64,000 nucleotides of DNA from PVC group bacterium (lineage in GTDB: Bacteria > Omnitrophota > Gorgyraeia > B26-G9). The translations under genes were made by a program, and so were the position numbers. Shown one piece after another: positions 1 to 64,000 of the stretch. The notes beneath the pieces were generated by a model. It saw only the letters and a list, made by a program, of their open reading frames with translations, made no database searches and had not been told where the DNA came from. How positions within the stretch are numbered: the first letter of the stretch is position 1; every line of letters starts with the position of its first letter. Location of the stretch: positions 3,112-67,111 of the forward strand of contig JAAEQR010000206.1 in NCBI GenBank assembly GCA_024231215.1, given 5' to 3'.

Positions 1-10
1 GAGGAATTAA

Positions 11-376
11 ATGAAATATTATGAAAAGTTAATAAAAGATTATGAAGAGTGGGAAAAAAGCGAGCCAAAAGAGGAGGCATATTTTAAAGCCTTTTTTTGT
101 TTTAAAGAGAAGGGAATATTATGCGTTTGGGAGTGTGATGTTGAGGTGCTTTTAATAGAAAGTAAAATAATAAAATTACAAAAATGGCTAGAAAAACCTA
201 CTGGCGAGCTTAAAATACATGGCAAAACGAAAGGTAACTGGTTAAGCCTAGAAATAGACAAAGCTGACAAAAAATATGTTAGCGGTTATATAGAGGATGG
301 GTGGGAAGAGCACAGTATTGCGGCTAACCGTACAAATTTAATAAAATGGCTTAAAAGGATGATGAGTGAGGTATGA
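11..376 (+). CDS. hypothetical protein (121 aa) at upstream edge of glycan locus segment
   Basis: Intact ORF on the same strand as the neighbouring genes. Its stop overlaps the next start (ATGA at 373-376). No motif recognised. Confidence 0.45.
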   Translation: MKYYEKLIKDYEEWEKSEPKEEAYFKAFFCFKEKGILCVWECDVEVLLIESKIIKLQKWLEKPTGELKIHGKTKGNWLSLEIDKADKKYVSGYIEDGWEEHSIAANRTNLIKWLKRMMSEV

Positions 377-894
377 AAAAATCTGAATTGAAATTTTTAA
401 AACATTCTATGATGTATGTGCCTAATTATGGAACTGTTGTGGAAATTGGCTCTTGGATGGGTAGAAGTTCTGAGCAATTGGTACGAGGAATAGACAAATA
501 TTGTCCTGAAGCAGATCTACGTTGTATTGATCCGTTTGATGCCGAATATTTCAAAAAAACACCCGGGTTGCAAAAGAAGACTAAAAAGAATGGTGTCACA
601 GATATTTACGGGTGTTTTAAAAAGCGAATGCGGCCATATAGCTACTCGCATATGAGAATGACATCTGTAGAAGCTGCAAAAAAAATTGTTGATGACGTTC
701 ATTTTGTATTTATAGATGGTAACCATGATTATGAATATGTTAAACAAGACATAGAGCTTTGGGGTGACAAATTAGAAGAAAATTGTGTAATGTGTGGACA
801 TGACTATCACAAACCTGGGGTAAAAAAAGCTGTTGATGAATTGTGTGAAAATGTAAGATTTCCAGCGGAAAGCATGTGGATGGTGGTAAAATGA
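373..894 (+). CDS. class I SAM-dependent O-methyltransferase, TylF/MycF-like (sugar O-methyltransferase family)
   Basis: Motif I-like VVEIGSWMGRSS (SAM binding). FIDGNHDYEY and GHDY resemble the metal-binding D..D/H..Y segment of macrocin-O-methyltransferase-like enzymes. Called from memory of the family. Confidence 0.5.
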   Translation: MKKSELKFLKHSMMYVPNYGTVVEIGSWMGRSSEQLVRGIDKYCPEADLRCIDPFDAEYFKKTPGLQKKTKKNGVTDIYGCFKKRMRPYSYSHMRMTSVEAAKKIVDDVHFVFIDGNHDYEYVKQDIELWGDKLEENCVMCGHDYHKPGVKKAVDELCENVRFPAESMWMVVK

Positions 895-1556
895 AAAAAA
901 CGATTATATTAACAACGGTTAATGATAATTTGTATTACCAAAATAATATGAAAGTTTTTCTTCAATCATTAAAGGAAAATGCTGCTGGAGAATTTGTAAG
1001 AATATATGTGGTTAATAATGAAAAAATTGAATGTGAATTAAAAAAAATAAACAAAAACATAGAAATCAAACATATAAATGAAAAGTTGAATCGTTCTCAA
1101 ATAATTATCAGAAACGCTTTATATTGCCATGAAGCATTAAAAGAAGGATATGAAAAAGTAGCTTGGATAGATAGTGATGTTATAATAAGGGCAAAATTAG
1201 GAGATTTTTGGGATGTTAAGCCCTGTGAATTAAAAGTGATTTACAGAAGAAAGAAAAAAGATCATATTAAGTTTCAGAGTGGTGTTTTTGTTATTGGGAA
1301 CTCATCAGAAATGAGAAAATATATTTGGAAATGGGCAAAAACGATTATTGATCTTAAAAAGGCCAAGTGGTATGATGGTCAGGAGTTAATGTGTGAATTG
1401 GTTTTAAAGTATAAAATAAAACAAATAGATATGCCTATTAAATATAATGATTCTAAGTTTAATGCCGATTCTGTAATTTGGCACTGCAAAAGTAGTCATT
1501 TTTCATATGAAAAGTATCAAAAGGAATATAGAAAATATCTTGAGGTAGTAAAATGA
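891..1556 (+). CDS. putative GT-A fold glycosyltransferase (DXD-type)
   Basis: N-terminal hydrophobic beta strand (IILTTVND) and an AWIDSDVII DXD-like motif. Start overlaps the previous stop (ATGA). The start at M891 is preferred over the 876 ORF start. Confidence 0.35.
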   Translation: MKKTIILTTVNDNLYYQNNMKVFLQSLKENAAGEFVRIYVVNNEKIECELKKINKNIEIKHINEKLNRSQIIIRNALYCHEALKEGYEKVAWIDSDVIIRAKLGDFWDVKPCELKVIYRRKKKDHIKFQSGVFVIGNSSEMRKYIWKWAKTIIDLKKAKWYDGQELMCELVLKYKIKQIDMPIKYNDSKFNADSVIWHCKSSHFSYEKYQKEYRKYLEVVK

Positions 1557-2179
1557 ATATATTTATAGATTGCGGAGCTTATAACGGTGATTCCATAAGA
1601 AAATTCCGTGAAAAGATAGATTATGAAAACAATAAAGATTCTTGGAGGTTTTACGCCTTCGAACCAAATCCTTATGTTGACATAGAATTGGAAAATGTTA
1701 TCATTATCAAGAAAGCTGTTTGGACAGAAGATTGTAAAAAGAAATTGTATTTCAGCAAAAGAAGCAAAAAAGATAATGTGACTACTCTGATGGAAAATAA
1801 AACCACACCACATTTGAATTTTAAAGATTATGCTGAGGTGGAATGTGTTGATTTGTCTTCGTGGCTATATAGAAATATAGACCTGGATGACCATGTAGTA
1901 TTGAAAATGGACATTGAGGGAGCTGAATATAATGTTTTGGCATGGATGGGCTACACTGATGTGTTGGCGTTGATTAATGAATTGTATTGTGAGTTTCACG
2001 TTAAAAAGTTAAAGATGGACCCACAAATACATTTAGATCTTATAAGAAGTCTCAAGGGAGAAACCTTAACATTGCACGGTGATCTAATCCCTTCAGTGAA
2101 ACATCCGGAATTTGCAGACATTGAGGCATATGTCAAATTAGGCGAAAGGCTTCTTAGAAAGTATAGGAGAGAAGCATGA
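1553..2179 (+). CDS. FkbM-family methyltransferase
   Basis: N-terminus FIDCGAYNGDSIRKF...FAFEPNP matches the FkbM domain signature (DxGAxxG ... xFEPxP). ATGA overlap with the upstream gene. Confidence 0.55.
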   Translation: MNIFIDCGAYNGDSIRKFREKIDYENNKDSWRFYAFEPNPYVDIELENVIIIKKAVWTEDCKKKLYFSKRSKKDNVTTLMENKTTPHLNFKDYAEVECVDLSSWLYRNIDLDDHVVLKMDIEGAEYNVLAWMGYTDVLALINELYCEFHVKKLKMDPQIHLDLIRSLKGETLTLHGDLIPSVKHPEFADIEAYVKLGERLLRKYRREA

Positions 2180-2667
2180 AAGGTAGACAGGCTTACCTTT
2201 TCGCTGGAGATACAAGGGTTGTGAAAACATACAAAAGTAATTACGTGAAGAACAAGCTGTCATCCGTAGAAAAAGAGATTGAGGTGTGGGGTGCTTTTAA
2301 TAGCAGACATTGCCCGGTTATTTATGATGTGTTTAACAATGGCTATATAATGGAAAAATACAACTATGCTTTAGGTGGCACCAAAGACATAAATATGGAT
2401 AGGGTTAAACAAACGCCTCTTGATTTAATCAAAGAATTAAACAGCATAGAAAGAGACTTAAAAAAATACAAGATAATCCACAGAGACATTAACCCCGGAA
2501 ACTTATTGTATTCTTCGAAGGAAAAATGTCTAAAGTTAATAGATTTCTACTGGGCTGTTTTTGAGGGTGAGAAATTGATAGATATACCAAAACTAAATAA
2601 ATACTATGGAAATGATAAAGAGGCTTTTGAAAAGTTAAGGAAACAGGTAAAATGGGCAAAGTCATAA
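2176..2667 (+). CDS. small protein-kinase-fold protein (Kdo/LPS-kinase or choline-kinase-like, putative sugar/alcohol kinase)
   Basis: Catalytic-loop motif IIHRDINPGNLL (HRDxxxxN) followed by LIDFYWA (DFG-like). Candidate beta3 lysine in VVKTYK. Only 163 aa, so it may be truncated or minimal. Confidence 0.4.
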   Translation: MKGRQAYLFAGDTRVVKTYKSNYVKNKLSSVEKEIEVWGAFNSRHCPVIYDVFNNGYIMEKYNYALGGTKDINMDRVKQTPLDLIKELNSIERDLKKYKIIHRDINPGNLLYSSKEKCLKLIDFYWAVFEGEKLIDIPKLNKYYGNDKEAFEKLRKQVKWAKS

Positions 2668-3560
2668 AGATATTATCAGAAACAGAAACAGAGAACTATA
2701 ATATATTTCCGCAAAGGCTGACATTGGAAAAGTGTGGTACGTTTCATTTGCATTATAGAAGCATTCGGATGGAATTTAAAGAAGAGGAATTTGTGGAATT
2801 TTGCAAATTAATCAAGAAAGGGTATTCTAACTGGAAAAATGGTGATGGAGTACCCGGTGACAAAGGGCATGTGTTTTTGAGCACTAAGCTTGTACCACCT
2901 GATGTTGTTGATAAAAACAAGTTAAAGGTTGAGTTATGTAACAATCAATACAAAAAACATGAAAAGGATATTTTTGGCAAGGATTCAAATTTCTTTAAAG
3001 ACAAAAGCTATATCCATGTTCACCACAGAAATATAAGACAAGAGTATTCATTGGCTGAGTTTAGAAAAATAATGGAATGTTATTCACGGGTGATATTGCC
3101 GTCGTCGGGATTGATAGAAATGTTTAAAAGTATACGATGCTTGGAGTATGTAGTTATAAGAAACTATGAAAATCTTCCTGAAAGTGTAGAATTTGGCCCT
3201 CACAGTGACTTGGATTTGCTTTTTGCTGATAAAGAAAATGTAAAAGAGTTTATAAGAATAACGAGTGCAGTGGCTACAAAAAAAGAGGGCTATAGAGTTC
3301 AGCACAAAGTTATGGTTGGGGATAATTTTATTTTGTGTGATTTGAGGGTTGTTGGTGATGATTATTTTCCCTATGAACTTGCAAGTTCGATGATAAATAA
3401 TCGAGTATGGTATAGACATTTTACTGTCCCAAGCGAGCAAGATCACTACGCAGGCTTATTATATCATGCACTTATTCACAAAAAAAGAGTATCAGAGGAT
3501 TATATGAAAAGATTGGGGCTGAAACGGCCTAAAGATAAGTCTGTGGGGTTTCATGTATAA
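2652..3560 (+). CDS. hypothetical protein; possible minimal nucleotidyltransferase fold
   Basis: FGPHSDLDLLF resembles the Pol-beta superfamily hG[GS]...DhD motif. Later GDDYFP. Weak. Overlaps the end of the kinase-like ORF by 16 nt. Confidence 0.35.
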   Translation: MGKVIKILSETETENYNIFPQRLTLEKCGTFHLHYRSIRMEFKEEEFVEFCKLIKKGYSNWKNGDGVPGDKGHVFLSTKLVPPDVVDKNKLKVELCNNQYKKHEKDIFGKDSNFFKDKSYIHVHHRNIRQEYSLAEFRKIMECYSRVILPSSGLIEMFKSIRCLEYVVIRNYENLPESVEFGPHSDLDLLFADKENVKEFIRITSAVATKKEGYRVQHKVMVGDNFILCDLRVVGDDYFPYELASSMINNRVWYRHFTVPSEQDHYAGLLYHALIHKKRVSEDYMKRLGLKRPKDKSVGFHV

Positions 3561-4923
3561 AGTAGGATTAATGGCAATTAGAGACTTCCCGTTGTGGAAA
3601 CAATGTTTGAAATCATTAGCATCACATGTTGATGAGCTGTATTTAAGATTCGACATGAGGACTGGTGATAAAAATATATTGCCGGAAATAGAGAGCTGTT
3701 GTGATGGCAAGCTAAAAAAGCTGATTAAAAGTGACATTGTTTGGGATAACCACAACTGGAAAGAGGAGTTACTAAGGATTTTAGATAGTGTACACCCGCG
3801 TGTTGTTTTGTTTCCTGATGAAGATGAAGAGTTTGACAGCGGAATAGAAAAAGACATTAAAAACTTTATGGATAGTGATTGCAAAGAAATGATATTTGAT
3901 TTTAAGACTATTCTACCAAAGGGTATAACAAAAGCCCCTTCTGAGGATGGGCGTGTATATCCTTTTACAAAACATGTAAAAGTTTTTAAGTGGAGGCCTG
4001 GATTAACATACATACCATACAAAAACAGAGGTAGGCTATTCACCTATTTGGATAATCCACAATATGAGGCAAAGTCAAAAATAACCCATTACCATTTTTA
4101 TACAATGGAACTTTACAACAAATGGAAAGACAGGCTACGCAACCGGTTTAAGCTGGAAGAAAATAAAAGGTTGTGCAACGGTCGAAAAACAATAGTTTAT
4201 ATTCTTGGCTCTACACGTAGTGGTAGTACAATGCTGGATTTGATGATTAGTTCCAATTCTGAATGTACAAGCTTGGGCGAGCTTTGCTTGTTACATAAAA
4301 GAGATTGTGGTTTTTGTGGAGCTAAATGCAAATATTGGAAAGAATACAAAAAGAAATTTAACGGCAATTACTATGAGACTGCATTTAAAGTGTTTAAAAA
4401 AGACATCCTTGTGGATTCCTCTAAGAAGTGGAAGTGGTTAAAAGAAAGGGCTGATAGTGAAAGCTATGAGTACAAAGTCATACATCTGGTTCGGAATGGT
4501 TTAGACAGGCTGAAGTTTAGAAAAGGAAAAAATGGGCACATAAAGCCTTATGTGGTGCAAGCCTGGGTTAACACTCACAGGAAGTGCGAGAAGGTACGAA
4601 AAAGGTATGGTGGGATATTGGTTAAGTATGAGGAAATCAACCAAGAAACTAATAGGATATATGAATATCTTGGTGTGAAATGGCAGGATAGAAAAGTGAA
4701 ATTTTGGGAGCACGAACACCACGGATTGCTAGGAAGCAAGACAGCCTATTCTTTAGTAAAAAAATGGCATAACAAAGAAAACGGTTGGTACAATATTTAT
4801 GCAGATGAACACGGATTTAATCTTAATCCACGCACTGGCCATGAATTTCTTAGCAAAGAAGATATTAAGGTGTTTAACAAATACGGTGGGCGTGAATTAA
4901 ATAAGGAGTTGGGGTATGAGTAA
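3553..4923 (+). CDS. two-domain protein with C-terminal sulfotransferase domain
   Basis: C-terminal half has a 5'-PSB-like loop IVYILGSTRSGSTMLD and a downstream 3'-PB-like HLVRNGLDR, as in PAPS-dependent sulfotransferases. The N-terminal 200 aa is unassigned and may be a glycosyltransferase-like domain. Confidence 0.5.
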   Translation: MYKVGLMAIRDFPLWKQCLKSLASHVDELYLRFDMRTGDKNILPEIESCCDGKLKKLIKSDIVWDNHNWKEELLRILDSVHPRVVLFPDEDEEFDSGIEKDIKNFMDSDCKEMIFDFKTILPKGITKAPSEDGRVYPFTKHVKVFKWRPGLTYIPYKNRGRLFTYLDNPQYEAKSKITHYHFYTMELYNKWKDRLRNRFKLEENKRLCNGRKTIVYILGSTRSGSTMLDLMISSNSECTSLGELCLLHKRDCGFCGAKCKYWKEYKKKFNGNYYETAFKVFKKDILVDSSKKWKWLKERADSESYEYKVIHLVRNGLDRLKFRKGKNGHIKPYVVQAWVNTHRKCEKVRKRYGGILVKYEEINQETNRIYEYLGVKWQDRKVKFWEHEHHGLLGSKTAYSLVKKWHNKENGWYNIYADEHGFNLNPRTGHEFLSKEDIKVFNKYGGRELNKELGYE

Positions 4924-5788
4924 AAAAGTACTTGTTACCGGAATCGCAGGCTTCCTGGGATCCCACATAGCAGAAAGATTAGTGGAGTTGGGATATGAGG
5001 TTGTAGGTGTAGATAATTTGTCTACTGGAAAACCAAAAAATATAAAGAAAATTTTTGATAAAATAGAATTCCATTGGATGAGCCTTGAACATTTTGATAT
5101 AGAAAACAAAGATATAGATATAATATGCCACCAAGCAGCGCTATGTAATGTCCCACATTCCATGAAAGACCCAGATGGATATTTTGAAAACAATGTAGCA
5201 GCAACACATAGAATGCTAATGGAAGCGCGTAAATACAATATCAAAAAAATAGTAATAGCTTCTTCAAGTGCTGCCGAAGAATGTATATCACCTTACGGAA
5301 TGTCTAAGAAGGTTACAGAAGATTATTCCAATCATTATAGAAACCTATATGATATGGATATAACAAACCTAAGATACTTTAATGTGTATGGCCCGAGGCA
5401 AAGCATGGACTCGCAACATTCTATGGTGATACCAATTTTTATCAATAAATTACTTAAAGGTGAAAGCCCAACTATTTATGGAGACGGAGAGCAAAGTCGG
5501 GATTTTATATATGTAGATGACGTGGTTGATGCTAATATTGCAGCAATTGAAGGCGATCATCAAGGCACTTGGGATGTGGGATCAGGGGAATCAACAAAAA
5601 TAATAGATTTATTTAACTGGATTAAAGCTTTAATTGGTGCTGAAGTTGATCCAATATTCACAAAAAAAAGGCCGGGAGATCCATTTGAAACGGAAGCGAT
5701 TGTGAGTGGTAGGTATTGGCAACCAAAAACAGACATGAGTGATGGACTTATAAAAACTATAGAATGGTGGAAGAATGAAAACGTGTAA
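4916..5788 (+). CDS. NAD-dependent sugar epimerase/dehydratase (short-chain dehydrogenase/reductase, SDR, family)
   Basis: Rossmann motif VLVTGIAGFLGSH (GxxGxxG), catalytic YGMSK (YxxxK), and length and architecture typical of UDP-sugar 4-epimerases. Confidence 0.8.
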   Translation: MSKKVLVTGIAGFLGSHIAERLVELGYEVVGVDNLSTGKPKNIKKIFDKIEFHWMSLEHFDIENKDIDIICHQAALCNVPHSMKDPDGYFENNVAATHRMLMEARKYNIKKIVIASSSAAEECISPYGMSKKVTEDYSNHYRNLYDMDITNLRYFNVYGPRQSMDSQHSMVIPIFINKLLKGESPTIYGDGEQSRDFIYVDDVVDANIAAIEGDHQGTWDVGSGESTKIIDLFNWIKALIGAEVDPIFTKKRPGDPFETEAIVSGRYWQPKTDMSDGLIKTIEWWKNENV

Positions 5789-5960
5789 AAATTGCACTTA
5801 TTGGGTTTCTAATAAAGACGAAAAAATGTTTTATCCAGAAACAGGTGATGGGCGATGCCATAGAAACGCTCCAATAGTAAGTAATGATGATCGTCACGAA
5901 TGGCCACCAACAATGGAAATGGATTGGTGTGGAGAATATAAAAAAAAGTTGGAAGAATGA
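5775..5960 (+). CDS. small Cys-rich protein (61 aa)
   Basis: CKNC...CHRNAP...WCGEY. Overlaps the epimerase stop. Member of a set of small Cys proteins scattered through the glycan locus. Confidence 0.4.
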   Translation: MKTCKNCTYWVSNKDEKMFYPETGDGRCHRNAPIVSNDDRHEWPPTMEMDWCGEYKKKLEE

Positions 5961-6104
5961 GTACGATTTACTCAAATGACATAGAAGTAATCTTAAAAGA
6001 TGGCAGCAGGCATAAAGGCACTATAGCCGCGATTAGATATATTGTTGACAAAGCTATTGATGAAAAGCTTGAGAAGATAATTAAAGAGTTGAGAGAGGCA
6101 AAGA

Positions 6105-7088
6105 ATGAGTAAAAATTGGCTCTTTTTAAGGGGTTATTTTGATCGCAACAACAAAAAATCACTAAAAAATGATTCTGACATGTGGGTACAATTGTTTTCC
6201 AAGTTAGTCCCGGATGGCATCACAATGCCAGATAGTGCAAACGGAGCAATATGCTATGTTGATTACAAGCAGACTATGCCGCAAATGTATGAGTATTTGC
6301 CAATAATTGGAAAAGAAAAAGCAAAGATGTTAGCAAAAGAATTTGACTACGTTTTCGCCAGAGGTGGCCACAAAGAATACGAGCCAATACTGAAGAAATG
6401 TAAAAACGCATACAAAATTTATTATGGTGCAGGAGCTCGCATAGTACCCGAAAAAGATTTAGGCTACAGTCTCATATTATGCGACTCTGAGGAACAGAAA
6501 AAGAAATGCAAGAAGAAATATCCACATATAAAAAGTTCTCTTTGGATAAAACCCGCAGCAAGACATTTCAAACCTGTTGAATGTGAAAAAGAATATGATG
6601 TATGTTACGTAGCTGATTGCCATAGTAAATTTCAGGAAAAGATTAAGCGCGTAAATTGGGTGTATAAGACAGCACCGAAAGACCTTAAAATACTTCATTT
6701 GGGGAAAAGTTCTATAAAACCGCCTAAGAATGTTACTGTTAAACGAGTGCAGAGGATTGATATGCCTAAGTGGTATTCTAAGTGTAAGGTGGGAATTGTT
6801 CCTTATAAGGGGTATGACAGTTGCCCTAGAGTAATTCCGGAGATGTTGGCTTGTGGGTTACCTTTGGTTGTTATGGATAGTGTTAATTTTTGGATAAAAA
6901 AGTATTTTTTCACATCCCCTTTCAAAGGTCGCAAAATAAACAAAAATGGGTTTTGGGAAATTGTTGGTGTTTATTTAAATCCTTACAAGCACAAAATAGA
7001 TTTTGTTGGCGAATTATCTGATTACTACCAAGAAAACCTCTCTCTCAAACCAGCAGCAGAACATTTAAGGAGTTTAATTAATGGATGA
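6105..7088 (+). CDS. putative GT-B fold glycosyltransferase (GT1/GT4-like)
   Basis: C-terminal VIPEMLACGLPLVVMDS resembles the conserved GT-B E..a.G.P motif. Size 327 aa. Confidence 0.45.
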   Translation: MSKNWLFLRGYFDRNNKKSLKNDSDMWVQLFSKLVPDGITMPDSANGAICYVDYKQTMPQMYEYLPIIGKEKAKMLAKEFDYVFARGGHKEYEPILKKCKNAYKIYYGAGARIVPEKDLGYSLILCDSEEQKKKCKKKYPHIKSSLWIKPAARHFKPVECEKEYDVCYVADCHSKFQEKIKRVNWVYKTAPKDLKILHLGKSSIKPPKNVTVKRVQRIDMPKWYSKCKVGIVPYKGYDSCPRVIPEMLACGLPLVVMDSVNFWIKKYFFTSPFKGRKINKNGFWEIVGVYLNPYKHKIDFVGELSDYYQENLSLKPAAEHLRSLING

Positions 7089-8310
7089 CAGAGCATTAGG
7101 ACAAATAATAACATTCTTTGAAGTGGTTAATGGCGCAAGTATGACAAGGACAAACAGGCCGCCTATGGGTGTATGGTTCTTAGAAAAAGAATCACTTATG
7201 GAATTTGTTATTAATAATAGAGTAATAACACCTATTAAAATAGGAATAACAGGCGCTCTTGATCCCAAAGCATTTGAAAAAATGTGTGAAAATTTCAGAG
7301 TGGGGTTTGAAGAAGGCAGAAAATGTAATTATATATTAAAAATAGAATCACAGACCGTATATGTTAATTTATACCAAGACAAAGGGTTTGGGAAGTTAAT
7401 AATAGCACCAAAAAGAATAATAGAAACAATAAACACAAGAAGAGACATGTCTATGTCAAGGTGGGGTACTTGGAAATATAAAATGGTTTATAATAAATGG
7501 TTTGAACTTTCTATACCATATAAATTTGGAACTGTTTTAGACATGCAGATACCTAACTGGATTACAAAGGTTAAGCATATTGAAAAAGAAAACTTAAACA
7601 AAAATGATAGTTTTTTTATTGGCAAGCGCGCTGAAAATGCTTTGGAATTAATGGCATTATTAAGAAGTTGTGCTACGGTGGCAGGGATTGAAAAGTATCT
7701 ATTTCTTGGATTTGGAACGTTGTTAGGTGTGGCTCGCGAAGGAGGTTTTATCCCCAATGATAGAGATTTAGACCATTGTGTGGCTGGTGAATATATAACA
7801 CCACACCAAGAAGAAAAGTTTCTTCAGGAAATAGCAAGGTCAAGAACTATTGACGGGAAAACTTATTCGAAAGGGCTGTATGAAGGAAGATGCAGAAAGC
7901 CAGTACGAAGGAGAGATGAGGGACAGCGGTTTTTGTGGACATCCTGTGGACACAAAAAAGTACACGGTCAAAAAGGGGTAAAATCATGCATATGGAAATT
8001 CTTTAAGCATGAAAAATATGATTGGCACTCAAAAGGCAGGCGCTGGATTAATACAAGAAAGTTTGATTATCAATTATATGATTATAATGGAGGTGAAGAT
8101 GCAATTGCAAAGGGAATACCAACAGGCTTGCTGGACCAGTTTAAAGAAATCAAATTTCATGGAGTCACAATAAACATACCCAAAAGAGTTGGTGCGTGTT
8201 TGGATGAATGGTATCCGGGTTGGGCACGACCAAAAAAAGGAGCAAGTGCAAAAAAGCATGTAATGGTTATTCCTGATTGGAAGAAGCCTAATGGGTGGAA
8301 GGTTTATTAG
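7081..8310 (+). CDS. LicD-family phosphotransferase-domain protein (CDP-alcohol phospho-group transferase)
   Basis: FLGFGTLLGVAREGGFIPNDRDLDHC matches the LicD/fukutin-like core (GTLLGAVRH.GFIPWDDDIDI). N-terminal about 180 aa unassigned. Confidence 0.5.
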   Translation: MDDRALGQIITFFEVVNGASMTRTNRPPMGVWFLEKESLMEFVINNRVITPIKIGITGALDPKAFEKMCENFRVGFEEGRKCNYILKIESQTVYVNLYQDKGFGKLIIAPKRIIETINTRRDMSMSRWGTWKYKMVYNKWFELSIPYKFGTVLDMQIPNWITKVKHIEKENLNKNDSFFIGKRAENALELMALLRSCATVAGIEKYLFLGFGTLLGVAREGGFIPNDRDLDHCVAGEYITPHQEEKFLQEIARSRTIDGKTYSKGLYEGRCRKPVRRRDEGQRFLWTSCGHKKVHGQKGVKSCIWKFFKHEKYDWHSKGRRWINTRKFDYQLYDYNGGEDAIAKGIPTGLLDQFKEIKFHGVTINIPKRVGACLDEWYPGWARPKKGASAKKHVMVIPDWKKPNGWKVY

Positions 8311-8327
8311 CACAAAACAAATAAAAG

Positions 8328-8356
8328 TTGACAAAATTAAGGAAATTATATATTAT
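8328..8356 (+). promoter_or_regulatory. sigma70-type promoter (TTGACA - 17 nt - TATTAT)
   Basis: Read directly: TTGACA at 8328-8333, 17-nt spacer, TATTAT at 8351-8356, in the gap after the last glycan-locus gene. Confidence 0.55.
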
Positions 8357-8362
8357 ATATGA

Positions 8363-8586
8363 ATAAGAGGACTATTCCAGATAAAACCGAAAGAGGGTTT
8401 CATTCATTAAAGCGGTTAAAGGAGAAAAGATTACCCGGTTCGATATGATTTCACACTAAAGGGCAAGGTGTTGTCGATCAAGTAGAGGTAAAATATAACT
8501 TAAAATAATTAACTAAAATAAACTGTTCACGTCAACGAAGGCGCTAGTTTGGGACTTAAGGTCTCAAGTTAGCGCCTTTTTTTATT
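8363..8586 (+). ncRNA. promoter-proximal leader transcript ending at an intrinsic terminator (lambda 6S/tR'-like arrangement), no ORF
   Basis: About 220 nt between the predicted transcription start and the terminator. It contains no ORF longer than 5 aa in the transcribed part. The next ATG (8588) follows the T-run directly. Confidence 0.3.
8539..8586 (+). terminator. rho-independent terminator
   Basis: GGCGCTAgtttgggacttaaggtctcaagtTAGCGCC stem followed by TTTTTTTATTT. Confidence 0.6.
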
Positions 8587-8587
8587 T

Positions 8588-8878
8588 ATGCCAAGACTAA
8601 TACGCTGCAGAAGCAAAATAAGACACAATACAAAATTTTCTCCTGAAGAAGATATTGGGGGAATGTTAATCGTTTTTGATGGTAATAGCATATACGCAAA
8701 ATGTAAGGGCTCAAACAATCACAACTGCAAGCGGTGGACAAAAATCGATGTGGATTTTCCAGGTATAAAAATAGACTTTGAAAAGGCAGCGTTAAAACAA
8801 ACTGCTATGCCAAAAAAATTCAGGTTTGAAATGGCCGGCAAAGATATTCAACATGCTCCTATTGTAATAGAGGATTAA
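8588..8878 (+). CDS. hypothetical small protein (96 aa), first gene after leader terminator
   Basis: ORF starting 2 nt after the terminator T-run. Basic, with scattered Cys/His (possible small zinc-binding regulator). No clear motif. Confidence 0.4.
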   Translation: MPRLIRCRSKIRHNTKFSPEEDIGGMLIVFDGNSIYAKCKGSNNHNCKRWTKIDVDFPGIKIDFEKAALKQTAMPKKFRFEMAGKDIQHAPIVIED

Positions 8879-8879
8879 T

Positions 8880-10934
8880 ATGCCAAACATAATGAGAGCA
8901 GATTTTAGAGCAATAAAATCATCTGATTTTCAACGTGTGCAACAAATCTTCAAAGAACGTGAGGACGCACGTATATACCACCAAAGCAGCATAGACAGAG
9001 GTTTGAGGGCGTGGCGGTATTATTTTGCCCTTTCCGGGTATCAGTGGCCTGAAAAAGAGCTTGCTGTCTTGAAGGATGAGGACAGGCTACCATATCAATA
9101 TGATGTTATCTCACCAAAAATTAACACTATGGCCGGTGCAATTATAACTGATATGCAGGAGCCTAATTGGGTTCCTATCGAAGGCGAAAAGACTACAACG
9201 ACTGAAGCGGTCATTGATTGCTTTAGCAGCGACAAAGAATTAACTAATTGGGATCCGGTTATGGTCCAATGTGTTCTTGGTGGGCTAATCCATGAGTCGT
9301 GGATACAAATGATTGAGACCACTGAGTATAACCCTAGTGGAAATATCGGCTTAGAATATATACGAGATGGCTCGTTGATTACTGATTCGTATTGGAAAAG
9401 TAATAGTGACAAACAACTTAAAAAAGCATGGAAAAGCCAGTATTTTACCGCTGAAGGCCTTGCACATAAATATGACAAAATGAGCGACAAGATAAGGCAG
9501 GCAATTGAGCAAGAAAAAAAAGGTGTTGACGGTGCGCCTACAGATGCTGTAGAACAAAGACAAAAGTTTGCCGGAAAAGTTGGAGCTGAATATGAAGTTA
9601 TAGAGGAAATGTGGCTTGAAATCATAAAAACAAAACGCTTGGTAGGCAGAAAAGAGGGTGAGTTTAAAAGGATTCCATTTCCTGTAACCGACAACCGCGA
9701 ATATTTGGAATTGTTTGCCGAACAAAACGGCATTGATTGGGAGACCGTAGACGCAGAGCCTTATAATGATATTGTATATCACGCAACTGCTATTTGTCCT
9801 TCATTAGATCCGCACATAATACTCAATGATGAAAAGCCGCGAATCCAAGTTAAGAGATTGCCTATATTTCTTTTTACCACAAAAAGGCATGATGGTAAAA
9901 ATAAAGGACTTGTAGAATCTATAATGGATTTGCAAACCACTCTAAACAAAAGAGTTAATTTAGAATCGGAGTTGATTGATAAAGCTAATGGGGGAATGAC
10001 GATATTAAATGAAGACCTTTTCGATGGTGATACCATAAAAGAAGCTGAACTTCAAAAAAACCTTAACAATCCAAAAAAATCAATGTTTGCTCGTTTTACA
10101 CCGGGGGTTCCGACCAGAGAAGAAATAACTCCAAAACAATACCCTTCACAGATTATGACACAAATTGAGTTAATGCTTAATACGTTGCTGCCTATTACAA
10201 GTGGCGTTTCTGATGCGTGGAGTTCTGAGAGTTCACAAGGTGAAAGCGGAGTCCTTTATGAGCGTAAAGTCCAAATGAATAAAATCGGGACTCTTATAAT
10301 GGACAAAGCTGTTAAGCAATTAATTAATAATCTTGGCGAGGCCTATTATTATCAATGGCAAATAACATACGCAAAACTACCGCGAGAAATAACAAAGCGC
10401 GGCGGAAAAGAGAAAATAATTTTAAACGAGAGTTTGCCGGATGGTTCCATAAAAAACTCTGTTGAGTATACGCCTCGATGCAGGGTAATAGTTACAGAAA
10501 ATTTGCAGTCTTCTACGCAACAATTAAGAAAAAGAACTATGGCAACTGAAATGCTACCACAAATTAACCCAGAAACAAACCAGCTTACATTTCAAAAGTT
10601 TTTGGGGATGTTGGTAAAAAATGTTGATGGATTGTCTGATGAAGAAAAAGATGAGTTTGAAGAGACTTTGAAACTTGAAGAAGCGGTTGCCATGACATCT
10701 AATATCAATTTAATATCACAAAATATAGCTGCAACGAGTGGCGCGAGAGTAGCAAATGAACAAAGTCAAATGATGTTGGCTAAGATGGGCAATGAGCCAG
10801 GGGCCGGACAGGTTCAAGAGCAGATTACGCCTCCAGGTGAGCAGGTTCAGGATGTGGTTACGCCACCACCTATACAGCAGCCACAAGAAGCAGCGGCGGC
10901 GACAAGCCCAGATACAGAAGAGGTAACAATTTAA
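8880..10934 (+). CDS. putative portal protein (positional inference)
   Basis: 684 aa. It directly precedes the scaffold-like and capsid-like genes. Q/P-rich C-terminal tail. No motif verified. Confidence 0.35.
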   Translation: MPNIMRADFRAIKSSDFQRVQQIFKEREDARIYHQSSIDRGLRAWRYYFALSGYQWPEKELAVLKDEDRLPYQYDVISPKINTMAGAIITDMQEPNWVPIEGEKTTTTEAVIDCFSSDKELTNWDPVMVQCVLGGLIHESWIQMIETTEYNPSGNIGLEYIRDGSLITDSYWKSNSDKQLKKAWKSQYFTAEGLAHKYDKMSDKIRQAIEQEKKGVDGAPTDAVEQRQKFAGKVGAEYEVIEEMWLEIIKTKRLVGRKEGEFKRIPFPVTDNREYLELFAEQNGIDWETVDAEPYNDIVYHATAICPSLDPHIILNDEKPRIQVKRLPIFLFTTKRHDGKNKGLVESIMDLQTTLNKRVNLESELIDKANGGMTILNEDLFDGDTIKEAELQKNLNNPKKSMFARFTPGVPTREEITPKQYPSQIMTQIELMLNTLLPITSGVSDAWSSESSQGESGVLYERKVQMNKIGTLIMDKAVKQLINNLGEAYYYQWQITYAKLPREITKRGGKEKIILNESLPDGSIKNSVEYTPRCRVIVTENLQSSTQQLRKRTMATEMLPQINPETNQLTFQKFLGMLVKNVDGLSDEEKDEFEETLKLEEAVAMTSNINLISQNIAATSGARVANEQSQMMLAKMGNEPGAGQVQEQITPPGEQVQDVVTPPPIQQPQEAAAATSPDTEEVTI

Positions 10935-10947
10935 AAAGGATAGAAAT

Positions 10948-11292
10948 ATGAAAAAAGTAGATTTGTTTGAGAAATTGACCAAAAAACAGATGGTTGAATA
11001 TTACAAGGGCCTTCCTAAGCTTAGTGCGAACACAAAAGATAGTGGCGGCGAAGAGCTGAAAAAGCTAAAAGCAGAGAATGAAAAGCTTAAAGCCGACTAT
11101 GCACGATTAACGAATATGTATAATGAGTTGGGGTCTCAGGCAGATGACAAAGAAGTTGAATCTGTTAAAGAGGTTGGGAGTTTACGATTAAGTGATATTC
11201 ACGACGAAGATAAGTTAGTTGAAGAATTAAAAAAAGCTTGTGGAACAATTACAAAACTAAGAAAAAAATTGAAAAAAAGAAAAATTAAATAA
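10948..11292 (+). CDS. coiled-coil protein (114 aa), head-assembly region
   Basis: Heptad-rich, K/E-rich sequence between the putative portal and the scaffold-like gene. Confidence 0.4.
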   Translation: MKKVDLFEKLTKKQMVEYYKGLPKLSANTKDSGGEELKKLKAENEKLKADYARLTNMYNELGSQADDKEVESVKEVGSLRLSDIHDEDKLVEELKKACGTITKLRKKLKKRKIK

Positions 11293-11414
11293 ATCTGAAG
11301 TGGAGTTGGAAGAATAATCATACACCCCCGGCATTGACCGGAGATTGTTTGGAAGACAACACCCCCACAAAGAAAATTTAAACGAGGCTATAGAAAGCCG
11401 GAAAGAAGGAAAGA

Positions 11415-12764
11415 ATGGAATTTGGAAGCGAAGAAGAGAGATTGGTAGCTATTGACGAAATTGACTCAAGCAATCCAGAGGAAGAGGGGAAGCTTGATGA
11501 AATTATGAATGCAGATATTGTTGAGAAGAGAGCGGAAGAGGAAGCGGACGATCAAACCCCCGCACAATCTGAAGCTGAAACTCCAGCAGAGGAAACGCCA
11601 CCAGCAGAGGAAACGCCTGCGGCGGAAACTCCAGCAGAAGAAGCGCCGGTTGATCCCAAAACTTACACAATTTCAGAAGGTGATTTGCCTGAAGGTTATA
11701 ATACGCCTGGAAAAGCTTTCAAGACTTTGGGAGAACAGAAAGATCTTATTTCAAAGCAAGGCGAGAGAATTCAAAAGGACATAGAAAAGTATAGTACTCT
11801 TGAGGAAGAAAACAAAAGGCTTAGAGAACAAATAAATAAGCCTGTTGAAACACCGCAAGAACAAACGGGTTCGATTGATTCTAACAAAATAGTTGAAATA
11901 AGTGGCAAACTCAAAAAGGCCAGGGAGGAAGACCCATATTCTGTTGATGCTTTAAATCTGCAATTGGAACTTGAAAATGCACAGTTCCGGTATACGCAGC
12001 GAGTGGAGCAGGATGGCAGGAAGCAGTTTGATGAGTATAAAAATCTTCAAGAGCAAACAAAACAACAAGAAGAAAGAAATGCAGCAGTAGAAAGGGAATA
12101 TAAAGACATATCTGAATTTGCAAATGAGTACAAAAATGAGTTTGAGTTGTCGAGGCCAGCGAAAGAAGTAGACCGAGACTACCAGAATTGGGCGGAAAGT
12201 GTGGCAGCGCAATATTACAAAAAAAATACTAAGGATTGGAATGAAATAGGAGTGGCTTTGAAAAATTTAGAATTAGGCTCCCCCACCTTAGTAAATAATT
12301 GTAAGTCTGCCAATGTTCCAACCGAAGCGCCTACTCAGGATGTAGCTAATTATATCAAAATATGTGAGGTAATGGCTTACAGAGAAGGTGTTAGGACAAA
12401 CCAAGATGGTTCAACTTATCGATTAACAAGATATGATCCTGTATTAGGGAAAGATATACCTGATAGATTCCCAAATCTTAAAGCTGCGTTCGAAGATAGA
12501 AGGGTGAGGGGCGGCTATTATAAACAACAGGCTGCTGAAAAATTTGATGAAGGAGTTAAGGCACAGCGAGCGGCATCACAAAAAAGAGATACTAATGTAC
12601 TTAGTAACGATTCAGATGCAAAAGCTGGCGGTGCACGAACTTTGGCGCAAATTGATCAAGATATAAGAAATATATCTCCCACACCCGAAAACGAAGAAAA
12701 ATTAGATCAGCTTTTAGAAGAGGCAAGATCTTTTACTAAGAGCGCTCAAGGAAGCGTCAAATAA
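11415..12764 (+). CDS. putative scaffolding protein
   Basis: Highly acidic, low-complexity N-terminus (EETPAEETP repeats) and long coiled coils. It sits immediately upstream of the capsid-like gene. Confidence 0.4.
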   Translation: MEFGSEEERLVAIDEIDSSNPEEEGKLDEIMNADIVEKRAEEEADDQTPAQSEAETPAEETPPAEETPAAETPAEEAPVDPKTYTISEGDLPEGYNTPGKAFKTLGEQKDLISKQGERIQKDIEKYSTLEEENKRLREQINKPVETPQEQTGSIDSNKIVEISGKLKKAREEDPYSVDALNLQLELENAQFRYTQRVEQDGRKQFDEYKNLQEQTKQQEERNAAVEREYKDISEFANEYKNEFELSRPAKEVDRDYQNWAESVAAQYYKKNTKDWNEIGVALKNLELGSPTLVNNCKSANVPTEAPTQDVANYIKICEVMAYREGVRTNQDGSTYRLTRYDPVLGKDIPDRFPNLKAAFEDRRVRGGYYKQQAAEKFDEGVKAQRAASQKRDTNVLSNDSDAKAGGARTLAQIDQDIRNISPTPENEEKLDQLLEEARSFTKSAQGSVK

Positions 12765-12782
12765 TTATTAATTGAGGATATT

Positions 12783-14024
12783 ATGGGAGTATTAAATACA
12801 CCCCCGCAGTTAGCAAACGCTAGTTTGATTGCGGGATTTGATAAGAAATTGCAGATGAAATCTTCTCTACTGGATATATATGAGAATTCTTCTGGTATGT
12901 ATGTTATGGAGAATAAGAAAATACCAAATGCAATAAGAATGATGGTTGACCAGAAAGTGGCAGATAAAAATAATATAACCATTACCTTTACAGGTGAATT
13001 GCAAGGGTTAGGTATATATGACCTAACCAGGGCACGAGGGTTGGAAAGGTATCCGATAACAAAGTCTGTTACAGTATATAGAAATATTGTCAGGAAAGTT
13101 GTTGGTGAGCCTGGGTATGGCCCTGATGAGCTTGACGCAAAACCTTATGGTCTGTATGAACAGTGGATAGACCAGTTAGGTGAATGGAACAGGCAGCATC
13201 ACGGCTTAAGTCTTAGACAGTGTGTTTTGGAGCAATATGGCGAGTCTTTGCAATATGGAAGAACGGCAGCTTTTTGCCCACGCAATTGGACACCTAATAT
13301 TTTGGTTGCAGGCCGCTCGCTGAGAAATATGCAAGTACCTTACCAAACTAATAGGGCTACCTATACAACTAATATTGTTAATGCTATTTTTGCAAGTGGC
13401 GCAAACAGCCTAACTCCATTAGTTACTCAAACTCTAAATATGCCAAACCTATCCAACGCACAAAACGCATGTTTGGGTATGCGAATAGAGAAACTTTCAA
13501 TTCCTGGCTTTAGTGCCGGTGGTTGGATTTTAACTATGAGTGAGCTGCAGGCGACCTATTTAACTGATCCGGTTTGGAGCACTCGGAATTTAGGAAGTCA
13601 GTACATGCAGTTTAACGACTTAAATGAAAAAGTTCAGAACTGGTATGGCGTAATGGGCCGATACAAGGATTTTCTCTTGGTTCAAGATATTCTTCAGCCT
13701 ACGTTGATCATATCTGGAACTTCTGCTCCCTGGGGTATGACGGCAGGTTATATGTATCCTGGCACTGATGACGACAGGGAGAGAGACGATGATGACACCA
13801 GAGATACGGCAAATATCTTAGGAAAAGCAGCCGTTATTGATTGGAACCCTCAGAAACTGCATCACATTAGTGATGACGACGATTATAAAATTACTCTGGG
13901 TCACGGAACGTCTCTTGTAGAGGGTGTTTCGCAGCCTATTTACGATGATGAGGCGCCGCGTTTTGGTTCTCATGAGCAATACACGTCTGCTGTAATGATT
14001 TGTGGATTGCCGGATTATGTTTGA
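12783..14024 (+). CDS. putative major capsid protein
   Basis: 413 aa ORF following the scaffold-like gene, with a strong SD (GAGGATATTATG). Acidic insertion DDDRERDDDDTRD. Positional inference only. Confidence 0.4.
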   Translation: MGVLNTPPQLANASLIAGFDKKLQMKSSLLDIYENSSGMYVMENKKIPNAIRMMVDQKVADKNNITITFTGELQGLGIYDLTRARGLERYPITKSVTVYRNIVRKVVGEPGYGPDELDAKPYGLYEQWIDQLGEWNRQHHGLSLRQCVLEQYGESLQYGRTAAFCPRNWTPNILVAGRSLRNMQVPYQTNRATYTTNIVNAIFASGANSLTPLVTQTLNMPNLSNAQNACLGMRIEKLSIPGFSAGGWILTMSELQATYLTDPVWSTRNLGSQYMQFNDLNEKVQNWYGVMGRYKDFLLVQDILQPTLIISGTSAPWGMTAGYMYPGTDDDRERDDDDTRDTANILGKAAVIDWNPQKLHHISDDDDYKITLGHGTSLVEGVSQPIYDDEAPRFGSHEQYTSAVMICGLPDYV

Positions 14025-14081
14025 TGTTTTGTTGGGGAGGGCTCGCCTCCCCTTTATTAACCTAAAAGGAAGGTATTAAAA

Positions 14082-14777
14082 ATGAGTGTTAGCTATGGAA
14101 ATGAAGCAGATGCAAAGTTTGAGAAAAGACAAAAAACTGCAATAAGAAGGAAAAGGAAGCATGTTAAATTGATTTTAGCGCCACATCAATCAGCAATGAA
14201 AAGGATAGCAGGCATTGAGTCTTTAAATGCTTTTGAGCGCTATGATAGAAAATCCAGCCAAAACACATGGGAATTTACAGAGACGGGGGCGGGACAAATC
14301 AGATGGGAAATAGACGAAAACGAAGAATATTCGACTTGGATACTATATAGTGAAAACAATAAAATGTTCCTTGCATCTCATTATTTGGCCAATATGTGGA
14401 TAATTGACGATCCTGTGATAGATAGGGAAATAAAAAAGCTTCATGAAAAAATGGCAAAAGGGATTAAGATAAAACAGGAATGTAGCTCAAGTTTGTTAGC
14501 TGAAATCAATGAGTTGACCGACGAATTAAAAGACAATGTCTCCGATAGAGAGGCGGCCCGAATACGCGCAAAGCTTTTGAGGCTAACAACCGAATTTCAA
14601 AAAGAGTGCGAGGGTGATGTCGTCGCCAAACCCTCAGATAGGTTGGGGTTTTTAAAGAGGCAGCTTAAAAGAGGTGGTTTATCCGAAACAAAAAGAACGG
14701 AATATGAGAGAGAGCTATCTCAACTAATTAATAAAAACGACAAAAAACCAGAAGAAAGCATTGTAACGGTAGAATGA
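14082..14777 (+). CDS. hypothetical virion/assembly protein (231 aa)
   Basis: SD-like AAAGGAAGG upstream. Lies within the structural module. Confidence 0.45.
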   Translation: MSVSYGNEADAKFEKRQKTAIRRKRKHVKLILAPHQSAMKRIAGIESLNAFERYDRKSSQNTWEFTETGAGQIRWEIDENEEYSTWILYSENNKMFLASHYLANMWIIDDPVIDREIKKLHEKMAKGIKIKQECSSSLLAEINELTDELKDNVSDREAARIRAKLLRLTTEFQKECEGDVVAKPSDRLGFLKRQLKRGGLSETKRTEYERELSQLINKNDKKPEESIVTVE

Positions 14778-15478
14778 ATACATATGAGTTTTTGAATTTA
14801 TTAGAGCTTAATACAGATGCAAATGGAATGCCTCGTGATGGGGATAATTCGTTGTTGTTTTTTACTAATCAGGCAATATCTTTATTAGGCCATTCACCAA
14901 CACAACAAAATATAGTTTTTGACGAAAATACTGGCCGCCTTCCTTTGTTAGCTACAAGGGAAGGCGTGTTTAGGTATGAAGCTCCAAATAATTATTGGAG
15001 AATAGAAGGGGTGCTGGTTGAATTTGGGGTACAGTGGAGCTTAGACAGTAGCGCTTTACCGACAACTGATTATGGAATATACACAAGAACCGGTGATGAA
15101 AACAAGGTAAAATATGTTACTATAGCTGGTGTAAAATATATAAGAATTCCATATATACGCTCACATAATGCAGGTGACAATAGTAATGCTTATATTGTTT
15201 TTACTATTGATCCGGGAACGACAGAAGAGATATACAGGTGGTTGGCTTACGAAATACCAACGGATGTATTATCAGATTCTATTCCATTGCCTATTGCACC
15301 GCCATATGATATGAGATTTCTGTTTCCTGCGACATTAGAATTGATACGAGGTTCTAAGTCTGGTGATATTTCAAAAGCTATAGAATATATAACAGAAAGA
15401 TTAAGTGTAAAATATAATAGAGAATTAAATAAAGGAGAACAGGGCGAGGACTCTGACACAGTTGATAGAGGGTTTTAA
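14774..15478 (+). CDS. hypothetical structural protein (234 aa), possible tail tubular/adaptor
   Basis: ATGA overlap with the upstream gene. Its position after the capsid gene matches podovirus tail tubular A. Inference only. Confidence 0.4.
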   Translation: MNTYEFLNLLELNTDANGMPRDGDNSLLFFTNQAISLLGHSPTQQNIVFDENTGRLPLLATREGVFRYEAPNNYWRIEGVLVEFGVQWSLDSSALPTTDYGIYTRTGDENKVKYVTIAGVKYIRIPYIRSHNAGDNSNAYIVFTIDPGTTEEIYRWLAYEIPTDVLSDSIPLPIAPPYDMRFLFPATLELIRGSKSGDISKAIEYITERLSVKYNRELNKGEQGEDSDTVDRGF

Positions 15479-17634
15479 TGCGGAAATTGTTGTGTCCCAC
15501 TACAGACCAGACAGACAAAGTCGCCCAGGATGATAGGGTTGAGTATTTTGCTCATGGTATAATTAAAGATGCGCCAGCATCTAAAATACCAAAAGGCGCG
15601 CTGTCAGATGGTTTTAATATTAGTACTTATCCCTCAGAAATAATAGGTCGCACTGGATCAGAGTTATATACCACAGAAGAAATTCCAGCAATACCAAGCT
15701 ATACAGGAATAACAGCTTACAAAATCGGCAATAGAATTATTGCAATGACTCCAATCTTTTTGCGGTTGCATGTGTCTAATTACTTTGTCTGGCCTGTTGA
15801 TGAAGATAATTTCGAACATGATGAAATAATACAATATGTTTCCACAACTGAAGTAGTTACGAAATTGTCTGGTGACAGAGAATTAACTCCATTTTGTTAC
15901 ATTAGAGGAAAAAACAATCAATTTGGGTTTCACAAGCAACGAAAAAAATGGGTGCGACAATTTTGGCGGAAATATTATTATTCTGACATAGATATGGATG
16001 ATTTTGAAGAGTCTATAATAATATCAAGAGATGTTCCAGCTAATTCCAAAAGTCATTATCAAGATTTAGATGATAATGCAGCGGCTTCATTTAATAGCAA
16101 TGGAATATTTAAGATTAGTTTCAAAGAAAGCCCATCCATAGCATATAAAATTAATTGCCCTGTGCCAAACACACCTATAGCACCAAAGCCAAAAACAGGA
16201 AACAGTGAGCACTCTTATAGGTATTGGTATTCAGCGGCTATATTAAGCGGAAACGACGTATTAAGGTCAAGGCTGGATAAAATAAAGATAGAAAGTGAAA
16301 CCGGAACCAATGATGAGGACCTGGAAACAACTGATGCAGGATTAGATGAGTTATGGACAAATAATGTCATTTCAACCTCTAACCCCAATGTTGTTGGTCC
16401 GCTATGGGTGCCTATTGTGCCTAATACTGATCCCCAGGAATACCAGTGGCATTATTCACACTATCCAATTTATCGTACTTTAGATATTCAAGGACGTTTA
16501 GAAGATCCTTATTACCGGGAATACAATGACCCAAATAGAGCGGTTTGGGCGCATGATTTAAGAATATCGGGGGCCTTTTATGCATATAAAACAAGAGGGT
16601 TAATAATAGCTGAGGTTGGTTTTTTTGAGATTGCTGATGTAGGTAGTACAATAGAAGACGAAGAAGGCAATAGAGATGAAATACTTGAATACATTAGCTC
16701 AAGAGTAGTAAGATATATGGATGTGGGGGAATACGACTACTTAGAAGAATCGCCTTTAATGGCGTACGCTATTGGAAATGGTAGGGTTATAAGGGCAAGC
16801 CAATCCGGTAATTTGGTTACACGTACAAATGGTGATACTTTTACAAGTGCAGACGTAAGAAAAACCCTTCAATGGGCTAATGGCTATAGAAATTATATAG
16901 TTGAAATAATTTCTGGAAATGTGGTTAGAGTTAGTGATGAAGTAGATAAAGAAACACAAGGCGTGACACTTGACCCACGTTATAGATATTTTAATGATAC
17001 AGTTACAGACGATCAGTTAAAATCAAGATTGCCGTACCCTACCCTTCTTTTAAATCATAGATTTTGGCAGCCTCTGCCTAATTGTAATATAGGCGTTGTC
17101 TCAGACGGGTTTATGACGGTAGCAATTCGAAACCAAAACATATATTATTATAGCCAGATATCCCAGGGTCTGGAATATACGGTAGGGTTTTACCATCCAA
17201 CAATTCAACTATCACGAACAATAAAAGATGATATTCAACTGTTATGGGTTTTCCCAAATAATATAGTTGTATGGACATCAAACAAAACATATGCTATTCA
17301 AACTAATCAAGCGGACATAGTAGCGGTTCCTCACATAGGTGAAGCGGTGGCGACATTGCCAGGGGCACAAACTCTTGACGGAGACAAAGGGTGTTTCGAT
17401 TGGGGGAGTGTGCAAGACATTGGTAATGGTGAAGTTGTGTTGTTGACTTCAGAACCTGGATTAGTTGGAATAAGAATATTTAATGGTGTAACTTATGGTA
17501 ATAACAGAGCTTATATAGATGAGTTGGGAATGGGTAGATTGTCGAGATTATTAAACAGCATTCAGCATGCAACCACTGCTATATATAACGCTCATGACGG
17601 ATATTTGGTATGGGGGTATAGAGAAGATGATTGA
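15478..17634 (+). CDS. large structural protein (718 aa), possible tail tubular B/nozzle
   Basis: Stop/start overlap (TAATG) with the upstream gene. Size and position are consistent with a podovirus tail tube protein. Not motif-verified. Confidence 0.4.
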   Translation: MRKLLCPTTDQTDKVAQDDRVEYFAHGIIKDAPASKIPKGALSDGFNISTYPSEIIGRTGSELYTTEEIPAIPSYTGITAYKIGNRIIAMTPIFLRLHVSNYFVWPVDEDNFEHDEIIQYVSTTEVVTKLSGDRELTPFCYIRGKNNQFGFHKQRKKWVRQFWRKYYYSDIDMDDFEESIIISRDVPANSKSHYQDLDDNAAASFNSNGIFKISFKESPSIAYKINCPVPNTPIAPKPKTGNSEHSYRYWYSAAILSGNDVLRSRLDKIKIESETGTNDEDLETTDAGLDELWTNNVISTSNPNVVGPLWVPIVPNTDPQEYQWHYSHYPIYRTLDIQGRLEDPYYREYNDPNRAVWAHDLRISGAFYAYKTRGLIIAEVGFFEIADVGSTIEDEEGNRDEILEYISSRVVRYMDVGEYDYLEESPLMAYAIGNGRVIRASQSGNLVTRTNGDTFTSADVRKTLQWANGYRNYIVEIISGNVVRVSDEVDKETQGVTLDPRYRYFNDTVTDDQLKSRLPYPTLLLNHRFWQPLPNCNIGVVSDGFMTVAIRNQNIYYYSQISQGLEYTVGFYHPTIQLSRTIKDDIQLLWVFPNNIVVWTSNKTYAIQTNQADIVAVPHIGEAVATLPGAQTLDGDKGCFDWGSVQDIGNGEVVLLTSEPGLVGIRIFNGVTYGNNRAYIDELGMGRLSRLLNSIQHATTAIYNAHDGYLVWGYREDD

Positions 17635-17809
17635 CATTGAAATGTTTTTAGGAAATGCAACGGCAACACCTAGAGAGGGTGGTGCACCATTGGAAGTGCA
17701 GTTTGCGCCTGGAAACCCATATGATGTTATAATTGAAAAGACCAATGGTACTGAGTATATGATAGTAGAAAAAAGTGATTCAGATTATATAATAGTAGAA
17801 GGAAGGTAG
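17627..17809 (+). CDS. small protein (60 aa)
   Basis: ATGATTGA overlap with the upstream gene. Start at M17627 is preferred over the 17567 ORF start. Confidence 0.35.
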   Translation: MIDIEMFLGNATATPREGGAPLEVQFAPGNPYDVIIEKTNGTEYMIVEKSDSDYIIVEGR

Positions 17810-17812
17810 TGT

Positions 17813-19513
17813 ATGTCAGCAAATGAAATTGATATTCCTGTTGTTAGAAGGCATTTTTCAAACAGGGCAACTGGAGAAGCAGAAATTGAAGCAGGAATAA
17901 ACGGGACCGTATATAGGCAACAATGGATATATGCTGAAGATGACGATTATTTAGACATATTACGTTCCAATGGAAGCTGGAGAAGGATAGCGCCACATGC
18001 AGTATTAAGACCCGGCGGAACTGTTAGCGAGGTGCTTATTGCTGACGTGAATGATAATATAGGAATAAACACAACGCCAGATACTGAATGGGACCCTACA
18101 GCAAATGTAATACAGTTTGAGGAAGGCACCGGGGCTTATGCTGGTTCAGTAACTTCTATTAATGGCTCCATGTACTTGTGTCACAATTTGAGATATGACG
18201 ACACAGATAACAGATGGGAGCGGGGAGGCAATTCATGGGCTAACATGGTAATGATGACGGCTTCTAACGTCCAATTGTATGCGTTTGCAACTGGTGCTGC
18301 CGATAGTTTAGCAGACACAGCGGCCACTTCAACTAATGCACTAACTGTTTCTTCGGGTATTGGTACGTTTGTTAATCATAACGAAGGCGACCATAATTTC
18401 TCAGTTAATTACAACGGAGGAGGGGGAACACCTGCGTTTTATGTTGATGGTGGTACAGCTAATATAGGTATTAGAGATTTTCCAGATGCTGAATGGGACC
18501 CAAGCGCTTATGTAATACAATTTGGTGAAGGTGCCGGGACATATGGCGGGTCATTGGTTAGTATAAACGGCTCCATGTATTTGTCCCAAAACCTACGATA
18601 CGATGACACAGATAACCGGTGGGAGCGGGGAGGCAATTCATGGGCTAACATGGTAATGATGACGGCTTCTAATATACAACTGTATGCGTTTGCAACTGGT
18701 GCTGCCGACAGTGCGGCGGACACAGCGGCTGTTACAACAAATTCATTAACCGTTTCTTCTGCTGTCGGTACGTTAATAAATAGCAATGCAGGAGACCATG
18801 ATTTCTCAGTTAATTATAGTGGTGGCTCTGTGCCTTCTATTTTTGTAGAGGGTAGCACCGGGCTTGTTGGTAGTTTGACAGTAACACCATTTCTAGCCGT
18901 GGGTGGTGCTACCGGTGATTTTTATAGTGCTGGTGTCACATATGGAATGCATCTAAAAAGTGATACTGATGTTGGTGATCAGATTTATATGATTTTGGAG
19001 GGTGTTGGAGATGCTGCAAACGGAGCATCTGGTTTAAACGGGTGCCACTTGGTTTTTGCTACAAGAAATGGTGCCGCAAACCTGAAAATGTGTGAGTGGG
19101 TGTCAGGCGGTGGTTTGAGTATTTTCAGAGCATTAAATGATGATACGACAGTAAAGACGGCTGACATACTTGTTCTTGACTATGATGCTGGAAACGTAGG
19201 AATCGGAACACAAACCATTCAAGCGGCCTGTGTAAATAATTTAGCAATAAAAGAAGGGACGGCACCCGGCGGGGCTACTGCTGACCAAGGTTATATATGG
19301 GCACAGGATGACGGCGGAACCGCTGAAGTGTATGTGCAAGATGGAGCTGGAAACCAGCTTAAAATTAGTCCCCATAGTCAAGTAGGCGAGTGGGAATTTC
19401 AATGCAAAAACGTAAAAACAGGAAGAGTATTAAATATACAAATGGAACAACTGGTTAAATTTTTAGACAAGAAATTTGGAACGAAGTTTTTAACTGAATC
19501 ACAACCTTTATAA
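17813..19513 (+). CDS. tail fiber-like protein with internal 136-aa tandem duplication
   Basis: Two near-identical segments (DTEWDP...SVNYNGG and DAEWDP...SVNYSGG). Gly/Ala/Thr-rich beta-rich composition typical of fibers. Confidence 0.5.
   Translation: MSANEIDIPVVRRHFSNRATGEAEIEAGINGTVYRQQWIYAEDDDYLDILRSNGSWRRIAPHAVLRPGGTVSEVLIADVNDNIGINTTPDTEWDPTANVIQFEEGTGAYAGSVTSINGSMYLCHNLRYDDTDNRWERGGNSWANMVMMTASNVQLYAFATGAADSLADTAATSTNALTVSSGIGTFVNHNEGDHNFSVNYNGGGGTPAFYVDGGTANIGIRDFPDAEWDPSAYVIQFGEGAGTYGGSLVSINGSMYLSQNLRYDDTDNRWERGGNSWANMVMMTASNIQLYAFATGAADSAADTAAVTTNSLTVSSAVGTLINSNAGDHDFSVNYSGGSVPSIFVEGSTGLVGSLTVTPFLAVGGATGDFYSAGVTYGMHLKSDTDVGDQIYMILEGVGDAANGASGLNGCHLVFATRNGAANLKMCEWVSGGGLSIFRALNDDTTVKTADILVLDYDAGNVGIGTQTIQAACVNNLAIKEGTAPGGATADQGYIWAQDDGGTAEVYVQDGAGNQLKISPHSQVGEWEFQCKNVKTGRVLNIQMEQLVKFLDKKFGTKFLTESQPL
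18077..18835 (+). repeat. in-frame tandem duplication (2 x about 405 bp) inside the fiber-like gene
   Basis: About 85% amino-acid identity between the two copies. Both include the identical run RYDDTDNRWERGGNSWANMVMMTASN. Confidence 0.6.
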
Positions 19514-19531
19514 ACCCAATAGGAGGGAATA

Positions 19532-19750
19532 ATGAAAGACTCTAAGAGCAACAAAGCAAGTTTTGCAAAAAGCAAAGTAGCAGGTCAAAAGCCAGTAACA
19601 CCAGCGCAAAAAGGTACGATTGATTTATCGACAATTACGGATATAGACAAAATCAAGTCTATGATATTAGACATACTTGATCAAGTAAAATTGCTACAGC
19701 AACAAGAACAAATGCTTAGAAATAGGGCTGTACAATTGATGGGAAAATAA
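19532..19750 (+). CDS. small coiled-coil protein (72 aa)
   Basis: SD GGAGGGAATAATG. Possible fiber assembly/chaperone by position. Confidence 0.4.
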   Translation: MKDSKSNKASFAKSKVAGQKPVTPAQKGTIDLSTITDIDKIKSMILDILDQVKLLQQQEQMLRNRAVQLMGK

Positions 19751-21172
19751 ATGGATTTTAAATGTCATTGGTATTTTGGGGATGGAGAAGAAAGTACTGA
19801 GTATTCGCCTGTACATGTATATAAAATGGCAGGCGAGTACGATGTGTTACTTATTAGAACATTTACCAATGACCTTGTGGCGAGAAGTACATTTGTAATT
19901 TATGTGTATGCGTGGCAAGTGGGCTTAAGTCCCACTTATACTAATAAATGCATAAGGGATGCAATAAAGCTTATGCAGGGTACAAGTATGTGTGAATGGG
20001 GCAACCGGCATTGGTTATGGCCTGAAGCGCAAGTGGGTGCATGTAACGGATACAGAAAAAACAATGAAGTAGTATCTATTGTATTAGACACTTATTCGGG
20101 AAAGCATTACAGAATAGGCCAGCGAGACCAGTGGCAAGACAGGTTGGACAACCTAGGATATACAAAAGGTGGATTTGAAATACCTTGCAGATGGAAGATG
20201 CATGAATATACTGCACCACCTGGAGAGTATCAGGACGTAAGACAGGTTGAGGCTCATGCTTATTTAAGGCCGTTTTGGGAAGAAGACCGAGAAAAAGAAG
20301 GGCATAATCCAGAAACAGGGTATAGAGTTGATTTTAAGCTAACAGCGAGGATGTATAAAGACGGCAACTTGGATATGGAAACAGAAACAAAAGATGTGCC
20401 TATGTTAGCTGATATAACCTACCCAAAAGAAATTGTAGGACCCAGGATTCAAGCTGAGTTTGAAACAAGCACATCAAGTTTTAGGTGTGTAGGTGTTCAA
20501 CAGCAGATTGAAAGCAGGGACAAAAAAAGAGGGCCATTATTAAACACTAAAAATGAAACAATATGGGCAAGAGAGTTTTCAAGACTTAATTTTTGGTTGT
20601 CGAGAAATAGTGTAAATCCATTAATTAACAGAGCAAATGCAATAGAGGTTGCTGGCTCATTTAATAGTTTGATAACGGGTGCTGATAGTGTCTCTGATTC
20701 TGCGTTATTGTTTGGGGCTAATGATGGGCTGTCTATAAACTTTGATGCAATTAACAACAACCATGTGTTGAGTTGGTGGAGTAGTCGAATTACTGTTGAT
20801 TCTGTTGTTTGGAATTTTGGCACTGGACATACCATATCCTTAGTTTTTGGTAACGGATATGAGTTGGTTTTGAACAATGGCAGTGAATCAACTACAATTC
20901 CACTAGAGTATGACGGCAGAGATTGGATTTTAATAGCTATAAAAATGTATAGTGATAGCGTAAGGGTTTACGCAAACAAAGAAGATTATGGAATAAAAAA
21001 TATAAATTTTAGAAACTACAGTGGCTTAACAAGAATAATGAATAATACAGCAGGTGGGTTATTTGATGTGAGAAGAACCTCAAGAGATGTATCAAAAGAG
21101 GCATTGAATTACTACTATGATTGTGTTGCAAGAGATAATGGTGTAACCGGTTTTTTACCGACTATGAGATAA
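19751..21172 (+). CDS. structural protein (473 aa), unassigned
   Basis: Directly abuts the upstream stop (TAAATG). Confidence 0.45.
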   Translation: MDFKCHWYFGDGEESTEYSPVHVYKMAGEYDVLLIRTFTNDLVARSTFVIYVYAWQVGLSPTYTNKCIRDAIKLMQGTSMCEWGNRHWLWPEAQVGACNGYRKNNEVVSIVLDTYSGKHYRIGQRDQWQDRLDNLGYTKGGFEIPCRWKMHEYTAPPGEYQDVRQVEAHAYLRPFWEEDREKEGHNPETGYRVDFKLTARMYKDGNLDMETETKDVPMLADITYPKEIVGPRIQAEFETSTSSFRCVGVQQQIESRDKKRGPLLNTKNETIWAREFSRLNFWLSRNSVNPLINRANAIEVAGSFNSLITGADSVSDSALLFGANDGLSINFDAINNNHVLSWWSSRITVDSVVWNFGTGHTISLVFGNGYELVLNNGSESTTIPLEYDGRDWILIAIKMYSDSVRVYANKEDYGIKNINFRNYSGLTRIMNNTAGGLFDVRRTSRDVSKEALNYYYDCVARDNGVTGFLPTMR

Positions 21173-21173
21173 T

Positions 21174-24100
21174 ATGTATAGATCAGAATTACAAGTACAA
21201 AACACGCCCAGGCTACCTGATCCTAATATGATCGAGAGGCAAGGTGATTTATACAAAACTATTCGAGAAATTGCTACAGCTACCAAACAATTGTGGCGCT
21301 CAAAAACTAATATTGATAATAGGCTAAAAGTACTTGAAGAAGTCGGTAAGCGGCACTGGTTTCACAATATTGAAATTTACAACGACAACAAAAGCCTTAT
21401 TCTTCCGGTAACATTTCAGCAAGACGGCGATGGTGATACCGGTATGTGTATGACGGTTAAGGATACACTATCTTTTGGGCTTGGCATAGACCAAAGCAAT
21501 GAAGTGTTTAAGATTTCCCCTGAGTGTCCGCTAACAGATGATTATTATTTTGCGATGAATTCGAATGGTCAAATAAGAGTAAATGAAGGTGTTTACATAG
21601 ATGATTTTTCAGATGATGATACCTTTGCAGATTTAAGCGCAACGGCATTAGTGACCGAAAGAGCTATTGGGGCTTATGTGGCAGCGGTTACTTATTGGGA
21701 TAGGAATGCGGTTTTAGGCTATCTTTATCCGAGAACAATAACGGACAGTGTAGGGATTGGAACTATACAAGAGCCAGAATCGATGTTGCAGGTTGTAGGT
21801 GACATTACGCAGCCAACCGGCCAGAGCATTATTAGGCAAGTGCTACCGGGAAGTAAGCAAGTTTTTGCCGGAAACAATGGGTTTGGTCAGGGGCTTTTGG
21901 CGAGAAATATATGGATGACACCTGTAACAGATTCTTATACTTGTGGAAACGACACATTGTCCGGCGGTTGTTTTGATGGTGAACATATTTGGATGGCCCC
22001 TTCTGATTCTGTCAATATTTTAAGGGTAAACCCGGCAGATGGATCTATAACAGAATATGTACACGGAAAAGGTGTCTTAGCATTTAATGGCGCTGTTTGG
22101 GATGGCACCTATGTTTGGTTTGTCCCTTTTAACTCTGATGACATTATAAGGTTAGACCCAAACAATCCCGCCGCATTTGATAGCTACGCACACGGAAAAG
22201 GAAACGCAGCTTTTTTTGGAGGCACGTTTGATGGTACACATGTATGGATGGCACCTGTAGACTCTACCGATATTATAAGAGTTACTCCAGCAACTGGAGC
22301 AATTACTTCGTATGCACACACTTATGGGGGCGATGCTTTTAGGGGCGCGGTATGGGATGGCGTTATGATTTGGCTTATCCCAAATGATTCAGCAGATATT
22401 GTTGGGTTTGAACCTGCAACACCAGCCAACAGGACTGAATATGCACATGGTTATGGTGCTAATAGTGTATTTGCTGGAGGTGTTTTTGATGGAGTTGATT
22501 TATGGTTAATTCCTCGTGAATCAGATTATATAGTGCAGTTTGATGTGACGAATGTAGCTGTTTTGAATGCGTATGCACATGGCTATGGTGCAAATGCCTT
22601 TTCCGGCGGATGTTTTGACGGTGAACATATTTGGTTGTCGCCACACACTGCAACTGATTATGTTAAGGTTAATCCATTAAATGGTGATATAACAGGCTAT
22701 GCACATGGAAAGGGAGCGGTTGCTTTTTATGGCGCTATTTGGGACGGCACATATGTTTGGTTTGTACCTTATCAATCTGCAGATATTGTAAGGCTAAGGC
22801 CACAGGAATTTGGAAGGGACTCAATTTACACAGGCGATACTCTTAATGTGGGTGGAACCGGATACTTTGCAACTGATTTAGGAGTGGGGACTATAGCACC
22901 TGTTTCATTGCTTGAAATCTGGGATGACGATGCACACCCGATATTAAGCATAACCGCAGACCATGCAAACGCATATGACCCACAGATACAGTTTCGCACG
23001 GATACTCCAGACACGGTTAAATTTTCTATAGGTGTTGATGCTGCTGATGATAGCCTTAAGATATTCTCCGGTACTGGAATTGGCGGCACAGATGAGGTTG
23101 TGATTGACACAGTTGGAAGATTATCTGTAACAACACAGACAGCGGGTTATCCTCCTATAAAAGCGGTTCGGGAAACATCTGATGTTACTGGGGCACGAGG
23201 ACTTGTGCAATTTATGAATCGAACAGACCAAAATATGATTGATGGTTATGGTGCTAGAATTGACTTCGGGATTGAGGATAATACCTCTGGTGAGTTTAAT
23301 ATTGGACACATAGGAGTAGCAAGGGAGGGGCATGACCGTTCGGGAAAAATGATAATTTGGTCAGAAAATGCAGGTGTTGAAAATGTTGGTTGGTGTTTAA
23401 CGCCAGTTAATTACGCGGGTATCAACACGGCGAACCCTGTGTCTATACTTGAGTTGTGGCATGACAGCGAGCACCCGATATTAAGTATAACGGCTGACCA
23501 TGCATCAAACTTCGATCCACAGATACAGTTTCGCACTGATACGCCTGACACAGTCAAATTTTCAATGGGAGTTGATGCAGCCAATGACTTTTTTAAGATT
23601 TACTCTGGTACTGGTGTTGGTGGAACCACCGAATTCGTTATTGATACAACTGGACAATTAGCATTAGGAATAGGAGTTCCAACAACTAATTTTCACATAT
23701 ACGAAAGCAATGTAGAAACTGAGCCAGCATTTAGAATAGAGCAGGGCGGTGCAGGAGATGCAAGTATTGAATTTGACACTCCTGGAGATGAAGCCGCTTT
23801 AAAATATGTAATAGGAATAGATGATAGCGCAGAAGTTTTTAAGATATCCGCAAATGTGGATGCTTTAGGTGCTGAGACTTCATTTTGTATGGACATTGCG
23901 GGGCGTGTGGGGTTAGGAGTGATTCCTTCTGCTGATGTGTTAGAGGTAAATGGAAATATCGCACATATAGCAGACAATCAATACAATTACTTTGGTGCTG
24001 ATAATGATGCGCGCATTACTTATGATGGCACTGACTTGATTATTGACCCGGATATAGTTGGTAGTGGAATAGTTAGGATAGGTGCTACAGGTGACAATAG

Positions 24101-25259
24101 ATTACACGCTAGGTTTCTTGGTTTAGGTACAGTGCCTGCAACATATGTTTTTGTAAGAATATTAGATGCCGCGGTAGTTACAAACGCCTCCGTTTTTGGT
24201 GTTCGCTCAACCATAACAAAGACAGCGGGGGCAACAAATGCAGGTGATAAAATGTATGGGTACGATAACCAAATAATATTAAACCAAGCTGGCGGAGTTG
24301 TTGGCTCTATATATGGAGCGCGAAATTTTCCTCAATTACTAGATGGAACAACCAATAATATGTGGGGTGCCGATTACCAATTGACAGTAAACGGAACTGT
24401 TAATACATCAATATTTGGTGTGCGAGCTTTTCTCAACATAAATGCCCCGGCAACGGTAAATGATTGCTACGCTTTATATGCTTATGCAGATAATGATGCA
24501 GGCACGAGAAACGGAACCACATATATGGTATACCTAAATGAAAATAGCAATGTAGATTATGGGATATACCAAAGTGGCACAGCAATAAATTTTTTTGGTG
24601 GTGCAATACAAATTGATTCAGACACAAACGGTCTTATTCTGGGCGCATCACAAGATGTCAGCGCCGTGTTTAATGGCACTGACATGGTTCTTGATTATGA
24701 TTTACTCAATGCCGGAACTACTGATTTTAGAATACAAGAAGATGGTGTTGACATGTTTGTTATCACCACAGGCGGAGTAGTGTCCACCAATACCAATATT
24801 AATTGCGGTGGCATGGTTCGCATGAATAACATTTGGCATGCATACGGAGGTTTTGAGGATGAGGCTGAAACAATTGCTTGTGGTGTTGGTGATTGGAATC
24901 ATATTACTAATGGTGCAAATGATTTATGGAATTTAGATGAAGCCGATAATATAACGGAGGTAGCAGATGTATTTACACTTGTGGACACCGGTGATTACAA
25001 TGGCGTATTATCTTTAAGTATATCAGCCTTAAATGGTAAAGATTTTCATGTAAGGGTTTACAACAATACACAGGCAAGGGTTGAAGGTAGACCGATTGGG
25101 ATATCTACAACAGGCGCAAACAATGAAATGAATATATGTGTACCTATTTATATAGAGGGTACGGCTGGAGATGCTATACAGTTTGAGATAATGAGCGCGG
25201 ATGGCACTGATCCGGTAGTAGATGACGCAATATTTTGGTTGGCTTATTTACATGACTAA
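21174..25259 (+). CDS. giant tail spike/fiber protein (1361 aa) with beta-propeller-like repeats
   Basis: About 9 consecutive ~48-aa repeats (pattern YAHG.G..AF.G..WDG..VW..P..S.DI.R). A separate ~180-aa tandem duplication (ILSITADH...QIQFRTDTPDTVKFS). Gly/Thr/Asn-rich C-terminus. Confidence 0.5.
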   Translation: MYRSELQVQNTPRLPDPNMIERQGDLYKTIREIATATKQLWRSKTNIDNRLKVLEEVGKRHWFHNIEIYNDNKSLILPVTFQQDGDGDTGMCMTVKDTLSFGLGIDQSNEVFKISPECPLTDDYYFAMNSNGQIRVNEGVYIDDFSDDDTFADLSATALVTERAIGAYVAAVTYWDRNAVLGYLYPRTITDSVGIGTIQEPESMLQVVGDITQPTGQSIIRQVLPGSKQVFAGNNGFGQGLLARNIWMTPVTDSYTCGNDTLSGGCFDGEHIWMAPSDSVNILRVNPADGSITEYVHGKGVLAFNGAVWDGTYVWFVPFNSDDIIRLDPNNPAAFDSYAHGKGNAAFFGGTFDGTHVWMAPVDSTDIIRVTPATGAITSYAHTYGGDAFRGAVWDGVMIWLIPNDSADIVGFEPATPANRTEYAHGYGANSVFAGGVFDGVDLWLIPRESDYIVQFDVTNVAVLNAYAHGYGANAFSGGCFDGEHIWLSPHTATDYVKVNPLNGDITGYAHGKGAVAFYGAIWDGTYVWFVPYQSADIVRLRPQEFGRDSIYTGDTLNVGGTGYFATDLGVGTIAPVSLLEIWDDDAHPILSITADHANAYDPQIQFRTDTPDTVKFSIGVDAADDSLKIFSGTGIGGTDEVVIDTVGRLSVTTQTAGYPPIKAVRETSDVTGARGLVQFMNRTDQNMIDGYGARIDFGIEDNTSGEFNIGHIGVAREGHDRSGKMIIWSENAGVENVGWCLTPVNYAGINTANPVSILELWHDSEHPILSITADHASNFDPQIQFRTDTPDTVKFSMGVDAANDFFKIYSGTGVGGTTEFVIDTTGQLALGIGVPTTNFHIYESNVETEPAFRIEQGGAGDASIEFDTPGDEAALKYVIGIDDSAEVFKISANVDALGAETSFCMDIAGRVGLGVIPSADVLEVNGNIAHIADNQYNYFGADNDARITYDGTDLIIDPDIVGSGIVRIGATGDNRLHARFLGLGTVPATYVFVRILDAAVVTNASVFGVRSTITKTAGATNAGDKMYGYDNQIILNQAGGVVGSIYGARNFPQLLDGTTNNMWGADYQLTVNGTVNTSIFGVRAFLNINAPATVNDCYALYAYADNDAGTRNGTTYMVYLNENSNVDYGIYQSGTAINFFGGAIQIDSDTNGLILGASQDVSAVFNGTDMVLDYDLLNAGTTDFRIQEDGVDMFVITTGGVVSTNTNINCGGMVRMNNIWHAYGGFEDEAETIACGVGDWNHITNGANDLWNLDEADNITEVADVFTLVDTGDYNGVLSLSISALNGKDFHVRVYNNTQARVEGRPIGISTTGANNEMNICVPIYIEGTAGDAIQFEIMSADGTDPVVDDAIFWLAYLHD

Positions 25260-25268
25260 AGGAATAAA

Positions 25269-25577
25269 ATGTCAAAAAGATATGATTTGGACAGAATAGA
25301 TAAATTGTTTGGTAGAATAATATTTAATCATGATGAAATTGATGAAGATGGAAATGTAGTATACTATATAATTAGAGTGGTGTTTTTCGGCCACGCGGTT
25401 AATGGAGGAGCTAAAAAAGATGGCGTTGCGGGGATAAATGATGGTTCACCAAGTACCGTAAAATTCACAGGCAAACAAATATACCAAAGGCTAAAACAAA
25501 TTATGCCGCTGTCAGTTGCAAACTTATTAAAAGAATTGTATTTGGATTTAATTGATGATGATATAAGCGAAGAATAA
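25269..25577 (+). CDS. hypothetical protein (102 aa)
   Basis: SD AAGGAATAAAATG. Confidence 0.4.
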   Translation: MSKRYDLDRIDKLFGRIIFNHDEIDEDGNVVYYIIRVVFFGHAVNGGAKKDGVAGINDGSPSTVKFTGKQIYQRLKQIMPLSVANLLKELYLDLIDDDISEE

Positions 25578-25597
25578 TTACAAAAAGGAGGCATTAA

Positions 25598-25912
25598 ATG
25601 CCATCAGCAAGAAGAAGTGTAAGGATTACAGATGATTGGATGGGAGCTAATAAAACAGGGACATTTAATGTCGCGCCCCTTCCAAAGGGTGGTAGGGTTT
25701 CTCATAACAAAGAAAATTTCATACCGCAATTTGTATTAATTAGCAGGGCAACAGGTGGGGGAAATTACGCAGAAATAGATGGTGTGTTGTTTGGTGAAAA
25801 CGAAACAGATTACAGGGTGTACAGGCTTGCGGTAGGTGTAATACACGAAATTGGTTTTAGAGCAATTAGAATACAAAATACAAGCGGAAGAGAAATAACG
25901 ATATTCGAATAA
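25598..25912 (+). CDS. hypothetical protein (104 aa)
   Basis: SD AAAGGAGGCATTAAATG. Confidence 0.45.
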   Translation: MPSARRSVRITDDWMGANKTGTFNVAPLPKGGRVSHNKENFIPQFVLISRATGGGNYAEIDGVLFGENETDYRVYRLAVGVIHEIGFRAIRIQNTSGREITIFE

Positions 25913-25925
25913 AGGACGATAAAAA

Positions 25926-28628
25926 ATGGCTAATTTTGACTGGCTAAAAGAGAAGAAAAGACAGGCAAAACAACAAAAATTGCAGCAGCAACCACAACAT
26001 AGTTTTGGTGCACCGGTTGGGGCACGCTATGGTAATGATACCGGTTATGGAAATGATGGTAGATTACAAACAAATATGCCTGTTATGATGGTTCGGACAC
26101 AGCAAGGGCCTAGAATGATTCATGAGGGTGAGCAGTTTAGGCCCGGTGCTAATGGTGGCGTGAATGTTATACCTCAACAGCAGTTATTGGCAGAGGAAAG
26201 ACAACACAATATACCAGGGTTTCAGACCGGTGGAAATTTTATTCCTCCAGGAGGTGGGCGTGACACCTTTGATCTTAATAAGCAACAAAAAACGCCATTG
26301 ATAGGGCGCCCTGATGATGTTAATCAGAATAAAACGCAGTTGATTGGAAGGCCGGATGACATTACAAGGCCAACACAACCACCCGTAGTTGGTGGCCCAT
26401 CACAAAGAGTGAATCAAGCAATTAGGCCAAATTTAGTACAGCCAAATATTCAGAACATAACAGGCCCAGGGCAAAAAACGCAACCAGGAATTACAGCACC
26501 TAATATTATTGACCCAATGACCGGGCAAACAATTAAAAAGGCGGGACAGGCCAGCTTTGGAACAACAACGCCTCCAGGGGCAAGAAGAGCGGAGTTTCAA
26601 TCCGTGCAACCGGAAGCAAGAAAAACAGAATTCCAATCTGTACAACCTGAGGCAAGGAAAGGCGAATTTGAATTCACTCCATTTGTTCCACCAGGAGCAC
26701 GGAGAGGCGAGTTTGAATCTACTCCATTTGTGCCACCAGAAGAGCAGCCTGAGCAGGTGTCTCCTGTAACTCCTACACCAGACGAAAGCCAGTTCAGCGA
26801 TTCAGTAAAATTTGCTTTAGCAGAATTAAGAAGGTTGTATGAAGGGGGAAGCCCCGCACAAAGAGCAGCATATGAGAAAAGAATAAATGATTTGAAGGCT
26901 ACACAAGCAACGGGCAGAAGAGTGGCCGCACAACAAGCCGCACAAGCGGGAATAGGCGGTGTTGAAGCATATACAAGAGAATTAGTAGCTGCAAGAGATG
27001 CGGGGTCACAATTAGCTGAGGCAACCGCCCAAATGGGTATTGCTGATATGCAGGTAAGAGAAAACGCATTACAGACTATGGCACAAATTGGATTGCAAGG
27101 GCAACAAATAGAACAGGCCGCTGACCAATGGCAGCAGCAATTTGATTTTGCAAAACAAAAATACGGTGATGTAGAAGGCCAGAGAATATTTGCTGATATA
27201 AATGCTGGTATGACATTTGACCAAATACAAGCAAAATATCCGAATGTGACACAAGAAGATTATGAGAGCATGCAGAATGCTACACCAAATAGCCAATGGG
27301 AAAGAGCTTTCGGGCTTTCCAAAGAGCAATGGGAAAAACAATTCGGCCTCTCTAAGGAACAGTGGGAAAAGCAATTTGGTTTTGGAAAAGAACAATTTGA
27401 GAAAACCCTTGAACTTCAAAGGGATAAGTTTGGCCTTAGCAAAGAGCAGTGGGAGGAAGCTAAGAAAAACTATGACTTTGATAAAAAGCTTAGTGCAATC
27501 AATACTCTTATGGCTCAGGGTGGTAAAGAGAATATTAAAGAGGCGTCTAAGCTGTTTAAGGACATGTTTGGCCAGGACATTGACTTCAGCAATGCAATAA
27601 ACGAAGGGAATGTACAGAATTTCAATGATGGCATGGCGCAAATGAGTAGCTATCTTGCCTCCGGTATGGACTGGAAGACAGCTAAGAAGGCTATGGAGCA
27701 AGATGGTACATTTGAAAAGCTTGGTATGTTGAAATCCGACATCAAGAAAATGTACCAGGGTATGGAATTACAATCTAATCCTATTTACCAAGCAGATAAA
27801 ATGTATCAGGACCTTGTTGATAATGGCTTTATGACCGAGAAAGAAAAAGAAGGCGCTATGGATGTAATAATGTTTATGACGAACAATCCAGAAGGTTTAG
27901 ATGTTGGTGATAAATATGTTGTTAAGGATGAAAACGGAAAAGTCCAGGGTGTTTTTGAAACTGAAGATGAAGCCAATGCACTGACAAAAAAGAACAAAAA
28001 ATGGGGTACGGAGTTCATGGAAGGCTATATTCAGTTAGCTGATCCGGGGACTGGTACTACTGGTGATACAGGGACTACCGGGGGTGGTCAAGTAGATGAA
28101 AACCAGCAATATGCAGCCTTTGAAGGCGAGTTGCCTGACCCGGATCTAATCGGGGTAGTAACACAAGCCGCATGGGTTGCAGCAGGTAAGCCCAAAACTT
28201 GGAAAGAATTTCAGAGCGCTAATATTTTGGGTAACATAGATAGCCTTCTAGATAAAGATGGAAATGTAATCACAAAAGAAAGCATTGATAAAGTTTTTGA
28301 TGCTATTCAGATGCAAAACACCCAGGCAATAAATAACTTTAAAATGGATAGTAAATTTGAAAGCACTATAGAAGATATTGAAGTTAACAACGAAAGAATA
28401 GAAGGTGATGAAGCAAAAAAAATACGAAAAAAACTTCAAAAAAACGTAGGGAAAATATTTCATTTTCCAGGAAACGAATACAATCCAGAGGGTGACTATG
28501 TAATAAAAGATGTTGTCAAAAGAGTTGTAAAAAAACAAGGTGGCGGCACATACACCTATACAATTGTTGAGGCAATGAATGTAGACACGAGAAAGATTGA
28601 AAAAATAGGCTTACCAGTAGAATATTAA
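25926..28628 (+). CDS. large virion protein (900 aa) with 11-residue periodic repeats; tape-measure-like or internal/ejection protein
   Basis: Q/P/G-rich N-terminus with GRPDD repeats. Central FGLSKEQWEKQ x4 (11-aa period with aromatic residues, as in tail-length tape-measure proteins). Mostly alpha-helical composition. Confidence 0.45.
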   Translation: MANFDWLKEKKRQAKQQKLQQQPQHSFGAPVGARYGNDTGYGNDGRLQTNMPVMMVRTQQGPRMIHEGEQFRPGANGGVNVIPQQQLLAEERQHNIPGFQTGGNFIPPGGGRDTFDLNKQQKTPLIGRPDDVNQNKTQLIGRPDDITRPTQPPVVGGPSQRVNQAIRPNLVQPNIQNITGPGQKTQPGITAPNIIDPMTGQTIKKAGQASFGTTTPPGARRAEFQSVQPEARKTEFQSVQPEARKGEFEFTPFVPPGARRGEFESTPFVPPEEQPEQVSPVTPTPDESQFSDSVKFALAELRRLYEGGSPAQRAAYEKRINDLKATQATGRRVAAQQAAQAGIGGVEAYTRELVAARDAGSQLAEATAQMGIADMQVRENALQTMAQIGLQGQQIEQAADQWQQQFDFAKQKYGDVEGQRIFADINAGMTFDQIQAKYPNVTQEDYESMQNATPNSQWERAFGLSKEQWEKQFGLSKEQWEKQFGFGKEQFEKTLELQRDKFGLSKEQWEEAKKNYDFDKKLSAINTLMAQGGKENIKEASKLFKDMFGQDIDFSNAINEGNVQNFNDGMAQMSSYLASGMDWKTAKKAMEQDGTFEKLGMLKSDIKKMYQGMELQSNPIYQADKMYQDLVDNGFMTEKEKEGAMDVIMFMTNNPEGLDVGDKYVVKDENGKVQGVFETEDEANALTKKNKKWGTEFMEGYIQLADPGTGTTGDTGTTGGGQVDENQQYAAFEGELPDPDLIGVVTQAAWVAAGKPKTWKEFQSANILGNIDSLLDKDGNVITKESIDKVFDAIQMQNTQAINNFKMDSKFESTIEDIEVNNERIEGDEAKKIRKKLQKNVGKIFHFPGNEYNPEGDYVIKDVVKRVVKKQGGGTYTYTIVEAMNVDTRKIEKIGLPVEY

Positions 28629-28638
28629 GGAGGTTTGA

Positions 28639-29010
28639 ATGGGTACAATAATAGCTGCAATAATAGCAGGGGCGGTAATGATTGGTACCACAGTTGCAGG
28701 CGCAAAGGCACAAAAGGATTTGACTGAAGATGCAAACCAGAAGTCCTTGAGAATGTGGGAGCAACAAAGGGCGGATGAAAAAAAGATTAGAGAAGAAAAG
28801 GCTAGTTTGGCGAGATGGGACAAAAGGTTTGGGCAACAGCAATTTAGCTTTCAAAAAGAAGAGGCTAAAAAGAATCGCGCTGAACGAAAAGAAGCATCAG
28901 ATTATCAAAAAAGACAGCAGCAATTTGCTACGAGTTTAGGTATATTAAACTCAAATCAGCAAGCAAAGAACACATTTTTCAATATTTGGAATAGAAGGGC
29001 AGGGAAATAA
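28639..29010 (+). CDS. small membrane-anchored Q/K/E-rich protein (123 aa)
   Basis: N-terminal hydrophobic segment IIAAIIAGAVMIGTTVAGA followed by a charged helical region. Confidence 0.4.
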   Translation: MGTIIAAIIAGAVMIGTTVAGAKAQKDLTEDANQKSLRMWEQQRADEKKIREEKASLARWDKRFGQQQFSFQKEEAKKNRAERKEASDYQKRQQQFATSLGILNSNQQAKNTFFNIWNRRAGK

Positions 29011-30356
29011 TGCCACAAATACCAACGTTGCGAGTGCCTGATATAGGCGGCGCAATACAAAGAAGTGGGCAAATAGCAGGCAATGTCATTAGTTCGATAC
29101 CGGGACTGAAACAACAGGCCGATGAACAAGAAAGGCAAAGGTCTTTGTTTGAGCAGGCAGCAAATGCGGCAAAACAGGACTGGCGACAAATGGAAACAGC
29201 TTACAAAGGAATTAAGGAGACCCTAACAGAACAATTGCAGCCATTGGTAGACCAAGGTTTAATGTCTGAGGAGGAAAGAGAGACAAGCTTAAAAAGGTTT
29301 CGGATGCCGTTAAGCGCTGACCAGAAAGACCCTGTTAAATATATGACCGAGTTAAATAGTGTAGTAAAAGAAATATCAGCAGATGCAAGTAGCCGAATAG
29401 AAAAAGGAAAACAGCAAAAGTCTCAGGGTCAGGCGAGTGAGTTTGTGGAAAGCAGAATTGCGGGAAGCCGAAGGAGGCCGGTTGTGGAACCAGTCGGCCC
29501 AGAGCAAGAAACCGGGAGGGGTTTTACTGAGCAAGATATACAATCTACGGGGTTTATGCGACCAGCAGTACCACCGGCACAATTCCAAGAGGATCTCACA
29601 GGAGGCACCCCAGAAGAGTTTACCCCTGGGCAACAAAAAATGGTAGCAGAAAGCCCGAAAACCCTTTCTTTGCCTACAAGGCTTGAAGACCAAAAAAGAA
29701 AAATGGAAGAAAGAAAACAAACAGATTTAGAGCGACATAGAAGAGTGATGGAGGGCAAAGGATATAGTGCCGACACAATGAAACAAAGCACTGCAAAATT
29801 TAAGATATTATTGGATGGCCGCGAAGACTCATCCGGCAAAGAAATACAATTGACTGACAAAAAACGGTCGGCGTTATCATTGTTAAACCGTGTACAAAAA
29901 GGCGAACAACTAAAGGAGCAAGAAATAGCTAAGGCAGAATTCTACGGAATAGACACACAATCTGCTTTAGAAGGTGGCCAAGAACTTGCGGTACAACTTA
30001 AAAATGTTATAAAGAAAATAGATGCGCAAATAAAAGCGCAGAACAAAATAAGCAAAGACATAGAAAATACTATTGTTGAAATTGCCGATGATCCAAACAT
30101 TGATTTACCTAACGCATTAATTCAAGGCCAGAAAACCGTATTTCCTGATCAACCGGAAAGGCAATTGTCTAGGCCTCCGGCTTTGGGTGGTACTGCTCAA
30201 ATAGGAAAAGGAGTTGCACCAGCGGTTGAAGCGCCAGGAGCAGCGACTGCACCAACAAGAGAAGAAATTATAAAAATATTAGAAGAAAAGGGTTTGAGTG
30301 CGCAGGAAATAAACGAGTATCTTTTTTATCGAGGCATGAAAGGCGGGGTAAGATAA
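29010..30356 (+). CDS. virion-associated protein (448 aa), unassigned
   Basis: ATGA-type overlap (TAATG) with the upstream gene. Charged and Q-rich. Confidence 0.45.
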   Translation: MPQIPTLRVPDIGGAIQRSGQIAGNVISSIPGLKQQADEQERQRSLFEQAANAAKQDWRQMETAYKGIKETLTEQLQPLVDQGLMSEEERETSLKRFRMPLSADQKDPVKYMTELNSVVKEISADASSRIEKGKQQKSQGQASEFVESRIAGSRRRPVVEPVGPEQETGRGFTEQDIQSTGFMRPAVPPAQFQEDLTGGTPEEFTPGQQKMVAESPKTLSLPTRLEDQKRKMEERKQTDLERHRRVMEGKGYSADTMKQSTAKFKILLDGREDSSGKEIQLTDKKRSALSLLNRVQKGEQLKEQEIAKAEFYGIDTQSALEGGQELAVQLKNVIKKIDAQIKAQNKISKDIENTIVEIADDPNIDLPNALIQGQKTVFPDQPERQLSRPPALGGTAQIGKGVAPAVEAPGAATAPTREEIIKILEEKGLSAQEINEYLFYRGMKGGVR

Positions 30357-33300
30357 ATGCCTACTATGCAAGAAAAGTTTGCAGATATTGATGCATTGTT
30401 TGGTTTTGAGCCGCCAAAAACGACTAGTAAATTTGAGGAACTTGACAATTTCCTTGGGTTGCCACCAGTTGAGCAAGCGCCATCAAAAGTTATTGAGCCA
30501 GAAAAAGTAAGACGCTTTAAGGAATTTGATCATGAATTTGGGTTAGAGCCTGTTAAGGAACCTGATGCAATTGATACGCTACCTGTACCACAAGTACAAG
30601 CCCCACAATTTCAACCAGAAGTCTCCACGACAACAGCGGTGGATGTTGGAGGCCCACAAGGTGAGTTGTTGCCAGAATTTGCACCCGCAAGGGCGTTGGG
30701 CAAAGGCGTTACTTTGGAGCCTGGAAAAACAACAGAAGAAATACCGACACGGGCACCTATTCCAAGCACACCGCTGGCTGGAACTGCTGTAGGCGTAGCT
30801 GAAAGCATTCCATTTATAGGTCCCGAAGGTGCGGACGTAGAACAAATAAAGGAAGAGCAGGCTGGGTCAGTAGTTGCAGGCCAAATATTAGGTACAACAG
30901 CACAGGCACTAGCTGGTGGAGCTGGCGTTGCAAAGGTGCTTGCAAAAACAGCCGTTAAAAAGTCTCCTATACTTATGAGTGCACTTTCAAGAGTAATTCC
31001 AGCAACAACGTTAAGAGGCGCACAATCTGTTGACGAAATATCAAAAGGCAAAACAGAGGTTAAGGATGCATTGATGAATACCATTGTTGAATCGGGTGGT
31101 GGTGCAGCATTTTCAATGATTCCTGAAATTATAATGCCTCCAGGTGTAGCACAATTAATAGCCCAACCATTAGCAGATGTTATTTACCAAGCCGGTGTTG
31201 ATAAGCTTAAAGGCGAAAAGGGCGTACTTACAAAGGAATGGTTTGTGCGTCAAATTCCAACCATAGCAGCAAGTTTTGCCTTTGCTATAAAAGATGTTGC
31301 GGGTGGCAAGGAATTCATTAAACAGCAAAAGGCTATGAGAGAAGAATTAGGTATCAAAGCAAAAGAAATAGAAGTGCCACCAACAGACTTTTTACCAAAG
31401 CCACCCGAAAAACCAATCGAGGTCGAGAAGCCACCAGAGAAGCCCGTAGAGGCAATAAAAGTTGAGCCTACCCCAGAGGTCACTAAGGTAGAAACAGCGC
31501 CTAAAAAGCTTGTCCCTGAGCCAGTTGAGGCAACGGTAGAGGAGTCGCCTGTTGTGTCGACTAAGAAAGCTGGAACGTTGGAGGTGGAGGCCAAGAAGTA
31601 TAAAAGTGCTGAAGATTTTGTAAAGAGTAAAGATTTGCTATACAAAGGGTTGCCTAAAAAGGATTGGCGCACAGGGAAAGAAATTGTTGAAATAGATGCG
31701 ACTAAGGCCGGTAAAAAAATGGCTGGTTTTTTTACCACCAATCAAAAGGTTGCTCAAAAATTTGCAGATACTATAGTTAAAAAAGGCTTTGGGAAGGTGG
31801 TGGAGGCCAATGTTGATATTAAAAACCCTTTTGTTGTTGACGCAAAGGGTGAAAAAGCCAACAAATTTATGTCTGATGCGTTAGACCCGAAAAACAACAA
31901 CAAAGCAATTGTGAATGCAATTGAATCCAAAAAATATGACGGTGTAATAATAAAAAATACAGCAGATGAAGGAGATATTATTATACCACAAAAAGCCTCC
32001 CAAATCAAAACAAAAGAACAACTAACAGAAATATGGAACGAAGCAAAAAAGCCCAAACTAACACCGGAGGAAAAAGGATTTGTCGAAAAAGTTAGCCCGG
32101 AAGTTACAGTTAAAAAAGAAGTCAAAAAGCCTGAGATTAAGAAGCCTGAGAAAGTTAAACCTGTTGTTGAGAAAGAAATCAAAAAACCAGAGGTAAAACC
32201 AATAGAGAAGGATAAGCCAGAGCAATTTGAAACACCACAAAGGGAGGGGTTGTTAGAAAGTGAAAAAGGTGCCGTGAGATTAGATTTAGAAACAAGGGGC
32301 AATGTAGTTTCTGGAATGAAAAAGTTTCTCAAAAGAGAGTTTACGACAAAGGGCGACTTGCCCGAAGAAGTGTTTAGGGAAAAAATAAAAAAAGATGCGT
32401 GGGTAAATGCTGAAATAAAGGATATAGAAAATACAGTAAAAAGGTTTAGGTCAGAGGCAAAAAAAGGATATAAAACAAAAAAGCTCACAGATAAACAAAG
32501 TTTTGAAATAGATGCCGTGTTAAAAGGGAATGAAGATATATCAAAATTGCCTGAAAATGTGCGACCTTTAGTTAAAACAATGAGAAATCACATTGATGCG
32601 TTATCACAAAAAATGATTGATGAGGGTTTAGTCGAAGGAGATTTGAAGGCAAAAGTATTGGAAAATATGGGTTTCTACGCAACAAGATCATATAGGGTTC
32701 ATGATGATCCAAAATGGGCAGAGAAAGTGCTACCGGCGGTAAGAAACCGAGCAAAAGCATTTATCAGACAAGAAGCTAGTGATTTTTATAATAGAAAAGT
32801 TGAGGTTACAAACGATGTTATTGCCAATTTGCAGAGTGTTAAAACACAAATCGAAGCCAAGCTAAAAAACCCGTTGTCTGTTGAGCAGAAATTGAACTTT
32901 GAAGAAAAAATAAATGAGTTAGACACAAAAATAGATGAGCTTTTAACACAAAAAGAGGACATTGGTTTTGATGTTGAGGGTGAAATAAATGACGCCGCAA
33001 AATCTATTCTTGATATCAGGTTTGGCGAACAACGGATTTCTGAGACTGATAGAGAATTTGGGTTTTATCAAGAAAAGATTGATCGTTTAAATAAAAAAAT
33101 AGACGATTTGGCCGCTGGAAAAAGAACCAAAAAAATTGATGAGACTATAAAAGAACATGAAAACAAGATTGCTCAATTTGAAGAAAAGATTCAAAGGCCA
33201 TTGACCGGAACACAAATAGACAGTTACCAAAAAAAATTAGAAAAAATAAATAGTAGAATTGATAAGCTTGTTGAGAAAATTCCTGAATTTCAAAGAAAGT

Positions 33301-35279
33301 CTCAACCAACCGAAGGTGAATTGCGTGGTCAAATAAATGAGCTTCTATATAAAAAAGAAGCGCCTGTCAGCGTCCTTGCAAGTGGTGGCAAGTTGGGTTC
33401 AAAAAACTTAAGCATACTTAAGCGCAAGAAGGATATACCAGTAGAAATAAGATCTCTTTGGGGTGAATATAAAGATGCTGATGTTAATTACGCAAAAAGT
33501 GTTTCAAAGATGGCTAACTTGATAGCTAGTAATAGATTTTTAAATGAAGTAAAAACCAAAGGAAAAAATAAGTTCTTTTTTGATAACCCTGTGGTTGAAG
33601 GTGGTAAAAGTTATGATGTAAAAATATCAGCAGACAAATCCCCTACAATGGCACCTTTGAATGGTTTATACACAACCAAAGAAATAGAAGAAGCATTTGA
33701 CAGCATAAACAAAAGAGATGTACCGGGTACTTTATACAGGCTTTATTTGAAAGTAAATTCTGCTGCTAAATATGCAAAAACAATCGGGTCGCCAATGACA
33801 CACGTAAGAAATGTTACTGGAAACGTTGGTTTTGCTATAGCTAACGGGCATTTCAATTTAAAAGAAGCCCCTAATGCGATTAAAACTACATTTCAAGACC
33901 TAAGAGGGAAATCCGTAGGCGAAACAAAAAAATATATAAGGGAGCTAACAGAACTCGGTGTAATTAGTGATGGCGCAAGGGCCGGTGAGATAAGAGATAT
34001 AATTAAAGATGCTACACAGGGCGACTTAGATGTTTTAATTGGAACAGGCCCTAAGCATGCTTATAAAAAAGCATTAAAAGCAATAGAAAAGCTTTATGGG
34101 GCTGAAGATGATGTGTGGAAAATTTTTGCTTATGAGAATGAATTAAAACGATATAAAAAAGCGCTGCCAGATATGCCAGAAAAAGAACTAAAACAAAAAG
34201 CGGCAAATATTGTGAGGGATACCTATCCTACATATTCAATGATACCGAGTGCAATAAAAAAATTGCGTAGATTTCCACTGGTTGGCACATTTGTTTCTTT
34301 TCCTGCGGAAGTAGTAAGAACAGCAAATAATACCATAAAATTAATGGCTTCTGAATTAAAAAGCTCTAATCCAGAAATAAGAAAAATAGGCGCACAAAGA
34401 CTTGTAGGTTTGACTTTGGCGGCTACAATTACGGCGGGGCTCGGTGCTGCAAGTAGATTTAGAACAGGGACTACTAAAGAAAAAGAGGACGCAGCCAGGG
34501 AATTTATGGCCCCCTGGACTAAGAATAGTCAAATAATTTGGGCGAGTAGTATAGAAAATGGCAAAGCAAATTATGTTGATTTGGGCTATTCTGACCCTCA
34601 TTCTTATTTGAGAAAACCTTTGCTTGCTTTTTTAAATGGGGAAGATTGGAAAGAAAAAGCTTTTGAGGCTGGCGCTGAATTGCTTTCTCCGTTTCTTGGT
34701 GAAGACATGCTCGCGCAAAAGCTTTTGAATATAAAAAGAAACAAAACCCCTGATGGGCAAAATGTGTATAACCCACAAGATAAATTAACAAACCAAACAA
34801 TAGATAAGCTCAACCATTTAATAGAGGGTATGGAGCCTGGAGCAATAGCATCTTTAAGGCGAATTTATAAATCAACAAAAGACGTAGAGGGACAATATGG
34901 TTCTGGGTATGACACCAAAACAGAAGTTGCTGCTATGGGCACTGGTATTAGAATAAATGTTTTAGACACAAAAAGATCACTACGCTTCAAGGGGTGGAAG
35001 TTTTCTAGGGACATAAGAGATGCTTCTCGGTTGGCAAGAAAAAGAGGTGTTGAACTATCGTTTGAGCAAAAAAAGAAAATATATGACAGGTTTGAAAAGA
35101 CGGTACAGTCAGCAAGGATAGTAGGACTAACAGACAGGGAGATATTCAAATCATTAAGAGATTCAGGAATGTCAGAAACCAATGCTATCGCTTTTTTAAA
35201 AAACAGCTATGAAAGTATTTTGAAAATAGGCGAAAAAAAAGCAAAGTTGAAAGAAAAGCTACCGAAAGGAATAAAATAA
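30357..35279 (+). CDS. giant virion protein (1640 aa); internal/ejection or tape-measure-like
   Basis: Pro/Glu/Lys-rich spacer (PEKPIEVEKPPEKPVE), extended coiled coils and a hydrophobic Gly/Ala segment (GLTLAATITAGLGAAS). Largest ORF in the window. Confidence 0.5.
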   Translation: MPTMQEKFADIDALFGFEPPKTTSKFEELDNFLGLPPVEQAPSKVIEPEKVRRFKEFDHEFGLEPVKEPDAIDTLPVPQVQAPQFQPEVSTTTAVDVGGPQGELLPEFAPARALGKGVTLEPGKTTEEIPTRAPIPSTPLAGTAVGVAESIPFIGPEGADVEQIKEEQAGSVVAGQILGTTAQALAGGAGVAKVLAKTAVKKSPILMSALSRVIPATTLRGAQSVDEISKGKTEVKDALMNTIVESGGGAAFSMIPEIIMPPGVAQLIAQPLADVIYQAGVDKLKGEKGVLTKEWFVRQIPTIAASFAFAIKDVAGGKEFIKQQKAMREELGIKAKEIEVPPTDFLPKPPEKPIEVEKPPEKPVEAIKVEPTPEVTKVETAPKKLVPEPVEATVEESPVVSTKKAGTLEVEAKKYKSAEDFVKSKDLLYKGLPKKDWRTGKEIVEIDATKAGKKMAGFFTTNQKVAQKFADTIVKKGFGKVVEANVDIKNPFVVDAKGEKANKFMSDALDPKNNNKAIVNAIESKKYDGVIIKNTADEGDIIIPQKASQIKTKEQLTEIWNEAKKPKLTPEEKGFVEKVSPEVTVKKEVKKPEIKKPEKVKPVVEKEIKKPEVKPIEKDKPEQFETPQREGLLESEKGAVRLDLETRGNVVSGMKKFLKREFTTKGDLPEEVFREKIKKDAWVNAEIKDIENTVKRFRSEAKKGYKTKKLTDKQSFEIDAVLKGNEDISKLPENVRPLVKTMRNHIDALSQKMIDEGLVEGDLKAKVLENMGFYATRSYRVHDDPKWAEKVLPAVRNRAKAFIRQEASDFYNRKVEVTNDVIANLQSVKTQIEAKLKNPLSVEQKLNFEEKINELDTKIDELLTQKEDIGFDVEGEINDAAKSILDIRFGEQRISETDREFGFYQEKIDRLNKKIDDLAAGKRTKKIDETIKEHENKIAQFEEKIQRPLTGTQIDSYQKKLEKINSRIDKLVEKIPEFQRKSQPTEGELRGQINELLYKKEAPVSVLASGGKLGSKNLSILKRKKDIPVEIRSLWGEYKDADVNYAKSVSKMANLIASNRFLNEVKTKGKNKFFFDNPVVEGGKSYDVKISADKSPTMAPLNGLYTTKEIEEAFDSINKRDVPGTLYRLYLKVNSAAKYAKTIGSPMTHVRNVTGNVGFAIANGHFNLKEAPNAIKTTFQDLRGKSVGETKKYIRELTELGVISDGARAGEIRDIIKDATQGDLDVLIGTGPKHAYKKALKAIEKLYGAEDDVWKIFAYENELKRYKKALPDMPEKELKQKAANIVRDTYPTYSMIPSAIKKLRRFPLVGTFVSFPAEVVRTANNTIKLMASELKSSNPEIRKIGAQRLVGLTLAATITAGLGAASRFRTGTTKEKEDAAREFMAPWTKNSQIIWASSIENGKANYVDLGYSDPHSYLRKPLLAFLNGEDWKEKAFEAGAELLSPFLGEDMLAQKLLNIKRNKTPDGQNVYNPQDKLTNQTIDKLNHLIEGMEPGAIASLRRIYKSTKDVEGQYGSGYDTKTEVAAMGTGIRINVLDTKRSLRFKGWKFSRDIRDASRLARKRGVELSFEQKKKIYDRFEKTVQSARIVGLTDREIFKSLRDSGMSETNAIAFLKNSYESILKIGEKKAKLKEKLPKGIK

Positions 35280-35564
35280 ATGCCAACAAAAGACCTATGT
35301 GAAGCCCACCATCAAAAATTATTGGGAATAGACAAGAAAATAGATGTTCAAATAGCCAAATTTGATGAAATAAACACTATACTTTGCGGTGGGCCTGATA
35401 AAGAAGGTAGGTTTCAAGTAGGATTTCTTTCTAAGTTAAAATGGGTTGAAAAAAAACAGGCCATTATTACAGGTGTATTCATATCCGTAATAACAGCCGT
35501 TGTAATTGCTGGTATTTTGTATGTTCCTACACTAATTAAAGCCGCTGAGATTGTTGGGAAGTAA
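35280..35564 (+). CDS. small protein with C-terminal transmembrane helix (holin-like candidate, weak)
   Basis: 94 aa. C-terminal ITGVFISVITAVVIAGILYV transmembrane segment. Last gene of the + strand block. Confidence 0.35.
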   Translation: MPTKDLCEAHHQKLLGIDKKIDVQIAKFDEINTILCGGPDKEGRFQVGFLSKLKWVEKKQAIITGVFISVITAVVIAGILYVPTLIKAAEIVGK

Positions 35565-35571
35565 TTTAATT

Positions 35572-35742
35572 TTCAAAAAAACTACATTCCTCGGCAAGTT
35601 TCTGAGCCTCGATTGCGATTTCATCTTCTTCACGGACTGAATAACCTTTTGCGTTAAGAAGGACATTTGTGTGCTGGTGTAACAGACCCGCCTTGTCGCA
35701 TGGCTTATAATGAATACAATCTTTACAATTAGCTCCTTCCAT
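35572..35742 (-). CDS. small Cys-containing protein (56 aa), not in ORF track (under 60 aa)
   Basis: Strong SD CCAGGAGGAATAAATG. MEGANCKDCIHYKPCDK... Reading frame checked by hand. Confidence 0.35.
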
Positions 35743-35925
35743 TTATTCCTCCTGGTTAATTAATTTAAGGGACCATAATTGCGCTTGCTCCAAATTGGTA
35801 AGAACAAGTGCTTTTGCCCTAATGTTACAATTAGGGGAATTAAAATTTTTTAACTCCTGTATTATCTTATCGATAGATCTGTTAGTGTCGTTAACCGGAA
35901 ATGTTATTTCTTCTCCCATATCCAA
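35743..35925 (-). CDS. small hypothetical protein (60 aa)
   Basis: SD GGAGGTTGGATATG. Abuts the downstream small gene. Confidence 0.4.
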   Translation of the reverse strand: MDMGEEITFPVNDTNRSIDKIIQELKNFNSPNCNIRAKALVLTNLEQAQLWSLKLINQEE

Positions 35926-35996
35926 CCTCCTATAGTAAAATTAATAACCAAACCACTCCTATTAGAGAGGCAATTAATGTTATATATATTATTGTT

Positions 35997-37583
35997 TTAT
36001 CGTGCATTGATTTCATATAATTCGCTGTTGTGTATAAAACATGTTTTGTGTAGTTCTACAAGTCTGCAATCGTTGTATATTGGTGTGTTTTCAAATACTT
36101 TTGCATCACCTCTTAAATCAGCAAATAGCTCCAGCTTGCAATCCTCTGAATTAAAAACAACCACATCATTTTTTTTCACTAACATGTTAACACTTAAAAA
36201 ATCGACATTTTCTATTATGGAACATTCGTATTGAGTATAGTTGTTTTTTAAATTAGCTATTAAGCAATTTGTTTTTGTGTCTTTTTTGTAAACCACAAAC
36301 AGCCATTTTCCCTGTCTATTAGCATCAACAATTATAGTGTTGTCCAATTCATGAATTTTTATATTAGAGCACTTGTCAAGTTCATATGGAATTGTAGCGG
36401 TGTATTTGCCAAAAATATCTTGTAGTATCACTCCTTGATATATTTTAGAACTGTTATAAGCTACTGTTGAAATGCATTTTTGTACTGGTATTATTTTGCA
36501 AAACTTTTCATATGTGGTTTGTAAAATTCCGATTTTTGCTATACTGTATATTGCGTTATTAAAAGAAGTGCCTTTTTCTTGTAAAACATCATCTAAAAAA
36601 AACATTAAATGTGTGGTGCCGGTATTAGGAAGATATAGTCTGTCGTTTTTATAAATAGATTTTTGTGTTAACACGTATCTATTACCATTTCTATATACTG
36701 CGTCCAAAATATTAGAATCATATTTAAATATTAATGTCGCCTTGATATCTGATTTATCGTCAACAAATAGTTTTCTTGTGACTTGTATATTCTCAGCACC
36801 CTCAGATTTTGGCGGAACATCTCTTTCTTTATTTACAAAAACCCTTTTAAAATAATCTAAATGGTTTTTCGGAATTGTGTTAAAGTCAATGTTCTTTGGC
36901 ACAGTGACAGTTTTGTCAAAAATAGATACATTTTTATTCATTCTATCTTCGAAGCCCAATGCATGTTTTCCCTTATATGGGTGTAGCCCAATATAAAGTT
37001 GAAAAGATATCAACGACCAAGAAAACCAATCCGATTGTTTTTTAAATGTGCCTAAAGGGTATAACCTGTCTCTGTATTGGTGCATTATGGCGTTGCATTT
37101 GAACGATTTGGTTTGAAAAGAATCTGTATCTATGTAATAAACTGTATTTGGAAATGTAATTAAAAAATTCATTTCATTGTAATCACCCACGATTATATTT
37201 TTTTCATGGATTTTAATTAATGTGTCTCGCATGCTATCCACAACGTCAGATATATTTTTAATGCTAAGATTGTTTCGTGTCTTGTACGATTTTGTAAACA
37301 GTTTACACAGGTATTCATAATTATCTATATAGCTTAACGTAAATCCTATTCGTTCGCTTTTCTCACTGTAAACACTTTCTTGAGGTATGACAATGTTTTT
37401 AATGGAGGCCAGATCCCGGAGTTCATATATTTTTTGTTCTGGGATCAACGTTGTTTTGTCGTGGTAAATTTTAAAAATAGTATTATCTTTTAAGAAGATG
37501 CTGCCCTGGCCTCCTTTGGCTTTGTAATCAGATTCTTTTAGGTATATTTTTTTACCACTTACAACAACGTTCTGAGACTTCAT
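35997..37583 (-). CDS. eukaryotic-like protein kinase fold protein (putative Ser/Thr kinase) with C-terminal extension
   Basis: Gly-rich loop KGGQGSIF. Catalytic-loop-like NIIVGDYNEMNFLI (compare HGDLHPGNIL). DFG-like YYIDTDSF. Subdomain IX-like WSLISFQLYIGLHPYKG (compare D.WSLG..LYEL..G..PF). Confidence 0.45.
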   Translation of the reverse strand: MKSQNVVVSGKKIYLKESDYKAKGGQGSIFLKDNTIFKIYHDKTTLIPEQKIYELRDLASIKNIVIPQESVYSEKSERIGFTLSYIDNYEYLCKLFTKSYKTRNNLSIKNISDVVDSMRDTLIKIHEKNIIVGDYNEMNFLITFPNTVYYIDTDSFQTKSFKCNAIMHQYRDRLYPLGTFKKQSDWFSWSLISFQLYIGLHPYKGKHALGFEDRMNKNVSIFDKTVTVPKNIDFNTIPKNHLDYFKRVFVNKERDVPPKSEGAENIQVTRKLFVDDKSDIKATLIFKYDSNILDAVYRNGNRYVLTQKSIYKNDRLYLPNTGTTHLMFFLDDVLQEKGTSFNNAIYSIAKIGILQTTYEKFCKIIPVQKCISTVAYNSSKIYQGVILQDIFGKYTATIPYELDKCSNIKIHELDNTIIVDANRQGKWLFVVYKKDTKTNCLIANLKNNYTQYECSIIENVDFLSVNMLVKKNDVVVFNSEDCKLELFADLRGDAKVFENTPIYNDCRLVELHKTCFIHNSELYEINAR

Positions 37584-37606
37584 TATAAACTCCGGGGAAA
37601 AGAGGG

Positions 37607-38323
37607 TTAAATATTCAACGATGCTGCTTGACCAGTACCTAAAACCATACTGGTAGAACTTACAGCATTCTCAATAAAATCAGATAATTTATCTATATCA
37701 TCAATTTTAAGATAGTGATTAAAACTGGCTTTACGATGAAACTCGTTTAGATAGTTAGAGCATTCGCCAGCATTAACACCGATTAAGATACTCATTGTGG
37801 ATTCTAAATCTTTAGATCGTCTTATTTCATCCATTGCATTTTTTATACTCTTTAAATCTGCTGTATTAGATGAGTTTTCATCTCCATCCGTTAAAACGAA
37901 ATAGATGGTATTAAGACAATCAATATTACCCGAAGCCATCAAATTCACCGCATAATCTTTTGTTGTTTCAATAGAATCCTGGGTTGCATCATGGAGAGGA
38001 GTTCCTCCATTAGGATCGAGTTCGTATTTTGTTGTATCTACTGATCCAATTGGAGTAAATCCGTGAATTTCTCGAATGCCTTTATAGCTATCAAAAGTAG
38101 CAACACGCAAAAGCAAGTTTTCACTTTTGGGGTGGCGTTGAAGGTTGTTAATAATCTTTTTAATACCTTCCTCCATTTCATCTTTAAACTCAAAAACAGA
38201 GCCAGTGGTATCAACCAGGATATTCACAATTGTATATTCCATTGCACCTAATTCATCCATAGGTACTGCGGAATAATTAAATTGATTTGGTGTTTCAAAC
38301 GTGTCAAAATTTTGTGCTTCCAT
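37607..38323 (-). CDS. von Willebrand factor A (vWA) domain protein
   Basis: Metal ion-dependent adhesion site (MIDAS)-like ILVDTTGS (DxTxS), GGTPLHDAT and VLTDGDEN motifs in vWA order and spacing. Confidence 0.55.
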   Translation of the reverse strand: MEAQNFDTFETPNQFNYSAVPMDELGAMEYTIVNILVDTTGSVFEFKDEMEEGIKKIINNLQRHPKSENLLLRVATFDSYKGIREIHGFTPIGSVDTTKYELDPNGGTPLHDATQDSIETTKDYAVNLMASGNIDCLNTIYFVLTDGDENSSNTADLKSIKNAMDEIRRSKDLESTMSILIGVNAGECSNYLNEFHRKASFNHYLKIDDIDKLSDFIENAVSSTSMVLGTGQAASLNI

Positions 38324-38331
38324 AGTTACTC

Positions 38332-39129
38332 CTATTTAAAATATTCAGTTGTTTTAGATATTTGCATACCTTTTGCAGTCATTTCATTCACAAAATCATC
38401 TCCCAAGTTTTCAAGCCCTGGTGCATTAACACAAGAACAAGCATCTTCAAGAAGCACAAACTTTTTCACTTCATCTTCAGAAAATTCATTTGCAATATCT
38501 CTTATTGTATTGGCAACACAAAAGTCTAATGCTTCGCCAGTAACAAGAATATCTTGCCCTGTTTTCAACATGTTAATAACCTGAGTGTTTAACATTGTTG
38601 TTGGGTCACCTGGGTATTCCACGTCTGCACGAACAGCGCTATAGTGTTCTGTATACACACAACTACCCTTTGGGACATAATTAAGCTTCTTAAATGTGGT
38701 TTCCCAAATCAAAAAAGCTTCTCTCAATTCTGGAACAATGGTAAAGCCCATATCAGCAATAAGACAATGGGGCGGCCATATACACAACACATAGCGACAA
38801 TTGTCTTTAAGTGATTTGACATAATCCAAAGACCATTGTTGCATGTTTGGATTGTATGCTTTCCATGTTCCATTTTCAACATCATCTACATTTATCACAG
38901 TAAACGGTGATGGGTGTTGGTTTTTGCTATCTTTCCACCACACAGGGTGCGCAATATGCACAGGGTGGTGACTATCTAATGTCGCGTGAATAGCTGAAAT
39001 TTGTGGTATGTTTTCACGTACCATTTTAGACAGCCGCGACATATCTTTGTCGGCACCTTGCACAAACAGTGCTCCGTTTGGGTCACAAAAATCGTATTGA
39101 CCATCAATGGTTAATAATTGAACAGCCAT
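38332..39129 (-). CDS. pncA: nicotinamidase/isochorismatase-family hydrolase (PncA-like)
   Basis: LLTIDGQYDFCDPNGALFV (compare E. coli PncA LLLVDLQNDFCAGGALAV). DSHHPVHIAHP (metal-binding His cluster). IWPPHCL (compare FWPDHCV). Catalytic-Cys motif VTGEALDFCVANT (compare VMGLATDYCVKFT). Confidence 0.7.
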   Translation of the reverse strand: MAVQLLTIDGQYDFCDPNGALFVQGADKDMSRLSKMVRENIPQISAIHATLDSHHPVHIAHPVWWKDSKNQHPSPFTVINVDDVENGTWKAYNPNMQQWSLDYVKSLKDNCRYVLCIWPPHCLIADMGFTIVPELREAFLIWETTFKKLNYVPKGSCVYTEHYSAVRADVEYPGDPTTMLNTQVINMLKTGQDILVTGEALDFCVANTIRDIANEFSEDEVKKFVLLEDACSCVNAPGLENLGDDFVNEMTAKGMQISKTTEYFK

Positions 39130-39511
39130 AGAACCTCCTTTAAAAAAACGTTCGGCCCCGGAAATCGGCTAAGAAAACCTAAGTAAGCTAAACTACGGTA
39201 TAGGCTACTGTAGTATAGTTACCGAACGTGTATATCTATTTGAATAAGCCGATTTTTTCATATTAATTAATTTAATTCATTTTTTATAAAAGTCAACAGT
39301 TATTTTTTTTCTCAAATAATAAAACTAAATTAATAAAAGAGAGCCCCTCGTATTGCACAACACAACTCTACTATATCGGCTTAGTGGGTATCTTGATAAA
39401 CAAGTACAACAAAGGGTATTATTATTAATGCCGATTTTTTTGGCAGTGTGGTAAGGCCTGCTTCCCCCACATCTTTTTTTCCACCCGTAAGGATCTGCCA
39501 TAGAGTAACCC

Positions 39512-40258
39512 TTAATTTTGTTTATGTTTACAACCACAAAAGACTCTCTTTGTTTCCACTAATAAAACTAAATTATAAATAAAAAACGTTGCTATTATAC
39601 CCAGGTATGGAGTCATTTCAACAGGGACACCGAGTAGCCACCAATCACAAAACATACCGGATTCTCTAAGGTATATCCATTGTTGATGTTTCCCCACTGC
39701 CCAATGGTCCCATATAAATTCCATTGGTATAATTATTATTGCCATACGTGTAAAATGTGCTGTATCAAATTTATCAAAATTAATTACAAACATTATTATT
39801 GCTGGTATTCCATAACAAATTGCTATTGATTTTCCACAATTACCAAACGCGACTAAGCCATACACCACAGACAATATTAACAATGGCAACAGTACTAATT
39901 TTAGCCAGTCAGCTTTAAAATCAATCCACTTTTTAAGGGGGTCCCAAAAATATAGAGTAATAAAAAAACTGCCTGTAATAGGATAAAAAAACCAATCCTC
40001 TATGTGAATTCCGAAGATCACAATACCTGTAACTGCATCTTCTGGAAATATCCAGGCTGGAAAGTTGCCGGCTTTGGTTAGATACCAATTCCAGCCCCAA
40101 CCTAAAGGCGTCCCTATTGCCATACAAATCCAATACACACGCCAATTTATTTTATTTCTGAAAAATATTATTACATTCACAACTGCAATTACAGCTAATG
40201 TGATAGGATATCCAGCCCTTCCTAATTTTGATTTAGGTTTTGGTGTTTTTGTGTTCAT
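39512..40258 (-). CDS. polytopic integral membrane protein (248 aa, Trp-rich)
   Basis: At least 6 hydrophobic helices and many Trp/Phe. Basic N-terminus. No catalytic motif recognised. Confidence 0.5.
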   Translation of the reverse strand: MNTKTPKPKSKLGRAGYPITLAVIAVVNVIIFFRNKINWRVYWICMAIGTPLGWGWNWYLTKAGNFPAWIFPEDAVTGIVIFGIHIEDWFFYPITGSFFITLYFWDPLKKWIDFKADWLKLVLLPLLILSVVYGLVAFGNCGKSIAICYGIPAIIMFVINFDKFDTAHFTRMAIIIIPMEFIWDHWAVGKHQQWIYLRESGMFCDWWLLGVPVEMTPYLGIIATFFIYNLVLLVETKRVFCGCKHKQN

Positions 40259-40758
40259 TTTCCCTTCTCAATCATTGTTTTTATTTCTTTTTGGTATGCT
40301 TCAATTAATTTATTAGTGGATGAATTATACGTTCCCCATATACCCAAAAACAGACTAATTGCAATTATAACAAGCGTAATTATTACCTTAAACAGGTCAC
40401 CACTTTTATTTTTAACAAAATCAAAAACCACTTTTCCTATTCCATCTATTGTTTTTCCTATTTTTTCATGGTGTTCATCATTTTCTTTTCGATTTTCTTT
40501 GAGGTTGCTTTCTATTCCTTCTATTGATTTTTCAATGTAATCAATTTTTAGCCCATGGAGAGATGTTACTTTTTCTGTTTCTGTTTGTTTATCCTCATTT
40601 ACCTCTGTTCGTGTTTTTAATTTATCGATAGCCTCAAATATTTTTTGATGTTCTACCAATTCTGATACTTTTTCAATCGTATAATTTGCTTTTATGCTTA
40701 CATCTTCTACTTGATCTGTCAAAATATCTACTTTTTTTTCTATGTTTTCTTTAGCCAT
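40255..40758 (-). CDS. coiled-coil protein with C-terminal transmembrane anchor (167 aa)
   Basis: Heptad-rich N-terminus, then a transmembrane segment IITLVIIAISLFLGIWG near the C-terminus. ATGA overlap with the downstream gene. Confidence 0.45.
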   Translation of the reverse strand: MAKENIEKKVDILTDQVEDVSIKANYTIEKVSELVEHQKIFEAIDKLKTRTEVNEDKQTETEKVTSLHGLKIDYIEKSIEGIESNLKENRKENDEHHEKIGKTIDGIGKVVFDFVKNKSGDLFKVIITLVIIAISLFLGIWGTYNSSTNKLIEAYQKEIKTMIEKGK

Positions 40759-40908
40759 AATAATAATTTATATCAGAATGTGTTTTTTTTCAACCTTACA
40801 TTAAATTCAACAACGTTAGGGCAAATGGTGCTGTTACGCTTTACCAATGGCATCCATTTGATCTGTTGTGTATTGTAAAAATTATTTCCATATTCTTTAG
40901 TGAGCGAT

Positions 40909-41100
40909 TTAAATACAACCACCACAATGCCAGTGTTCTCCACATGATGGACAACTTCCACATCCACAATATTGGCAAACTTCACACTCTTCTTCACATT
41001 GACTATCAACAACATTATCTTCTGTTATCACTGTGCCACACCCACATTTAAGAGGTAATTCGCATGGCCCACATGGATAATTTTCAGCAACATTTTTCAT
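40909..41100 (-). CDS. very Cys-rich small protein (63 aa, about 17 Cys), metallothionein-like/zinc-binding
   Basis: CGPCELPLKCGCG...CEEECEVCQYCGCGSCPSCGEHWHCGGC. SD GGAGGAAATTATG. Confidence 0.45.
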   Translation of the reverse strand: MKNVAENYPCGPCELPLKCGCGTVITEDNVVDSQCEEECEVCQYCGCGSCPSCGEHWHCGGCI

Positions 41101-41173
41101 AATTTCCTCCAGCGAACGGTTTATAATTTAAGAATAATTTTTATTGTACACAACTATATAAAGGGTCGACAAA

Positions 41174-41605
41174 TTAAACAAAATCTAATATTCTTTGTAC
41201 TTCGTCCTTCAACTCTTCTTCTGTACTTGCTGGCAAAAAATGATTTATGATAACATCAATAGCTTTGGAGTACAATTCCTCAAATTCAATATCATCCATT
41301 TTGTTAAATGCGATTGATTTTACCATATATATTTCTTTGCCTTTTATGGTTGTATGGATATTATAATATCCACAACGAAGAGTAATTTCACGTCTTAGCG
41401 CTTCCTTTGAATCATACTTTTCTTGGTTTGGAAACACAACTTGATTTATAAGGACAAAAAATTTTCTGTGTTTAATTTGGTCTCTGGGTTTCCATATTTC
41501 TGCTGTATATGTTTGGCCATGCTTGTATTTTTTCATAATATTGTACGACTCTTCATCGGCTGCTTCAAATTTTCCAAACACTTTTTTAACGTAAAATCTG
41601 GCCAC
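41174..41605 (-). CDS. hypothetical protein (143 aa)
   Basis: Intact ORF in the operon context. No motif. Confidence 0.45.
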   Translation of the reverse strand: MARFYVKKVFGKFEAADEESYNIMKKYKHGQTYTAEIWKPRDQIKHRKFFVLINQVVFPNQEKYDSKEALRREITLRCGYYNIHTTIKGKEIYMVKSIAFNKMDDIEFEELYSKAIDVIINHFLPASTEEELKDEVQRILDFV

Positions 41606-41623
41606 ACTTATTATCCTTTATAA

Positions 41624-42175
41624 TTAGTTGGATTCATTTTTCATAACTTCTTGGTCTATGTGATCGTCAACCCGTTGCATAATTTTGCGCTCTCTCTCAT
41701 ACATTCTTTGCTTTTGATTGTACACAATAGCTTCTTTTAATCCCCATATTCGTTTTGCACATACCCTATTGGCCTCATACACTTCATCTTGTGACCATTG
41801 ATATCGTGATTTTATCACTGCCTCCCTTATTTTTCTTACTTTTAGTGTGCCTGGATAATACATAGACTCACACACAACAAGTATTCCCGCTTTTTCTGGA
41901 ATATAGCCTATGTGTTTTTCCAAATAATGCGGAATAGCAAAATATAGTTTTTTAATTTTTGGGCTGTCATGGGTATGATATTTTTCACTATCTCTTTTCA
42001 GGTCTTGAAGGCTTACTTTAATTTCTACTTCATACGCATACCTACTCCCTGTTATAATTAGTAAGTCCAATTCATAATTAAACATACTCCAAAAAATATT
42101 AGGAACAATAGTGTTTCTTCTTATCCCAAAATACTTAGCTATTTCACACTCCATTTCAAGCGTTGTTATTTTCAT
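41624..42175 (-). CDS. possible PD-(D/E)xK-fold nuclease (183 aa)
   Basis: ELDLLIITGSRYAYEVEIK fits a D...ExK core. Weak. Confidence 0.3.
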   Translation of the reverse strand: MKITTLEMECEIAKYFGIRRNTIVPNIFWSMFNYELDLLIITGSRYAYEVEIKVSLQDLKRDSEKYHTHDSPKIKKLYFAIPHYLEKHIGYIPEKAGILVVCESMYYPGTLKVRKIREAVIKSRYQWSQDEVYEANRVCAKRIWGLKEAIVYNQKQRMYERERKIMQRVDDHIDQEVMKNESN

Positions 42176-42293
42176 TTTTTTTACTCTTCCTCAAATACAA
42201 ACCTTTTTTCTATCATATCACACACCTGATTTTTGGCTATTTTTGTTAGTGATACAATACAATCAGATGAAATTTCTCCACTAAATAATTTAT

Positions 42294-42608
42294 TTAATCT
42301 CTGACATTTTTTTCAATTTCTTTTTCATAATCAAATTGTCGCTCAATTTCTTTTTTATAAATTCCAGGTTCTATTGTTTGTTTGCCATGCTCTTGATGAT
42401 CAATTTCTAAATTTTTTAACACGTTTAGATATATATTCTCATCAGACACAAAAACTTCTAAATTTTTTGTGTCATTAATAACATGAGTATGTGTTCCCTC
42501 GCCTTTTTCAACGACATATTTGTTTTTAATACGAATTTTTTTAGAATTAATCGGCAATTTTTCTACTTTTTTCAACAAAACATCTCCGTGTTGATTGGTA
42601 ATCATCAT
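42294..42608 (-). CDS. hypothetical protein (104 aa)
   Basis: Intact ORF, SD-like GGAGATAATG. Confidence 0.45.
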   Translation of the reverse strand: MMITNQHGDVLLKKVEKLPINSKKIRIKNKYVVEKGEGTHTHVINDTKNLEVFVSDENIYLNVLKNLEIDHQEHGKQTIEPGIYKKEIERQFDYEKEIEKNVRD

Positions 42609-42614
42609 TATCTC

Positions 42615-43874
42615 CTATGTTAATTGTTTGGGTAATTTATTTATTAAAGTTTTTTCATTTTCATCAGAAATTTTCCCTAGATCGTTTCTTTCAATAATTT
42701 TGAGTTTCCACAATCGCGCCTGAGCTGCTGTTGGTGTTTCTGGTGGGACTGGTTGTGCATAATAATACCCAGAAATAGAAGCATGTTCATAATACAAATA
42801 CAATCTATCCATATCGTTTGCCTTTAGATTTAACAACTCATACCCACGCCCTGTGTTCGGGTCAGTCCATTTGTTTATACATTTAGCGTTTAATTTTTTT
42901 AATACAATATCTGCACCTATTTTATTTATTATTTCTCGCTGTACATCTACATTTTTTTCAGATAATATTAAGTTTGGATCTAATTTATCACCTGGGGTTT
43001 CAACTATATTTTGAGGCACATTAACACCGTTTAACATATACAGCCCATATCCGTCACTATAACGTAGCGCCATTTTATTTTCGTGATTAAGTTGGCCACG
43101 ATTATTTATATATATATATTGAGGCCGCTCACAAACAAATACAATATTTTCAAAATTATAACACCACCCACATGATTTTGATAAAACATACCAATCATTA
43201 ATTATTTCAAAATTATAATCAGTGTTTAATAGTTTATATTTTTGATAAAATAAATAGTATCCAATCCAACTAATATCATGCTGACCATATGACCACGTTT
43301 GGGTTATATCTGTATTATCCCAGATATTATCCCAGATATTAGCCCCGATATTATCCCCGATATTATCCCTGATATTAGCCCTGATATTATCCCAGATATT
43401 AGCCCTGATATTATCCCCGATATTATCCCCGATATTATCCCTGATATTAGCCCTGATATTATCCCAGATATTATCCCAGATATTAGCCCTGATATTATCC
43501 CCGATATAATCCCTGATATTAGCCCTGATATTATCCCAGATATTATCCCCGATATTATCCCTGATATTAGCCCCGATATTATCCCAGATATTAGCCCTGA
43601 TATTAGCCCCGATATTATCCCCGATATTATCCCTGATATTATCCCTGATATTATCCCTGATATTATCCTTGATATTAATAATTATATTTGCTTGTAATGG
43701 ACTTTGGCAATACCAATATTTAGGATTTTTATATCCTAAAATATTATAAAATTTATTCCAAATTTTTTCTACATTTTTTTTATCAGTTTTTTCTGTTGAG
43801 CGTCCTATTTCTAAACAGTGTTTTTGCCACTCGTTTATTTTGTTCTCCAAATTGTCTACATGTGTTATTTTCAT
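42615..43874 (-). CDS. tetrapeptide tandem-repeat protein: [W/G/R]-[D/A]-N-I x about 30, flanked by unique N- and C-terminal domains
   Basis: Read directly: about 120 aa of a strict 4-residue period (…RDNIRDNIGDNIGANIRANIWDNI…). 65-aa unique N-terminus and about 230-aa unique C-terminus. The reading frame is continuous with the flanks. Confidence 0.5.
   Translation of the reverse strand: MKITHVDNLENKINEWQKHCLEIGRSTEKTDKKNVEKIWNKFYNILGYKNPKYWYCQSPLQANIIINIKDNIRDNIRDNIRDNIGDNIGANIRANIWDNIGANIRDNIGDNIWDNIRANIRDYIGDNIRANIWDNIWDNIRANIRDNIGDNIGDNIRANIWDNIRANIRDNIGDNIGANIWDNIWDNTDITQTWSYGQHDISWIGYYLFYQKYKLLNTDYNFEIINDWYVLSKSCGWCYNFENIVFVCERPQYIYINNRGQLNHENKMALRYSDGYGLYMLNGVNVPQNIVETPGDKLDPNLILSEKNVDVQREIINKIGADIVLKKLNAKCINKWTDPNTGRGYELLNLKANDMDRLYLYYEHASISGYYYAQPVPPETPTAAQARLWKLKIIERNDLGKISDENEKTLINKLPKQLT
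43313..43676. repeat. 12-bp tandem repeat array (about 30 copies; GATATTAKCCCN on + strand) inside the CDS
   Basis: Units differ at essentially two nucleotide positions (NGG codon 1: T/G/A; GMT codon 2: A/C). This gives W/G/R and D/A alternatives. Confidence 0.75.
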
Positions 43875-44224
43875 TTTGTACCTCTAACGTTAAATTTTTT
43901 TGCTAATTCTCCAGCTATTTTTCTCACTTCTGCTTGTTCTTGGCCAGTAGGTTTTTTCCCCGGATCAAAAGTATTACACGTTTTTTTTGTGGCTTCAACG
44001 GCCTGTCTAAAATCATACATGTTCGGGAATTTATTGTATTTCGAGTCATGGTTTAGCTTTAGCCAATTACAAGCATTATCTAATTTTTCATATGAATATT
44101 TTTCCACATATGGCCAGAGTATTGTATCAGCAAATAATTTATCTGTTCTGGCATTGGGAGAATTAAGAAGGTTTAATTCAACAACTAATTGTTTTATTCT
44201 TTTATCAAATTGTGTTTTGTTCAT
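43871..44224 (-). CDS. hypothetical protein (117 aa)
   Basis: ATGA overlap with the repeat-protein gene. Confidence 0.45.
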   Translation of the reverse strand: MNKTQFDKRIKQLVVELNLLNSPNARTDKLFADTILWPYVEKYSYEKLDNACNWLKLNHDSKYNKFPNMYDFRQAVEATKKTCNTFDPGKKPTGQEQAEVRKIAGELAKKFNVRGTK

Positions 44225-44415
44225 GTAGCTTTCCTTTCTAAACAGTCCAAGAGATAGTTTGCAAGTTCGTGCTGTTCTTCTAATTCTCGCTTGTACCTTT
44301 CCTCCTGTCTCCCATATTTAATAATCCCAGGGAATAAGAAAAGGAATCCATGTAAATTTCGAATCCCATATGGTTTATTGTCGTTGTAAATTATTTTCAA
44401 ATCATTCATTATCAA
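44221..44415 (-). CDS. small hypothetical protein (64 aa)
   Basis: Overlapping start/stop on both sides (operon packing). Confidence 0.35.
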
Positions 44416-45119
44416 TCATCCCATACTGTTTTTTGTTGAAGTTGGTTGCAATCTTTTTTCAACCACTTGCCAGCAGTTAAAAATAGGCTTATATAGTTAG
44501 TATTTTTACGATAGTTTTCAATCCTATCTAAAACATCATCAATCTGTTCTTTTGAATAAGCTTTGTTTAGTTTTTCAAATTCACAATTGGTTATTTTCAA
44601 ATGACGGAATTTTCTATATACGTTATTGCTAGTAACTATCTTACTAGGTATATCATTATCATAGTTATATTCATATTCATATTCATTTTCATAGAAAGTT
44701 TTGTCAAACTTTTCAAAAACTTTATATAAAGTTTTCCTAAACTTTGGATAAGTGTCTAAAAAACAATGCCATAGAGTGGTACGGAAATCATATACGTCTC
44801 TAAGTATTGATTTCTCTATGAGATCTGGTCTCCCAATCCTTTGACCGTTATACCTGTAGAAGTTTTTAACAAACACATAACTACCATCTTTATCATAAAA
44901 AATATTAGGGTGTATACTTAATAGTGTCTTTTTCACTTTATCAGATTTCCAGTTAAGGACAAAGCCTATTTTTTTAAATGATATTTTGTAGATACCAGAC
45001 TCAGTACATTTACTATTTGTTATGAGATAAAAGAAGAGTGTTTTTTGTGCATCAGTGTATTTTAAAAACTTATCTTCATCATCCCAGATTGCTATATATA
45101 CAGGTCTATATCTTGCCAT
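44412..45119 (-). CDS. hypothetical protein (235 aa)
   Basis: Intact ORF with ATGA overlaps. Tyr/Asn-rich. Function unknown. A replication-associated role is possible by position only. Confidence 0.45.
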
Positions 45120-45534
45120 TACATTCCTTTATTGCTTTATGTATTGCCTCTATACAAAAATCATACTTTGTGACAAAAAACATTATTTCGTCTTTGAAAG
45201 ATTTTTTGTCTGCATAAAAATGCAAGTTTTCGCTTATATAAACTAGCTCTCTTGATAAAAATCCGTTGCCTCTCATATCACTACTAAAAATAGATAGGTT
45301 TTCATACAATCCATTGTGTTCGTCTTTGTGGCATTTATCACAAAGTGTTATTATTTGGTAGTTGTAATATTCCCAAGGATACAATTCCTCATAGTAAACA
45401 GTATGGTGGGCATGTAGTTGATCATCTTTAGATTTACACAATCTGCAAGTAAATTCATCTCGCTCCAATATCTCAAGCCGTTTCTTTTGCCATTTAGGAT
45501 CTTTGAAACTATTAAAGTATTCTTTCTTGGTCAT
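45106..45534 (-). CDS. HNH endonuclease
   Basis: CRLC...[11 protein letters not shown]...CDKCHKDEH: HNH motif with paired Cys zinc knuckles. Confidence 0.6.
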
Positions 45535-45562
45535 TTTATTTACCTTTAGCGGTTATCACCCA

Positions 45563-45853
45563 TTATCCGTAATATCCTAATCCTGTGTGTTGTCGAGGGT
45601 TTTTAAATATTTTTTTAATTAATTCTATATTACATTTTTTCCTATGTAACTGAGTTTTACCTTTTTTAGGATGATTTATTACTGTTGAAATAGTTAGTGT
45701 AGACATGTAGACATTTATCCGTACACCATTTTTTTGATAGCTCACCATAAAATTAGGTTTATTTTCAAATGTTTTTTTGTAACCATTTTCAGAAGCAATT
45801 TTGTTAACCGCTGTTTTATTTTCTTTTATTTCGGTTTGGTCTGGTTTGGACAT
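45563..45853 (-). CDS. hypothetical basic protein (96 aa)
   Basis: Intact ORF. Lys-rich. Confidence 0.4.
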   Translation of the reverse strand: MSKPDQTEIKENKTAVNKIASENGYKKTFENKPNFMVSYQKNGVRINVYMSTLTISTVINHPKKGKTQLHRKKCNIELIKKIFKNPRQHTGLGYYG

Positions 45854-45880
45854 TATTAATCCTGTTTATTTGGTATTAAT

Positions 45881-45953
45881 TTCATTCAAATAAAGAAGGG
45901 ACTCAATACAGCCCGAAAGCAAGGGACTAACTTGCTACTGTATCAAGCCCTTC
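45881..45953 (-). terminator. rho-independent terminator on - strand (long hairpin + U-run)
   Basis: On the - strand: GAAGGG ... (inner GCAAGT..CTTGC hairpin) ... CCCTTC followed by TTTATTTGAA. Arms at 45895-45900 and 45948-45953. Confidence 0.45.
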
Positions 45954-46063
45954 ATAATTTTCTTATTCATTGATTTAGTCCTTTTGTAGTTGAGACTATT
46001 TCGGTTTATCTCTATTCCCCTATAATATAACACAATTATAATTAATTTACAATGGTTTTAAAT

Positions 46064-46444
46064 TTAAAAAGGCAAATCATCCATTGTTCCAAAATCCGAA
46101 CGTTTTTTATCTATTTTTGAGGTACTATAAGAAATTTCAGTATTCACAGCAACTTCAAATTCATTTTCGCAGTCCTCACATTCCAATTTACCGGATGAAT
46201 AATCCCAGGAATCGGCAAATTCATAGCCGCAATAAGGGCAAATAATTTCACCTGTAAATTGTGTTTCACCGCCAAACTTTTCAATTCTTTTTTCTACTCT
46301 ATTTTTGTGGCAACTATAACACAATAAACCCTCTATATAGTAACATAAATTTTCTTTTGTTTTACAATCGGCGCAAAAATAGTGTTTCTCGCACCTATCC
46401 AAATGTTCAGGGTCTTTTTTGGCGCATATTTCACATTTAAACAT
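46064..46444 (-). CDS. Cys-rich zinc-ribbon protein (126 aa)
   Basis: Multiple CxxC pairs (CEIC, CADC, CYSC, CPYC, CEDC). Confidence 0.45.
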   Translation of the reverse strand: MFKCEICAKKDPEHLDRCEKHYFCADCKTKENLCYYIEGLLCYSCHKNRVEKRIEKFGGETQFTGEIICPYCGYEFADSWDYSSGKLECEDCENEFEVAVNTEISYSTSKIDKKRSDFGTMDDLPF

Positions 46445-46462
46445 AATTATTGCCTCTCTGTG

Positions 46463-46672
46463 TTAACTAATTATACATTCATTGGCGTACGCAGGTGTTA
46501 TACAAATGCTATCTTTGTTTCCCAACAAATCAATTTTGTTTATTCGGACGCTATCGTCAACGTCAAGTGTAATTGTCAATTGTTTATTTCCAACTTGTAT
46601 GACAATACGTTCTAATGGGTTATTAATATTTTTATCAGAATTTAGCCTTGTTAAAAACATTTGTGATTTCAC
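46463..46672 (-). CDS. small hypothetical protein (69 aa)
   Basis: ATGA overlap with the upstream VRR-NUC gene. Confidence 0.35.
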   Translation of the reverse strand: MKSQMFLTRLNSDKNINNPLERIVIQVGNKQLTITLDVDDSVRINKIDLLGNKDSICITPAYANECIIS

Positions 46673-47151
46673 AATTCAATTCCTTTCTCTTCGCAGAGTT
46701 TTTTAATTTTCTCAGCAACTTCAATATATTCCTCAACTAATTTAATTACCGCATCAGGGTCTTTCATTTTATTCACAGCGACATCCCGCGCCCATAACTT
46801 TTGTTTTCCGTGCAATCGACCTTTTTTTGATTTTAATTCGAGCATGAGATTTAAATTAAATTTTTCACCTAATCTGATAAAACATGGGTTGTCTGGGCAC
46901 CCGGCAAGGCCGTTATTGTATTTGCCATTTCTGCCTCGTGCGCCTCCTGATAGTAATGCACACACTTTCGGGGCGTTTAGCGTTAACCATTTCCACACAC
47001 CATCCGGAATGTGGAAGTTTTTTATTTTTCTAACAGACAACAAATCATCCACAAGCTTCTGTAAATCTGCCTCAGTAATATCAACTTTGCCGATATTATT
47101 TTCACCCTTATAATATCTTCCGCATTGCTTTTTTTTAGATATTGGGTTCAT
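46669..47151 (-). CDS. VRR-NUC domain nuclease
   Basis: PDGVW ... LMLELKSKKGRLHGKQKLW matches the VRR-NUC PD-(D/E)xK core (D...ELK..KG.LS..Q). Confidence 0.5.
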   Translation of the reverse strand: MNPISKKKQCGRYYKGENNIGKVDITEADLQKLVDDLLSVRKIKNFHIPDGVWKWLTLNAPKVCALLSGGARGRNGKYNNGLAGCPDNPCFIRLGEKFNLNLMLELKSKKGRLHGKQKLWARDVAVNKMKDPDAVIKLVEEYIEVAEKIKKLCEEKGIEL

Positions 47152-47505
47152 TTAATTAATCCTTTGGTAATTAGATATGGAGAGCAGCCCAAGTAGTCCG
47201 GTTGCGTAAGCGGACTGACAGTTTATTACTCCCTTGTAGCCGGGCTGGCCTTGTCGAGGGCTAGGCGATTATTTTTTTCATCCTGAACCACTCCCCATTT
47301 TTTCATTTTTGCCTCTTTTTTATTCTTAATGCCTTTCGTGCTTTTGCAATTTCTTGAGCATCGAATTTTTTACTGTTGTAATTATTGCCACAATAATAAT
47401 ATTTTTTTGAATTACCTGACAATAGCGCTGCTGCCATTAGGCCGGCATAATGTTGTATTTTCATAATTTAACACCCTCAATAGTTAATTGTTATGTGTTT
47501 AATTG

Positions 47506-48108
47506 TTAACTCCTATACTTTTCAACAATATTATTTAGCTCATCAATAAATAATTCAATTTCTATTCTAAGCAAACGAATAAAGGCATCATTTCTCTCCC
47601 ACCTTACAATTAAAGGCTTAAAACCTCTACAGTAGCTCACCAAATCCCACCATTGGCGACCGGTAACCAATAGACACCCCTGTACCTGCTGGAAATGTTC
47701 GGACTCCGACCACCCATTTTCGAGCCTGTCGAGGTGAACATGTGGAGCTGCATTTTTCGTTTCAAACCCGCCATGCTCACCGACAAGCCCATCAGGAGAA
47801 CAACCAAAAGTTTTATTTTTGTCGAAGAAGCAAAATCCGACTTGTTCAACTTTGACTTCATTAATAAACTCATACATTTTTCTGGATTCATCTTCACGCT
47901 CGTGCCCAAGCTCCATATTTGCATTTGTGTATCCATTTGCCTTTTCACCGGTAACTATTTCACCAGCCAACTCATACAAGTATTTTTTTCGTTGAGATGA
48001 TCTTTTTCCGGTAGACGTAACAATCTTTTTGAAGTTAGAAGCTGTCGGCTTGCCCAATCTGGCTTGATACCATTCATCACTATTCTGTTCACAATCAATT
48101 ATTATCAT
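47506..48108 (-). CDS. YqaJ-type viral recombinase exonuclease (lambda-exonuclease-like)
   Basis: N-terminus QNSDEWYQARLGKPTASNF matches the YqaJ signature (Q.S.EWL..R.GkiTASe). Confidence 0.6.
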   Translation of the reverse strand: MIIIDCEQNSDEWYQARLGKPTASNFKKIVTSTGKRSSQRKKYLYELAGEIVTGEKANGYTNANMELGHEREDESRKMYEFINEVKVEQVGFCFFDKNKTFGCSPDGLVGEHGGFETKNAAPHVHLDRLENGWSESEHFQQVQGCLLVTGRQWWDLVSYCRGFKPLIVRWERNDAFIRLLRIEIELFIDELNNIVEKYRS

Positions 48109-48892
48109 TGGTTTTCTCCTTTTTTGTCTCCTTTTTTATTTTTTTTATGGTTTCATTGGCATTCAAAGCGATTATTGCAATATTATGCATTTTTTTTGGA
48201 ATTGATTCGATATTTGCTACACCAAGACAATTTAAAAATTTTTCAACATTGGCTTCAGTGTGTGCAATCATATCAAGGATTTGATGTTTTTGCTCGTCAT
48301 CTATATATTCTTCCATCTCACCACTAGACCCGTCATCATCTTGGTCGTGTGTTGCTAACCCGGTTAGTGACAACAATGTATATCGTTGTAGATAGGTATT
48401 TGTTGAACCTATTGCCTGTAAATTGTTTTTCCGCCCTGAGTTATCTGCACCGGCAGAAAGCGAAGTACTTTCGCTGTAGCCCATTGAATGCGTTATGGTG
48501 CATGTTACTGTAATATTGCCGTCTTTCTGGTCTGTTTGCCATGCCGCCGATAGTCCATGTGTAGCTAATGCGCTATTGATTGTATTGGTGACATTACCAA
48601 GGCTTGCATGGGTGTATCCAGTAGCGCTCCCATCTTTATTGTTATATCCAACTTTTTTATCTTTTACAATTTTGGGTGGATCGCTTTTAAAATTTGCCAT
48701 AGCTTGAGTATAAGCTTTTTTAGCTTGCATATCATCCCACTTAGCTTGTAATTCAAGCATTTTTTCCATTTTTCCAAGATCAATATCTTTTGACATGGCC
48801 ATTTGCAATACTGCTATGGGCGAGCCATTGGACTCTATTGCTTCGATTTGTGTTTCTGCCGGAGTCTCTGCTAATTCAAATTTATTCTCCAT
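48095..48892 (-). CDS. putative single-strand annealing protein (ERF/RecT-like) partnered with the exonuclease
   Basis: Adjacent to and overlapping the YqaJ gene (classic exo + SSAP pair). GSTNTYLQRYTL segment. Family not resolved by eye. Confidence 0.4.
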   Translation of the reverse strand: MENKFELAETPAETQIEAIESNGSPIAVLQMAMSKDIDLGKMEKMLELQAKWDDMQAKKAYTQAMANFKSDPPKIVKDKKVGYNNKDGSATGYTHASLGNVTNTINSALATHGLSAAWQTDQKDGNITVTCTITHSMGYSESTSLSAGADNSGRKNNLQAIGSTNTYLQRYTLLSLTGLATHDQDDDGSSGEMEEYIDDEQKHQILDMIAHTEANVEKFLNCLGVANIESIPKKMHNIAIIALNANETIKKIKKETKKEKTNDNN

Positions 48893-49094
48893 GATAATTT
48901 TCCTCTCTATCTGCTTGATTTTCTATTTGGATAGCTTCTTTTATTTCATTCATTAGTTTAATTCCTTTTCGTAAGTTGCTCAAAACATTAAGGTTATCGG
49001 TGGCCATCTTTCTTGGGCAACATCGTCCTATTGCATTTGTAATATCCTCAACTGTTTCACTATTCCAGTTCTTAATCTGTAAGTTCATGGACAT
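48882..49094 (-). CDS. small hypothetical protein (70 aa)
   Basis: Overlapping start/stop with neighbours. Confidence 0.35.
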   Translation of the reverse strand: MSMNLQIKNWNSETVEDITNAIGRCCPRKMATDNLNVLSNLRKGIKLMNEIKEAIQIENQADREENYHGE

Positions 49095-49272
49095 CTCCTA
49101 TGTTTGGTGGTAATTCTTTTATTGGTCTAAAATGTTCCTCGATTACATCGCCTTCACCACATTTACAATAGTATAGCGCGGTTTCTTTGTCTTTTACCTC
49201 TTTGATTAGATATTTAAATAATCCAGGTATGGTAAAACGTACATCAACAATATAATTATTTAATACTATCAT
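49072..49272 (-). CDS. small hypothetical protein (66 aa)
   Basis: SD GGAGGAATAAATG. Confidence 0.4.
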   Translation of the reverse strand: MIVLNNYIVDVRFTIPGLFKYLIKEVKDKETALYYCKCGEGDVIEEHFRPIKELPPNIGDVHELTD

Positions 49273-49432
49273 TTATTCCTCCTCGTCAAGGATTTCATTA
49301 AAATTATCATATATTCTATGTGTTATACCAATGATATCCCCGGAATCAAAATTATGATTGGAAAAATATTTTGTGAGGATGTTGTCATTAATATAAGTGT
49401 ATAGTTTCATTTGTGTGTCATTGCTAAGGCTA

Positions 49433-49684
49433 TCAAATGGTTTCATTTTTGGTTTCCTTTTCTATGGATATTCTAATCTTGCCATTATCATACGTTATTA
49501 AACTATTACTACTTCTATGGTATTCGTCTATGTCGAGATAGTCAAGCGCGTCTTGTTCAGCTATCAAGCTATAAGGAGTACCGTACTTATTGTAATCAAT
49601 CGTCCAAAACCCTAATTTATATAGTTTTTTTATAGCTCTTTTCTTGGCTAATTTTAGCAAATCATCTGGTGTAAGTTTTTTCAT
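49433..49684 (-). CDS. small protein, paralog A (83 aa)
   Basis: Shares KLGFW.IDYNKYGTPYSL ... KIRISIE with the adjacent 91-aa ORF. Confidence 0.45.
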   Translation of the reverse strand: MKKLTPDDLLKLAKKRAIKKLYKLGFWTIDYNKYGTPYSLIAEQDALDYLDIDEYHRSSNSLITYDNGKIRISIEKETKNETI

Positions 49685-49697
49685 ATTGTTTTTTCCT

Positions 49698-49973
49698 TTA
49701 ATTAAGAGCGATTACAATTTGTATTTTATTATTTTTATATATTAGTCGTACAGTGTCTTTGTCTGTTTTTTCTTCACCATTATAAAAAGTATAGTAATCT
49801 ACAAGCTTTTCTTTGTCTTTTATGTTTCTGTGTGCTTGATGGCCGCCAAGAAGGCTGATTCTGGGTGTTTCGCTTTGATAGTATTGATATTTCCAGAAAC
49901 CTATTTTGTTTACTATGGCATCAATGTCATATTTTTCGGCTAATTCACATATTTCTGATAGTGTGTATTTCAT
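49698..49973 (-). CDS. small protein, paralog B (91 aa)
   Basis: KIGFWKYQYYQSETPRISL ... KIQIVIA. Tandem paralog of the 49433-49684 gene. Confidence 0.45.
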   Translation of the reverse strand: MKYTLSEICELAEKYDIDAIVNKIGFWKYQYYQSETPRISLLGGHQAHRNIKDKEKLVDYYTFYNGEEKTDKDTVRLIYKNNKIQIVIALN

Positions 49974-50191
49974 ATTTCCTCCACAATAATATGAGTAGAA
50001 TTATCTGGTGTGTTATACCAGAAAATAACCTTTTTCCCTTTGTTTTTTTGTAGTGCTATAACGGTAAAGCTATGATTCATGTCGACATTAGACAGTAACT
50101 GTATACCTCTAGGTTCTCCAAGTTTTCTGTTTTTGTTGGCTTTTTTAACTGCTTTGTGAATCATTCTTACTTTTTGGGCGTATGATATCAT
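49970..50191 (-). CDS. small hypothetical protein (73 aa)
   Basis: ATGA overlap with the downstream gene. Confidence 0.4.
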   Translation of the reverse strand: MISYAQKVRMIHKAVKKANKNRKLGEPRGIQLLSNVDMNHSFTVIALQKNKGKKVIFWYNTPDNSTHIIVEEI

Positions 50192-50390
50192 GATTATCCT
50201 CCTGAAAAATAGATGGTGTATTGTTCAGTTTTTCCAGTAACAGGTTGATTGCATCGTCCACAACCTCAGTCCGGTATGGTGGTTTTTTGAGATATTTTTT
50301 TTCATAGATTCTTCGGATAATCTCAATTTTTGTTTTCGTAACACGCCATACTCTTACATTTGGTAGATTTTTGCTGTTTTTATATTCCAT
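50145..50390 (-). CDS. small hypothetical protein (81 aa)
   Basis: Intact ORF. Overlaps the downstream ORF out of frame. Confidence 0.35.
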   Translation of the reverse strand: MEYKNSKNLPNVRVWRVTKTKIEIIRRIYEKKYLKKPPYRTEVVDDAINLLLEKLNNTPSIFQEDNHDIIRPKSKNDSQSS

Positions 50391-50468
50391 TAGTTTTCCT
50401 TATGATTCCCCCACCCCAACCAAAACAAAAAGGATTGGTGAGGCGGAGGATATGAATTTATTTAGTGA

Positions 50469-50699
50469 TTATTGCACTCTGCAAGCTGGTGTAAGCTTAT
50501 AGCTGTTGAATCCGTTGAGAAAACTGTTTAATTGATCCCTGTTGTTTTTTATCAAGCCTGCTTTGATGGCTTTGGAAGCTGCCTCCCAACAAGAAAAAAC
50601 TAAAGGGTTATTAAGTTTATATTCCTCTCCCCTGGCGTAACACTTGTTAAGCTTGCGTTGCTGTTGTATTGTTGGCTTGTTTTCGTATAGTGTCATCAT
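50469..50699 (-). CDS. small basic protein (about 76 aa; start at MMTLYE preferred)
   Basis: The conserved leader AAAACAAAAAGGAGAAGAATC precedes ATGATG at 50699. The longer ORF start at 50807 lacks an SD. Confidence 0.4.
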   Translation of the reverse strand: MMTLYENKPTIQQQRKLNKCYARGEEYKLNNPLVFSCWEAASKAIKAGLIKNNRDQLNSFLNGFNSYKLTPACRVQ

Positions 50700-50734
50700 G
50701 ATTCTTCTCCTTTTTGTTTTGTTTAGATTATATT

Positions 50735-51208
50735 TTAGCACCCGCAATAATCGTCTTGCGCTCTGCTCTGTTTTTCTTCTAATGTTTCGCCACCATTGTC
50801 CAGCCAATGTGTGGTGTGGCTACATTCCCAACAAGTGTATGTTGGATGTAGCCGCGCAAATACAATGTCCAATTCAATAGATTCAATTATTAGTATCGTG
50901 TTGCAGTCTTTTTGTGATGGTTTTTTTGTGAAAATATAAGTGGTACAATTTATTCCATCAATATCATATCGTATCCACTTTTCCAGGCAATACCGTTTTT
51001 TTCCATCAATTACATATTCGTATAGCGTTTCATTTTCTGCGGCATTGTGCCGAACCTCTTTAACATTGATTTCTTCTCCTATTTTTTTCACAACATCGGC
51101 AAAAAACAGCTCTTCACCGCTGTTACACCCCATATAGCCAATATTATTTTTAATTTTTGAAAGATATTTTTTTGTTCTTTCGTCTGTTTTTGTGTCATTT
51201 TTCCACAT
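50735..51208 (-). CDS. hypothetical protein (157 aa)
   Basis: Preceded by the conserved leader ...CAAAAACAAAAAAGGAAAACGATCATG. Confidence 0.45.
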   Translation of the reverse strand: MWKNDTKTDERTKKYLSKIKNNIGYMGCNSGEELFFADVVKKIGEEINVKEVRHNAAENETLYEYVIDGKKRYCLEKWIRYDIDGINCTTYIFTKKPSQKDCNTILIIESIELDIVFARLHPTYTCWECSHTTHWLDNGGETLEEKQSRAQDDYCGC

Positions 51209-51263
51209 GATCGTTTTCCTTTTTTGTTTTTGGTTTGTTGTTTTAATCTAACAATGATTTATA

Positions 51264-51626
51264 TTAGATAACATTTTTTTTAGATTGTCTATTTTCTTCT
51301 ATGTCATCTAATAATTGTTCTGTCACAGACGGAATATCATTAAATTCTACGTGGATATTATTATTGATGTAAATTTCTTCCGCTTCTGTCAATTCCATAT
51401 TATATTTTCTATTTTCAGCATTTTCATACTCTTCTAAATATGTTTCCCACCAATCATAGTTTTCTTGGTCTGACACATATATTTGTTCTTCGTCGTCCCA
51501 TACAAATTGTCCGTCTGAGGTGGCGAGAGTACCACCAATTAAGTCATCACTCCATTCCGTGCCTGTCTCAGGATTAATAATTATCAACTCTTCTGCTTTT
51601 CCGGTCTCTTTGATTTTTACTTTCAT
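51264..51626 (-). CDS. acidic hypothetical protein (120 aa)
   Basis: Preceded by the conserved leader CCCAAAACAAAAAGGAGAAGGATTATG. Very acidic (D/E-rich), a feature often seen in DNA-mimic proteins, but unproven here. Confidence 0.45.
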   Translation of the reverse strand: MKVKIKETGKAEELIIINPETGTEWSDDLIGGTLATSDGQFVWDDEEQIYVSDQENYDWWETYLEEYENAENRKYNMELTEAEEIYINNNIHVEFNDIPSVTEQLLDDIEENRQSKKNVI

Positions 51627-51652
51627 AATCCTTCTCCTTTTTGTTTTGGGTA

Positions 51653-51991
51653 TTAAAATCGTGTATTTTCAAGAATGGCTCCACTGAGGTTAGCTCCCCT
51701 GAGGTTAGCTCCACTGAGGTTAGCTCCACTGAGATCGGCTCCACTGAGGTTAGCTCCCCTGAGATCGGCTCTGACGAAATTAACTCTACTGAGATCGGCT
51801 CTACTGAGATCGGTATTAAAAAGCCGCGCGTCACTGAGATTGGCTCCACTGAGATCGACATTACTGAGGTTAGTTCCTGCAAGGTCAGCATCACTAAGGT
51901 TAGTTTTGTGTTGTACCACAAAATCAGCATATGATATGTTTTCATCAGTTTCCGCAATCACATTGTCTGTATTCCAAATTTGATGTTCCAT
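51653..51991 (-). CDS. pentapeptide-repeat protein (16 x A[D/N]LSG)
   Basis: Read directly: [25 protein letters not shown] ... [10 protein letters not shown]. First gene of the - strand block. Preceded by the conserved leader. Confidence 0.6.
51681..51905. repeat. 15-bp tandem repeat array (CTGAGGTTAGCTCCA-type) encoding the pentapeptide repeats
   Basis: Periodic nucleotide repeat visible on both strands. It generates multiple overlapping ghost ORFs in the track. Confidence 0.7.
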
Positions 51992-52027
51992 AATATTACT
52001 CCTTTTTGTTTTGGTTTGTTTTGGTTA

Positions 52028-52036
52028 TGCTATAAT
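52028..52036 (+). promoter_or_regulatory. extended -10 element TGcTATAAT (candidate rightward promoter of the terminase/late block)
   Basis: Read directly. No good -35, as is usual for extended -10 promoters. The AT-palindromic context could also serve the leftward direction. Confidence 0.35.
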
Positions 52037-52050
52037 ATATCGCAACTATC

Positions 52051-52082
52051 ATGCCACACAAATGATGCATTATTGTGGCATA
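52051..52082. promoter_or_regulatory. 32-bp inverted repeat ATGCCACA-n16-TGTGGCAT (operator candidate)
   Basis: Perfect 8-bp arms flanking caaatgatgcattat. It lies between the divergent first genes. Confidence 0.45.
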
Positions 52083-52090
52083 TTTGATAG

Positions 52091-52175
52091 GCAATAATTG
52101 CCTGTGTAAAGAATTCCGACGCCTAAAAATAGACTATGTTATAAATCAATGAGTTAACGTGTAAAGAATTCCGAC
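52091..52175. promoter_or_regulatory. direct repeats GTGTAAAGAATTCCGAC x2 (55-bp spacing) plus GGCAATaATTGCC palindrome
   Basis: Copies at 52104-52120 and 52159-52175 are identical over 17 bp and each contains the palindrome GAATTC. Confidence 0.45.
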
Positions 52176-52366
52176 AACGATTAAGGAAAAGTTTACACCA
52201 TCTTTTAAGTATTTGATTTAAAAGAAAATAAATAAAACTATAGACAAAACACATACATTGAAGTATATTAATATAGAGATGTGTTATTTTTTATGATGTG
52301 AAAAAAATATGGGGAAGGGGTGGAATAATCAACCACCCCTTATTATAATGTAGAGTAGGAGTTTCG

Positions 52367-52636
52367 ATGGGTAAGAGATGGCATGCGTGGGACAAACAGC
52401 CCTTGTTTCAGGTCAAAACGCCTGATGGCCATGAATATAATATACACTCTAATGGCGAAGTAGAGGGGTTTCCTGCCGGTCGAGATATCTGCAATTGTAT
52501 CCCAATGTATCGTTTAGAAATAATTAGGGAGTATGGCCACAATTCATTAGGGTTGGTTAAGTTGTCTCGTTTATTAAAGGAAATATTTAAGCGTTTGCGT
52601 TGGATGATCCGGCGCAGCTTTAATAATAAAGAATAA
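52367..52636 (+). CDS. hypothetical protein (89 aa), first gene of rightward block
   Basis: SD GTAGGAGTTTCGATG. Confidence 0.4.
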   Translation: MGKRWHAWDKQPLFQVKTPDGHEYNIHSNGEVEGFPAGRDICNCIPMYRLEIIREYGHNSLGLVKLSRLLKEIFKRLRWMIRRSFNNKE

Positions 52637-52662
52637 AATACATTATATAAGCTAACAGAAAG

Positions 52663-53244
52663 TTGATTAATGTGGCTACAAGAAAGAAAATATCCTCAAG
52701 AAAACTAACCCAAATGGAGCTTGCGTTCTGCTATGAATATGTAGCAAACAAGTTCAACGGGAAGCAGGCCGCAATAGCCGCTGGATACAGTGTAAAGACA
52801 GCAGAAGTACAAGCATCGGACTTATTAAGTAGACCTAAGCTGAAACTCAAGGTAAAGCAGCTCACAGATAAGTATCTAAAAAAGGTAGAATATACCGGCG
52901 AATCCATTCTAAACGAATTAGCAATATTAGGGTTTTCTGATATGAATGATATGTTAAACGAGGATGAAAATGGTGATTTAACATTGAAATCATTAAAAGA
53001 TATGGGATATAACACACGGTGCATCCAACAATTGGAAATAACTAATACAACGCGATCATTTAAGGACTCCACAGAGACCCAAACAGACCAAAAAATCAAA
53101 TTTAAGCTGTATGATAAGAGAGCAACATTAGAATTAATAGGAAAAAACCTACAGCTATTCACGGATAGAATACACCACACAGGTGAAGTGAACAACACAG
53201 TACAAGTATACATTCCTGATAATGGCCGAAATAACAAGGATTAA
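52663..53244 (+). CDS. terminase small subunit
   Basis: Immediately upstream of and overlapping the large terminase. N-terminal HTH-like segment KLTQMELAFCYEYVANKFNGKQAAIAAGYS, typical of small terminase subunits. Confidence 0.5.
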   Translation: MINVATRKKISSRKLTQMELAFCYEYVANKFNGKQAAIAAGYSVKTAEVQASDLLSRPKLKLKVKQLTDKYLKKVEYTGESILNELAILGFSDMNDMLNEDENGDLTLKSLKDMGYNTRCIQQLEITNTTRSFKDSTETQTDQKIKFKLYDKRATLELIGKNLQLFTDRIHHTGEVNNTVQVYIPDNGRNNKD

Positions 53245-55180
53245 ACCGCAGGCCGGCCCTCAAGAAAAGTTTTTATCATCCAATGCAGATATAGTAATAT
53301 TTGGTGGTGCAGCATACGGCGGAAAGTCATTTGGGTTGTTGCTGGAATCAATTAGATATATACAAGATCCACGATATAATGGAGTAATATTTCGAAGGGA
53401 ATCACCACAAATAACATCCGGTGGAGGATTATGGGATACGGCGGGGCAGATATATCCTCATGTGGGCGGAATAGCGAACGAGGGGAAATTAAAATACACA
53501 TTTCCTACAGGGGCATACAATAAATTCACTCATTTACAATATGAAAAAGATAAGCTTAATCACCAGGGTGCACAATATGTTTTTATAGGATTTGACGAAT
53601 TAACTCATTTTTCAGAAACACAATTTTGGTATCTGCTCACACGTAACCGCCCACCATCAGGATGTAATATCAGGCCATATTGTCGATGTACAACGAATCC
53701 GGAGGCTGATAGTTGGGTAAGAGAGCTAATAATATGGTGGATTGATGAAAACACAGGGTATGCTATACCTGATAGGTCTGGAATTGTACGATATTTTACG
53801 CGAATTGACGAAGAAATCATATGGGTGGATAAGGATTGGACAGATGAAAGCGGAAATAAGGCAAGGTCTATTACATTTATACCTTCATTTTTAGAAGATA
53901 ATCCATTGGGTATAGCTGCTGACCCTATGTATCAGAGCAACTTACAAGCACAAGATAAAGTAACACGTGAACGGCTATTGAAGGGAAATTGGAATATAAC
54001 ATATAAGGGTGGAATGATGAATCCAGGCTGGTTTAAGATCCTAGAAAATTTCCCGCCTATGAAATATGTACGGTATTGGGATAGGGCCGCGACTGAGCCC
54101 AAAGACGAAAATGATGACCCAGATTGGACGGTGGGGGCTAAGTGTGGGATGCATGGAGGGGAGTTATATATAGAGGATATAGTCCGTTTCCGTGATACTC
54201 CAGCCCAAAATGAGGAAAAAATATTAAATTGTGCGGATAATGACGGCTATGATGTGTCTATTGGGTATGAAATAGAACCTGGAAGCGCTGGCGTTGAAGT
54301 CGCCGAACATTATCAAACTAAGATATTGAAAGGTTATACGGTAATATTAGACAGGCCAAAAGGTAATAAAGTGGAGCGGTGTAAGCCCTGGGCGGCACTT
54401 GCGGAACATGCACATGTATACATCAAAAAAGCCGCTTGGAATAGGCAATTTCTTGCTGAAATAGGCAGTTTTCCACTTGAAAAAAAAGACCAAGTAGACG
54501 CGGTGTCCGGTGGATATAAGATGCTGACAAGAGATAAGTATATTTTTCCAGCATTTAAATTGTCGGATACAAAAAAAATAACAATAGAATGGGAACCCAA
54601 GAAAAGTAAGGCCCATATGCACCATTACGGAGCAATGGTACAACTGCCGGACATGAGCCTGTGGATGCTGGAGGTGTTGTATCATGCAATTGATAACAAA
54701 ATGTATGTATATGGGTGCTGGAAAACCAATAATCCGGCTCCTGCGCTGGTTGTGCCTGTGATAATTAGCAGAATGCATCTCAAAGAGTTCATGATTAAGC
54801 GCTTGTTGGTCTCAGATCACATAATGCATGCCATAGCGCCAAAAAAAGCACCGTATTATTTTTACCGCAAGGAATTTATCAAGAAAAAATGTAGGCCGAA
54901 ATTAAGTGAAAGTATATTATACGATGAATCAGGCTCAATTGTGATGGCTACTGAAATGTTTATGAGGCAGCAAATAATATTTAGCCATGAAGCTAAACCA
55001 GCAGCACAGCAGGTGTCGGGCTGGACAATTGACAAGGGGAAGCCGTCTAAGGAGAACAGTGCGTATTGCGAAGGCCTGCTAATGATTATATCAGAGCTGA
55101 AAAGGATGAGAATAATACAGAAAAAGCCACCCAAACCAAGGGATTATAAAATAGTTAGAACAGTTGCAAGAAATTTTTAA
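53222..55180 (+). CDS. terL: terminase large subunit
   Basis: Walker A-like ADIVIFGGAAYGGKSF near the N-terminus. Walker B-like FIGFDELTHF. 652 aa with a C-terminal nuclease-sized domain. Confidence 0.75.
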   Translation: MAEITRIKPQAGPQEKFLSSNADIVIFGGAAYGGKSFGLLLESIRYIQDPRYNGVIFRRESPQITSGGGLWDTAGQIYPHVGGIANEGKLKYTFPTGAYNKFTHLQYEKDKLNHQGAQYVFIGFDELTHFSETQFWYLLTRNRPPSGCNIRPYCRCTTNPEADSWVRELIIWWIDENTGYAIPDRSGIVRYFTRIDEEIIWVDKDWTDESGNKARSITFIPSFLEDNPLGIAADPMYQSNLQAQDKVTRERLLKGNWNITYKGGMMNPGWFKILENFPPMKYVRYWDRAATEPKDENDDPDWTVGAKCGMHGGELYIEDIVRFRDTPAQNEEKILNCADNDGYDVSIGYEIEPGSAGVEVAEHYQTKILKGYTVILDRPKGNKVERCKPWAALAEHAHVYIKKAAWNRQFLAEIGSFPLEKKDQVDAVSGGYKMLTRDKYIFPAFKLSDTKKITIEWEPKKSKAHMHHYGAMVQLPDMSLWMLEVLYHAIDNKMYVYGCWKTNNPAPALVVPVIISRMHLKEFMIKRLLVSDHIMHAIAPKKAPYYFYRKEFIKKKCRPKLSESILYDESGSIVMATEMFMRQQIIFSHEAKPAAQQVSGWTIDKGKPSKENSAYCEGLLMIISELKRMRIIQKKPPKPRDYKIVRTVARNF

Positions 55181-55296
55181 CAAACAAATAGACAAAACAT
55201 ATATTAAGGATTATATTACTATTATGACCACAAAACGCGAATCTAAGCTTTCAATTTTTGGCTATTTTTGGTATTAGAAATTTGGGGTATCCCACA

Positions 55297-55330
55297 GGGG
55301 AGGTTATTCGCGTTTCCTCCCCACTTTTAT
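55297..55330 (+). terminator. stem-loop GGGGAGG-n12-CCTCCCC followed by ACTTTTAT (weak terminator/attenuator)
   Basis: Perfect 7-bp GC-rich stem after the large terminase. The T-run is short, so partial termination at most. Confidence 0.3.
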
Positions 55331-55343
55331 AAGGAGATGTGAC

Positions 55344-55547
55344 ATGTATTTTGTGTATTACGGTGGCTCCGGAGAGGTAAGCGCATTGATAAATTTCGAG
55401 ACAATGTCAGGGGCTACTAATTACATCGAGGGAAAAATAGAGCAGGGACACTATTTGTCCGACTTTGTTGTGATATGTGGAAGAAGAAAAAAACTGAGAA
55501 TGGAGCCAGTTATAATTAAAACGGGAATAGAGATAGTAGATGAATAA
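55344..55547 (+). CDS. small hypothetical protein (67 aa)
   Basis: SD TAAGGAGATGTGACATG. Confidence 0.35.
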   Translation: MYFVYYGGSGEVSALINFETMSGATNYIEGKIEQGHYLSDFVVICGRRKKLRMEPVIIKTGIEIVDE

Positions 55548-55902
55548 ATCACCAGCAATAAAAGTAAAGCCCAATATATGGGATAGCAAAGAGTTTGAGA
55601 AGCCCTACCACGGGGCAAGGAGAAATAGAGGGATGCCTAGCGCGATGGAGCCAATACAGGAATATACAGAGCAGGGCCGCAAGAATTTCGACAAGTGTTT
55701 CAAGCAGGAAGACAAGGTAAACAATTGCGGTAAAGTGAAAAAATGTAAGAAAAATTGCGAATATCGCAGCATGAGAACTGAGAGCGAGTGTGCGTGGTAT
55801 ATTGATATTGACAAGTGCGATACGAAGAAAGTAAAGAAGCCTAAACTACTAAAGGTAGATTACAGGCCGCCACTAACGGGAATGGGAATATATGATAAAT
55901 AA
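55540..55902 (+). CDS. Cys-containing basic protein (120 aa)
   Basis: Intact ORF, ATGA overlap. CGKVKKCKKNCEYRS ... C..C. Confidence 0.4.
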   Translation: MNKSPAIKVKPNIWDSKEFEKPYHGARRNRGMPSAMEPIQEYTEQGRKNFDKCFKQEDKVNNCGKVKKCKKNCEYRSMRTESECAWYIDIDKCDTKKVKKPKLLKVDYRPPLTGMGIYDK

Positions 55903-56269
55903 GAAAGATATAAATGTATTAATCAGAGATCCACTACCAGGAAGATCTTTTCGCTGGCCTATTACATATAAGGAGAAAGAGATTGGAACGATATTATTTA
56001 ATTGTTGGCCCAAAGAGTCGGATTCAAAAATAATTACTGGGGTGAGGAAAGAAGCTAAGATGATGTGTACATTGGAACATATTGAGGTGTTTGAAGAGTA
56101 TAAGCGGCAGGGAGCTGCATACAGGGCTCTTGTGTTGTGGCTTCCCGGCTTTGATCGAGTTGACACACGGGCGAACTCATGGGCAGCCATGAAGCTAATT
56201 GTAAAAGCTGGTTTTCGCACAGGAAATAGTGTGGATTATATATGGGAGAGAGAAAAAAAAGATGATTGA
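55892..56269 (+). CDS. possible GNAT-type acyltransferase (weak)
   Basis: VFEEYKRQGAAYRALVLWL resembles GNAT motif A. Low certainty. Confidence 0.3.
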   Translation: MINKKDINVLIRDPLPGRSFRWPITYKEKEIGTILFNCWPKESDSKIITGVRKEAKMMCTLEHIEVFEEYKRQGAAYRALVLWLPGFDRVDTRANSWAAMKLIVKAGFRTGNSVDYIWEREKKDD

Positions 56270-56501
56270 TGAGCGTATATATAAAAATGCGTATAAGCCC
56301 TATGATATCGTGACCAACGAAATCGGAGACGTGGGAGTTATAACAGAGACCAGTGTGGATGAATAAACCTGTTGGTGGTAGAAAAAATCCCGCATATTTT
56401 TGTGTTCGTGATTCAGAAAATTATTATTCATCCGGCATGGGCTGGACAATACCTGTTGACACAGAAGGTCTCATTGTTGTTACATTAAGAGAGGTGAAGA
56501 A

Positions 56502-56795
56502 GTGAAAAGTAGTACCATAACAATAGTAGAAACCGCTGATTATCCGGAAAGCTATGTGGAATTTGTCGCGTGGGTTACTAAGTGGGTTCGGAAAATACCA
56601 GAGGAGTATTTAAATAAGGCAGAAATATCATTTAACCAAACAGCCTGGGATGGTGTAGCAGTTGAAATATATTACAAAAACATGGAGATTGAAGAAGCAA
56701 ATAGGCTAATAAAGAAGTTTGAAGTAGAGGAAAAAGAGATAGCTGAATATCTTAGGCTACGTGAAAAATACAAGTACCATAGGAATTTAGAGTGA
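56502..56795 (+). CDS. hypothetical protein (97 aa)
   Basis: SD GAGAGGTGAAGAAGTG, with GTG or ATG start uncertain. Overlaps the next gene. Confidence 0.35.
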   Translation: MKSSTITIVETADYPESYVEFVAWVTKWVRKIPEEYLNKAEISFNQTAWDGVAVEIYYKNMEIEEANRLIKKFEVEEKEIAEYLRLREKYKYHRNLE

Positions 56796-57658
56796 AAACA
56801 GCAATAACAACATTAGTAAGCTCAGATAAGTTTCAACATTATCTACCACTATATATATATGTAGTACGCAAGGAGTATCCTGAGTATTTTCTAAAGACAT
56901 TTATCACGGGAAAAATTAATCCATTAGTTGCCAAGGCGCTTGATTATCTAAGGAGCCAGGGGGTGCGGTTTGATGAGCCCATAGAGGTATTTAAGGATAT
57001 TAAGCTAATTGATTCCACTGCTAACAGCTTAAGGTTCTTGACAAGTGAGAGATATTTTGAGGGCATGGATAATGTAATATATACCGATGCTGATTTGTTA
57101 TTGTTTCGAAATAGCCCCACATTAGAACAATGGCATATCAAAAGAATGAAAAAAATGAAAACATGTTATGCAGGACATCACGGGCCTTGGAGGAAAAAGT
57201 ATAGGCCGGAAATATCTAAGGCAGGTTGGAGGGGCAATTTTGAGCGGGTTTCAGCAGGATTTGTCATGGTTACACAGCAATGGTTTAAGAAGACGAGAAA
57301 AGCCAGGAAATCCTTTTTGAATAAAGCTAAGAAGGGTAAATTAGGAGGGTTCAGGGAATTTGATGAGGTTATGTTGGGGTGCATTGTGAAAAGCTCTGGC
57401 CTTCCTATGCCTCCATTTAGGTTTTGTAAGAAGCAACGGGGAATCCATCTGGGAGATTTTAAAAAGCAGATGAGTCGTAGATTTACAAGAAAAAAGAAAA
57501 TGAAAAAATGTGTAGCACCTCAACCAGTATTACAATTTCAGGCCTTGGAAAAGGACCCTATTTGGGTTGGGGTGCTAAGGATAATGGAAAAATGCCCATA
57601 TCTAATGGAAATAATAGATAATGCAAGAAAACGTTTAAGGCGGAGGTTGAAGTATTGA
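56792..57658 (+). CDS. putative GT-A-like glycosyltransferase/nucleotide-sugar transferase (288 aa)
   Basis: VIYTDADLLLF DXD-like motif. Very basic C-terminal tail. Weak. Confidence 0.3.
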   Translation: MKTAITTLVSSDKFQHYLPLYIYVVRKEYPEYFLKTFITGKINPLVAKALDYLRSQGVRFDEPIEVFKDIKLIDSTANSLRFLTSERYFEGMDNVIYTDADLLLFRNSPTLEQWHIKRMKKMKTCYAGHHGPWRKKYRPEISKAGWRGNFERVSAGFVMVTQQWFKKTRKARKSFLNKAKKGKLGGFREFDEVMLGCIVKSSGLPMPPFRFCKKQRGIHLGDFKKQMSRRFTRKKKMKKCVAPQPVLQFQALEKDPIWVGVLRIMEKCPYLMEIIDNARKRLRRRLKY

Positions 57659-57984
57659 TGTTTAGTTTCATGAGCAAAAAAAAGGCTAAAGAAGAGATAA
57701 AATCTCTGGTGAAAGACTGGGGTGACATCAGAGGTAAAGAGATAAAAAAATGGTTGAAAGACGAGCTTGAACTTTTATTTGGGTGGGGTGAAAGTGGCGA
57801 CTATTACGATTGGGACAACGACGGTGATTCAAAAATAAAAAGAATAATGTTTAATATATTTGATGAAAAGTTGGAAAAGGCACTTAAAAAAGCTGTTGAA
57901 AAACATATTAACGGTGAAGAGTTTGTTGATAAAATTATTGAACGTATTAACAGAAAGCAGTTGGGAAGGAAGAGATGGGAATAA
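57655..57984 (+). CDS. hypothetical protein (109 aa)
   Basis: ATGA overlap. K/E-rich. Confidence 0.4.
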   Translation: MMFSFMSKKKAKEEIKSLVKDWGDIRGKEIKKWLKDELELLFGWGESGDYYDWDNDGDSKIKRIMFNIFDEKLEKALKKAVEKHINGEEFVDKIIERINRKQLGRKRWE

Positions 57985-58256
57985 AAAGCGAAACTGAATG
58001 CCCTAAGTGTAGGGCAACGTATCATAACATAAAGCATATAAGAAAAGCAAACAAAGTAATGATTGTATGTTCCGATTGTGCCTATGAGTGGAGTGTATCT
58101 GCGCTGGACAAAAAAGTTATAACAGAGGAAGCGGCTATAAAAATAATAAGCAAAAGCGATTTAGCAGAAATGAAAGCAATTGTGTCGGAAAATATGGTGG
58201 AAAAAATTGTAGATGTAATGCTGAATAAGATTATCGGTTTGGTAGACGACGAATGA
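57975..58256 (+). CDS. small zinc-ribbon protein (93 aa)
   Basis: CPKC...(19 aa)...CSDC motif. Confidence 0.4.
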   Translation: MGIKSETECPKCRATYHNIKHIRKANKVMIVCSDCAYEWSVSALDKKVITEEAAIKIISKSDLAEMKAIVSENMVEKIVDVMLNKIIGLVDDE

Positions 58257-58639
58257 TACAACAAAAACCAAAAACAGCCAAGGGGTACTACTACTATCAT
58301 AGATTGATGTGGAGTAGGCTGGTTAAGGAGATGGAAAAGGGGAAAGTTCTTGACACTGGCTTAAAATACAGTGTATGGAATAGTTTGTTTGATTTTGATG
58401 GCGAGGAGTGCAATCACTGCTTTGCTTGCATGTGGAAAGATGATGATGTGACGGTTCGGGAGTATGTGTACTATATCGCCGAAGATGGCGATTGTGAAGA
58501 TGAGTGTTTGTTGCATTATACGCCAGAAGATGGAAAGTGCTTAGGTGGATTATACGAAGCAGCAACCGGAGTAAGTCAATACAGAATAGAAGCGGCTAAG
58601 GAAATACGTGATTTACCTATGAAGGATAAGTGGAAATGA
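58253..58639 (+). CDS. Cys-rich hypothetical protein (128 aa)
   Basis: CNHCFAC...CEDEC. ATGA overlap. Confidence 0.4.
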   Translation: MIQQKPKTAKGYYYYHRLMWSRLVKEMEKGKVLDTGLKYSVWNSLFDFDGEECNHCFACMWKDDDVTVREYVYYIAEDGDCEDECLLHYTPEDGKCLGGLYEAATGVSQYRIEAAKEIRDLPMKDKWK

Positions 58640-59367
58640 AATTCCAATTAATAATAAGAGGACGCAACTGCACAAAGTACGTTAAAAAATGTCTTGATTC
58701 GGTGTTAGCACAGACACATAAGGATTGGAAAGCAACTGTATGCCTCGATGCTCCTACGGATAATAGTTATGAAAAAGCTATAAAATATACGAAGGATAAA
58801 AGAATATCTGTATATCGCAACAAAAAACGGCTTGGTGTAGCACACAACATGGTAGAGACTATAATGTTAGCAGCACCTGACGACACCGATATATTAGCTA
58901 TAGTAGACGCGGACGATGAAATACCAAAAAATGCTTTACATATGGTAAATAAAGAATATGAAAAGAACCCTCTATTGAGATTGACGTATGGCTCTTTCTG
59001 GCGGTTGGACAAGAAGAGACGTACGAAGACGAGTAGAAGATATAAGAGCAATGTTAGTGTTAGAAAACAGGATTGGCATGGGAGCCATTTAAAGACGTTT
59101 CGCTATGATCTATACAAACGTATTCCACACAGGTATTTTAAACATGACAACAACAATAAGTGGTTTATGGCGGCGTCGGATTTGGCTCTCATGTTTCCTC
59201 TGTTTGATTTGTTAGGTGTTGATCGGTATAAAACACACACGAAATACGTAAAAGAAATAACGTATAAATGGAATAGAACATCGGATAAAACGCGAGGGCA
59301 TGAACAATACAGGAACAAGCAATTGATTAAGAAAAAGAAACCATTGAAGAGGTTGGAGCATGTGTAG
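58630..59367 (+). CDS. family-2-like glycosyltransferase (GT-A)
   Basis: N-terminal LIIRGRN...CLDSVLAQTHKDWKATVCLDAPTDNS ... AHNM resembles the GT2 core (S..Q.....e.i.vDD.S.D ... N.G). Confidence 0.5.
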   Translation: MEMKFQLIIRGRNCTKYVKKCLDSVLAQTHKDWKATVCLDAPTDNSYEKAIKYTKDKRISVYRNKKRLGVAHNMVETIMLAAPDDTDILAIVDADDEIPKNALHMVNKEYEKNPLLRLTYGSFWRLDKKRRTKTSRRYKSNVSVRKQDWHGSHLKTFRYDLYKRIPHRYFKHDNNNKWFMAASDLALMFPLFDLLGVDRYKTHTKYVKEITYKWNRTSDKTRGHEQYRNKQLIKKKKPLKRLEHV

Positions 59368-59662
59368 CAGTTGCGATCAAAAAGAAAAGTGTGACAAGAA
59401 AAATAAGACAGAACTACCGAACAAATACATTAAGGATGTTGTGGGTGTGTTTGCCGATTGGCTGAAAAAGGAAGCGCCCAATATGATTAAGAAAGGTGAG
59501 CTGAATAGGAGATGTTATTCTATCAATAGAAGCTTTAAAACAAAAAGGCAGGCCATGTTTTACAATCCACTGAAAAGAGATGCAGAAAAATTTAAAGGCG
59601 TGTCAGTGCATATGCTAGTGGAATTTGATTTTGAAAAGATTCCAAAGATGGAGGATGAGTGA
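59360..59662 (+). CDS. small Cys-containing protein (100 aa)
   Basis: MCSSCDQKEKCDKK N-terminus. Overlaps neighbours. Confidence 0.4.
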   Translation: MCSSCDQKEKCDKKNKTELPNKYIKDVVGVFADWLKKEAPNMIKKGELNRRCYSINRSFKTKRQAMFYNPLKRDAEKFKGVSVHMLVEFDFEKIPKMEDE

Positions 59663-60045
59663 GTACAATATTATTTTCAGGGAGATTTGACAGGCCGCAT
59701 ATAGGGCATATGATTACTATTGGCAGGTTGGGACAGCAATATGATAAGGTAATTATTGTGGTGTTGGATTACCCAGAGCAGAAGTATCCAATAGATGAGC
59801 GGGTAAATACTTTGCGTAATGCTCTGTACCTAATGAGAATGAGAGGATCATATCAAATTGTGGTCTCAAAACACCATTTTGGTGAAATAGAGACAAAACA
59901 ATTAAAAGAAGAAATCCCCTGGTTTGATGTGTATGGCAGTGGCAATAGAGAGGTTTTGGAGAATATGAAACAAAATATATATCCAACACAAAGAGTAGAA
60001 CACATACCCCGATACCCCGGATATTCAGCGAGTGAGGAAGGGTGA
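59659..60045 (+). CDS. cytidylyltransferase-family nucleotidyltransferase (TagD/LicC-like, HxGH motif)
   Basis: ILFSGRFDRPHIGHM matches the (T/H)xGH signature of the cytidylyltransferase superfamily (GtFDllHaGH). 128 aa. Confidence 0.55.
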   Translation: MSTILFSGRFDRPHIGHMITIGRLGQQYDKVIIVVLDYPEQKYPIDERVNTLRNALYLMRMRGSYQIVVSKHHFGEIETKQLKEEIPWFDVYGSGNREVLENMKQNIYPTQRVEHIPRYPGYSASEEG

Positions 60046-60821
60046 AAACACTATTGGTATTATCGGTAGGCGTAGAATTTGGGTGGCTGCTATGCACTTT
60101 TATTCCAGCTATACGTTACAAATCACGTGGATATAACAGGACAGTAATTGTATGCGACCCAGAACATAGATACTTATACCAGGATTTTGCAACGGATTTT
60201 GTGAATTATAATAAGAAGATAGAGGGTGTGGGCTACTATGGCTGGTCTCCGAAAAAGAAACTAAAAATGCCAAGAGGAATATCAAGAAAATATCCAGGGG
60301 CTAAAATAATAACACCAACAAAAAAAATATGCACTGATGCACCAATGGTGTATTATAAGTATGGAAAATATAATGACAAATTGCATTCAGATATAATTAT
60401 TCATGCACGGTCTGAGGCAAAATTCAACAGAGAGAAACGAAATTGGCCTATACACCATTATGTAAAACTAATTAAAAAGCTGAGGGCACACAGGGATTTA
60501 TCTGTGTGTTCGGTGGGGACGAAGGAAGGCGCGCACCATATACCGGGCACATTGGATTTGAGAGGAATCCCATTAGAGGCGTTGTGTAATAGAATGGCGA
60601 GTAGTTCAGTAGTTGTAGGTTGTAGCTCGGGGCCTCTTCATTTGGCGAGTTTGTGCGGATGCCCCCATGTGGTATGGACTGACAAGAAATATCAGGAAGC
60701 GATTAAGGGTACAAATAAGGATAGGTATAAAAAATTGTGGAACCCATTCGGTACACCGGTGAAAGTTATAGATGTGGGGTGGCAACCGAGCATTGAGGTT
60801 GTTTATGAGGTATTAAGATGA
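60042..60821 (+). CDS. putative GT-B glycosyltransferase (GT9 heptosyltransferase-like)
   Basis: ASSSVVVGCSSGPLHLASLCGCPHVVW resembles the GT9 motif (gnDSGpmHlAaA.g.P.v.l). Confidence 0.4.
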   Translation: MKTLLVLSVGVEFGWLLCTFIPAIRYKSRGYNRTVIVCDPEHRYLYQDFATDFVNYNKKIEGVGYYGWSPKKKLKMPRGISRKYPGAKIITPTKKICTDAPMVYYKYGKYNDKLHSDIIIHARSEAKFNREKRNWPIHHYVKLIKKLRAHRDLSVCSVGTKEGAHHIPGTLDLRGIPLEALCNRMASSSVVVGCSSGPLHLASLCGCPHVVWTDKKYQEAIKGTNKDRYKKLWNPFGTPVKVIDVGWQPSIEVVYEVLR

Positions 60822-60991
60822 AAGATGATATGAAAAAAACTACAGGGGTGTGTGATTCGTGTGGAGACAAGGAGTGCATAGAATGTGGTAGTAAATTACA
60901 CATAATAGAAATAAGTTTTTATAATGACGAAGAAGACAACGCCTGTTTGTGTAGAAGATGTTTAAGGAGTGCTTTGGAGATGTTGAAATGA
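60818..60991 (+). CDS. small Cys-rich protein (57 aa), paralog of the 61097-61297 gene; not in ORF track
   Basis: CDSCGDKECIECG...CLCRRCLRSALEMLK, compare ...CSICI...WICKDCLKKALEALK. Frame and stop verified by hand. Confidence 0.35.
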   Translation: MKDDMKKTTGVCDSCGDKECIECGSKLHIIEISFYNDEEDNACLCRRCLRSALEMLK

Positions 60992-61089
60992 AAATAACGT
61001 TCTGCGGAAATAATAGAAAATGGGGTGGTGTGGCGATCAAAGATATTTATGATTTCTTGTATTGTCAAGATTGTTTGAAAATTTTATAA
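60988..61089 (+). pseudogene. truncated duplicate of the N-terminus of the downstream glycosyltransferase (33 codons)
   Basis: MKITFCGNNRKWGGVAIKD..., compare MKITFFGNNKKWGGLANNG at 61294. The nucleotide similarity is visible directly. Confidence 0.5.
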
Positions 61090-61096
61090 GGGAATT

Positions 61097-61297
61097 ATGC
61101 CAAGAGAAGTAAACCAAAAAAACTATTATCAAGGCCCGGACAACGGTGCTATATATTATCAGGGTGAAAACGAATGTAGTATATGCATTACCCAAACAGA
61201 TGTAGTGGCATTAGAAAATGATATTATAGATGATAATGGTCATTTGATATGGATTTGCAAAGACTGCCTAAAGAAAGCGCTGGAGGCGTTAAAATGA
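61097..61297 (+). CDS. small Cys-rich protein (66 aa)
   Basis: CSICI...ICKDCLKK. Stop overlaps the glycosyltransferase start (ATGA). Confidence 0.4.
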   Translation: MPREVNQKNYYQGPDNGAIYYQGENECSICITQTDVVALENDIIDDNGHLIWICKDCLKKALEALK

Positions 61298-62265
61298 AAA
61301 TAACATTTTTTGGAAACAATAAAAAATGGGGTGGCTTGGCCAACAATGGGGGTAGTCGAACCATACTCCTAAGTGCTGAGACATTGCGTGAATTAGGACA
61401 CGGGGTGAATGTAGTAGCATGTAGTGATAAATTTACATGGTTTCCACATCCACCAATTAAGCATAAGGTATCAAGCAATACAGATGTTGTAATTGCTATA
61501 TCAATAAGTGATGTTAAAGATATAATGGATAAGTATCCGGGTAAAAAATTAGCGTATTGGGCTCGTCCGTGGGAGAGTTGGCATAGTTCAGAAAAGAAAT
61601 GCCTTAAATTGTTAAAAAGGTTTAGATTGTTTGGCGGGACAATAATGGTTAATAGTGGCTGGCAGAAAGATTATTTAGAAACTAAAAACATTACAAGCCA
61701 TTTGGTGTATTCAGGACAGGATATAGAATGGAAGATGGAGTCGGGTTACAATCAACCGTATGATAGGATGGTAATAGGCTGCCAATATTCAAGTAAACCA
61801 CGTAAGGGCTGGAAGGAATTTAAAAAGATAGCCAAGTTATTAGGTGATAAATATGAATATGTAGCCTTTGGGTCTGAGAAGTGTAAGAATAAATTTATAA
61901 GCAGATATCTTAGAAATCCAGCAAGGGAGAAATTGAATGAATTTTACCGATCAATGGACGTATTTTTCATAGGAAATCAACTTGAAGGTTTTCTAAATGT
62001 CGGCTCTGAAGCAGTAATCAACGGCGCTTTGTTAATATGTAATAGCAATCCAAGAAGTGGAGCACATGACTATTGCAATGAAGAAACAGCGCATATGTAT
62101 AATTATACTGGTGATGGTAAGCGCACAGGGCTATTAGGTTTTCAAATAATGCGAATAATGGACAATTTAGATTTTACAAAAGTAGCCAAATGCCAAAAAT
62201 TAATACGTGAGAAGATTGGTACGAGAAAAAAGAATATGGAGAGGATGATTGAGGTGTTGGAATAA
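61294..62265 (+). CDS. putative GT-B glycosyltransferase (GT4-like)
   Basis: Start at MKITFFGNN (61294) is preferred over the 61249 ORF start. Gly-rich N-terminal Rossmann-like segment GGLANNGGSRT. 324 aa. Confidence 0.45.
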   Translation: MKITFFGNNKKWGGLANNGGSRTILLSAETLRELGHGVNVVACSDKFTWFPHPPIKHKVSSNTDVVIAISISDVKDIMDKYPGKKLAYWARPWESWHSSEKKCLKLLKRFRLFGGTIMVNSGWQKDYLETKNITSHLVYSGQDIEWKMESGYNQPYDRMVIGCQYSSKPRKGWKEFKKIAKLLGDKYEYVAFGSEKCKNKFISRYLRNPAREKLNEFYRSMDVFFIGNQLEGFLNVGSEAVINGALLICNSNPRSGAHDYCNEETAHMYNYTGDGKRTGLLGFQIMRIMDNLDFTKVAKCQKLIREKIGTRKKNMERMIEVLE

Positions 62266-62636
62266 TGGCAATACTATGTTTTTTTTATATGGGAAATTGT
62301 GCGCATTGCAAAAAAAAGAATGTGGAATGTGTGTATTTAGAAGAAGATTATGAGGATAAAATTATCTATCTTTGCAAAGAGTGTTTTGGCGAGGCATTTA
62401 AAAAAACTAATTATGTTATAAAACAATGTGATCACGGTAACTGTTGCCTTCGACAGCCAGAGGACGAATGGTTTGTCAAAGAAGACTTAACTGAATGTAT
62501 ACATATAAGCAAAAATTTTGATTATTATTTATGCAAAAAGTGTGTAAAGGAAAAGGTTGAAAAAGTTAACAAACATAAATTTGATGGGAAAAGTCTGTCG
62601 CCAGCAGAATATGAGGGGCCTTGGGGAGGCTTTTAA
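62265..62636 (+). CDS. Cys-rich protein (123 aa) of the same small-protein family
   Basis: CAHCKKK...YLCKECFGEAFKK...CDHGNCC...YLCKKCVKEK repeats the (W/Y)(I/L)CK.C motif. Confidence 0.45.
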   Translation: MAILCFFYMGNCAHCKKKNVECVYLEEDYEDKIIYLCKECFGEAFKKTNYVIKQCDHGNCCLRQPEDEWFVKEDLTECIHISKNFDYYLCKKCVKEKVEKVNKHKFDGKSLSPAEYEGPWGGF

Positions 62637-62654
62637 TTTAATGGAGGATATTTT

Positions 62655-63272
62655 GTGATTAAACTAAGCGGACATTTAGTAAGGAAGCCAAGAGCGCAGA
62701 TAGCAGCACCTGTAGATGGGTGCCACAGAAACGGATCTGACGGTTTTTTGAAGGGGGCTCATGCTATGTACCTTAATGGTAAGCTTTTCATGCCACATGG
62801 GATGGTGTCTATATATTATTACACAAGTGGTGACAAAGGATTAAAAATATACGTATCTGCAAAACATGGATGGCATAGCAAAAAGAAGTATGTAAGAGCT
62901 GTTAGAAATCGAATGAAGAAATATCATGAGAAAGGTATTTGTCCTAAGCCATATAAAATAATATCGGTAGAGGTAGACTTTAATTATAAAAACAAAGCTG
63001 TCTATCACAAAAAGGTATGGGGTTTAGAGGTAGATCATTGTTTTTGGCCGGAAGATTTTGAGGATTACGCAAATGGCTACCCATTAACTTGGTGTGAGGG
63101 AAAGTATCCCGGCTACTCTCCAGAGGGATTCAAGAAGTTCAAGAAAAAATTAGATAAAATACTGTCACACGAGGATAAGAAAACACTAAGAAAGCTTGGT
63201 GACTCATACAAATGTGGAGATGTAATGTACTGTACTAAAAAACTAAAATGGGAATTTGTGGATTTGGGCTAA
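62655..63272 (+). CDS. hypothetical protein (205 aa)
   Basis: Intact ORF with SD-like GGAGGATATTTTGTG (GTG start possible). Confidence 0.4.
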   Translation: MIKLSGHLVRKPRAQIAAPVDGCHRNGSDGFLKGAHAMYLNGKLFMPHGMVSIYYYTSGDKGLKIYVSAKHGWHSKKKYVRAVRNRMKKYHEKGICPKPYKIISVEVDFNYKNKAVYHKKVWGLEVDHCFWPEDFEDYANGYPLTWCEGKYPGYSPEGFKKFKKKLDKILSHEDKKTLRKLGDSYKCGDVMYCTKKLKWEFVDLG

Positions 63273-63435
63273 TATATGAACAAAACCAAAGACGGGATAC
63301 AGCAACTCAAAATGTCTGAGTTGCAAGAAATTGCAAGAAGAAGCGGCGAAGAGAAGGAGGCAAGCATGATTATAGAGCTTAAAAAGGAGATGACGAAATT
63401 TGACAAGCTAATTTTAGAAGCGCAGAAAAATATTT

Positions 63436-64000
63436 ATGAGATACTCTAAAAAACATAAGAAGCTATTTGTTCACATACCACGTTGTGCAGGCAAATCAAT
63501 AGTTGTAATGATGAAATCTCATTACAAAGATGTAAGGCTTGTAAATAAGTCGTGGACTCATTCCAGACTTAAAGACGTGCGGAAGAATATCGATCTCTCT
63601 AAATACGAGAAAATAGCAGTGGTAAGAAATCCCTGGGAACGAATGGTAAGCTTATATTGTTTTCTTAGGCAGAGAAAAGCTTGGTTTGACACCAGAAAAG
63701 GGAAGAAAGTGTTAAATAAGAATATGCCTGAATTCACTGACTGGCTTATAAATTACGGAAAGAAATCACACAATATAAAAACATCTGACACCCCACAATT
63801 TGATTGGGTTTCATTGAATGGAAAGGTAGCGGTTGACCATCTCATAAGATATGAAAAGTTAGAAAAGGGTGTTAAAAAAGCATTTGGATTCTGTGATTTG
63901 GCGGAGTCACACACAACTTATCATTCACACTGGAAAACATACTATAATGAAAAAAGTGATAAATACATAAGAAGAATATTTAAGAAAGATATTGAGGTGT
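63436..64000 (+). CDS. sulfotransferase-family protein (partial, runs off window end)
   Basis: N-terminus LFVHIPRCAGKSI matches the Sulfotransfer_2/3 start (fvHIPKtgGTS, PAPS 5'-phosphate loop). Confidence 0.45.
   Translation, partial: MRYSKKHKKLFVHIPRCAGKSIVVMMKSHYKDVRLVNKSWTHSRLKDVRKNIDLSKYEKIAVVRNPWERMVSLYCFLRQRKAWFDTRKGKKVLNKNMPEFTDWLINYGKKSHNIKTSDTPQFDWVSLNGKVAVDHLIRYEKLEKGVKKAFGFCDLAESHTTYHSHWKTYYNEKSDKYIRRIFKKDIEV

Follow-up and report, generated by a model that had tools for sequence, protein, structure and literature searches.

A phage glycan assembly and decoration module between the terminase and portal genes in an uncultured lineage with P22-type portals

Eleven consecutive genes for predicted glycan enzymes open a 64,000-nt window (the whole stretch of DNA analysed here), and they raise the question of whether this DNA belongs to a phage, what its products would make and where the resulting glycan would go. 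The original prediction was of eleven co-oriented, translationally coupled genes, lying with the late genes between terminase and portal. The layout at window positions 11-8310 bears out the first part: the eleven plus-strand ORFs overlap their neighbours by 4-19 nt (4 nt between the first and the second), the sole exception being a 144-nt gap before position 6105, and GGAG/GAGG-type ribosome-binding sites precede most of them. The ORF upstream of the first seems to stop at window position 10.

The limits first given to the locus (1-8310) proved too narrow, because the same module goes on at 55.3-64.0 kb. There, straight after TerS/TerL, lies a second block that encodes a second sulfotransferase, a small HIGH-type nucleotidyltransferase and four glycosyltransferase-like proteins (a GT8-like GT-A, a GT2, a GT9-like protein and a GT-B), and the two blocks are the two ends of one phage glycan assembly and decoration module (Table 1). 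The window holds both ends, with 7.9 kb of the 71.9-kb contig outside it; from its start at ~55.3 kb the module extends past the end of the window, comes back in at position 1 and ends at 8310. The module measures at least 17 kb, or ~25 kb if the out-of-window 7.9 kb lies between the two ends, and takes up at least a quarter of the genome in this phage, a share put at 25-35%. The plus-strand unit begins with TerS/TerL and runs into the module, whose genes overlap and share the orientation of the terminase genes, as predicted for a locus inside the terminase-to-portal interval. With the terminase at 52.7-55.2 kb and the portal from 8880, that interval is closed in the window only via the out-of-window junction; in relatives L097 and L002 (contigs are given by L numbers), TerL, module and portal are directly contiguous.

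Table 1 Features of the module and its surroundings (positions in the window)
Position	Strand	Feature	Evidence
11-376	+	121-aa ORF, first of portal-proximal half	Best match Nudix_hydro E=0.04, sub-threshold
373-894	+	Class I SAM methyltransferase (Methyltransf_24)	PF13578 1.3e-14, 55 bits vs cut-off 26.3
876-1556	+	Probable GT8-like GT-A, DSD motif	GT8 E=0.008, below cut-off
1553-2179	+	FkbM-family methyltransferase	PF05050 4.8e-12, TIGR01444 7.2e-14, both over cut-offs
2176-2667	+	Minimal protein-kinase-like fold, 163 aa	Pkinase 1.4e-6, Choline_kinase 3e-5, RIO1 1e-4
2652-3560	+	302-aa protein	DUF4269 E=6.7e-4, below cut-off
3553-4923	+	Fusion: N-terminal ~205 aa of unassigned fold, C-terminal ~250 aa PAPS-type sulfotransferase	Sulfotransfer_3 4.8e-6
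4916-5788	+	Extended-SDR NAD-dependent nucleotide-sugar epimerase/dehydratase	PF01370 (Epimerase) 2.4e-53
5775-5960	+	61-aa Cys-containing small ORF	No family match
6105-7088	+	GT-B glycosyltransferase	Glyco_trans_1_4 7.8e-6, 26.6 bits vs cut-off 27
7081-8310	+	LicD/FKTN/FKRP-family phosphotransferase	Family region in C-terminal ~220 aa; N-terminal ~180-aa domain lineage-specific
8328-8356	+	Promoter-like site TTGACA-17-TATTAT	Start of boundary element 8328-8579
8537-8579	+	Terminator hairpin	20-bp stem and T-run, ~180 nt after promoter-like site
8588-8878	+	Conserved 96-aa ORF	Context, just before portal
8880-10934	+	Portal	phrog_156 portal 9.6e-24
52663-53244	+	TerS	phrog_51 / phrog_979 matches to terminase pair, 3e-28 and 1.7e-140
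53222-55180	+	TerL	~650-aa TerL family, C-terminal extension conserved
55344-56795	+	Small ORFs: 67 aa, 120 aa Cys-rich, 125 aa, 50 aa, 97 aa	Follow TerL
56792-57658	+	288-aa GT8-like GT-A, large unannotated family	428 representative homologues
58630-59367	+	GT2 glycosyltransferase	PF00535 2.2e-17
59659-60045	+	128-aa HIGH-motif nucleotidyltransferase, cytidylyltransferase-like superfamily	PF01467 6.2e-6, TIGR00125
60042-60821	+	GT9-like (heptosyltransferase-like) GT-B protein, weak	PF01075 E=0.0012, 18.7 bits vs cut-off 22
61249-62265	+	GT-B glycosyltransferase	phrog_2170 3.7e-13; weak GT4 in Pfam
63436-64000, cut by window end	+	Second sulfotransferase (Sulfotransfer_2 type)	PF03567 1.4e-8, residues 3-169

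The window comes from a MAG contig filed under a bacterial name, 'PVC group bacterium', and the GC content of the module (0.35-0.38) is slightly under that of the structural genes (0.40), both of which would fit bacterial polysaccharide-locus DNA beside a prophage, or a chimeric assembly, rather than phage cargo. Against this, codon usage of the module matches that of the structural genes (r=0.96; GC3 0.318 vs 0.312), indicating that the module is not host DNA, strand bias is continuous through the window, and neither a tRNA nor an attachment-like feature was found in the window. TerS/TerL, portal and ERF/YqaJ genes all lie on the contig of the module, and the same gene order is found in >15 metagenomic and IMG/VR contigs that are independent of one another and come from different samples; the genome-size ones among them measure 68-74 kb. 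Codon usage, strand bias and this recurrence essentially refute a bacterial-flank or chimeric origin, to which we leave only a vanishing probability, and the locus is that of a phage, as originally proposed. Among 185,579 species-representative genomes we found no integrated copy, and only four MAG contigs of 5.9-11.4 kb match.

Searches against Pfam, NCBIfam and PHROGs, together with PDB profile comparisons and hhalign, support the proposed multi-step pathway, with domain matches for methylation, sulfation, glycosyl transfer and epimerisation as well as LicD-type phosphotransfer. In the portal-proximal half, the FkbM methyltransferase call was upheld (74% identical homologue in L007), as were those of an SDR epimerase (further matches GalE 2e-41, TviC 1.5e-37 and phrog_540 2.7e-69; GxxGxxG and YxxxK both read in the sequence) and of a GT-B just under its cut-off (homologues in L007 (56%), L012 (61%), L018 and L098). 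The kinase-fold call likewise stands: the product has an HRDINPGN catalytic loop (HRDxxxxN) and an IDFYW motif, matches PDB kinases down to 8.9e-7 and is a candidate sugar/alcohol kinase; its gene was not found in the relatives examined. Two other calls held in part. What had been called a TylF-like O-methyltransferase (373-894) is a methyltransferase, with homologues in L007 (64%), L003, L005, L006, L097 and L100, but has no TylF match at E<=0.1. The proposed DXD GT-A (876-1556) is plausible but weak; besides its motif and sub-cut-off GT8 match, it aligns by hhalign to the GT8-like family A5 at E=0.0015 with a probability of 17% over 186 collinear columns, DxD aligned, and is without homologue in the relatives examined. 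The 302-aa product encoded at 2652-3560 carries GPHSDLDLLF in its C-terminal half, which resembles a Pol-beta-type nucleotidyltransferase; it has no PDB match, and its gene was not found in the relatives examined.

In the TerL-proximal half, the small ORFs that follow TerL have no Pfam match. The 125-aa ORF has a possible GNAT-like motif, and these ORFs may be homologous to genes at the equivalent position in L097, where a GNAT (PF00583 6e-6) lies with a small Cys-rich ORF. The family of the 288-aa GT-A has invariant columns at R81, the DxD (D99/D101), E192, H219 and G221, and its profile matches LgtC (E=0.0055) over the DxD region; homologues occur in L001-L003, L094, L095, L100 and L101. Those of the GT2 occur in L003, L004, L017, L094 and L095.

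The sulfotransferase predicted at 3553-4923 is confirmed, with the Sulfotransfer_3 match limited to the PAPS loop. It has a GSTRSGST 5'-PSB loop and an RNG 3'-PB motif, R222, G224, S225, T226 and R314 (RNG motif) are invariant among 7 homologues, and the PDB entries best matched by its model are tyrosylprotein sulfotransferases, SULTs and the sulfotransferase domain of CurM, with E-values down to 3e-7. Homologues stand alone in L007 (61%) and L018 (35%). The second sulfotransferase has HIPRCAGKS and RNPWERMVS motifs and, in 50,697 GenBank phage records, only two distant matches, both in uncultured phages >460 kb. Sulfotransferases recur in four lineage members: the phage of the window (two), L007, L018 and L006/L016. 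Since no PAPS-synthesis gene was seen in the window, the phage would have to rely on its host for sulfation.

Most other module genes have no detectable homologue among the relatives examined, whereas the LicD-like protein, a LicD/FKRP-type phosphotransferase as predicted, is conserved to about the same degree as the portal (47% vs 52% identity in L005; 60% vs 64.5% in L007). The nucleotidyltransferase, whose nearest solved relatives are PPAT/NMNAT structures (4.6e-5) and not TagD, has homologues in L002 (52%), L003, L094-L097 and L099-L101; it directly adjoins the LicD-like gene in six relatives (L094, L095, L096, L097, L099 and L101), with a ~0.7-kb gap between them in L100. Judged from sequence comparison, this predicted pair forms the core that is conserved across a broad lineage of uncultured phages with P22-type portals (portals of relatives match PF16510 P22_portal), usually accompanied by a methyltransferase (Methyltransf_24), a GT-B and an enzyme of GT-A/GT2 type. 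A GT-B slot directly upstream of the LicD-like gene is kept in the lineage (GT-B genes there in L005, L006, L013-L016 and L092), and the sugar-tailoring and decorating genes around the core differ from phage to phage, the extras of this one being two sulfotransferases, the FkbM methyltransferase, the kinase-fold protein, the SDR epimerase and about seven glycosyltransferase-like proteins. A conserved LicD-like gene among mostly unshared genes is what one would expect if an attachment or core step is conserved while the glycan diversifies.

The gene order TerL, glycan module, (GT-B), LicD-like, 96-aa ORF, portal, scaffold, capsid is common to many metagenomic relatives, with TerL then glycan genes in L001-L004, and GT-B through capsid in L005, L006/L016, L007, L012-L015, L018 and L092. 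L097 has TerS, TerL, GNAT, nucleotidyltransferase, LicD-like, GT92/GT2, Methyltransf_24, GT2, an 84-aa ORF and portal in one contiguous stretch. The module is at the same place in every examined lineage member, down to 26-36% portal identity; the architecture characterises this uncultured phage lineage as a whole and is not peculiar to the phage of the window. At its portal end, the predicted element at 8328-8579, for which there is no Rfam family, separates the module from the portal operon; because a strong terminator hairpin, preceded by a promoter-like site, intervenes, co-transcription with the capsid genes in the 'same late operon' is not a safe assumption.

The best reading of these findings, though a tentative one, is a self-contained cytoplasmic pathway that would decorate virion proteins. 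The epimerase would convert host nucleotide sugars (as would the aminotransferase, oxidoreductase and acetyltransferase sets of relatives), and the glycosyltransferases would assemble an oligosaccharide on a soluble acceptor in the cytoplasm. The nucleotidyltransferase may activate a phosphorylated alcohol or sugar, possibly supplied by the kinase-fold protein, to an NDP (CDP-type) donor, from which the LicD-like enzyme would move the phospho-group onto the glycan. Phospho-group transfer onto glycans is what LicD, fukutin and FKRP do, and the three enzymes fit a CDP-alcohol phosphotransfer logic. Methyltransferases and PAPS-dependent sulfotransferases would cap the glycan.

Consistent with a cytoplasmic pathway, the module products are all predicted to be soluble. 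No 19-residue Kyte-Doolittle mean reaches 2.0 in the window's module products (the GT9-like protein comes closest, with 1.94 at its N-terminus), and among 115 module genes from 7 relatives a single hydrophobic peak >=1.8 occurs in only four small products (91-133 aa); no product in either set looks like a polytopic membrane protein, and Pfam output contained no Wzx/Wzy/Gtr or priming phosphoglycosyltransferase families. Cytoplasmic LicD/TagD-type pathways can, however, pass products to host ABC exporters, so that a target in the host envelope would not require membrane proteins encoded by the phage. The soluble enzymes might then act at the inner membrane face on lipid-linked host intermediates (teichoic acid, O-antigen, capsule or S-layer glycan), adding phospho-alcohol, sugar, methyl or sulfate before export by host transporters, and the altered cell surface could, for example, block superinfection or keep progeny off infected cells and debris. 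LicD-family and cytidylyltransferase-like enzymes, matched here in Pfam, are typical of wall-polymer decoration, LicD-family enzymes with TagD-size nucleotidyltransferases being classic teichoic-acid/LPS decorators. A temperate, lambdoid lifestyle, in which conversion genes are common, would be in keeping with the ERF and YqaJ recombination genes, and the terminator at 8537-8579 sets the module apart as its own unit. An IspD and LicD pair that some gut 'Flandersviridae' phages carry as an insertion has been interpreted as teichoic-acid modification, and a kinase and glycosyltransferase set between portal and capsid in another phage family as capsule modification (PMC8008677). Yet we consider envelope remodelling less likely than virion decoration: the module is no optional moron, given its constant place, its large share of the genome and a core gene conserved about as strongly as portal; its genes are coupled in translation within the terminase unit and do not lie beside an integrase or attachment site; and Gtr-type, Wzx/Wzy and acyltransferase membrane proteins and an integrated copy were all not found in the searches above.

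A third possible target is the phage DNA, with glycans placed on hydroxymethylated bases around packaging to evade restriction. LPS/teichoic-acid-related phage glycosyltransferases attach mono- to trisaccharides to 5hmC, and the clusters concerned, which also carry kinases, epimerases and secondary glycosyltransferases, lie near terminase/structural genes (bioRxiv 10.1101/2023.12.21.572611). Here too the module comes directly after the terminase genes, and in L002 a C5 DNA methylase lies amid GT-B genes, while TerL is followed by an N6/N4 methylase. Known base-hypermodification pathways are, however, defined by a 5mYOX/TET enzyme, a thymidylate-synthase-like hydroxymethylase or a C5 methylase, none of which was found in window ORFs >=100 aa, nor did we find nucleotide-metabolism genes in the window. 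A glycan that takes some seven glycosyltransferases and two sulfotransferases, besides methylation and phosphotransfer of the LicD type, would be far more elaborate than any DNA modification known to us, and we regard a DNA target as very improbable.

In the favoured pathway the likeliest acceptor would be a virion protein, modified during expression of the terminase and morphogenesis genes, a step we infer by analogy with mycobacteriophages and giant viruses. In mycobacteriophages, capsid and tail-tube subunits are reported to be glycosylated by glycosyltransferases that the phages themselves encode (Freeman et al. 2023, summarised in PMC12619734), and giant-virus virion fibrils involve clade-specific glycogene clusters that include methyltransferases and sulfate-metabolism enzymes (PMC9614988). 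Unlike the mycobacteriophage proteins, in which a Ser/Thr-rich terminal extension is glycosylated, the capsid candidate here is without such a C-terminal tail, and the other structural proteins likewise have no Ser/Thr-rich terminal extension. As to the novelty first claimed for the locus, virion glycosylation by phage glycosyltransferases is thus already described, whereas we found no phage sulfated glycan in the literature; sulfate-metabolism enzymes had been described in giant-virus glycogene clusters, and the window adds two predicted phage sulfotransferases. If virion proteins are decorated, each phage of this lineage would bear a lineage-specific surface glycan.

The window covers 64,000 of the 71,941 bp of a contig from a MAG deposited under the name 'PVC group bacterium'; the other 7.9 kb lie outside it. 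The genes of the window fall into long co-oriented blocks. Over the whole window, GC skew flips sign at ~36 kb and ~52 kb, precisely at the switches in gene orientation. A tRNA scan of the 64-kb window returned no tRNA and no attachment-like feature, an Rfam scan of the same 64 kb matched zero families, and no integrase was seen in the window. The original prediction, which had placed an eleven-gene phage glycan locus at 1-8310, named a host-like break in codon usage or GC content as the sign that the locus was instead flanking host DNA. That break is absent: the locus and the structural genes agree in synonymous codon usage (r = 0.96) and in GC3 (0.318 versus 0.312), and the strand skew is unbroken across the window. 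That the locus is host DNA, or the product of a chimeric assembly, is essentially excluded by this match in codon usage and by the recurrence of the gene order in more than 15 independent contigs. Joining window position 64000 straight to position 1 would produce a TGA stop; this arrangement was rejected because it would leave the second sulfotransferase without its C-terminal part (the Pfam match of this protein ends at profile position 200 of 252).

Layout of the window and features of the glycan module (values are E-values)
Feature	Position	Strand	Match
Glycan locus, then portal (8880-10934) and structural genes	1-35.3 kb	+	
ORF	11-376	+	
Methyltransf_24 (PF13578)	373-894	+	1.3e-14
ORF	876-1556	+	
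FkbM methyltransferase	1553-2179	+	PF05050 4.8e-12; TIGR01444 7e-14
Protein-kinase-like fold, 163 aa, HRDINPGN loop	2176-2667	+	Pkinase 1.4e-6; choline kinase 3e-5
302-aa protein	2652-3560	+	
Sulfotransferase	3553-4923	+	5e-6, confined to PAPS loop
Extended-SDR epimerase/dehydratase	4916-5788	+	PF01370 2.4e-53, full profile
ORF	5775-5960	+	
GT-B glycosyltransferase	6105-7088	+	7.8e-6, marginally under cut-off
LicD-family protein	7081-8310	+	1e-7
Block including ERF and YqaJ recombinases	36-52 kb	-	
TerS	52663-53244	+	
TerL	53222-55180	+	
Second run of overlapping genes	55.3 kb to window end	+	
288-aa protein, large unannotated GT8-like family	56792-57658	+	family profile matches LgtC
GT2	58630-59367	+	
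HIGH-motif nucleotidyltransferase, 128 aa	59659-60045	+	
GT9-like protein	60042-60821	+	
GT-B	61249-62265	+	
Second sulfotransferase, Sulfotransfer_2 type	63436, runs off window end	+	

The eleven genes of the portal-proximal half had been described as co-oriented and translationally coupled, and this is right: neighbouring reading frames overlap by 4-19 nt, with a single 144-nt gap before 6105, and GGAG/GAGG-type ribosome-binding sites precede most of them. The predicted locus makes up one half of the feature, a second run extending from 55.3 kb to the window end. Most of the domains assigned to the locus are backed by profile searches (Pfam, PHROGs and NCBIfam). The FkbM methyltransferase scores 46.8 bits against a curated cut-off of 22.7 for PF05050 and 52.4 against 37.7 for TIGR01444, and the kinase-like protein matches PDB kinases down to 9e-7. 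The epimerase carries the GxxGxxG NAD-binding motif (VTGIAGFLGS) and the YxxxK catalytic motif (YGMSK), and its best equivalogs, GalE and TviC, all fall under their cut-offs. The product of the second gene, thought to be TylF-like, has no TylF (PF05711) match at E ≤ 0.1 and matches only PF13578; it is a class I SAM methyltransferase. The case for a DXD GT-A glycosyltransferase at 876-1556 is weaker than claimed, its GT8 match being sub-threshold (E = 0.008) and its profile alignment to the GT8-like family of low probability. A PDB sequence search with the 302-aa protein gave no useful match. Strong Shine-Dalgarno sites accompany nearly all module genes, which argues against a Bacteroidota host, although some relatives are binned as 'Bacteroidales'.

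In the terminase-proximal half, the 288-aa protein likewise gave no useful match in a PDB sequence search; its family comprises 428 representative clusters (50% identity) with an invariant DxD, and the family profile matches the GT8 enzyme LgtC. The same domain is also found at the C-terminus or in the interior of proteins of 800-940 aa (P0245, P0253, P0262, P0271 and P0305), fused to radical-SAM domains or to a TupA-like ATP-grasp domain and GT2. Small Cys-rich ORFs with paired CxxC motifs lie between the glycosyltransferase genes (57975-58256, 60818-60991, 61097-61297 and 62265-62636), and further ones at 58253-58639 and 59360-59662. Several of them end in CxxCL..AL..L, of which 62265-62636 holds two copies, and 57975-58256 has a homologue that is 34% identical, likewise within the glycan module, in the uncultured relative L006/L016. 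These small CxxC proteins could be zinc-ribbon adaptors.

The first sulfotransferase is a 456-aa fusion with the 5'-phosphosulfate-binding loop GSTRSGST, in which R222, G224, S225 and T226 are invariant in seven homologues, and the 3'-phosphate-binding motif LVRNGLDR, in which R314 is invariant (seven homologues). A PDB sequence search with the fusion gave no useful match. The model of its C-terminal domain has a block-mean pLDDT mostly of 64-93, with low-confidence stretches at residues 382-395 and 419-429, and the best 15 Foldseek matches of this model in the PDB are all sulfotransferases (E 3e-7 to 5e-4), its structural neighbours including small-molecule or ACP-linked enzymes (the CurM sulfotransferase domain) and tyrosylprotein sulfotransferases. 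The N-terminal ~205 aa, supported by two sequences only, have a pLDDT below 50, so that their fold is not modelled confidently, and bear no resemblance to the GT8-like family. The second sulfotransferase has the 5'-phosphosulfate-binding loop HIPRCAGKS and matches PF03567 over residues 3-169 (1.4e-8). Loop, motif and modelled fold place the first gene, and loop and Pfam match the second, in the PAPS-dependent sulfotransferase superfamily, with a predicted sulfotransferase activity. Within the lineage, sulfotransferases occur in the window (two), in the relatives L007 (61%) and L018 (35%), and, as a different family (PF00685), in L006/L016. Among 50,697 GenBank phage records the second sulfotransferase has only two matches, both in uncultured phages of more than 460 kb. 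No PAPS-synthesis genes were found in the window, and we found no description in the literature of a phage-encoded sulfotransferase acting on virions.

Relatives of the phage were reached in IMG/VR with an alignment of the LicD-like protein as the query. This protein carries the GTLLG...D-x-D signature, N-terminal in the PF04991 family, on a Pol-beta-like nucleotidyltransferase fold, together with a lineage-specific N-terminal domain of ~180 aa, and the closest viral structural matches of its model are giant-virus LicD proteins. It has 37 homologues, mostly of ~400 aa and several on contigs of 68-74 kb, and, judged by sequence identity, it is conserved about as much as the portal (47% versus 52% in L005; 60% versus 64.5% in L007). 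The nucleotidyltransferase belongs to the small HIGH class (PF01467), with PPAT/NMNAT as its nearest solved relatives by sequence; its gene directly adjoins the LicD-like gene in L094-L097, L099 and L101, and lies across a ~0.7-kb gap from it in L100.

The TerL family likewise has homologues, of ~650 aa, on contigs of up to 70 kb. In four relatives (L001-L004) TerL is followed by at least 10 kb of + strand genes, which encode GT2, Methyltransf_23/24, epimerase, GT11- and GT47-like proteins and radical SAM enzymes, and in L002 this run extends to a P22-type portal. Approaching the head genes, the order GT-B, LicD-like, small ORFs, 96-aa ORF, portal, scaffold-like protein and 413-416-aa capsid candidate recurs in L005, L006/L016, L007, L012-L015, L018 and L092. 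Homologues of most other module genes are undetectable in the relatives examined, and L005 and L006 carry instead a set comprising a DegT aminotransferase, a GFO/IDH/MocA oxidoreductase and a hexapeptide acetyltransferase. L097, whose TerL and portal are only 36-37% identical, holds the whole interval in one piece, ~4.6 kb in the order TerS, TerL, Cys-rich small ORF, GNAT, nucleotidyltransferase, LicD-like, GT92/GT2, Methyltransf_24, GT2, 84-aa ORF and portal; module size ranges from this to 17 kb or more, which is at least a quarter of the genome. No 19-residue stretch of any module product in the window reaches a Kyte-Doolittle mean of 2.0, and in seven relatives, with 115 module genes between them, only four small products show one hydrophobic peak of ≥1.8, and none looks polytopic. 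These data establish a phage-borne glycan module of many enzymes, all predicted to be soluble, in which a conserved core is surrounded by genes that diversify, and whose position between packaging and head genes is fixed across a broad uncultured lineage. We found no description of this lineage in the literature; megablast of window positions 1-12000 against 50,697 GenBank phages gave zero matches, as did tblastn searches of the 50,697 GenBank phage records with the portal, the capsid candidate, the LicD-like protein, the sulfotransferase domain and the 288-aa glycosyltransferase.

Between the LicD-like gene and the 96-aa ORF and portal lies a gap of 277 nt that contains, at 8328-8579 (+), a near-consensus sigma-70-like promoter (TTGACA-17-TATTAT) followed ~180 nt on by a hairpin with a 20-bp stem and a T-run (8537-8579). 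This stretch, which holds a 29-codon ORF and has no Rfam match, resembles in layout a lambdoid PR'-short RNA-tR' late antitermination unit, or a small RNA gene. The 96-aa ORF (8588-8878), directly upstream of the portal start codon, is 33-57% identical in every portal-reaching relative and has no family match. TerL bears a C-terminal extension of ~200 aa past its Terminase_6N/6C core that is conserved across the lineage and missing from the best cultured-phage matches, Methanoculleus and Rhizobium viruses (42-44% over the first 435 residues). On the strand opposite to the terminase genes, and just upstream of them, lies a gene for a pentapeptide-repeat protein (51653-51991 (-); PF00805, 2e-37), with a counterpart in the same position in L002 (5928-6449 (-)); it may be a DNA mimic or anti-defence protein. 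The structural block ends with a 1640-aa protein (30357-35279) that contains an ART-PolyVal ADP-ribosyltransferase domain (PF18760, 4.9e-9), a domain typical of polyvalent, probably ejected, virion proteins.

Taken as a pathway, the module would first convert nucleotide sugars, from which ~seven glycosyltransferase-like proteins would assemble an oligosaccharide in the cytoplasm. The nucleotidyltransferase would activate a phospho-alcohol or phospho-sugar, its phosphate ester possibly supplied by the kinase-fold protein, and the LicD-like enzyme would then attach the phospho-group to the glycan, a step with parallels in the LicA/C/D and ISPD/FKTN/FKRP pathways. The last steps would be O-methylation and PAPS-dependent sulfation. 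In the CDP-alcohol pathways (LicA/LicC/LicD for phosphocholine; ISPD/fukutin/FKRP or TarI/LicD-type for ribitol phosphate), LicC and IspD are of a GT-A-like class, unlike the small HIGH-class enzyme here, and the LicD-like protein differs from the LicD of those pathways in its lineage-specific N-terminal domain.

We put the chance that virion proteins are the acceptor at somewhat short of even. Four points favour a virion acceptor: the module is inherited vertically as a fixed part of the core and is no optional insertion; it sits in the terminase transcription unit; it is without export or lipid-carrier machinery; and a conserved attachment step combined with a variable glycan matches virion glycosylation in mycobacteriophages and giant viruses. 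No structural ORF of the window has a Ser/Thr-rich acceptor tail, however: the capsid candidate (12783-14024) ends in ...HEQYTSAVMICGLPDYV, and Pro/Thr/Glu-rich low-complexity stretches occur among the structural ORFs only in the portal and the scaffold-like protein. These missing tails speak against a virion target. So does the enzyme make-up: LicD and cytidylyltransferase-type enzymes are classic members of wall-polymer pathways, and what they make in the cytoplasm can be exported by host transporters. We more tentatively suggest that in this widespread, ~70-kb, P22-type-portal lineage, all of it uncultured, a host-independent cytoplasmic factory, in which sugar-tailoring genes diversify rapidly around the fixed core of nucleotidyltransferase and LicD-type enzyme, may coat virions with phage-specific glycans, here O-methylated, phospho-substituted and sulfated. 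If this is true, neither a sulfated glycan nor a giant-virus-style 'glycogene cluster' would have been described before for a bacteriophage particle.

Methyltransferases also act in mycobacteriophage virion glycosylation. The glycosyltransferases of these phages, according to what Freeman et al. reportedly described in Cell Host Microbe in 2023, are phage-encoded and soluble and modify structural proteins in the cytoplasm. Soluble glycosyltransferases, which systems of this type require, are phage-encoded here as well (GT2, GT-B and GT8-like). Glycosylation of mycobacteriophage virions by virus-encoded enzymes is summarised in PMC12619734 and also cited in PMC12582341. In mycobacteriophages the glycan is thought to shield the particle, and its carriers are capsid and tail-tube subunits extended at their C-terminus, whereas the structural proteins here are without a Ser/Thr-rich extension. 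Those systems belong to actinobacterial siphoviruses and comprise 2-4 genes, compared with a P22-type portal and a module of at least 17 kb here, which also encodes sulfotransferases and a LicD-type phosphotransferase, together with a nucleotidyltransferase and a kinase-fold protein; the two gene sets share no sequence similarity. Giant-virus glycogene clusters (Mimivirus, Moumouvirus, Tupanvirus and Cotonvirus) are clade-specific, host-independent sets of 6-21 genes for sugar-nucleotide synthesis, several glycosyltransferases and methyltransferases, with sulfate-metabolism enzymes in some clades; their content varies between related viruses and their target is the virion, and chlorovirus capsid glycosylation has also been reviewed (PMC9614988). 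Giant viruses, however, infect eukaryotes and have genomes unrelated to this phage, their sulfate enzymes are of SAT/APS-kinase types rather than sulfotransferases, and the packaging-to-head placement is particular to the phage lineage.

Remodelling of the host envelope is a less likely purpose, though one to be taken seriously: it fits the enzyme families and the module's separate transcription unit, and it is the published reading of an IspD and LicD insertion, and of a kinase and glycosyltransferase set, in gut phages (PMC8008677). It fits badly with the lineage-wide fixation of the module, with its size and its placement beside the terminase, and with the finding that 185,579 reference genomes hold no integrated copy (only four MAG contigs of 5.9-11.4 kb match). 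In 'Flandersviridae', IspD and LicD occur together as an insertion that only some of these phages carry in their replication module (PMC8008677), whereas here a nucleotidyltransferase and LicD-like pair forms a fixed core next to the portal. Lysogenic-conversion O-antigen modules are similar in that they too combine phage-borne glycan-modifying genes with P22-type morphogenesis genes. Such modules (gtrABC, O-acetyltransferases) are found in P22-like and other temperate phages, consist of 1-3 genes for integral membrane proteins beside the integrase/attachment site, and are expressed from the prophage. Unlike them, the module here is all-soluble, very large and located in the terminase-to-portal interval, and no polytopic membrane protein was found in the window's module or among the 115 module genes of seven relatives.

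It is very improbable that the glycan is instead destined for hypermodified DNA. The module does adjoin the terminase, and there is precedent in DNA sugar-hypermodification clusters, which are likewise glycosyltransferase-rich, with epimerases and kinases, and sometimes lie near terminase or structural genes (Pyle et al., bioRxiv 10.1101/2023.12.21.572611). Those clusters are, however, defined by 5mYOX/ThyS, with or without a C5 methylase, and this partner is missing from every window ORF of ≥100 aa, among which no TET, ThyA or C5-methylase gene was found; the relative L002 carries a PF00145 methylase. The sulfotransferases, LicD and ~seven glycosyltransferases here are without counterpart in such clusters.

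As a concept, the virus-encoded glycosylation cluster is already known. The novelty lies in the core of LicD and nucleotidyltransferase, in sulfotransferases that recur, in a position fixed between terminase and portal, and in how large the module is for a genome of ~72 kb. To our knowledge, mycobacteriophages are so far the only phages whose particles have been shown to be glycosylated, with a handful of genes, and such glycosylation was considered rare in other phages. In the present case an entire environmental lineage of phages maintains a glycan module at one fixed site, between packaging and head genes, and diversifies it in the manner of bacterial O-antigen loci and giant-virus glycogene clusters. 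If the virion is the target, tailed phages too would bear self-made, antigenically variable glycan coats, including sulfated ones, with a bearing on phage stability, adsorption, aggregation with marine polysaccharides, grazing and immune recognition. With the host envelope as the target, the module would be a surface-conversion system that is unusually large, lineage-fixed and expressed alongside the terminase. Under either target, the conserved nucleotidyltransferase and LicD pair and the unannotated GT8-like family are concrete, testable enzymes.

Follow-up and report, generated by a model that had tools for sequence, protein, structure and literature searches.

Two putative phosphate-adding sub-modules in the glycan operon of an uncultivated tailed phage

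A long operon of glycan enzymes probably lies between the terminase and portal genes of an uncultivated tailed phage. In the best overall explanation, which we hold with a little more confidence than doubt, the operon contains two sub-modules that would add phosphate. One consists of a LicD-family phosphotransferase and an HxGH-class nucleotidyltransferase; the other consists of a minimal protein kinase (mini-kinase), the protein NT2 and an FkbM-family methyltransferase. This explanation builds on observations of folds and motifs, of the intactness and conservation of the genes, and of gene adjacency and domain fusions. The original prediction had joined the kinase, a cytidylyltransferase and the LicD enzyme into one Lic-type pathway. 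All three ORFs were found intact on the + strand and conserved, as judged from motifs, Pfam and family alignments. Two-thirds of the pathway held, in that LicD and the nucleotidyltransferase are a conserved pair, but the kinase was found in a separate sub-module.

The glycan module and its possible target

The window (the whole stretch of DNA analysed, 64,000 nt) comes from a contig of 71,941 bp and represents most of a ~72-kb uncultivated tailed phage genome. The predicted phage context was borne out by TerS, TerL and the portal gene (Table 1) and by a virion structural protein also encoded in the window; portal orthologues in related contigs (L numbers) showed P22_portal Pfam matches. The hairpin downstream of LicD was the sole strong terminator-like site within positions 1-9000 and matched no Rfam family; it is likely the 3' boundary of the glycan transcription unit. 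The module is already under way at position 1 and runs past the end of the window. The nucleotidyltransferase gene lies outside the 2176-8310 span originally considered, 51 kb off in window coordinates. The two window ends probably belong to one glycan module, because both genes lie inside a single terminase-to-portal interval of ~27 kb in a 74-kb relative.

Table 1. Features of the glycan module and its boundaries in the window.
Feature	Position (nt)	Strand	Evidence or remark
FkbM-family methyltransferase	1553..2179	+	Methyltransf_21, 46.8 bits; stop overlaps kinase start by 4 nt
Minimal protein-kinase-like enzyme, 163 aa	2176..2667	+	K17, E34, H102-R103-D104, N109, D123
NT2, 302 aa	2652..3560	+	start overlaps kinase stop by 16 nt
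Two-domain protein, 456 aa	3553..4923	+	Sulfotransfer_3, 27.4 bits vs cutoff 27, aa 215-247
NAD-dependent sugar-nucleotide epimerase/dehydratase, GalE-like	4916..5788	+	Pfam Epimerase, E 2.4e-53
GT1/GT4-type glycosyltransferase	6105..7088	+	Glyco_trans_1_4, 26.6 bits vs cutoff 27
LicD/FKTN/FKRP-family phosphotransferase, 409 aa	7081..8310	+	Pfam, profile, fold; last gene of the module
Hairpin, 20-bp stem, 3-nt loop, then T-run	8537..8579	+	between LicD and head genes
Portal	8880..10934	+	phrog_156 portal, E 9.6e-24; downstream boundary of the module
TerS	52663-53244	+	Terminase_2, E 1e-23
TerL	53222-55180	+	phrog_979 TerL, E 1.7e-140
TerS and TerL together	52663..55180	+	upstream boundary of the module
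Putative GT-A-type glycosyltransferase, 288 aa	56792..57658	+	invariant TDxD motif; assigned by inference
GT2 glycosyltransferase	58630..59367	+	Glycos_transf_2, 64 bits; upstream of nucleotidyltransferase
HxGH-class nucleotidyltransferase, 128 aa	59659..60045	+	PF01467; HIGH at nt 59698-59709
GT9-like (heptosyltransferase-like)	60042..60821	+	Glyco_transf_9, 18.7 bits vs cutoff 22, weak
GT-B-type glycosyltransferase	61249..62265	+	phrog_2170 glycosyltransferase, E 3.7e-13
Sulfotransfer_2 ORF, partial	63436..64000	+	PF03567, 35.6 bits vs cutoff 22; leaves window end

The module is large and includes two methyltransferases, two sulfotransferase-like ORFs, an epimerase and at least six glycosyltransferase-like genes; overlapping start and stop codons connect its genes. 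The stop codon of the GT1/GT4-type gene, which has an orthologue in L006, overlaps the start of LicD by 8 nt. L004/L005 and L040 keep the order GT2, small ORF, nucleotidyltransferase, GT9-like gene, and GT9-like orthologues in L004-L007 and L040 are 42-47% identical. The putative GT-A-type protein matched nothing in Pfam or the PDB; D99 and D101 are invariant in its family alignment (A5), and tblastn found it on contigs with LicD and the nucleotidyltransferase (L001, L004/5, L007/33, L012/13, L016, L017/44, L039, L040, L045, L049 and L050). The epimerase matched TIGR01179 GalE with E 2.2e-41, under the equivalog cutoff. In the two-domain protein, the N-terminal domain (aa 4-187) corresponds to a separate gene in relatives (tblastn: L006, L007), and a PAPS-loop motif of sulfotransferases lies in the C-terminal half. 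The gene content of the module is hypervariable, resembling that of O-antigen loci.

The module is composed of soluble enzymes; no multi-pass membrane protein was found in the part of the glycan region covered by the window; the other 7.9 kb of the contig might encode a transporter or further genes of relevance. The same chemistry might serve to remodel host envelope glycans (O-antigen, capsule or teichoic-acid-like polymers) instead of virions, with enzymes acting on lipid carriers at the inner membrane face for superinfection exclusion or lysogenic conversion. We regard this as a serious, if tentative, possibility, lipid-linked intermediates of the host envelope being nearly as likely a target as virion proteins. 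To our knowledge, every bacterial LicD enzyme so far characterised has an envelope glycan as its target. An envelope-remodelling role was also proposed for phage licD by Benler et al. The glycan operon of L002/L003, a temperate relative, ends beside an integrase region; features such as the WbdD-like kinase-methyltransferase and the GT9-like protein are typical of LPS pathways, the variability noted above is O-antigen-like, and peripheral enzymes can work without transmembrane segments. However, the part of the module within the window showed no priming phosphoglycosyltransferase, flippase, polymerase or ABC transporter. Across relatives, moreover, the LicD pair usually lies between terminase and portal, in many cases immediately before portal, and the island, at ~20 kb or more, is far above the known seroconversion cassettes of 1-3 genes. 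The large viral glycan clusters with known targets, for example those of chloroviruses, mimivirus fibrils and mycobacteriophage capsids, decorate virions.

LicD and the nucleotidyltransferase form a conserved pair

The LicD assignment was confirmed by Pfam, motif and fold. The ORF, which includes GFGTLLGVAREGGFIPNDRDLDH, matched LicD (PF04991) with 32.8 bits against a cutoff of 22.6, the match being limited to aa 208-231, and also matched the Mf1 cholinephosphotransferase motif of NCBIfam. The catalytic domain (~aa 180-409) contains GFGTLLG at aa 210-216 and DRDLD at aa 227-231 (nt 7759-7773), and the N-terminal domain of ~175 aa is missing from short (~225 aa) relatives. In an alignment of 37 sequences (A2), D227, D229 and D231 were invariant and G-T-LLG...DxDxD was kept; the family profile aligned onto the catalytic motif of FKRP. 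Employing Foldseek, the check suggested with the original prediction, we compared the AF2 model (pLDDT 93.4) with the PDB: the best 13 matches were all FKRP (E 4e-6 to 2e-4), and the next folds had E 0.009 or worse. FKRP is the ribitol-phosphate transferase that uses CDP-ribitol. The best neighbours in BFVD were giant-virus proteins annotated as LicD family. We know of no characterised LicD donor that is not CDP- or GDP-linked.

The nucleotidyltransferase contains GRFDRPHIGH, with HxGH at aa 14-17, and matched CTP_transf_like (PF01467) with 26.9 bits (cutoff 21). The gene overlaps both its neighbours: the end of the upstream ORF at its own start, and the start of the GT9-like gene at its stop. 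The family, found here on phage-like contigs only, has 33 metagenomic members (A1), among which S7, G8, R9, F10, H14, H17, G95 and N96 are invariant. 'Cytidylyltransferase' is the name of a Pfam superfamily with no demonstrated specificity. The nearest solved relatives were the archaeal NMNAT MJ0541 (E 1.6e-6) and PPAT (1e-5), with TagD at just 0.12; PPAT was matched by 29 of the 33 members, NMNAT by 18 and TagD by one. The GRF...HxGH and SGN motifs are shared with archaeal NMNAT. Judged by sequence, the enzyme is nearer the NMNAT and PPAT adenylyltransferases of cofactor metabolism than TagD, so the 'cytidylyl' label is unproven, and a cofactor-type substrate may be used. The 'Lic-type' label likewise found no support, the fold being HxGH, unlike that of LicC.

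We examined ~22 distinct related contigs with a full-length member of the nucleotidyltransferase family. In 15 of these (L002/13/41, L006/32, L012/42, L014, L015, L016, L017/44, L018, L019 and L045-L050), a LicD-family gene lies no more than 1.5 kb from the nucleotidyltransferase gene, with gene order and even strand varying. The distance is 3-6 kb in L001 and L004/L005. In L011+L039, LicD and the nucleotidyltransferase occupy opposite ends of one terminase-to-portal island. The window shows this arrangement too: the two genes are separated, and translational coupling links the nucleotidyltransferase to the GT9-like gene. LicD orthologues are 29-47% and portals 27-52% identical; these contigs are therefore not near-duplicates. 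L019 has two LicD paralogues and the nucleotidyltransferase between TerL and portal, an interval in which no glycosyltransferase was recognised. An adjacent pair of licD and ispD has been reported in some 'Flandersviridae' phages (PMC8008677). A giant virus likely carries an IspD-LicD fusion. Based on the proximity in 15 of ~22 contigs, it is well supported that LicD and the nucleotidyltransferase form a conserved two-gene unit for NDP-X synthesis followed by phospho-X transfer, and we propose the nucleotidyltransferase as the NDP-X synthase supplying the LicD donor. A PPAT-type enzyme had been named in advance as grounds for rejecting the route; the protein is indeed PPAT/NMNAT-like by sequence, but its genomic context links it to LicD, not to cofactor metabolism.

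The mini-kinase belongs to a separate sub-module

The kinase ORF has IHRDINPGN at aa 101-109 and IDFYW at aa 122-126, and its C-lobe has nothing past ~40 aa after the DFx motif. Pfam matches were near or below cutoffs only (Pkinase 28.3 bits, Choline_kinase 23.9, RIO1 22.4). Every catalytic residue is invariant and the short size is kept in its family (A3; 10 clusters, 154-163 aa); the ORF is therefore not the truncated pseudogene that might have been feared. The AF2 model, of moderate confidence (pLDDT 70), has a generic minimal protein-kinase fold, with Foldseek matches to Rio2, ULK2, OspG, WbdD, CK2 and NleH. The expected choline-kinase-like fold was not recovered: neither choline kinase nor APH was among the best 50 structural matches.

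The kinase-NT2 order, with overlapping neighbours, is found in the window and in the two closest kinase-bearing relatives, L006/L032 and L007/L033. The N-terminal half of NT2 contains an internal repeat (HLHYRSIR / HVHHRNIR), and its C-terminal half has LRNxExLP...HxDxDxL, a motif resembling nucleotidyltransferase-fold proteins. NT2 showed a weak DUF4269 match and nothing stronger, no similarity to the PDB or LicD, and no recognisable fold relative. Its best relatives (n=943 in all) are N-terminal domains of giant proteins with Pkinase/RIO, TPR, GT2 and GT1 domains; in ~45 of 150 family representatives, a kinase domain matching profile A3 lies just C-terminal to NT2. The kinase may work with the FkbM methyltransferase, a candidate partner for methylating a phosphate or a sugar. 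Fusion of the entire mini-kinase to a class I methyltransferase-like domain (weak Pfam matches, E 6e-4 to 6e-3) occurs in five more distant phage contigs, where the fused genes are flanked by GT-D-like or GT2 genes. This architecture resembles that of the O-antigen terminator WbdD. WbdD was among the best structural neighbours of the kinase model but was not recovered by sequence search, so the parallel is one of architecture and general fold, not specific homology. By analogy with the WbdD architecture, the enzyme probably acts on a glycan, as a sugar-hydroxyl kinase, and not on an alcohol.

The predicted three-step route, in which the kinase would phosphorylate a free alcohol (choline, glycerol or ribitol), the HxGH enzyme would form the CDP-alcohol and LicD would transfer the phospho-alcohol, appears improbable. 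The three genes are intact on the same strand of one glycan module and occur together also in L006/L032. From sequence reading, the lysine that Ser/Thr protein kinases typically have is missing from the HRDINPGN loop, and IDFYWA is similar to IDFEYA of choline kinase; the Choline_kinase model matched the catalytic loop weakly (E 3e-5), its score being below the cutoff of 29. Eukaryotic CCT, the enzyme of CDP-choline synthesis, is an HxGH enzyme. However, kinase homologues were found in just 2 of the ~22 nucleotidyltransferase-bearing contigs and are missing from nearly all of those with the LicD pair, minimal ones included; the conserved partners of the kinase are NT2 and methyltransferases, and it has no counterpart of the helical C-terminal lobe by which choline kinases and APH enzymes bind their substrates. 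The kinase belongs to a sub-module separate from the LicD pair and is not supported as the first step of that route.

Other possible roles for the HxGH enzyme

We give little credence to the idea that the HxGH enzyme, like RfaE domain II, is the source of an NDP-sugar (e.g., ADP-heptose) for the downstream GT9-like transferase, with the LicD donor coming from the host. RfaE domain II is similar in size and likewise an HxGH enzyme, GT9-fold enzymes, protein-heptosylating ones included, use ADP-heptose, and the gene overlap and conserved order described above would agree with such a role. However, RfaE_dom_II matched one of 33 family members (E 0.003), the GT9 assignment is itself under threshold, and the nucleotidyltransferase adjoins LicD in 15 contigs versus the GT9-like gene in 3. 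In L006, the GT9-like gene is 14 kb from the nucleotidyltransferase, which LicD paralogues adjoin; GmhA, HldE-kinase and GmhB genes were not seen. Least probable is a stand-alone metabolic or counter-defence gene restoring NAD+ (NMNAT-like) or CoA (PPAT-like), with LicD nearby by chance: phage NAD+-reconstitution pathways are known, the closest sequence relatives and the SGN motif would fit, and the sole cultured-phage match is annotated as PPAT (Myxococcus phage Mx1), but the scores are far under family cutoffs (NMNAT 30 bits vs 127, PPAT 24 vs 103), the gene sits among glycosyltransferases and adjoins LicD in many divergent contigs, and no Nampt, Nudix or other NAD-salvage partner was found in the window or the loci examined.

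Proposed mechanism

In the mechanism that we propose for the two sub-modules, the terminase genes would be followed by a long operon of soluble glycan enzymes ending at the hairpin terminator before portal. We infer its chemistry, the identity of X, the use of ATP or CTP and, entirely, the acceptor. The nucleotidyltransferase would condense NTP and X-P to NDP-X and pyrophosphate, X-P being most simply a host metabolite, e.g., a polyol or alcohol phosphate. The LicD/FKRP-fold enzyme, through its DxDxD metal site, would then move phospho-X to an acceptor hydroxyl with release of NMP, giving a substituent attached through a phosphodiester, of the teichoic-acid, phosphocholine or ribitol-phosphate type. 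The mini-kinase would not feed this route; together with NT2 and the FkbM methyltransferase, it would most likely phosphorylate a sugar of the growing glycan directly, and the sugar phosphate would be methylated or further substituted, a step likened to that of the kinase-methyltransferase WbdD, which caps O-antigen chains. As to where such a glycan would be built, we weakly prefer, at slightly less than even confidence, assembly in the cytoplasm on virion proteins.

Pairing of the LicD and nucleotidyltransferase genes

Using tblastn and family HMMs, we surveyed 50 loci for genes of the HxGH nucleotidyltransferase (NTase) and the LicD/FKRP-fold transferase (LicD). A LicD-family gene was located no more than 1.5 kb from the NTase gene in 15 distinct contigs, in either order and once on opposite strands, usually between TerL and the portal gene; in two or three further contigs, a divergent LicD paralogue lay 3-6 kb away. 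LicD was missing from the vicinity of the NTase gene only in very short fragments and in the available sequence of one related contig (L007/L033). The LicD orthologues were 29-47% identical to LicD of the window, and the portals 27-52%; therefore, these contigs represent diverged phages. LicD and the NTase form a genuine, conserved pair, and in many uncultivated phages the cassette is found at a conserved position, with packaging genes on one side and head genes on the other. The original prediction had joined a kinase, a cytidylyltransferase and LicD into a three-enzyme Lic-type route via CDP-activated alcohols. The three ORFs were found with the motifs described for them; the pairing of LicD with the NTase stood, whereas membership of the kinase did not.

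On one contig (L019), a minimal cassette between TerL and the portal gene consists of the NTase and two LicD paralogues of 202 and 224 aa, with no recognised glycosyltransferase in the interval. This arrangement recalls the tandem action of FKTN and FKRP. In a 68.5-kb relative (L002/L003), the glycan operon ends in LicD and the NTase beside a minus-strand block. Because this adjoining block includes a phage integrase, the relative is regarded as temperate, and the position of its operon resembles that of lysogenic-conversion cassettes.

Features of the window and of related contigs
Feature	Location	Strand	Remarks
FkbM methyltransferase	1553-2179	+	
Mini-kinase	2176-2667	+	163 aa
NT2	2652-3560	+	302 aa
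Sulfotransferase-like ORF	3553-4923		Sulfotransfer_3 PAPS-loop motif in C-terminal half of a 456-aa two-domain protein
LicD	7081-8310	+	409 aa
Sigma-70-like site	8328-8356		near-consensus, TTGACA-17-TATTAT
Hairpin terminator	8537-8579		20-bp stem, T-run
Portal	8880-10934	+	followed by large structural genes
C-terminus of portal	10800-10934		Pro-, Gln- and Thr-rich
Repeat-rich protein	11415-12764		449 aa
Multi-pass membrane protein	39512-40258	-	4 hydrophobic segments
TerS	52663-53244	+	Terminase_2, E 1e-23
TerL	53222-55180	+	phrog_979, E 1.7e-140
TDxD protein	56792-57658		288 aa
NTase	59659-60045	+	128 aa
Cys-rich ORF	60818-60991		CxxC...CxxC
Cys-rich ORF	61097-61297		CxxC...CxxC
Cys-rich ORF	62265-62636		CxxC...CxxC
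Protein amid glycan genes	62655-63272		205 aa
Partial sulfotransferase ORF	63436-64000		Sulfotransfer_2, 35.6 bits (cutoff 22)
Minimal cassette	L019:1622-3928		
LicD-NTase end of glycan operon	L002/L003:10516-12726		
Kinase-methyltransferase-like fusion	L034:10001-11179		
Kinase-methyltransferase-like fusion	L035:3326-4531		
Kinase-methyltransferase-like fusion	L036:1713-2960		
Kinase-methyltransferase-like fusion	L037:2479-3675		
Kinase-methyltransferase-like fusion	L038:9827-11074		

The LicD-family protein

Pfam LicD (PF04991) matched the protein above threshold (32.8 bits versus 22.6, E 9.8e-8), with only aa 208-231 (24 residues) aligned, and the NCBIfam Mf1 cholinephosphotransferase motif was also found (E 4.9e-8). 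Because the above-threshold Pfam match spans only 24 residues, the fold was tested. With an AlphaFold model of pLDDT 93.4, ranks 1-13 of the Foldseek search against the PDB were all FKRP chains (E 4e-6 to 2e-4, ~210 residues aligned), followed by other nucleotidyltransferase-fold proteins at E 0.009 or worse. The metal-binding motif (G-[ST]-LLG ... DxD(xD)) aligns with the catalytic motif of FKRP, which was the sole meaningful PDB match of the profile. Among 37 homologues of 224-431 aa, none of them from a cultured organism, GxxLG...DxDxD (G212, L215, G216, D227, D229 and D231) and WHxKG are invariant. An additional domain, absent from the short relatives, is made up of the 175 residues at the N-terminus. 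At the level of motifs and predicted fold, membership in the LicD/FKTN/FKRP family is established. The enzyme would putatively use an NDP-linked donor and transfer its phospho-alcohol or phospho-sugar to a hydroxyl of a glycan, an activity supported indirectly by the nucleotidyltransferase genes adjacent to LicD in related contigs.

No LicD relative was found in cultured phages by tblastn. When viral contigs were scanned, LicD as a single sequence retrieved no relatives, and alignment-based scans did. Among viral models (BFVD), the best matches were annotated LicD proteins of giant viruses. Another match (E 7e-4) was A0A2H4UTB4 of Bodo saltans virus, a 456-aa protein annotated as MEP cytidylyltransferase, which is probably an IspD-LicD fusion; if so, it would provide a Rosetta-stone link for the combination of an activating enzyme with LicD.

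The HxGH nucleotidyltransferase

The NTase carries the motif GRFDRPHIGH at aa 8-17 and matched PF01467 above threshold; 'cytidylyltransferase' is simply the name of this Pfam family. With both the single sequence and a 33-member profile, the best matches were the archaeal NMNAT MJ0541 (full length, E 1.6e-6) and PPAT (1e-5). The profile also aligned over its full length with the TagD structure 1COZ (residues 4-122 versus 2-122), at an E value of only 0.12. PPAT models matched 29 of the 33 members and NMNAT models 18, while TagD and RfaE domain II matched one each, and all scores were far under the curated cutoffs. The NTase of the window scored 30.4 bits with NF002243 (NMNAT, cutoff 127) and 24.4 with TIGR01510 (PPAT, cutoff 103.3) but gave no match to TIGR01518 (TagD), whose single match in the family had an E value of 1.6e-4.

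Compared with TagD/GCT, the NTase belongs to the same superfamily, is of similar size (128 versus 129 aa) and shares the HxGH motif, a Rossmann-like domain of about 130 aa and a similar spacing of the C-terminal R-x-x-G-h-S-x-S/T; however, it has SGN where TagD has GDDW. Assignment to TagD/GCT-CCT is not supported, given the one TIGR01518 match among 33 members and the better scores of NMNAT and PPAT. The predicted cytidylyl specificity, and with it the 'CDP' label, is unsupported for the same kind of reason, TagD being outscored by archaeal NMNAT. The GRF...HxGH and SGN motifs are common to the family and archaeal NMNAT. Membership in NMNAT or PPAT is likewise not supported: the scores lie below the cutoffs, and the loci examined showed no context of NAD or CoA metabolism. 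At every locus examined, the neighbours were glycosyltransferases and LicD. The family is thus a distinct HxGH subfamily, apparently undescribed before.

In a profile scan of species-representative genomes, full-length members were found only on L049 and L050, both phage-like contigs with LicD adjacent; the remainder were mostly N-terminal HxGH-only matches to cellular PPAT-like genes, in Dehalococcoidia and Ilumatobacteraceae. L049 and L050, from a Paceibacterota and a Saprospiraceae MAG, respectively, seem to be further phage contigs of this kind that ended up in MAGs. The only tblastn match in cultured phages was a gene of Myxococcus phage Mx1 annotated as PPAT. From gene context and family chemistry, we infer that the NTase makes the NDP-linked donor used by LicD.

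The mini-kinase and NT2

The kinase-like protein (mini-kinase) had been proposed as the first step of the LicD route, with a truncated pseudogene as the refuting case. In 10 clusters of mini-kinases, length (154-163 aa) and catalytic residues are kept, with K17, E34, H102, D104, N109 and D123 invariant; it is not a pseudogene. The catalytic set (beta3 Lys, alphaC Glu, HxD, catalytic-loop Asn and DFG Asp) is complete and places the protein in the PKL superfamily. A complete C-lobe (activation segment, APE, helices F-I) is missing: DFx is followed by one low-confidence helix, and the protein ends about 40 aa on. The model (pLDDT 70) shows a minimal kinase fold with Rio2, ULK2, OspG, MELK, WbdD, CK2 and NleH as best neighbours; the matches to Rio2, OspG and CK2 were essentially certain. 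Pkinase scored 28.3 bits (cutoff 31.7), and the protein was likened to the minimal kinases OspG, NleH and Rio. Choline_kinase (PF01633) scored 23.9 bits (cutoff 29) over the catalytic loop only. With this score below the cutoff, the C-lobe missing and neither choline kinases nor APH enzymes among the 50 best fold matches, the choline-kinase-like label could not be kept.

The mini-kinase is present in only two LicD- or NTase-bearing contigs (L006/32 and L007/33), and its partners are NT2 and methyltransferases, which argues against a step in the LicD route. NT2 lies directly 3' of the mini-kinase in these two contigs and in the window, where the FkbM methyltransferase gene overlaps the mini-kinase start. 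The closest of the 943 NT2 relatives are N-terminal domains of giant proteins, in which Pkinase/RIO, TPR, GT2 and GT1 domains follow, and about 45 of the best 150 relatives contain a domain matching the phage kinase profile. In five more distant phage contigs, a complete mini-kinase forms the N-terminal domain of proteins of 392-415 aa, whose C-terminal half resembles a class I methyltransferase (weak Pfam matches and a visible motif I). The fusion genes adjoin GT-D-like or GT2 genes, and one of the contigs is 255 kb long. These fusions point to glycan phosphorylation. With partners other than those of LicD and the NTase, the mini-kinase was assigned to a separate sub-module, which would phosphorylate the glycan itself.

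The NT2 family is unannotated. It has a C-terminal domain of ~130 aa with LRNxExLP...HxDxDxL, often fused with kinase, TPR and GT2/GT1 domains in proteins as long as 3793 aa (among the relatives P0084-P0230); one that has a named source is a hypothetical protein from Deltaproteobacteria bacterium Smac51. An internal repeat (FHLHYRSIRMEF / IHVHHRNIRQEY) is located in the N-terminal half of NT2. As a candidate second LicD-like enzyme, NT2 was rejected: in hhalign, the relation was improbable, and no PDB relative was found.

WbdD, the chain terminator of the E. coli O9a O-antigen, is a kinase-methyltransferase that phosphorylates and methylates the terminal sugar of the O-antigen. In both WbdD and the phage system, a domain of protein-kinase fold goes together with a methyltransferase, within a cluster of glycan genes. 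WbdD is one of many kinase-fold proteins among the best structural neighbours of the mini-kinase model; at the sequence level, it was absent from the top 60 matches of the mini-kinase and the kinase-methyltransferase fusion. In the phage fusions, the domain order is reversed and there is no specific sequence homology; the mini-kinase is much smaller, lacks most of the C-lobe and has a conserved partner, NT2, that WbdD does not have. The likeness to WbdD is an analogy of architecture and general fold only.

Phage setting and layout of the glycan island

The genes for TerS, TerL, portal and virion protein mark the window as phage DNA. Proteins identical to those of the window are recorded for a contig of 71,941 bp that was assigned to the MAG of a 'PVC group bacterium'; this source contig is a phage genome deposited inside the MAG. 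Megablast of positions 1-12000 against cultured phages gave no match, and related contigs (62-74 kb) from IMG/VR and metagenomes have TerL, portal and glycan genes in common with the window.

From TerL to the end of the window, ORFs on the plus strand are tightly packed or overlapping and mostly encode glycan enzymes. The same packed style is found from the start of the window to the end of LicD, and the portal and structural genes come next. In a 74-kb relative (L039 + L011), the NTase gene near TerL and LicD just before the portal lie ~23 kb apart in one terminase-to-portal interval. Considering this layout and the partial sulfotransferase as the last ORF of the window, the two ends most probably belong to a single module through which the window boundary cuts. 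Within the window, the island contains at least six glycosyltransferase-like genes (GT2, GT9-like, GT-B/phrog_2170, GT1, GT8-like and the TDxD protein), two methyltransferases, a GalE-like epimerase and two sulfotransferase-like ORFs; the latter two together suggest sulfated glycans. In relatives, aminotransferases, acetyltransferases, radical-SAM enzymes and oxidoreductases are brought in instead; the island, with these differing enzyme sets, is therefore hypervariable. Framed by the LicD-NTase cassette, it is, to our knowledge, among the largest for any tailed phage.

The TDxD protein, in which this motif is invariant, co-occurs with LicD and the NTase in at least 11 contigs. Pfam and PDB searches gave no match for its family, except that one member weakly matched GT49 (E 0.005); it may represent an unrecognised GT-A glycosyltransferase family. 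The three small Cys-rich ORFs, apparently paralogous and scattered among glycosyltransferase genes, may encode zinc-ribbon proteins. The 205-aa protein had no family match; it is 28-35% identical to proteins on four related contigs (L004-L007), always amid glycan genes.

No multi-pass membrane protein is encoded in the part of the glycan module within the window; the only one of the window lies outside the module and weakly matched Lycopene_cyc (E 4e-4). The 449-aa protein between the portal and a putative capsid gene contains repeats rich in Glu, Thr, Pro and Ala (ETPAEETPPAEETPAAETPAEEAP). These repeats and the portal C-terminus might be tracts of the O-glycosylation type, or no more than acidic regions like those of scaffold proteins. 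LicD and the head genes are separated by 277 nt, and this gap contains both the sigma-70-like site and, ~180 nt on, the hairpin 3' of LicD; they could be just a terminator or give rise to a small transcript. An Rfam scan found no family in the LicD-to-portal intergenic region, and the window has no tRNAs.

Comparison with known systems

In the Lic phosphocholine pathway (LicA-LicB-LicC-LicD) of Haemophilus influenzae and Streptococcus pneumoniae, as in the phage, a LicD-family transferase is combined with a donor-activating enzyme, and the product would be a phosphodiester-linked glycan substituent. However, the activating enzyme of the phage has an HxGH fold and LicC a GlmU/IspD-like NTP_transferase fold. 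A LicC-type step is not supported: the NTase is of the PF01467 class, and the scanned ORFs of the window included none with an NTP_transferase fold. Within the window, the module encodes no LicB choline permease. LicA is a choline kinase, whereas the phage kinase is a protein-kinase-like stub not genetically coupled to the pair.

In the modification of alpha-dystroglycan, ISPD synthesises CDP-ribitol, FKTN and FKRP transfer ribitol phosphate in tandem, and POMK acts as a glycan kinase. FKRP is the only solved structure strongly matched by the LicD model, some phage relatives have two LicD paralogues beside the activating enzyme, like FKTN and FKRP, and the dystroglycan pathway, too, includes a distinct enzyme of protein-kinase fold, whose substrate is a sugar and not the alcohol. 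Unlike ISPD/FKRP, the phage system is phage-encoded and soluble, its activating enzyme belongs to another superfamily, and the identity to FKRP is only 14-19%.

An adjacent licD + ispD pair has been described in some 'Flandersviridae' gut phages and reported as not seen in phages before (Benler et al. 2021, PMC8008677). That cassette is located in the replication module of Bacteroides phages. Both systems are two-gene cassettes of LicD and a nucleotidyltransferase. The partner is HxGH here but IspD-family there, and the cassette here lies between terminase and portal and in some phages is split and expanded into a glycan island of at least 20 kb.

Mycobacteriophages glycosylate capsid and tail, and chloroviruses and mimiviruses have glycan clusters including LicD-family genes. 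The machinery here is likewise virus-encoded, soluble and export-free, and giant-virus LicD is its closest viral structural match. Compared with mycobacteriophages, which have 2-3 glycosyltransferase genes, the island is far larger, and virions are only a possible target; compared with giant viruses, the host is bacterial.

Possible targets and significance

A target in the cytoplasm, such as virion proteins, is favoured by the position of the island and by the lack of export genes within the window. The precedent of LicD, the integrase-adjoining temperate relative and LPS-like features favour host envelope intermediates. That the glycosyltransferases serve DNA hypermodification is unsupported: the scanned minus-strand genes, which include those for DUF6745 proteins and the ERF and YqaJ recombination genes of the block at 36-52 kb, encode no hydroxymethylase, no TET/JBP-like protein and no other enzyme of base modification.

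We infer every chemical step in this scheme of LicD, the NTase and the mini-kinase. One reading, rather unlikely in our estimate, is that the cassette, so far only on phage-like contigs and consisting of a LicD-fold phosphotransferase and a new HxGH subfamily in the terminase-portal slot, builds teichoic-acid-like phosphodiester decorations on virion proteins or virion-bound glycans, perhaps as short poly(alcohol-phosphate) chains where there are two LicD paralogues. In some lineages, including this one, the cassette would be split by an insertion of ~20 kb or more that encodes soluble glycan enzymes (glycosyltransferases, methyltransferases and sulfotransferases) together with a kinase module like WbdD. 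If so, tailed-phage particles would bear a complex phosphorylated and sulfated glycan coat made wholly in the cytoplasm.

LicD with a donor-making nucleotidyltransferase follows the known logic of phosphocholine, ribitol-phosphate and glycerol-phosphate decoration. Here, the putative donor-making enzyme comes from a different superfamily, and its family has been seen only on phage-like contigs. The biology behind this holds more interest than a mere copy of the Lic pathway would. The analysis also points out two unstudied families, NT2 and that of the TDxD protein, together with a conserved mini-kinase. If the virion is the target, particles could be covered with complex phospho- or sulfo-glycans, with consequences for adsorption, persistence in the environment, recognition by the immune system and the engineering of phages; if the host envelope is the target, this would be seroconversion at an unprecedented scale. 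HxGH 'tagD/GCT' auxiliary genes of unclear function have been annotated in marine phages (PMC6918029, PMC11515562). With either target, these unexplained 'tagD/GCT-like' genes of marine virome studies would gain a concrete putative function.

What the first reader, a model, noticed from the sequence alone, without database searches (positions are those of the whole stretch)
3553..4923. Sulfotransferase domains in a phage (two copies: 3553-4923 C-terminal domain and 63436-end)
PAPS-dependent sulfotransferase signatures are very rare in phage genomes. The motifs are GSTRSGST plus RNGLD in one copy and FVHIPRCAGKS in the other. Two distinct sulfotransferases imply sulfation at two positions or on two substrates. 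The phage would also rely on host PAPS supply.
Basis: partly seen in the sequence, partly recalled or inferred. Interest (0 to 1): 0.65.

Follow-up and report, generated by a model that had tools for sequence, protein, structure and literature searches.

The report
Two sulfotransferases in a phage glycan island
A roughly 72-kb tailed phage, filed in GenBank as a bacterial genome fragment, carries two genuine sulfate-transferring enzymes inside a large sugar-building gene island, so it probably makes a sulfated glycan; similar enzymes already occur in many phages and giant viruses.

Summary
ORF 3553-4923 (456 aa) ends in a Sulfotransfer_3-type domain. A profile of its family matches the CurM sulfotransferase at 1.2e-10 and TPST1/2 at about 7e-4. 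ORF 63436-end holds 188 of 193 aa of a compact Sulfotransfer_2-type enzyme (Pfam 35.6 bits, cutoff 22). Both keep the two PAPS-binding motifs, and neither resembles a non-sulfotransferase fold.

New detail: the first ORF is a fusion. Its N-terminal about 205 aa is a GT-A-like glycosyltransferase domain with no Pfam family. In two relatives (L172, L175) the two halves are adjacent genes overlapping by 4 nt.

Both genes lie in one island of soluble glycan enzymes: six glycosyltransferase-like proteins, two methyltransferases, an epimerase, and a kinase / cytidylyltransferase / LicD set. The island sits between terminase and portal. The host contig is labelled 'PVC group bacterium'.

The rarity claim is overstated. 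At least 482 IMG/VR stretches encode relatives of the second enzyme, usually in glycan neighbourhoods. Isolated phages (phiRSL1, P-SSM7, S-T4) already carry annotated sulfotransferases.

No APS kinase is visible, so dependence on host PAPS is plausible. The acceptor is unresolved: virion protein, host envelope glycan or something else. This is a new member of a known kind, of moderate interest.

The parts
3553..4923 (+). 456-aa fusion protein: N-terminal GT-A-like domain plus C-terminal Sulfotransfer_3-type sulfotransferase (NCBI MCP4651130.1, 'hypothetical protein', annotated from Met7)
3553..4176 (+). N-terminal domain (aa 1 to about 208). GT-A-like nucleotide-sugar-binding fold with a conserved LFPDEDE (DxD-like) motif at nt 3814-3831. 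No Pfam family. Elsewhere it is a stand-alone protein of about 200 aa
4183..4923 (+). Sulfotransfer_3-type domain. 5'-phosphosulfate-binding loop GSTRSGST at nt 4207-4230, putative base Glu in GELCLL at nt 4276-4293, 3'-phosphate-binding HLVRNGLD at nt 4492-4506. A Cys cluster CGFCGAKC lies at nt 4306-4329
63436..64000 (+). Compact Sulfotransfer_2-type sulfotransferase, 188 of 193 aa in the window (NCBI MCP4651210.1 'sulfotransferase family protein'). 5'-PSB FVHIPRCAGKS at nt 63466-63498 and 3'-PB VVRNPWERMVS at nt 63619-63651
62655..63272 (+). 205-aa protein of unknown function. Conserved partner immediately upstream of the Sulfotransfer_2 gene in L001 and L006 (in L003 an HNH/AP2 gene lies between them), and upstream of the GT-A-like gene in L007 and L008
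61249..62265 (+). GT-B (GT4-like) glycosyltransferase, probable. The Pfam hit is weak here, but the L001 orthologue hits Glyco_trans_1_4 (weak)
60042..60821 (+). GT9 (heptosyltransferase)-like protein, below the Pfam cutoff
59659..60045 (+). Cytidylyltransferase-like protein (CTP_transf_like, 26.9 bits against cutoff 21)
58630..59367 (+). GT2 glycosyltransferase (Glycos_transf_2, 2.2e-17)
373..894 (+). Methyltransf_24 methyltransferase (1.3e-14)
876..1556 (+). GT8-like glycosyltransferase (weak, 0.0081; orthologues in L003 and L008)
1553..2179 (+). FkbM-type methyltransferase (Methyltransf_21, 4.8e-12)
2176..2667 (+). Small protein-kinase / choline-kinase-like protein (Pkinase 1.4e-6, Choline_kinase 3e-5, both below cutoff)
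2652..3560 (+). Nucleotidyltransferase-like protein (DUF4269, weak; GPHSDLDLLF motif). Forms a conserved pair with the kinase-like gene in L007 and L172
4916..5788 (+). NAD-dependent sugar-nucleotide epimerase/dehydratase (Epimerase, 2.4e-53)
6105..7088 (+). GT-B (GT4-type) glycosyltransferase (Glyco_trans_1_4, 7.8e-6, 26.6 bits against cutoff 27, i.e. just below)
7081..8310 (+). LicD-family phospho-alcohol transferase (LicD, 32.8 bits against cutoff 22.6)

Best explanation
Both ORFs are functional PAPS-dependent O-sulfotransferases from two different families. They tailor an oligosaccharide that the phage builds itself in the host cytoplasm. Shown: each enzyme has the two loops that hold the donor 3'-phosphoadenosine-5'-phosphosulfate, namely the 5'-phosphosulfate-binding loop and the 3'-phosphate-binding strand-helix. 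Each also has a conserved candidate catalytic base: Glu in GELCLL for the Sulfotransfer_3 domain, and a near-invariant His42 for the Sulfotransfer_2 enzyme. Shown: the genes lie in one island of at least 15 soluble enzymes between the terminase and portal genes, on the same strand as the structural genes and mostly with overlapping stop and start codons. Inferred: an epimerase supplies a sugar nucleotide, and six glycosyltransferase-like proteins assemble the glycan. Two methyltransferases, a kinase / cytidylyltransferase / LicD set (phospho-alcohol decoration) and the two sulfotransferases then decorate it. The first sulfotransferase is physically fused to a GT-A-like glycosyltransferase, so it most likely sulfates the sugar that its own N-terminal domain adds, or its neighbour. 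The second enzyme sulfates another position. PAPS comes from the host. The final carrier of the glycan is not resolved. My estimate is a virion or other phage protein about 0.4, a host envelope glycoconjugate such as LPS/LOS core built at the cytoplasmic face about 0.35, and anything else about 0.25.
For: Sulfotransferase identity: Pfam Sulfotransfer_3; family profile against CurM ST 1.2e-10, OLS ST 1.8e-9 and TPST about 7e-4, with the PRSGST loop, PEL/GEL Glu and VRxG/P strand aligned. Invariant R12, G14, S15, T16, E33, K81 and R104 in alignment A3. Foldseek top eight PDB hits are TPST1/2. Pfam Sulfotransfer_2 scores 35.6 bits. Invariant HIP..G.S and VRNP..R..S in 15 homologues. The AF2 model has pLDDT 90; almost all of its 50 listed PDB hits are sulfotransferases, and viral sulfotransferases match at E 1e-8, TM 0.68. 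Carbohydrate context: island annotation. The N-terminal domain has a GT-A fold with SpsA, TarS, GalNAc-T, SunS and AvpGT hits and a conserved PDEDE motif. The same domain is fused elsewhere to GT1/GT4, GT2, TOD1/MUCI70 and methyltransferase domains. The GT-A-like and ST genes are adjacent with a 4-nt overlap in L172 and L175, and fused in the window and L089. Island synteny is conserved in L001, L003 and L006, and both STs are present in L003. In 45 other IMG/VR loci, the neighbours of Sulfotransfer_2-type genes are further sulfotransferases, glycosyltransferases, methyltransferases, sugar-nucleotide enzymes and APS kinases. Soluble enzymes: no 19-residue window above KD 1.6, apart from a single 19-residue window in the GT2 (maximum 1.63) and a Rossmann-type N-terminus in the GT9-like protein. 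Host PAPS: no Walker-A protein other than TerL.
Against: No biochemistry exists for any member of either subfamily. The single-sequence Pfam hit for the first domain is marginal and short. Its AF2 model is only moderately confident (pLDDT 73), and the TM-scores to TPST are low (0.25-0.41). In the window's clade of the second enzyme, the usual 5'-PSB Lys is Arg (HIPR). Arg is normal in Sulfotransfer_3 enzymes but is not the Sulfotransfer_2 consensus. The closest solved relatives of the first domain sulfate an acyl-carrier-bound hydroxyl (CurM) or protein tyrosine (TPST), not sugars. The carbohydrate acceptor therefore rests on gene context only. Several glycosyltransferase calls are below Pfam cutoffs (GT8-like, GT9-like, 61249-62265, and 6105-7088 narrowly). 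The 7.9 kb of the contig outside the window was not seen.
Confidence: 0.68

Rival explanations
1. The Sulfotransfer_3 domain is a protein (tyrosine) sulfotransferase, like TPST or bacterial RaxST. It would sulfate a phage or host protein rather than a sugar.
For: Foldseek's eight best PDB matches for the model are TPST1/2 (E 5e-6 to 4.5e-5). The family profile matches TPST1/2 at about 7e-4 with the PRSGTT loop aligned.
Against: CurM and OLS sulfotransferases match about six orders of magnitude better than TPST. TM-scores to TPST are low. The domain is fused or translationally coupled to a GT-A-like glycosyltransferase and embedded among glycan enzymes. No candidate acidic Tyr-rich substrate gene was identified.
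Confidence: 0.1
2. The island hypermodifies phage DNA by glycosylating and then sulfating a modified base, to evade restriction.
For: One paper states, citing Iyer et al. 2013, that glycosyltransferase- and sulfotransferase-based nucleotide modification systems have been reported in phages (PMC10829341). The original was not available. The island proteins are very basic, with net charge +15 to +36.
Against: No thymidylate-synthase-like hydroxymethylase, TET/JBP, aGPT-Pplase, P-loop hmU kinase or DNA polymerase was found in the ORFs scanned. TerL is the only Walker-A protein. Six glycosyltransferases, LicD and methyltransferases are far more than any known DNA glycosylation needs. The basic charge may simply reflect Lys-rich, AT-rich coding.
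Confidence: 0.07
3. One or both genes are inactive relics or non-catalytic PAP(S)-binding modules, for example a scaffold or regulator, in a rapidly shuffling island.
For: The island is mosaic between relatives. The second enzyme is unusually short at 193 aa and has Arg in place of the consensus Lys. P0002 has lost the Cys-cluster segment of the first domain.
Against: Motif residues are invariant across homologues down to 25-30% identity. The ORFs are intact and conserved in several independent metagenomes at 44-71% identity.
Confidence: 0.08

Closest known systems
CurM / OLS 'activating' sulfotransferases (PDB 4GBM, 4GOX; Pfam Sulfotransfer_3)
   Same: Best sequence match of the C-terminal domain of ORF 3553-4923 (1.2e-10 and 1.8e-9). 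The PRSGST 5'-PSB loop, the Glu in PEL/GEL and the VRH/VRN 3'-PB strand are shared.
   Different: CurM sulfates a beta-hydroxyacyl-ACP inside a polyketide synthase. Here the domain is fused to a GT-A-like domain in a glycan island and carries a family-specific C-terminal region (W..HEHHG..GS...R.GHEFL) and a Cys cluster. Pairwise identity to CurM was not computed; even the nearest named bacterial homologue (Leptolyngbya, P0007) is only 26% identical.
Tyrosylprotein sulfotransferases TPST1/2 (PDB 3AP1, 5WRJ)
   Same: Best fold matches and a significant profile match (about 7e-4); same Pfam family.
   Different: The sequence match is weaker than to CurM. There is no evidence for a peptide substrate. 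TPSTs are Golgi membrane proteins, whereas this protein is soluble.
Carbohydrate sulfotransferases of Pfam Sulfotransfer_2 (HS2ST, HS6ST, CHST family); PHROG 3347 'Galactose-3-O-sulfotransferase'
   Same: ORF 63436-end passes the Pfam cutoff and hits PHROG 3347. It has HIPxxxGxS and RNPxxRxxS motifs. His42 aligns with the second His of the HGH segment of HS2ST (weak, E 0.06); identifying that residue as the catalytic His is from my own knowledge.
   Different: It is only 193 aa against 250-350 aa, has Arg instead of Lys in the 5'-PSB loop in this clade, is soluble, and is at most 34% identical to any bacterial or IMG/VR relative.
Sulfotransferases already annotated in phages and giant viruses (Ralstonia phage phiRSL1, Prochlorococcus phage P-SSM7, Synechococcus phages S-T4, ACG-2014f and S-SRM01, OM43-phage MVGs, Pithovirus, Hokovirus, Megaviridae)
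   Same: Same fold (BFVD E 1e-8 to 1e-3, TM up to 0.70). Same kind of gene in viral genomes. [quoted passage not shown]
   Different: Sequence identity is 12-21%. Here there are two enzymes of different families, one fused to a glycosyltransferase, in an island that fills at least 21% of the window.
Virus-encoded glycan machineries: mycobacteriophage virion glycosylation, chlorovirus and mimivirus capsid/fibril glycosylation (own knowledge; 'virion glycosylation' papers listed)
   Same: Soluble virus-encoded glycosyltransferases and methyltransferases encoded beside structural genes; no membrane translocation machinery.
   Different: No sulfated virion glycan has been described for a phage, to my knowledge. 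No acceptor was identified here.
Rhizobial NodH / LpsS and LPS-core assembly enzymes (GT9, GT8, GT4, core kinases, LicD) (own knowledge)
   Same: The family set in the island (GT9-like, GT8-like, GT4, kinase-like, LicD, sulfotransferase) resembles LPS/LOS-core assembly and its sulfation at the cytoplasmic face of the inner membrane.
   Different: The matches to GT9 and GT8 are below cutoffs, no equivalog model is met, and no Kdo or heptose pathway genes were seen.

Membership tests
PAPS-dependent sulfotransferase, Sulfotransfer_3 (PF13469): ORF 3553-4923 C-terminal domain | Profile match at or above the curated threshold | tested here: met
   27.4 bits against cutoff 27 on the single sequence, aa 215-247 only. 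The family profile A3 matches CurM ST at 1.2e-10 over positions 7-184. Homologues P0003, P0005 and P0007 also carry PF13469 and PF00685.
PAPS-dependent sulfotransferase, Sulfotransfer_3 (PF13469): ORF 3553-4923 C-terminal domain | 5'-phosphosulfate-binding loop (xRSG[ST]T) | tested here: met
   GSTRSGST at aa 219-226. R12, G14, S15 and T16 are invariant in A3 and aligned to CurM PRSGST and TPST PRSGTT.
PAPS-dependent sulfotransferase, Sulfotransfer_3 (PF13469): ORF 3553-4923 C-terminal domain | 3'-phosphate-binding strand/helix (hhhVRxx) | tested here: met
   IHLVRNGLD. I100, H101 and R104 are invariant and aligned to CurM YLVRHP and TPST LMVRDGR.
PAPS-dependent sulfotransferase, Sulfotransfer_3 (PF13469): ORF 3553-4923 C-terminal domain | Catalytic base (Glu after the first helix, as in CurM and TPST) | tested here: inconclusive
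   The invariant E33 (GEL) aligns exactly with the CurM PEL Glu, but with the first rather than the second Glu of TPST GEE. Its role as base is from my own knowledge of CurM and TPST, not tested.
PAPS-dependent sulfotransferase, Sulfotransfer_3 (PF13469): ORF 3553-4923 C-terminal domain | Sulfotransferase alpha/beta fold | tested here: met
   The eight best Foldseek PDB hits are TPST1/2 (E 5e-6 to 4.5e-5). However, model pLDDT is 73 and TM-scores are 0.25-0.41.
PAPS-dependent sulfotransferase, Sulfotransfer_3 (PF13469): ORF 3553-4923 C-terminal domain | PAPS binding and sulfuryl transfer | not testable with these tools
   Needs purified protein.
Sulfotransfer_2 (PF03567): ORF 63436-end | Profile match above the curated threshold | tested here: met
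   35.6 bits against cutoff 22, aa 3-169 of profile positions 5-200. 22 of the 23 homologues carry PF03567.
Sulfotransfer_2 (PF03567): ORF 63436-end | 5'-PSB motif HIPK[TS]GG[TS]S | tested here: met
   FVHIPRCAGKS. H13, I14, P15, G19 and S21 are invariant in 15 sequences. Position 16 is Arg in the window's clade and Lys in more distant members.
Sulfotransfer_2 (PF03567): ORF 63436-end | 3'-PB motif RNPxxRxxS | tested here: met
   VVRNPWERMVS. V63, R64, N65, P66, R69 and S72 are invariant and aligned to HS2ST VIRDPIERLVS.
Sulfotransfer_2 (PF03567): ORF 63436-end | Sulfotransferase fold | tested here: met
   Model pLDDT 90. Almost all of the 50 listed PDB hits are sulfotransferases, although E is at best 0.019. 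BFVD viral sulfotransferases match at E 1e-8, TM 0.68-0.70.
GT-A glycosyltransferase: ORF 3553-4923 N-terminal domain | Rossmann-like nucleotide-sugar-binding fold | tested here: met
   Foldseek hits SpsA 1h7q (rmsd 3.3 over 138 columns), TarS, GalNAc-T4, SunS/ThuS and AvpGT. IspD and CMP-sugar synthetases, which share the fold, also hit. pLDDT is 79-94 for aa 1-110 and low after aa 120.
GT-A glycosyltransferase: ORF 3553-4923 N-terminal domain | DxD metal/nucleotide-binding motif after beta-4 | tested here: met
   LFPDEDE is conserved in all 15 N-domain sequences of A2.
GT-A glycosyltransferase: ORF 3553-4923 N-terminal domain | Membership of a curated GT family (Pfam/CAZy) | tested here: not met
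   No Pfam, NCBIfam or PHROG hit, and no precomputed Pfam on 13 homologues. I therefore call it 'GT-A-like', not a member of a named GT family.
DNA base hypermodification system (considered) | A base-hydroxymethylating or hydroxylating enzyme, or an hmU kinase/pyrophosphorylase, encoded by the phage | tested here: not met
   None among the ORFs scanned in Pfam. TerL is the only Walker-A protein. The 7.9 kb of the contig outside the window was not examined.
Wzx/Wzy- or ABC-type surface polysaccharide pathway (considered) | Integral-membrane priming transferase, flippase or polymerase | tested here: not met
   No transmembrane-like segment in the 28 island-region ORFs tested. This does not exclude action on a host lipid-linked acceptor at the cytoplasmic face.

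The most novel reading that the evidence does not exclude
The phage uses a self-encoded, entirely soluble pathway to place a sulfated, methylated and phospho-alcohol-substituted glycan on its own virion proteins. This would be the first sulfated glycoconjugate made by a bacteriophage. The GT-A-sulfotransferase fusion would act as a coupled 'add a sugar, then sulfate it' module. A polyanionic coat of this kind could mimic marine sulfated polysaccharides, alter adsorption, or shield the particle.
Probability: 0.25. Interest if true: 0.7.

Novelty: new member of a known kind. Interest (0 to 1): 0.42.

Why it matters
Virus-encoded sulfotransferases are repeatedly listed as 'auxiliary metabolic genes', but none from a phage has a known substrate. 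This locus is an unusually informative case. It has two sulfotransferases of different families. One is fused or translationally coupled to a glycosyltransferase-like domain. Both sit in a compact, conserved island of soluble enzymes next to the virion genes. That narrows the search for the acceptor and provides a defined set of genes to reconstitute. If the product is a sulfated glycan on virions or on the host envelope, it would extend phage glycobiology to sulfation and link phage infection to host PAPS and sulfur budgets. It also shows that a 72-kb phage genome is filed in GenBank under a bacterial MAG.

Tried and rejected
1. Single-sequence phmmer of ORF 3553-4923 against PDB sequences found nothing; only the family profile worked.
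2. tblastn against INPHARED phages gave no hit for ORF 3553-4923 or the portal, and one 26% hit for the second enzyme.
3. IMG/VR scans with the single fusion protein, the portal and the A3 profile found nothing. The pattern method is insensitive for this narrow subfamily.
4. An exact look-up of P0001 to fetch the full 71,941-bp contig failed. The source MAG is not among the GTDB representatives. The 7.9 kb outside the window and the circularity of the contig therefore remain unchecked.
6. I assumed the 693-aa L007 protein downstream of the island was a portal. It is a TerL homologue, so island position relative to the packaging genes differs between lineages.
7. The 205-aa partner protein gave no credible Pfam, NCBIfam or PDB match. 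My impression of a kinase-like motif is unsupported.
8. I searched for an APS kinase in the window with a Walker-A regex and with tblastn of the one neighbour ORF (a 737-aa L139 protein, not an evident APS kinase) that matched my P-loop pattern. Neither found one. My regex for picking APS kinases out of the neighbour set was poor, so the negative rests mainly on the Walker-A scan and the Pfam scans.
9. Iyer et al. 2013 (PMC3763556), cited for sulfotransferases in phage DNA modification, is not held.
Full report
**What is there**

The window is part of a tailed-phage genome. It encodes a small terminase (52663-53244; Terminase_2, 1e-23). It also encodes a large terminase (53222-55180; phrog_979, 1.7e-140) and a portal (8880-10934; phrog_156). 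A long run of divergent structural genes follows on the + strand. A recombination/early region lies on the - strand, with a YqaJ exonuclease and an ERF recombinase. No tRNA genes were found.

The two proteins of the finding are identical to NCBI entries from a single 71,941-bp contig labelled 'MAG: PVC group bacterium'. These are MCP4651130.1 ('hypothetical protein') and MCP4651210.1 ('sulfotransferase family protein'). The window covers 89% of it.

**The observation**

Both ORFs and all quoted motifs are present at the stated places.

ORF 3553-4923 (456 aa) gives only a marginal Pfam Sulfotransfer_3 hit on its own: 27.4 bits against a cutoff of 27, over aa 215-247. It has only seven homologues among 5.8 billion proteins. 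One is a full-length homologue at 71% identity, four are stand-alone enzymes of about 250 aa at 48-58%, and one is a cyanobacterial 'sulfotransferase' at 26%.

A profile of the C-terminal domain family (A3) matches solved sulfotransferases convincingly. CurM ST scores 1.2e-10, OLS ST 1.8e-9 and TPST1/2 about 7e-4. The 5'-phosphosulfate loop (GSTRSGST against PRSGST/PRSGTT), a Glu (GEL against PEL) and the 3'-phosphate strand (HLVRNG against YLVRHP/LMVRDG) are all aligned. These residues are invariant in the family. The AlphaFold model (pLDDT 73) has TPST1/2 as its eight best PDB matches.

ORF 63436-end holds 188 of the 193 residues of a compact enzyme. It passes the Sulfotransfer_2 threshold (35.6 against 22 bits) and hits PHROG 3347 'Galactose-3-O-sulfotransferase'. 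Both PAPS motifs, HIPxxxGxS and VRNPxxRxxS, are invariant across 15 homologues. The model is confident (pLDDT 90). Almost all of its 50 listed PDB matches are sulfotransferases, though the E-values are weak. It matches annotated viral sulfotransferases at E 1e-8 and TM about 0.7.

It is not met.

First, ORF 3553-4923 is a two-domain fusion. Residues 1 to about 205 belong to a family with no Pfam model. The family has 147 representatives at E <= 1e-3 and usually occurs as a stand-alone protein of about 200 aa. Some members are fused to GT1/GT4, GT2, TOD1/MUCI70 or methyltransferase domains.

Its confidently modelled N-terminal half matches GT-A glycosyltransferases, including SpsA, TarS, GalNAc-T4, SunS/ThuS and AvpGT. 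It carries a strictly conserved LFPDEDE motif of DxD type.

In contigs L172 and L175 the GT-A-like gene and the sulfotransferase gene are adjacent, in different frames, with a 4-nt overlap. In the window and in the independent contig L089 they are fused. This adjacency-to-fusion pattern argues that the two activities act on the same substrate.

Second, both sulfotransferases belong to one island of glycan enzymes that occupies both ends of the window.

- At the 3' end: GT2 (58630), a cytidylyltransferase-like protein (59659), a GT9-like protein (60042), a GT4-like protein (61249), a conserved 205-aa unknown (62655) and the Sulfotransfer_2 enzyme.
- At the 5' end: a Methyltransf_24 (373), a GT8-like protein (876), an FkbM methyltransferase (1553), a small kinase-like protein (2176) and a nucleotidyltransferase-like protein (2652). 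The fusion (3553), an epimerase/dehydratase (4916), a GT4 (6105) and LicD (7081) follow, directly upstream of the portal.

Related contigs show that these two ends are parts of one unit. L006 and L001 repeat the order TerL, 288-aa protein, GT2, GT9-like, GT4, 205-aa protein, Sulfotransfer_2. L003 runs from the GT4 / 205-aa / Sulfotransfer_2 genes through orthologues of 876 and 373 to a stand-alone orthologue of the Sulfotransfer_3 domain (57% identity). It then continues to orthologues of 6105 and 59659.

The source contig is therefore probably a permuted complete genome, with the island running from the terminase, across the contig ends, to the portal. I could not fetch the missing 7.9 kb to prove this. 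The visible enzyme genes cover 13.7 kb, or 21% of the window.

Third, none of the 28 island-region ORFs tested has a transmembrane-like segment. No flippase, polymerase or priming transferase is present. The pathway is soluble.

**How it most likely works**

Shown: there are two enzymes with complete PAPS-binding motifs, a conserved glycan-enzyme context, and coupling of one sulfotransferase to a GT-A-like domain.

Inferred: the glycosyltransferases assemble an oligosaccharide in the cytoplasm from host and epimerase-derived sugar nucleotides. Methyltransferases, a kinase / cytidylyltransferase / LicD route (phosphocholine-type decoration; own knowledge of the Lic pathway) and the two sulfotransferases then tailor it. 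The two sulfotransferases would act at two different positions.

PAPS would come from the host. TerL is the only Walker-A protein in the window, and no APS kinase or ATP sulfurylase appeared in the Pfam scans. By contrast, 4 of 131 ORFs neighbouring Sulfotransfer_2-type genes in other viral contigs are APS kinases. This supports both the PAPS chemistry and the view that donor supply can be limiting for such phages.

The carrier of the glycan is unresolved. Three points favour a virion or other phage protein. The island lies inside the packaging/structural gene block on the same strand. No membrane machinery is present. Mycobacteriophages, chloroviruses and mimiviruses offer analogies (own knowledge).

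On the other side, the family set (GT9-like, GT8-like, GT4, kinase-like, LicD, sulfotransferase) resembles LPS/LOS-core assembly. That process also uses soluble enzymes at the cytoplasmic face of the membrane, so remodelling of the host envelope is nearly as likely.

**Rivals**

- Tyrosine sulfation is suggested by the TPST fold matches. CurM-type enzymes match far better, and the gene context is glycan.
- DNA hypermodification is mentioned second-hand in the literature (PMC10829341; the original was not held). No base-modifying enzyme was found.
- Inactive relics are unlikely, given invariant motifs over deep divergence.

**Comparison with what is known, and novelty**

The rarity premise is only partly right. 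In 50,697 deposited phage records, tblastn finds no relative of the first ORF and one relative of the second. The narrow Sulfotransfer_3 subfamily is rare everywhere: four close relatives in JGI metagenomes and none found in IMG/VR.

Their neighbours are typically further sulfotransferases, glycosyltransferases, methyltransferases and sugar-nucleotide enzymes.

BFVD contains annotated sulfotransferases from Ralstonia phage phiRSL1, Prochlorococcus phage P-SSM7, Synechococcus phages S-T4 and ACG-2014f, many uncultured Caudovirales, and pitho-, mimi- and marseilleviruses. Published surveys already list sulfotransferases as viral auxiliary genes and note that their function in phages is unclear (PMC10580990; PMC8290583).

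The locus is therefore a new member of a known kind. Its distinctive features are the GT-A-like-sulfotransferase fusion, the pairing of two sulfotransferase families, and the size and density of the island in a genome of about 72 kb.

**Verdict**

- Interest is moderate (0.42). The value lies in offering a tractable system for finding the first substrate of a phage sulfotransferase, not in the mere presence of the domains.

Noticed in passing
window 62655-63272; L001 9378-10004; L003 832-1455; L006 6248-6853; L007 9450-10043; L008 582-1178 and 9396-10004: A 200-aa protein family of unknown function sits upstream of the Sulfotransfer_2 gene: directly in the window, L001 and L006, with an HNH/AP2 gene between them in L003. 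In L007 and L008 it sits directly upstream of the GT-A-like gene. It has 20 invariant residues, including K64, H128 and D203. It has no Pfam, NCBIfam or PDB match. It could be an acceptor-recognition or accessory subunit of the tailoring enzymes.
   Followed up: partly
window 2176-2667, 59659-60045 and 7081-8310: A choline-kinase/protein-kinase-like protein, a cytidylyltransferase-like protein and a LicD-family transferase together look like a complete phospho-alcohol (phosphocholine-type) decoration route encoded by the phage. The first two are weak or near-threshold hits.
   Followed up: partly
window 2176-3560; L007 6963-8328; L172 7-1267: The kinase-like gene and a Pol-beta-type nucleotidyltransferase-like gene (GPHSDLDLLF) form a conserved overlapping pair, upstream of the GT-A-like gene in three contigs (directly in the window and L172; separated by other genes in L007).
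   Followed up: partly
window 56792-57658: A 288-aa, extremely basic protein (net charge +36) with no family match is conserved just downstream of TerL in L006 (55% identity), L007 and, split in two, L001.
   Followed up: no
window 30357-35279: A 1,640-aa protein at the end of the structural block carries an ADP-ribosyltransferase domain of the 'polyvalent protein' type (ART-PolyVal, 4.9e-9). It is a likely ejected or internal virion effector.
   Followed up: no
window 51653-51991 (- strand): A 112-aa protein made almost entirely of pentapeptide repeats (Pfam 2.1e-37) lies at the start of the leftward early region. It is a possible DNA-mimic or anti-defence protein.
   Followed up: no
window 62265-62636, 5775-5960, 61097-61297, 57975-58256, 58253-58639: Several small Cys-rich ORFs, for example 123 aa with 12 Cys in CxxC pairs, are interspersed among the island enzymes. 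They look like zinc ribbons of unknown role.
   Followed up: no
window 4306-4329 (aa 252-259 of ORF 3553-4923): A Cys cluster (C-x8-C-x7-CGFCGAKC) is inserted after the putative catalytic Glu of the Sulfotransfer_3 domain. It is conserved in the stand-alone homologues but deleted in the 71%-identical fusion P0002 and absent from the cyanobacterial homologue.
   Followed up: partly
whole window: The source contig (71,941 bp, NCBI 'MAG: PVC group bacterium') is a phage genome with no bacterial flanks in the 64 kb seen. The bin label may or may not indicate the host.
   Followed up: partly
L003 1455-2105: An HNH/AP2 homing-endonuclease-like gene is inserted between the 205-aa gene and the Sulfotransfer_2 gene in one relative. 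This illustrates how mobile the island is.
   Followed up: no
L007 and L008 (73-kb and 71-kb JGI contigs): Other phage lineages of similar size carry glycan islands built from partly the same gene families. Their content differs (radical SAM/SPASM enzymes, DegT aminotransferase), and so does their position relative to TerL.
   Followed up: partly
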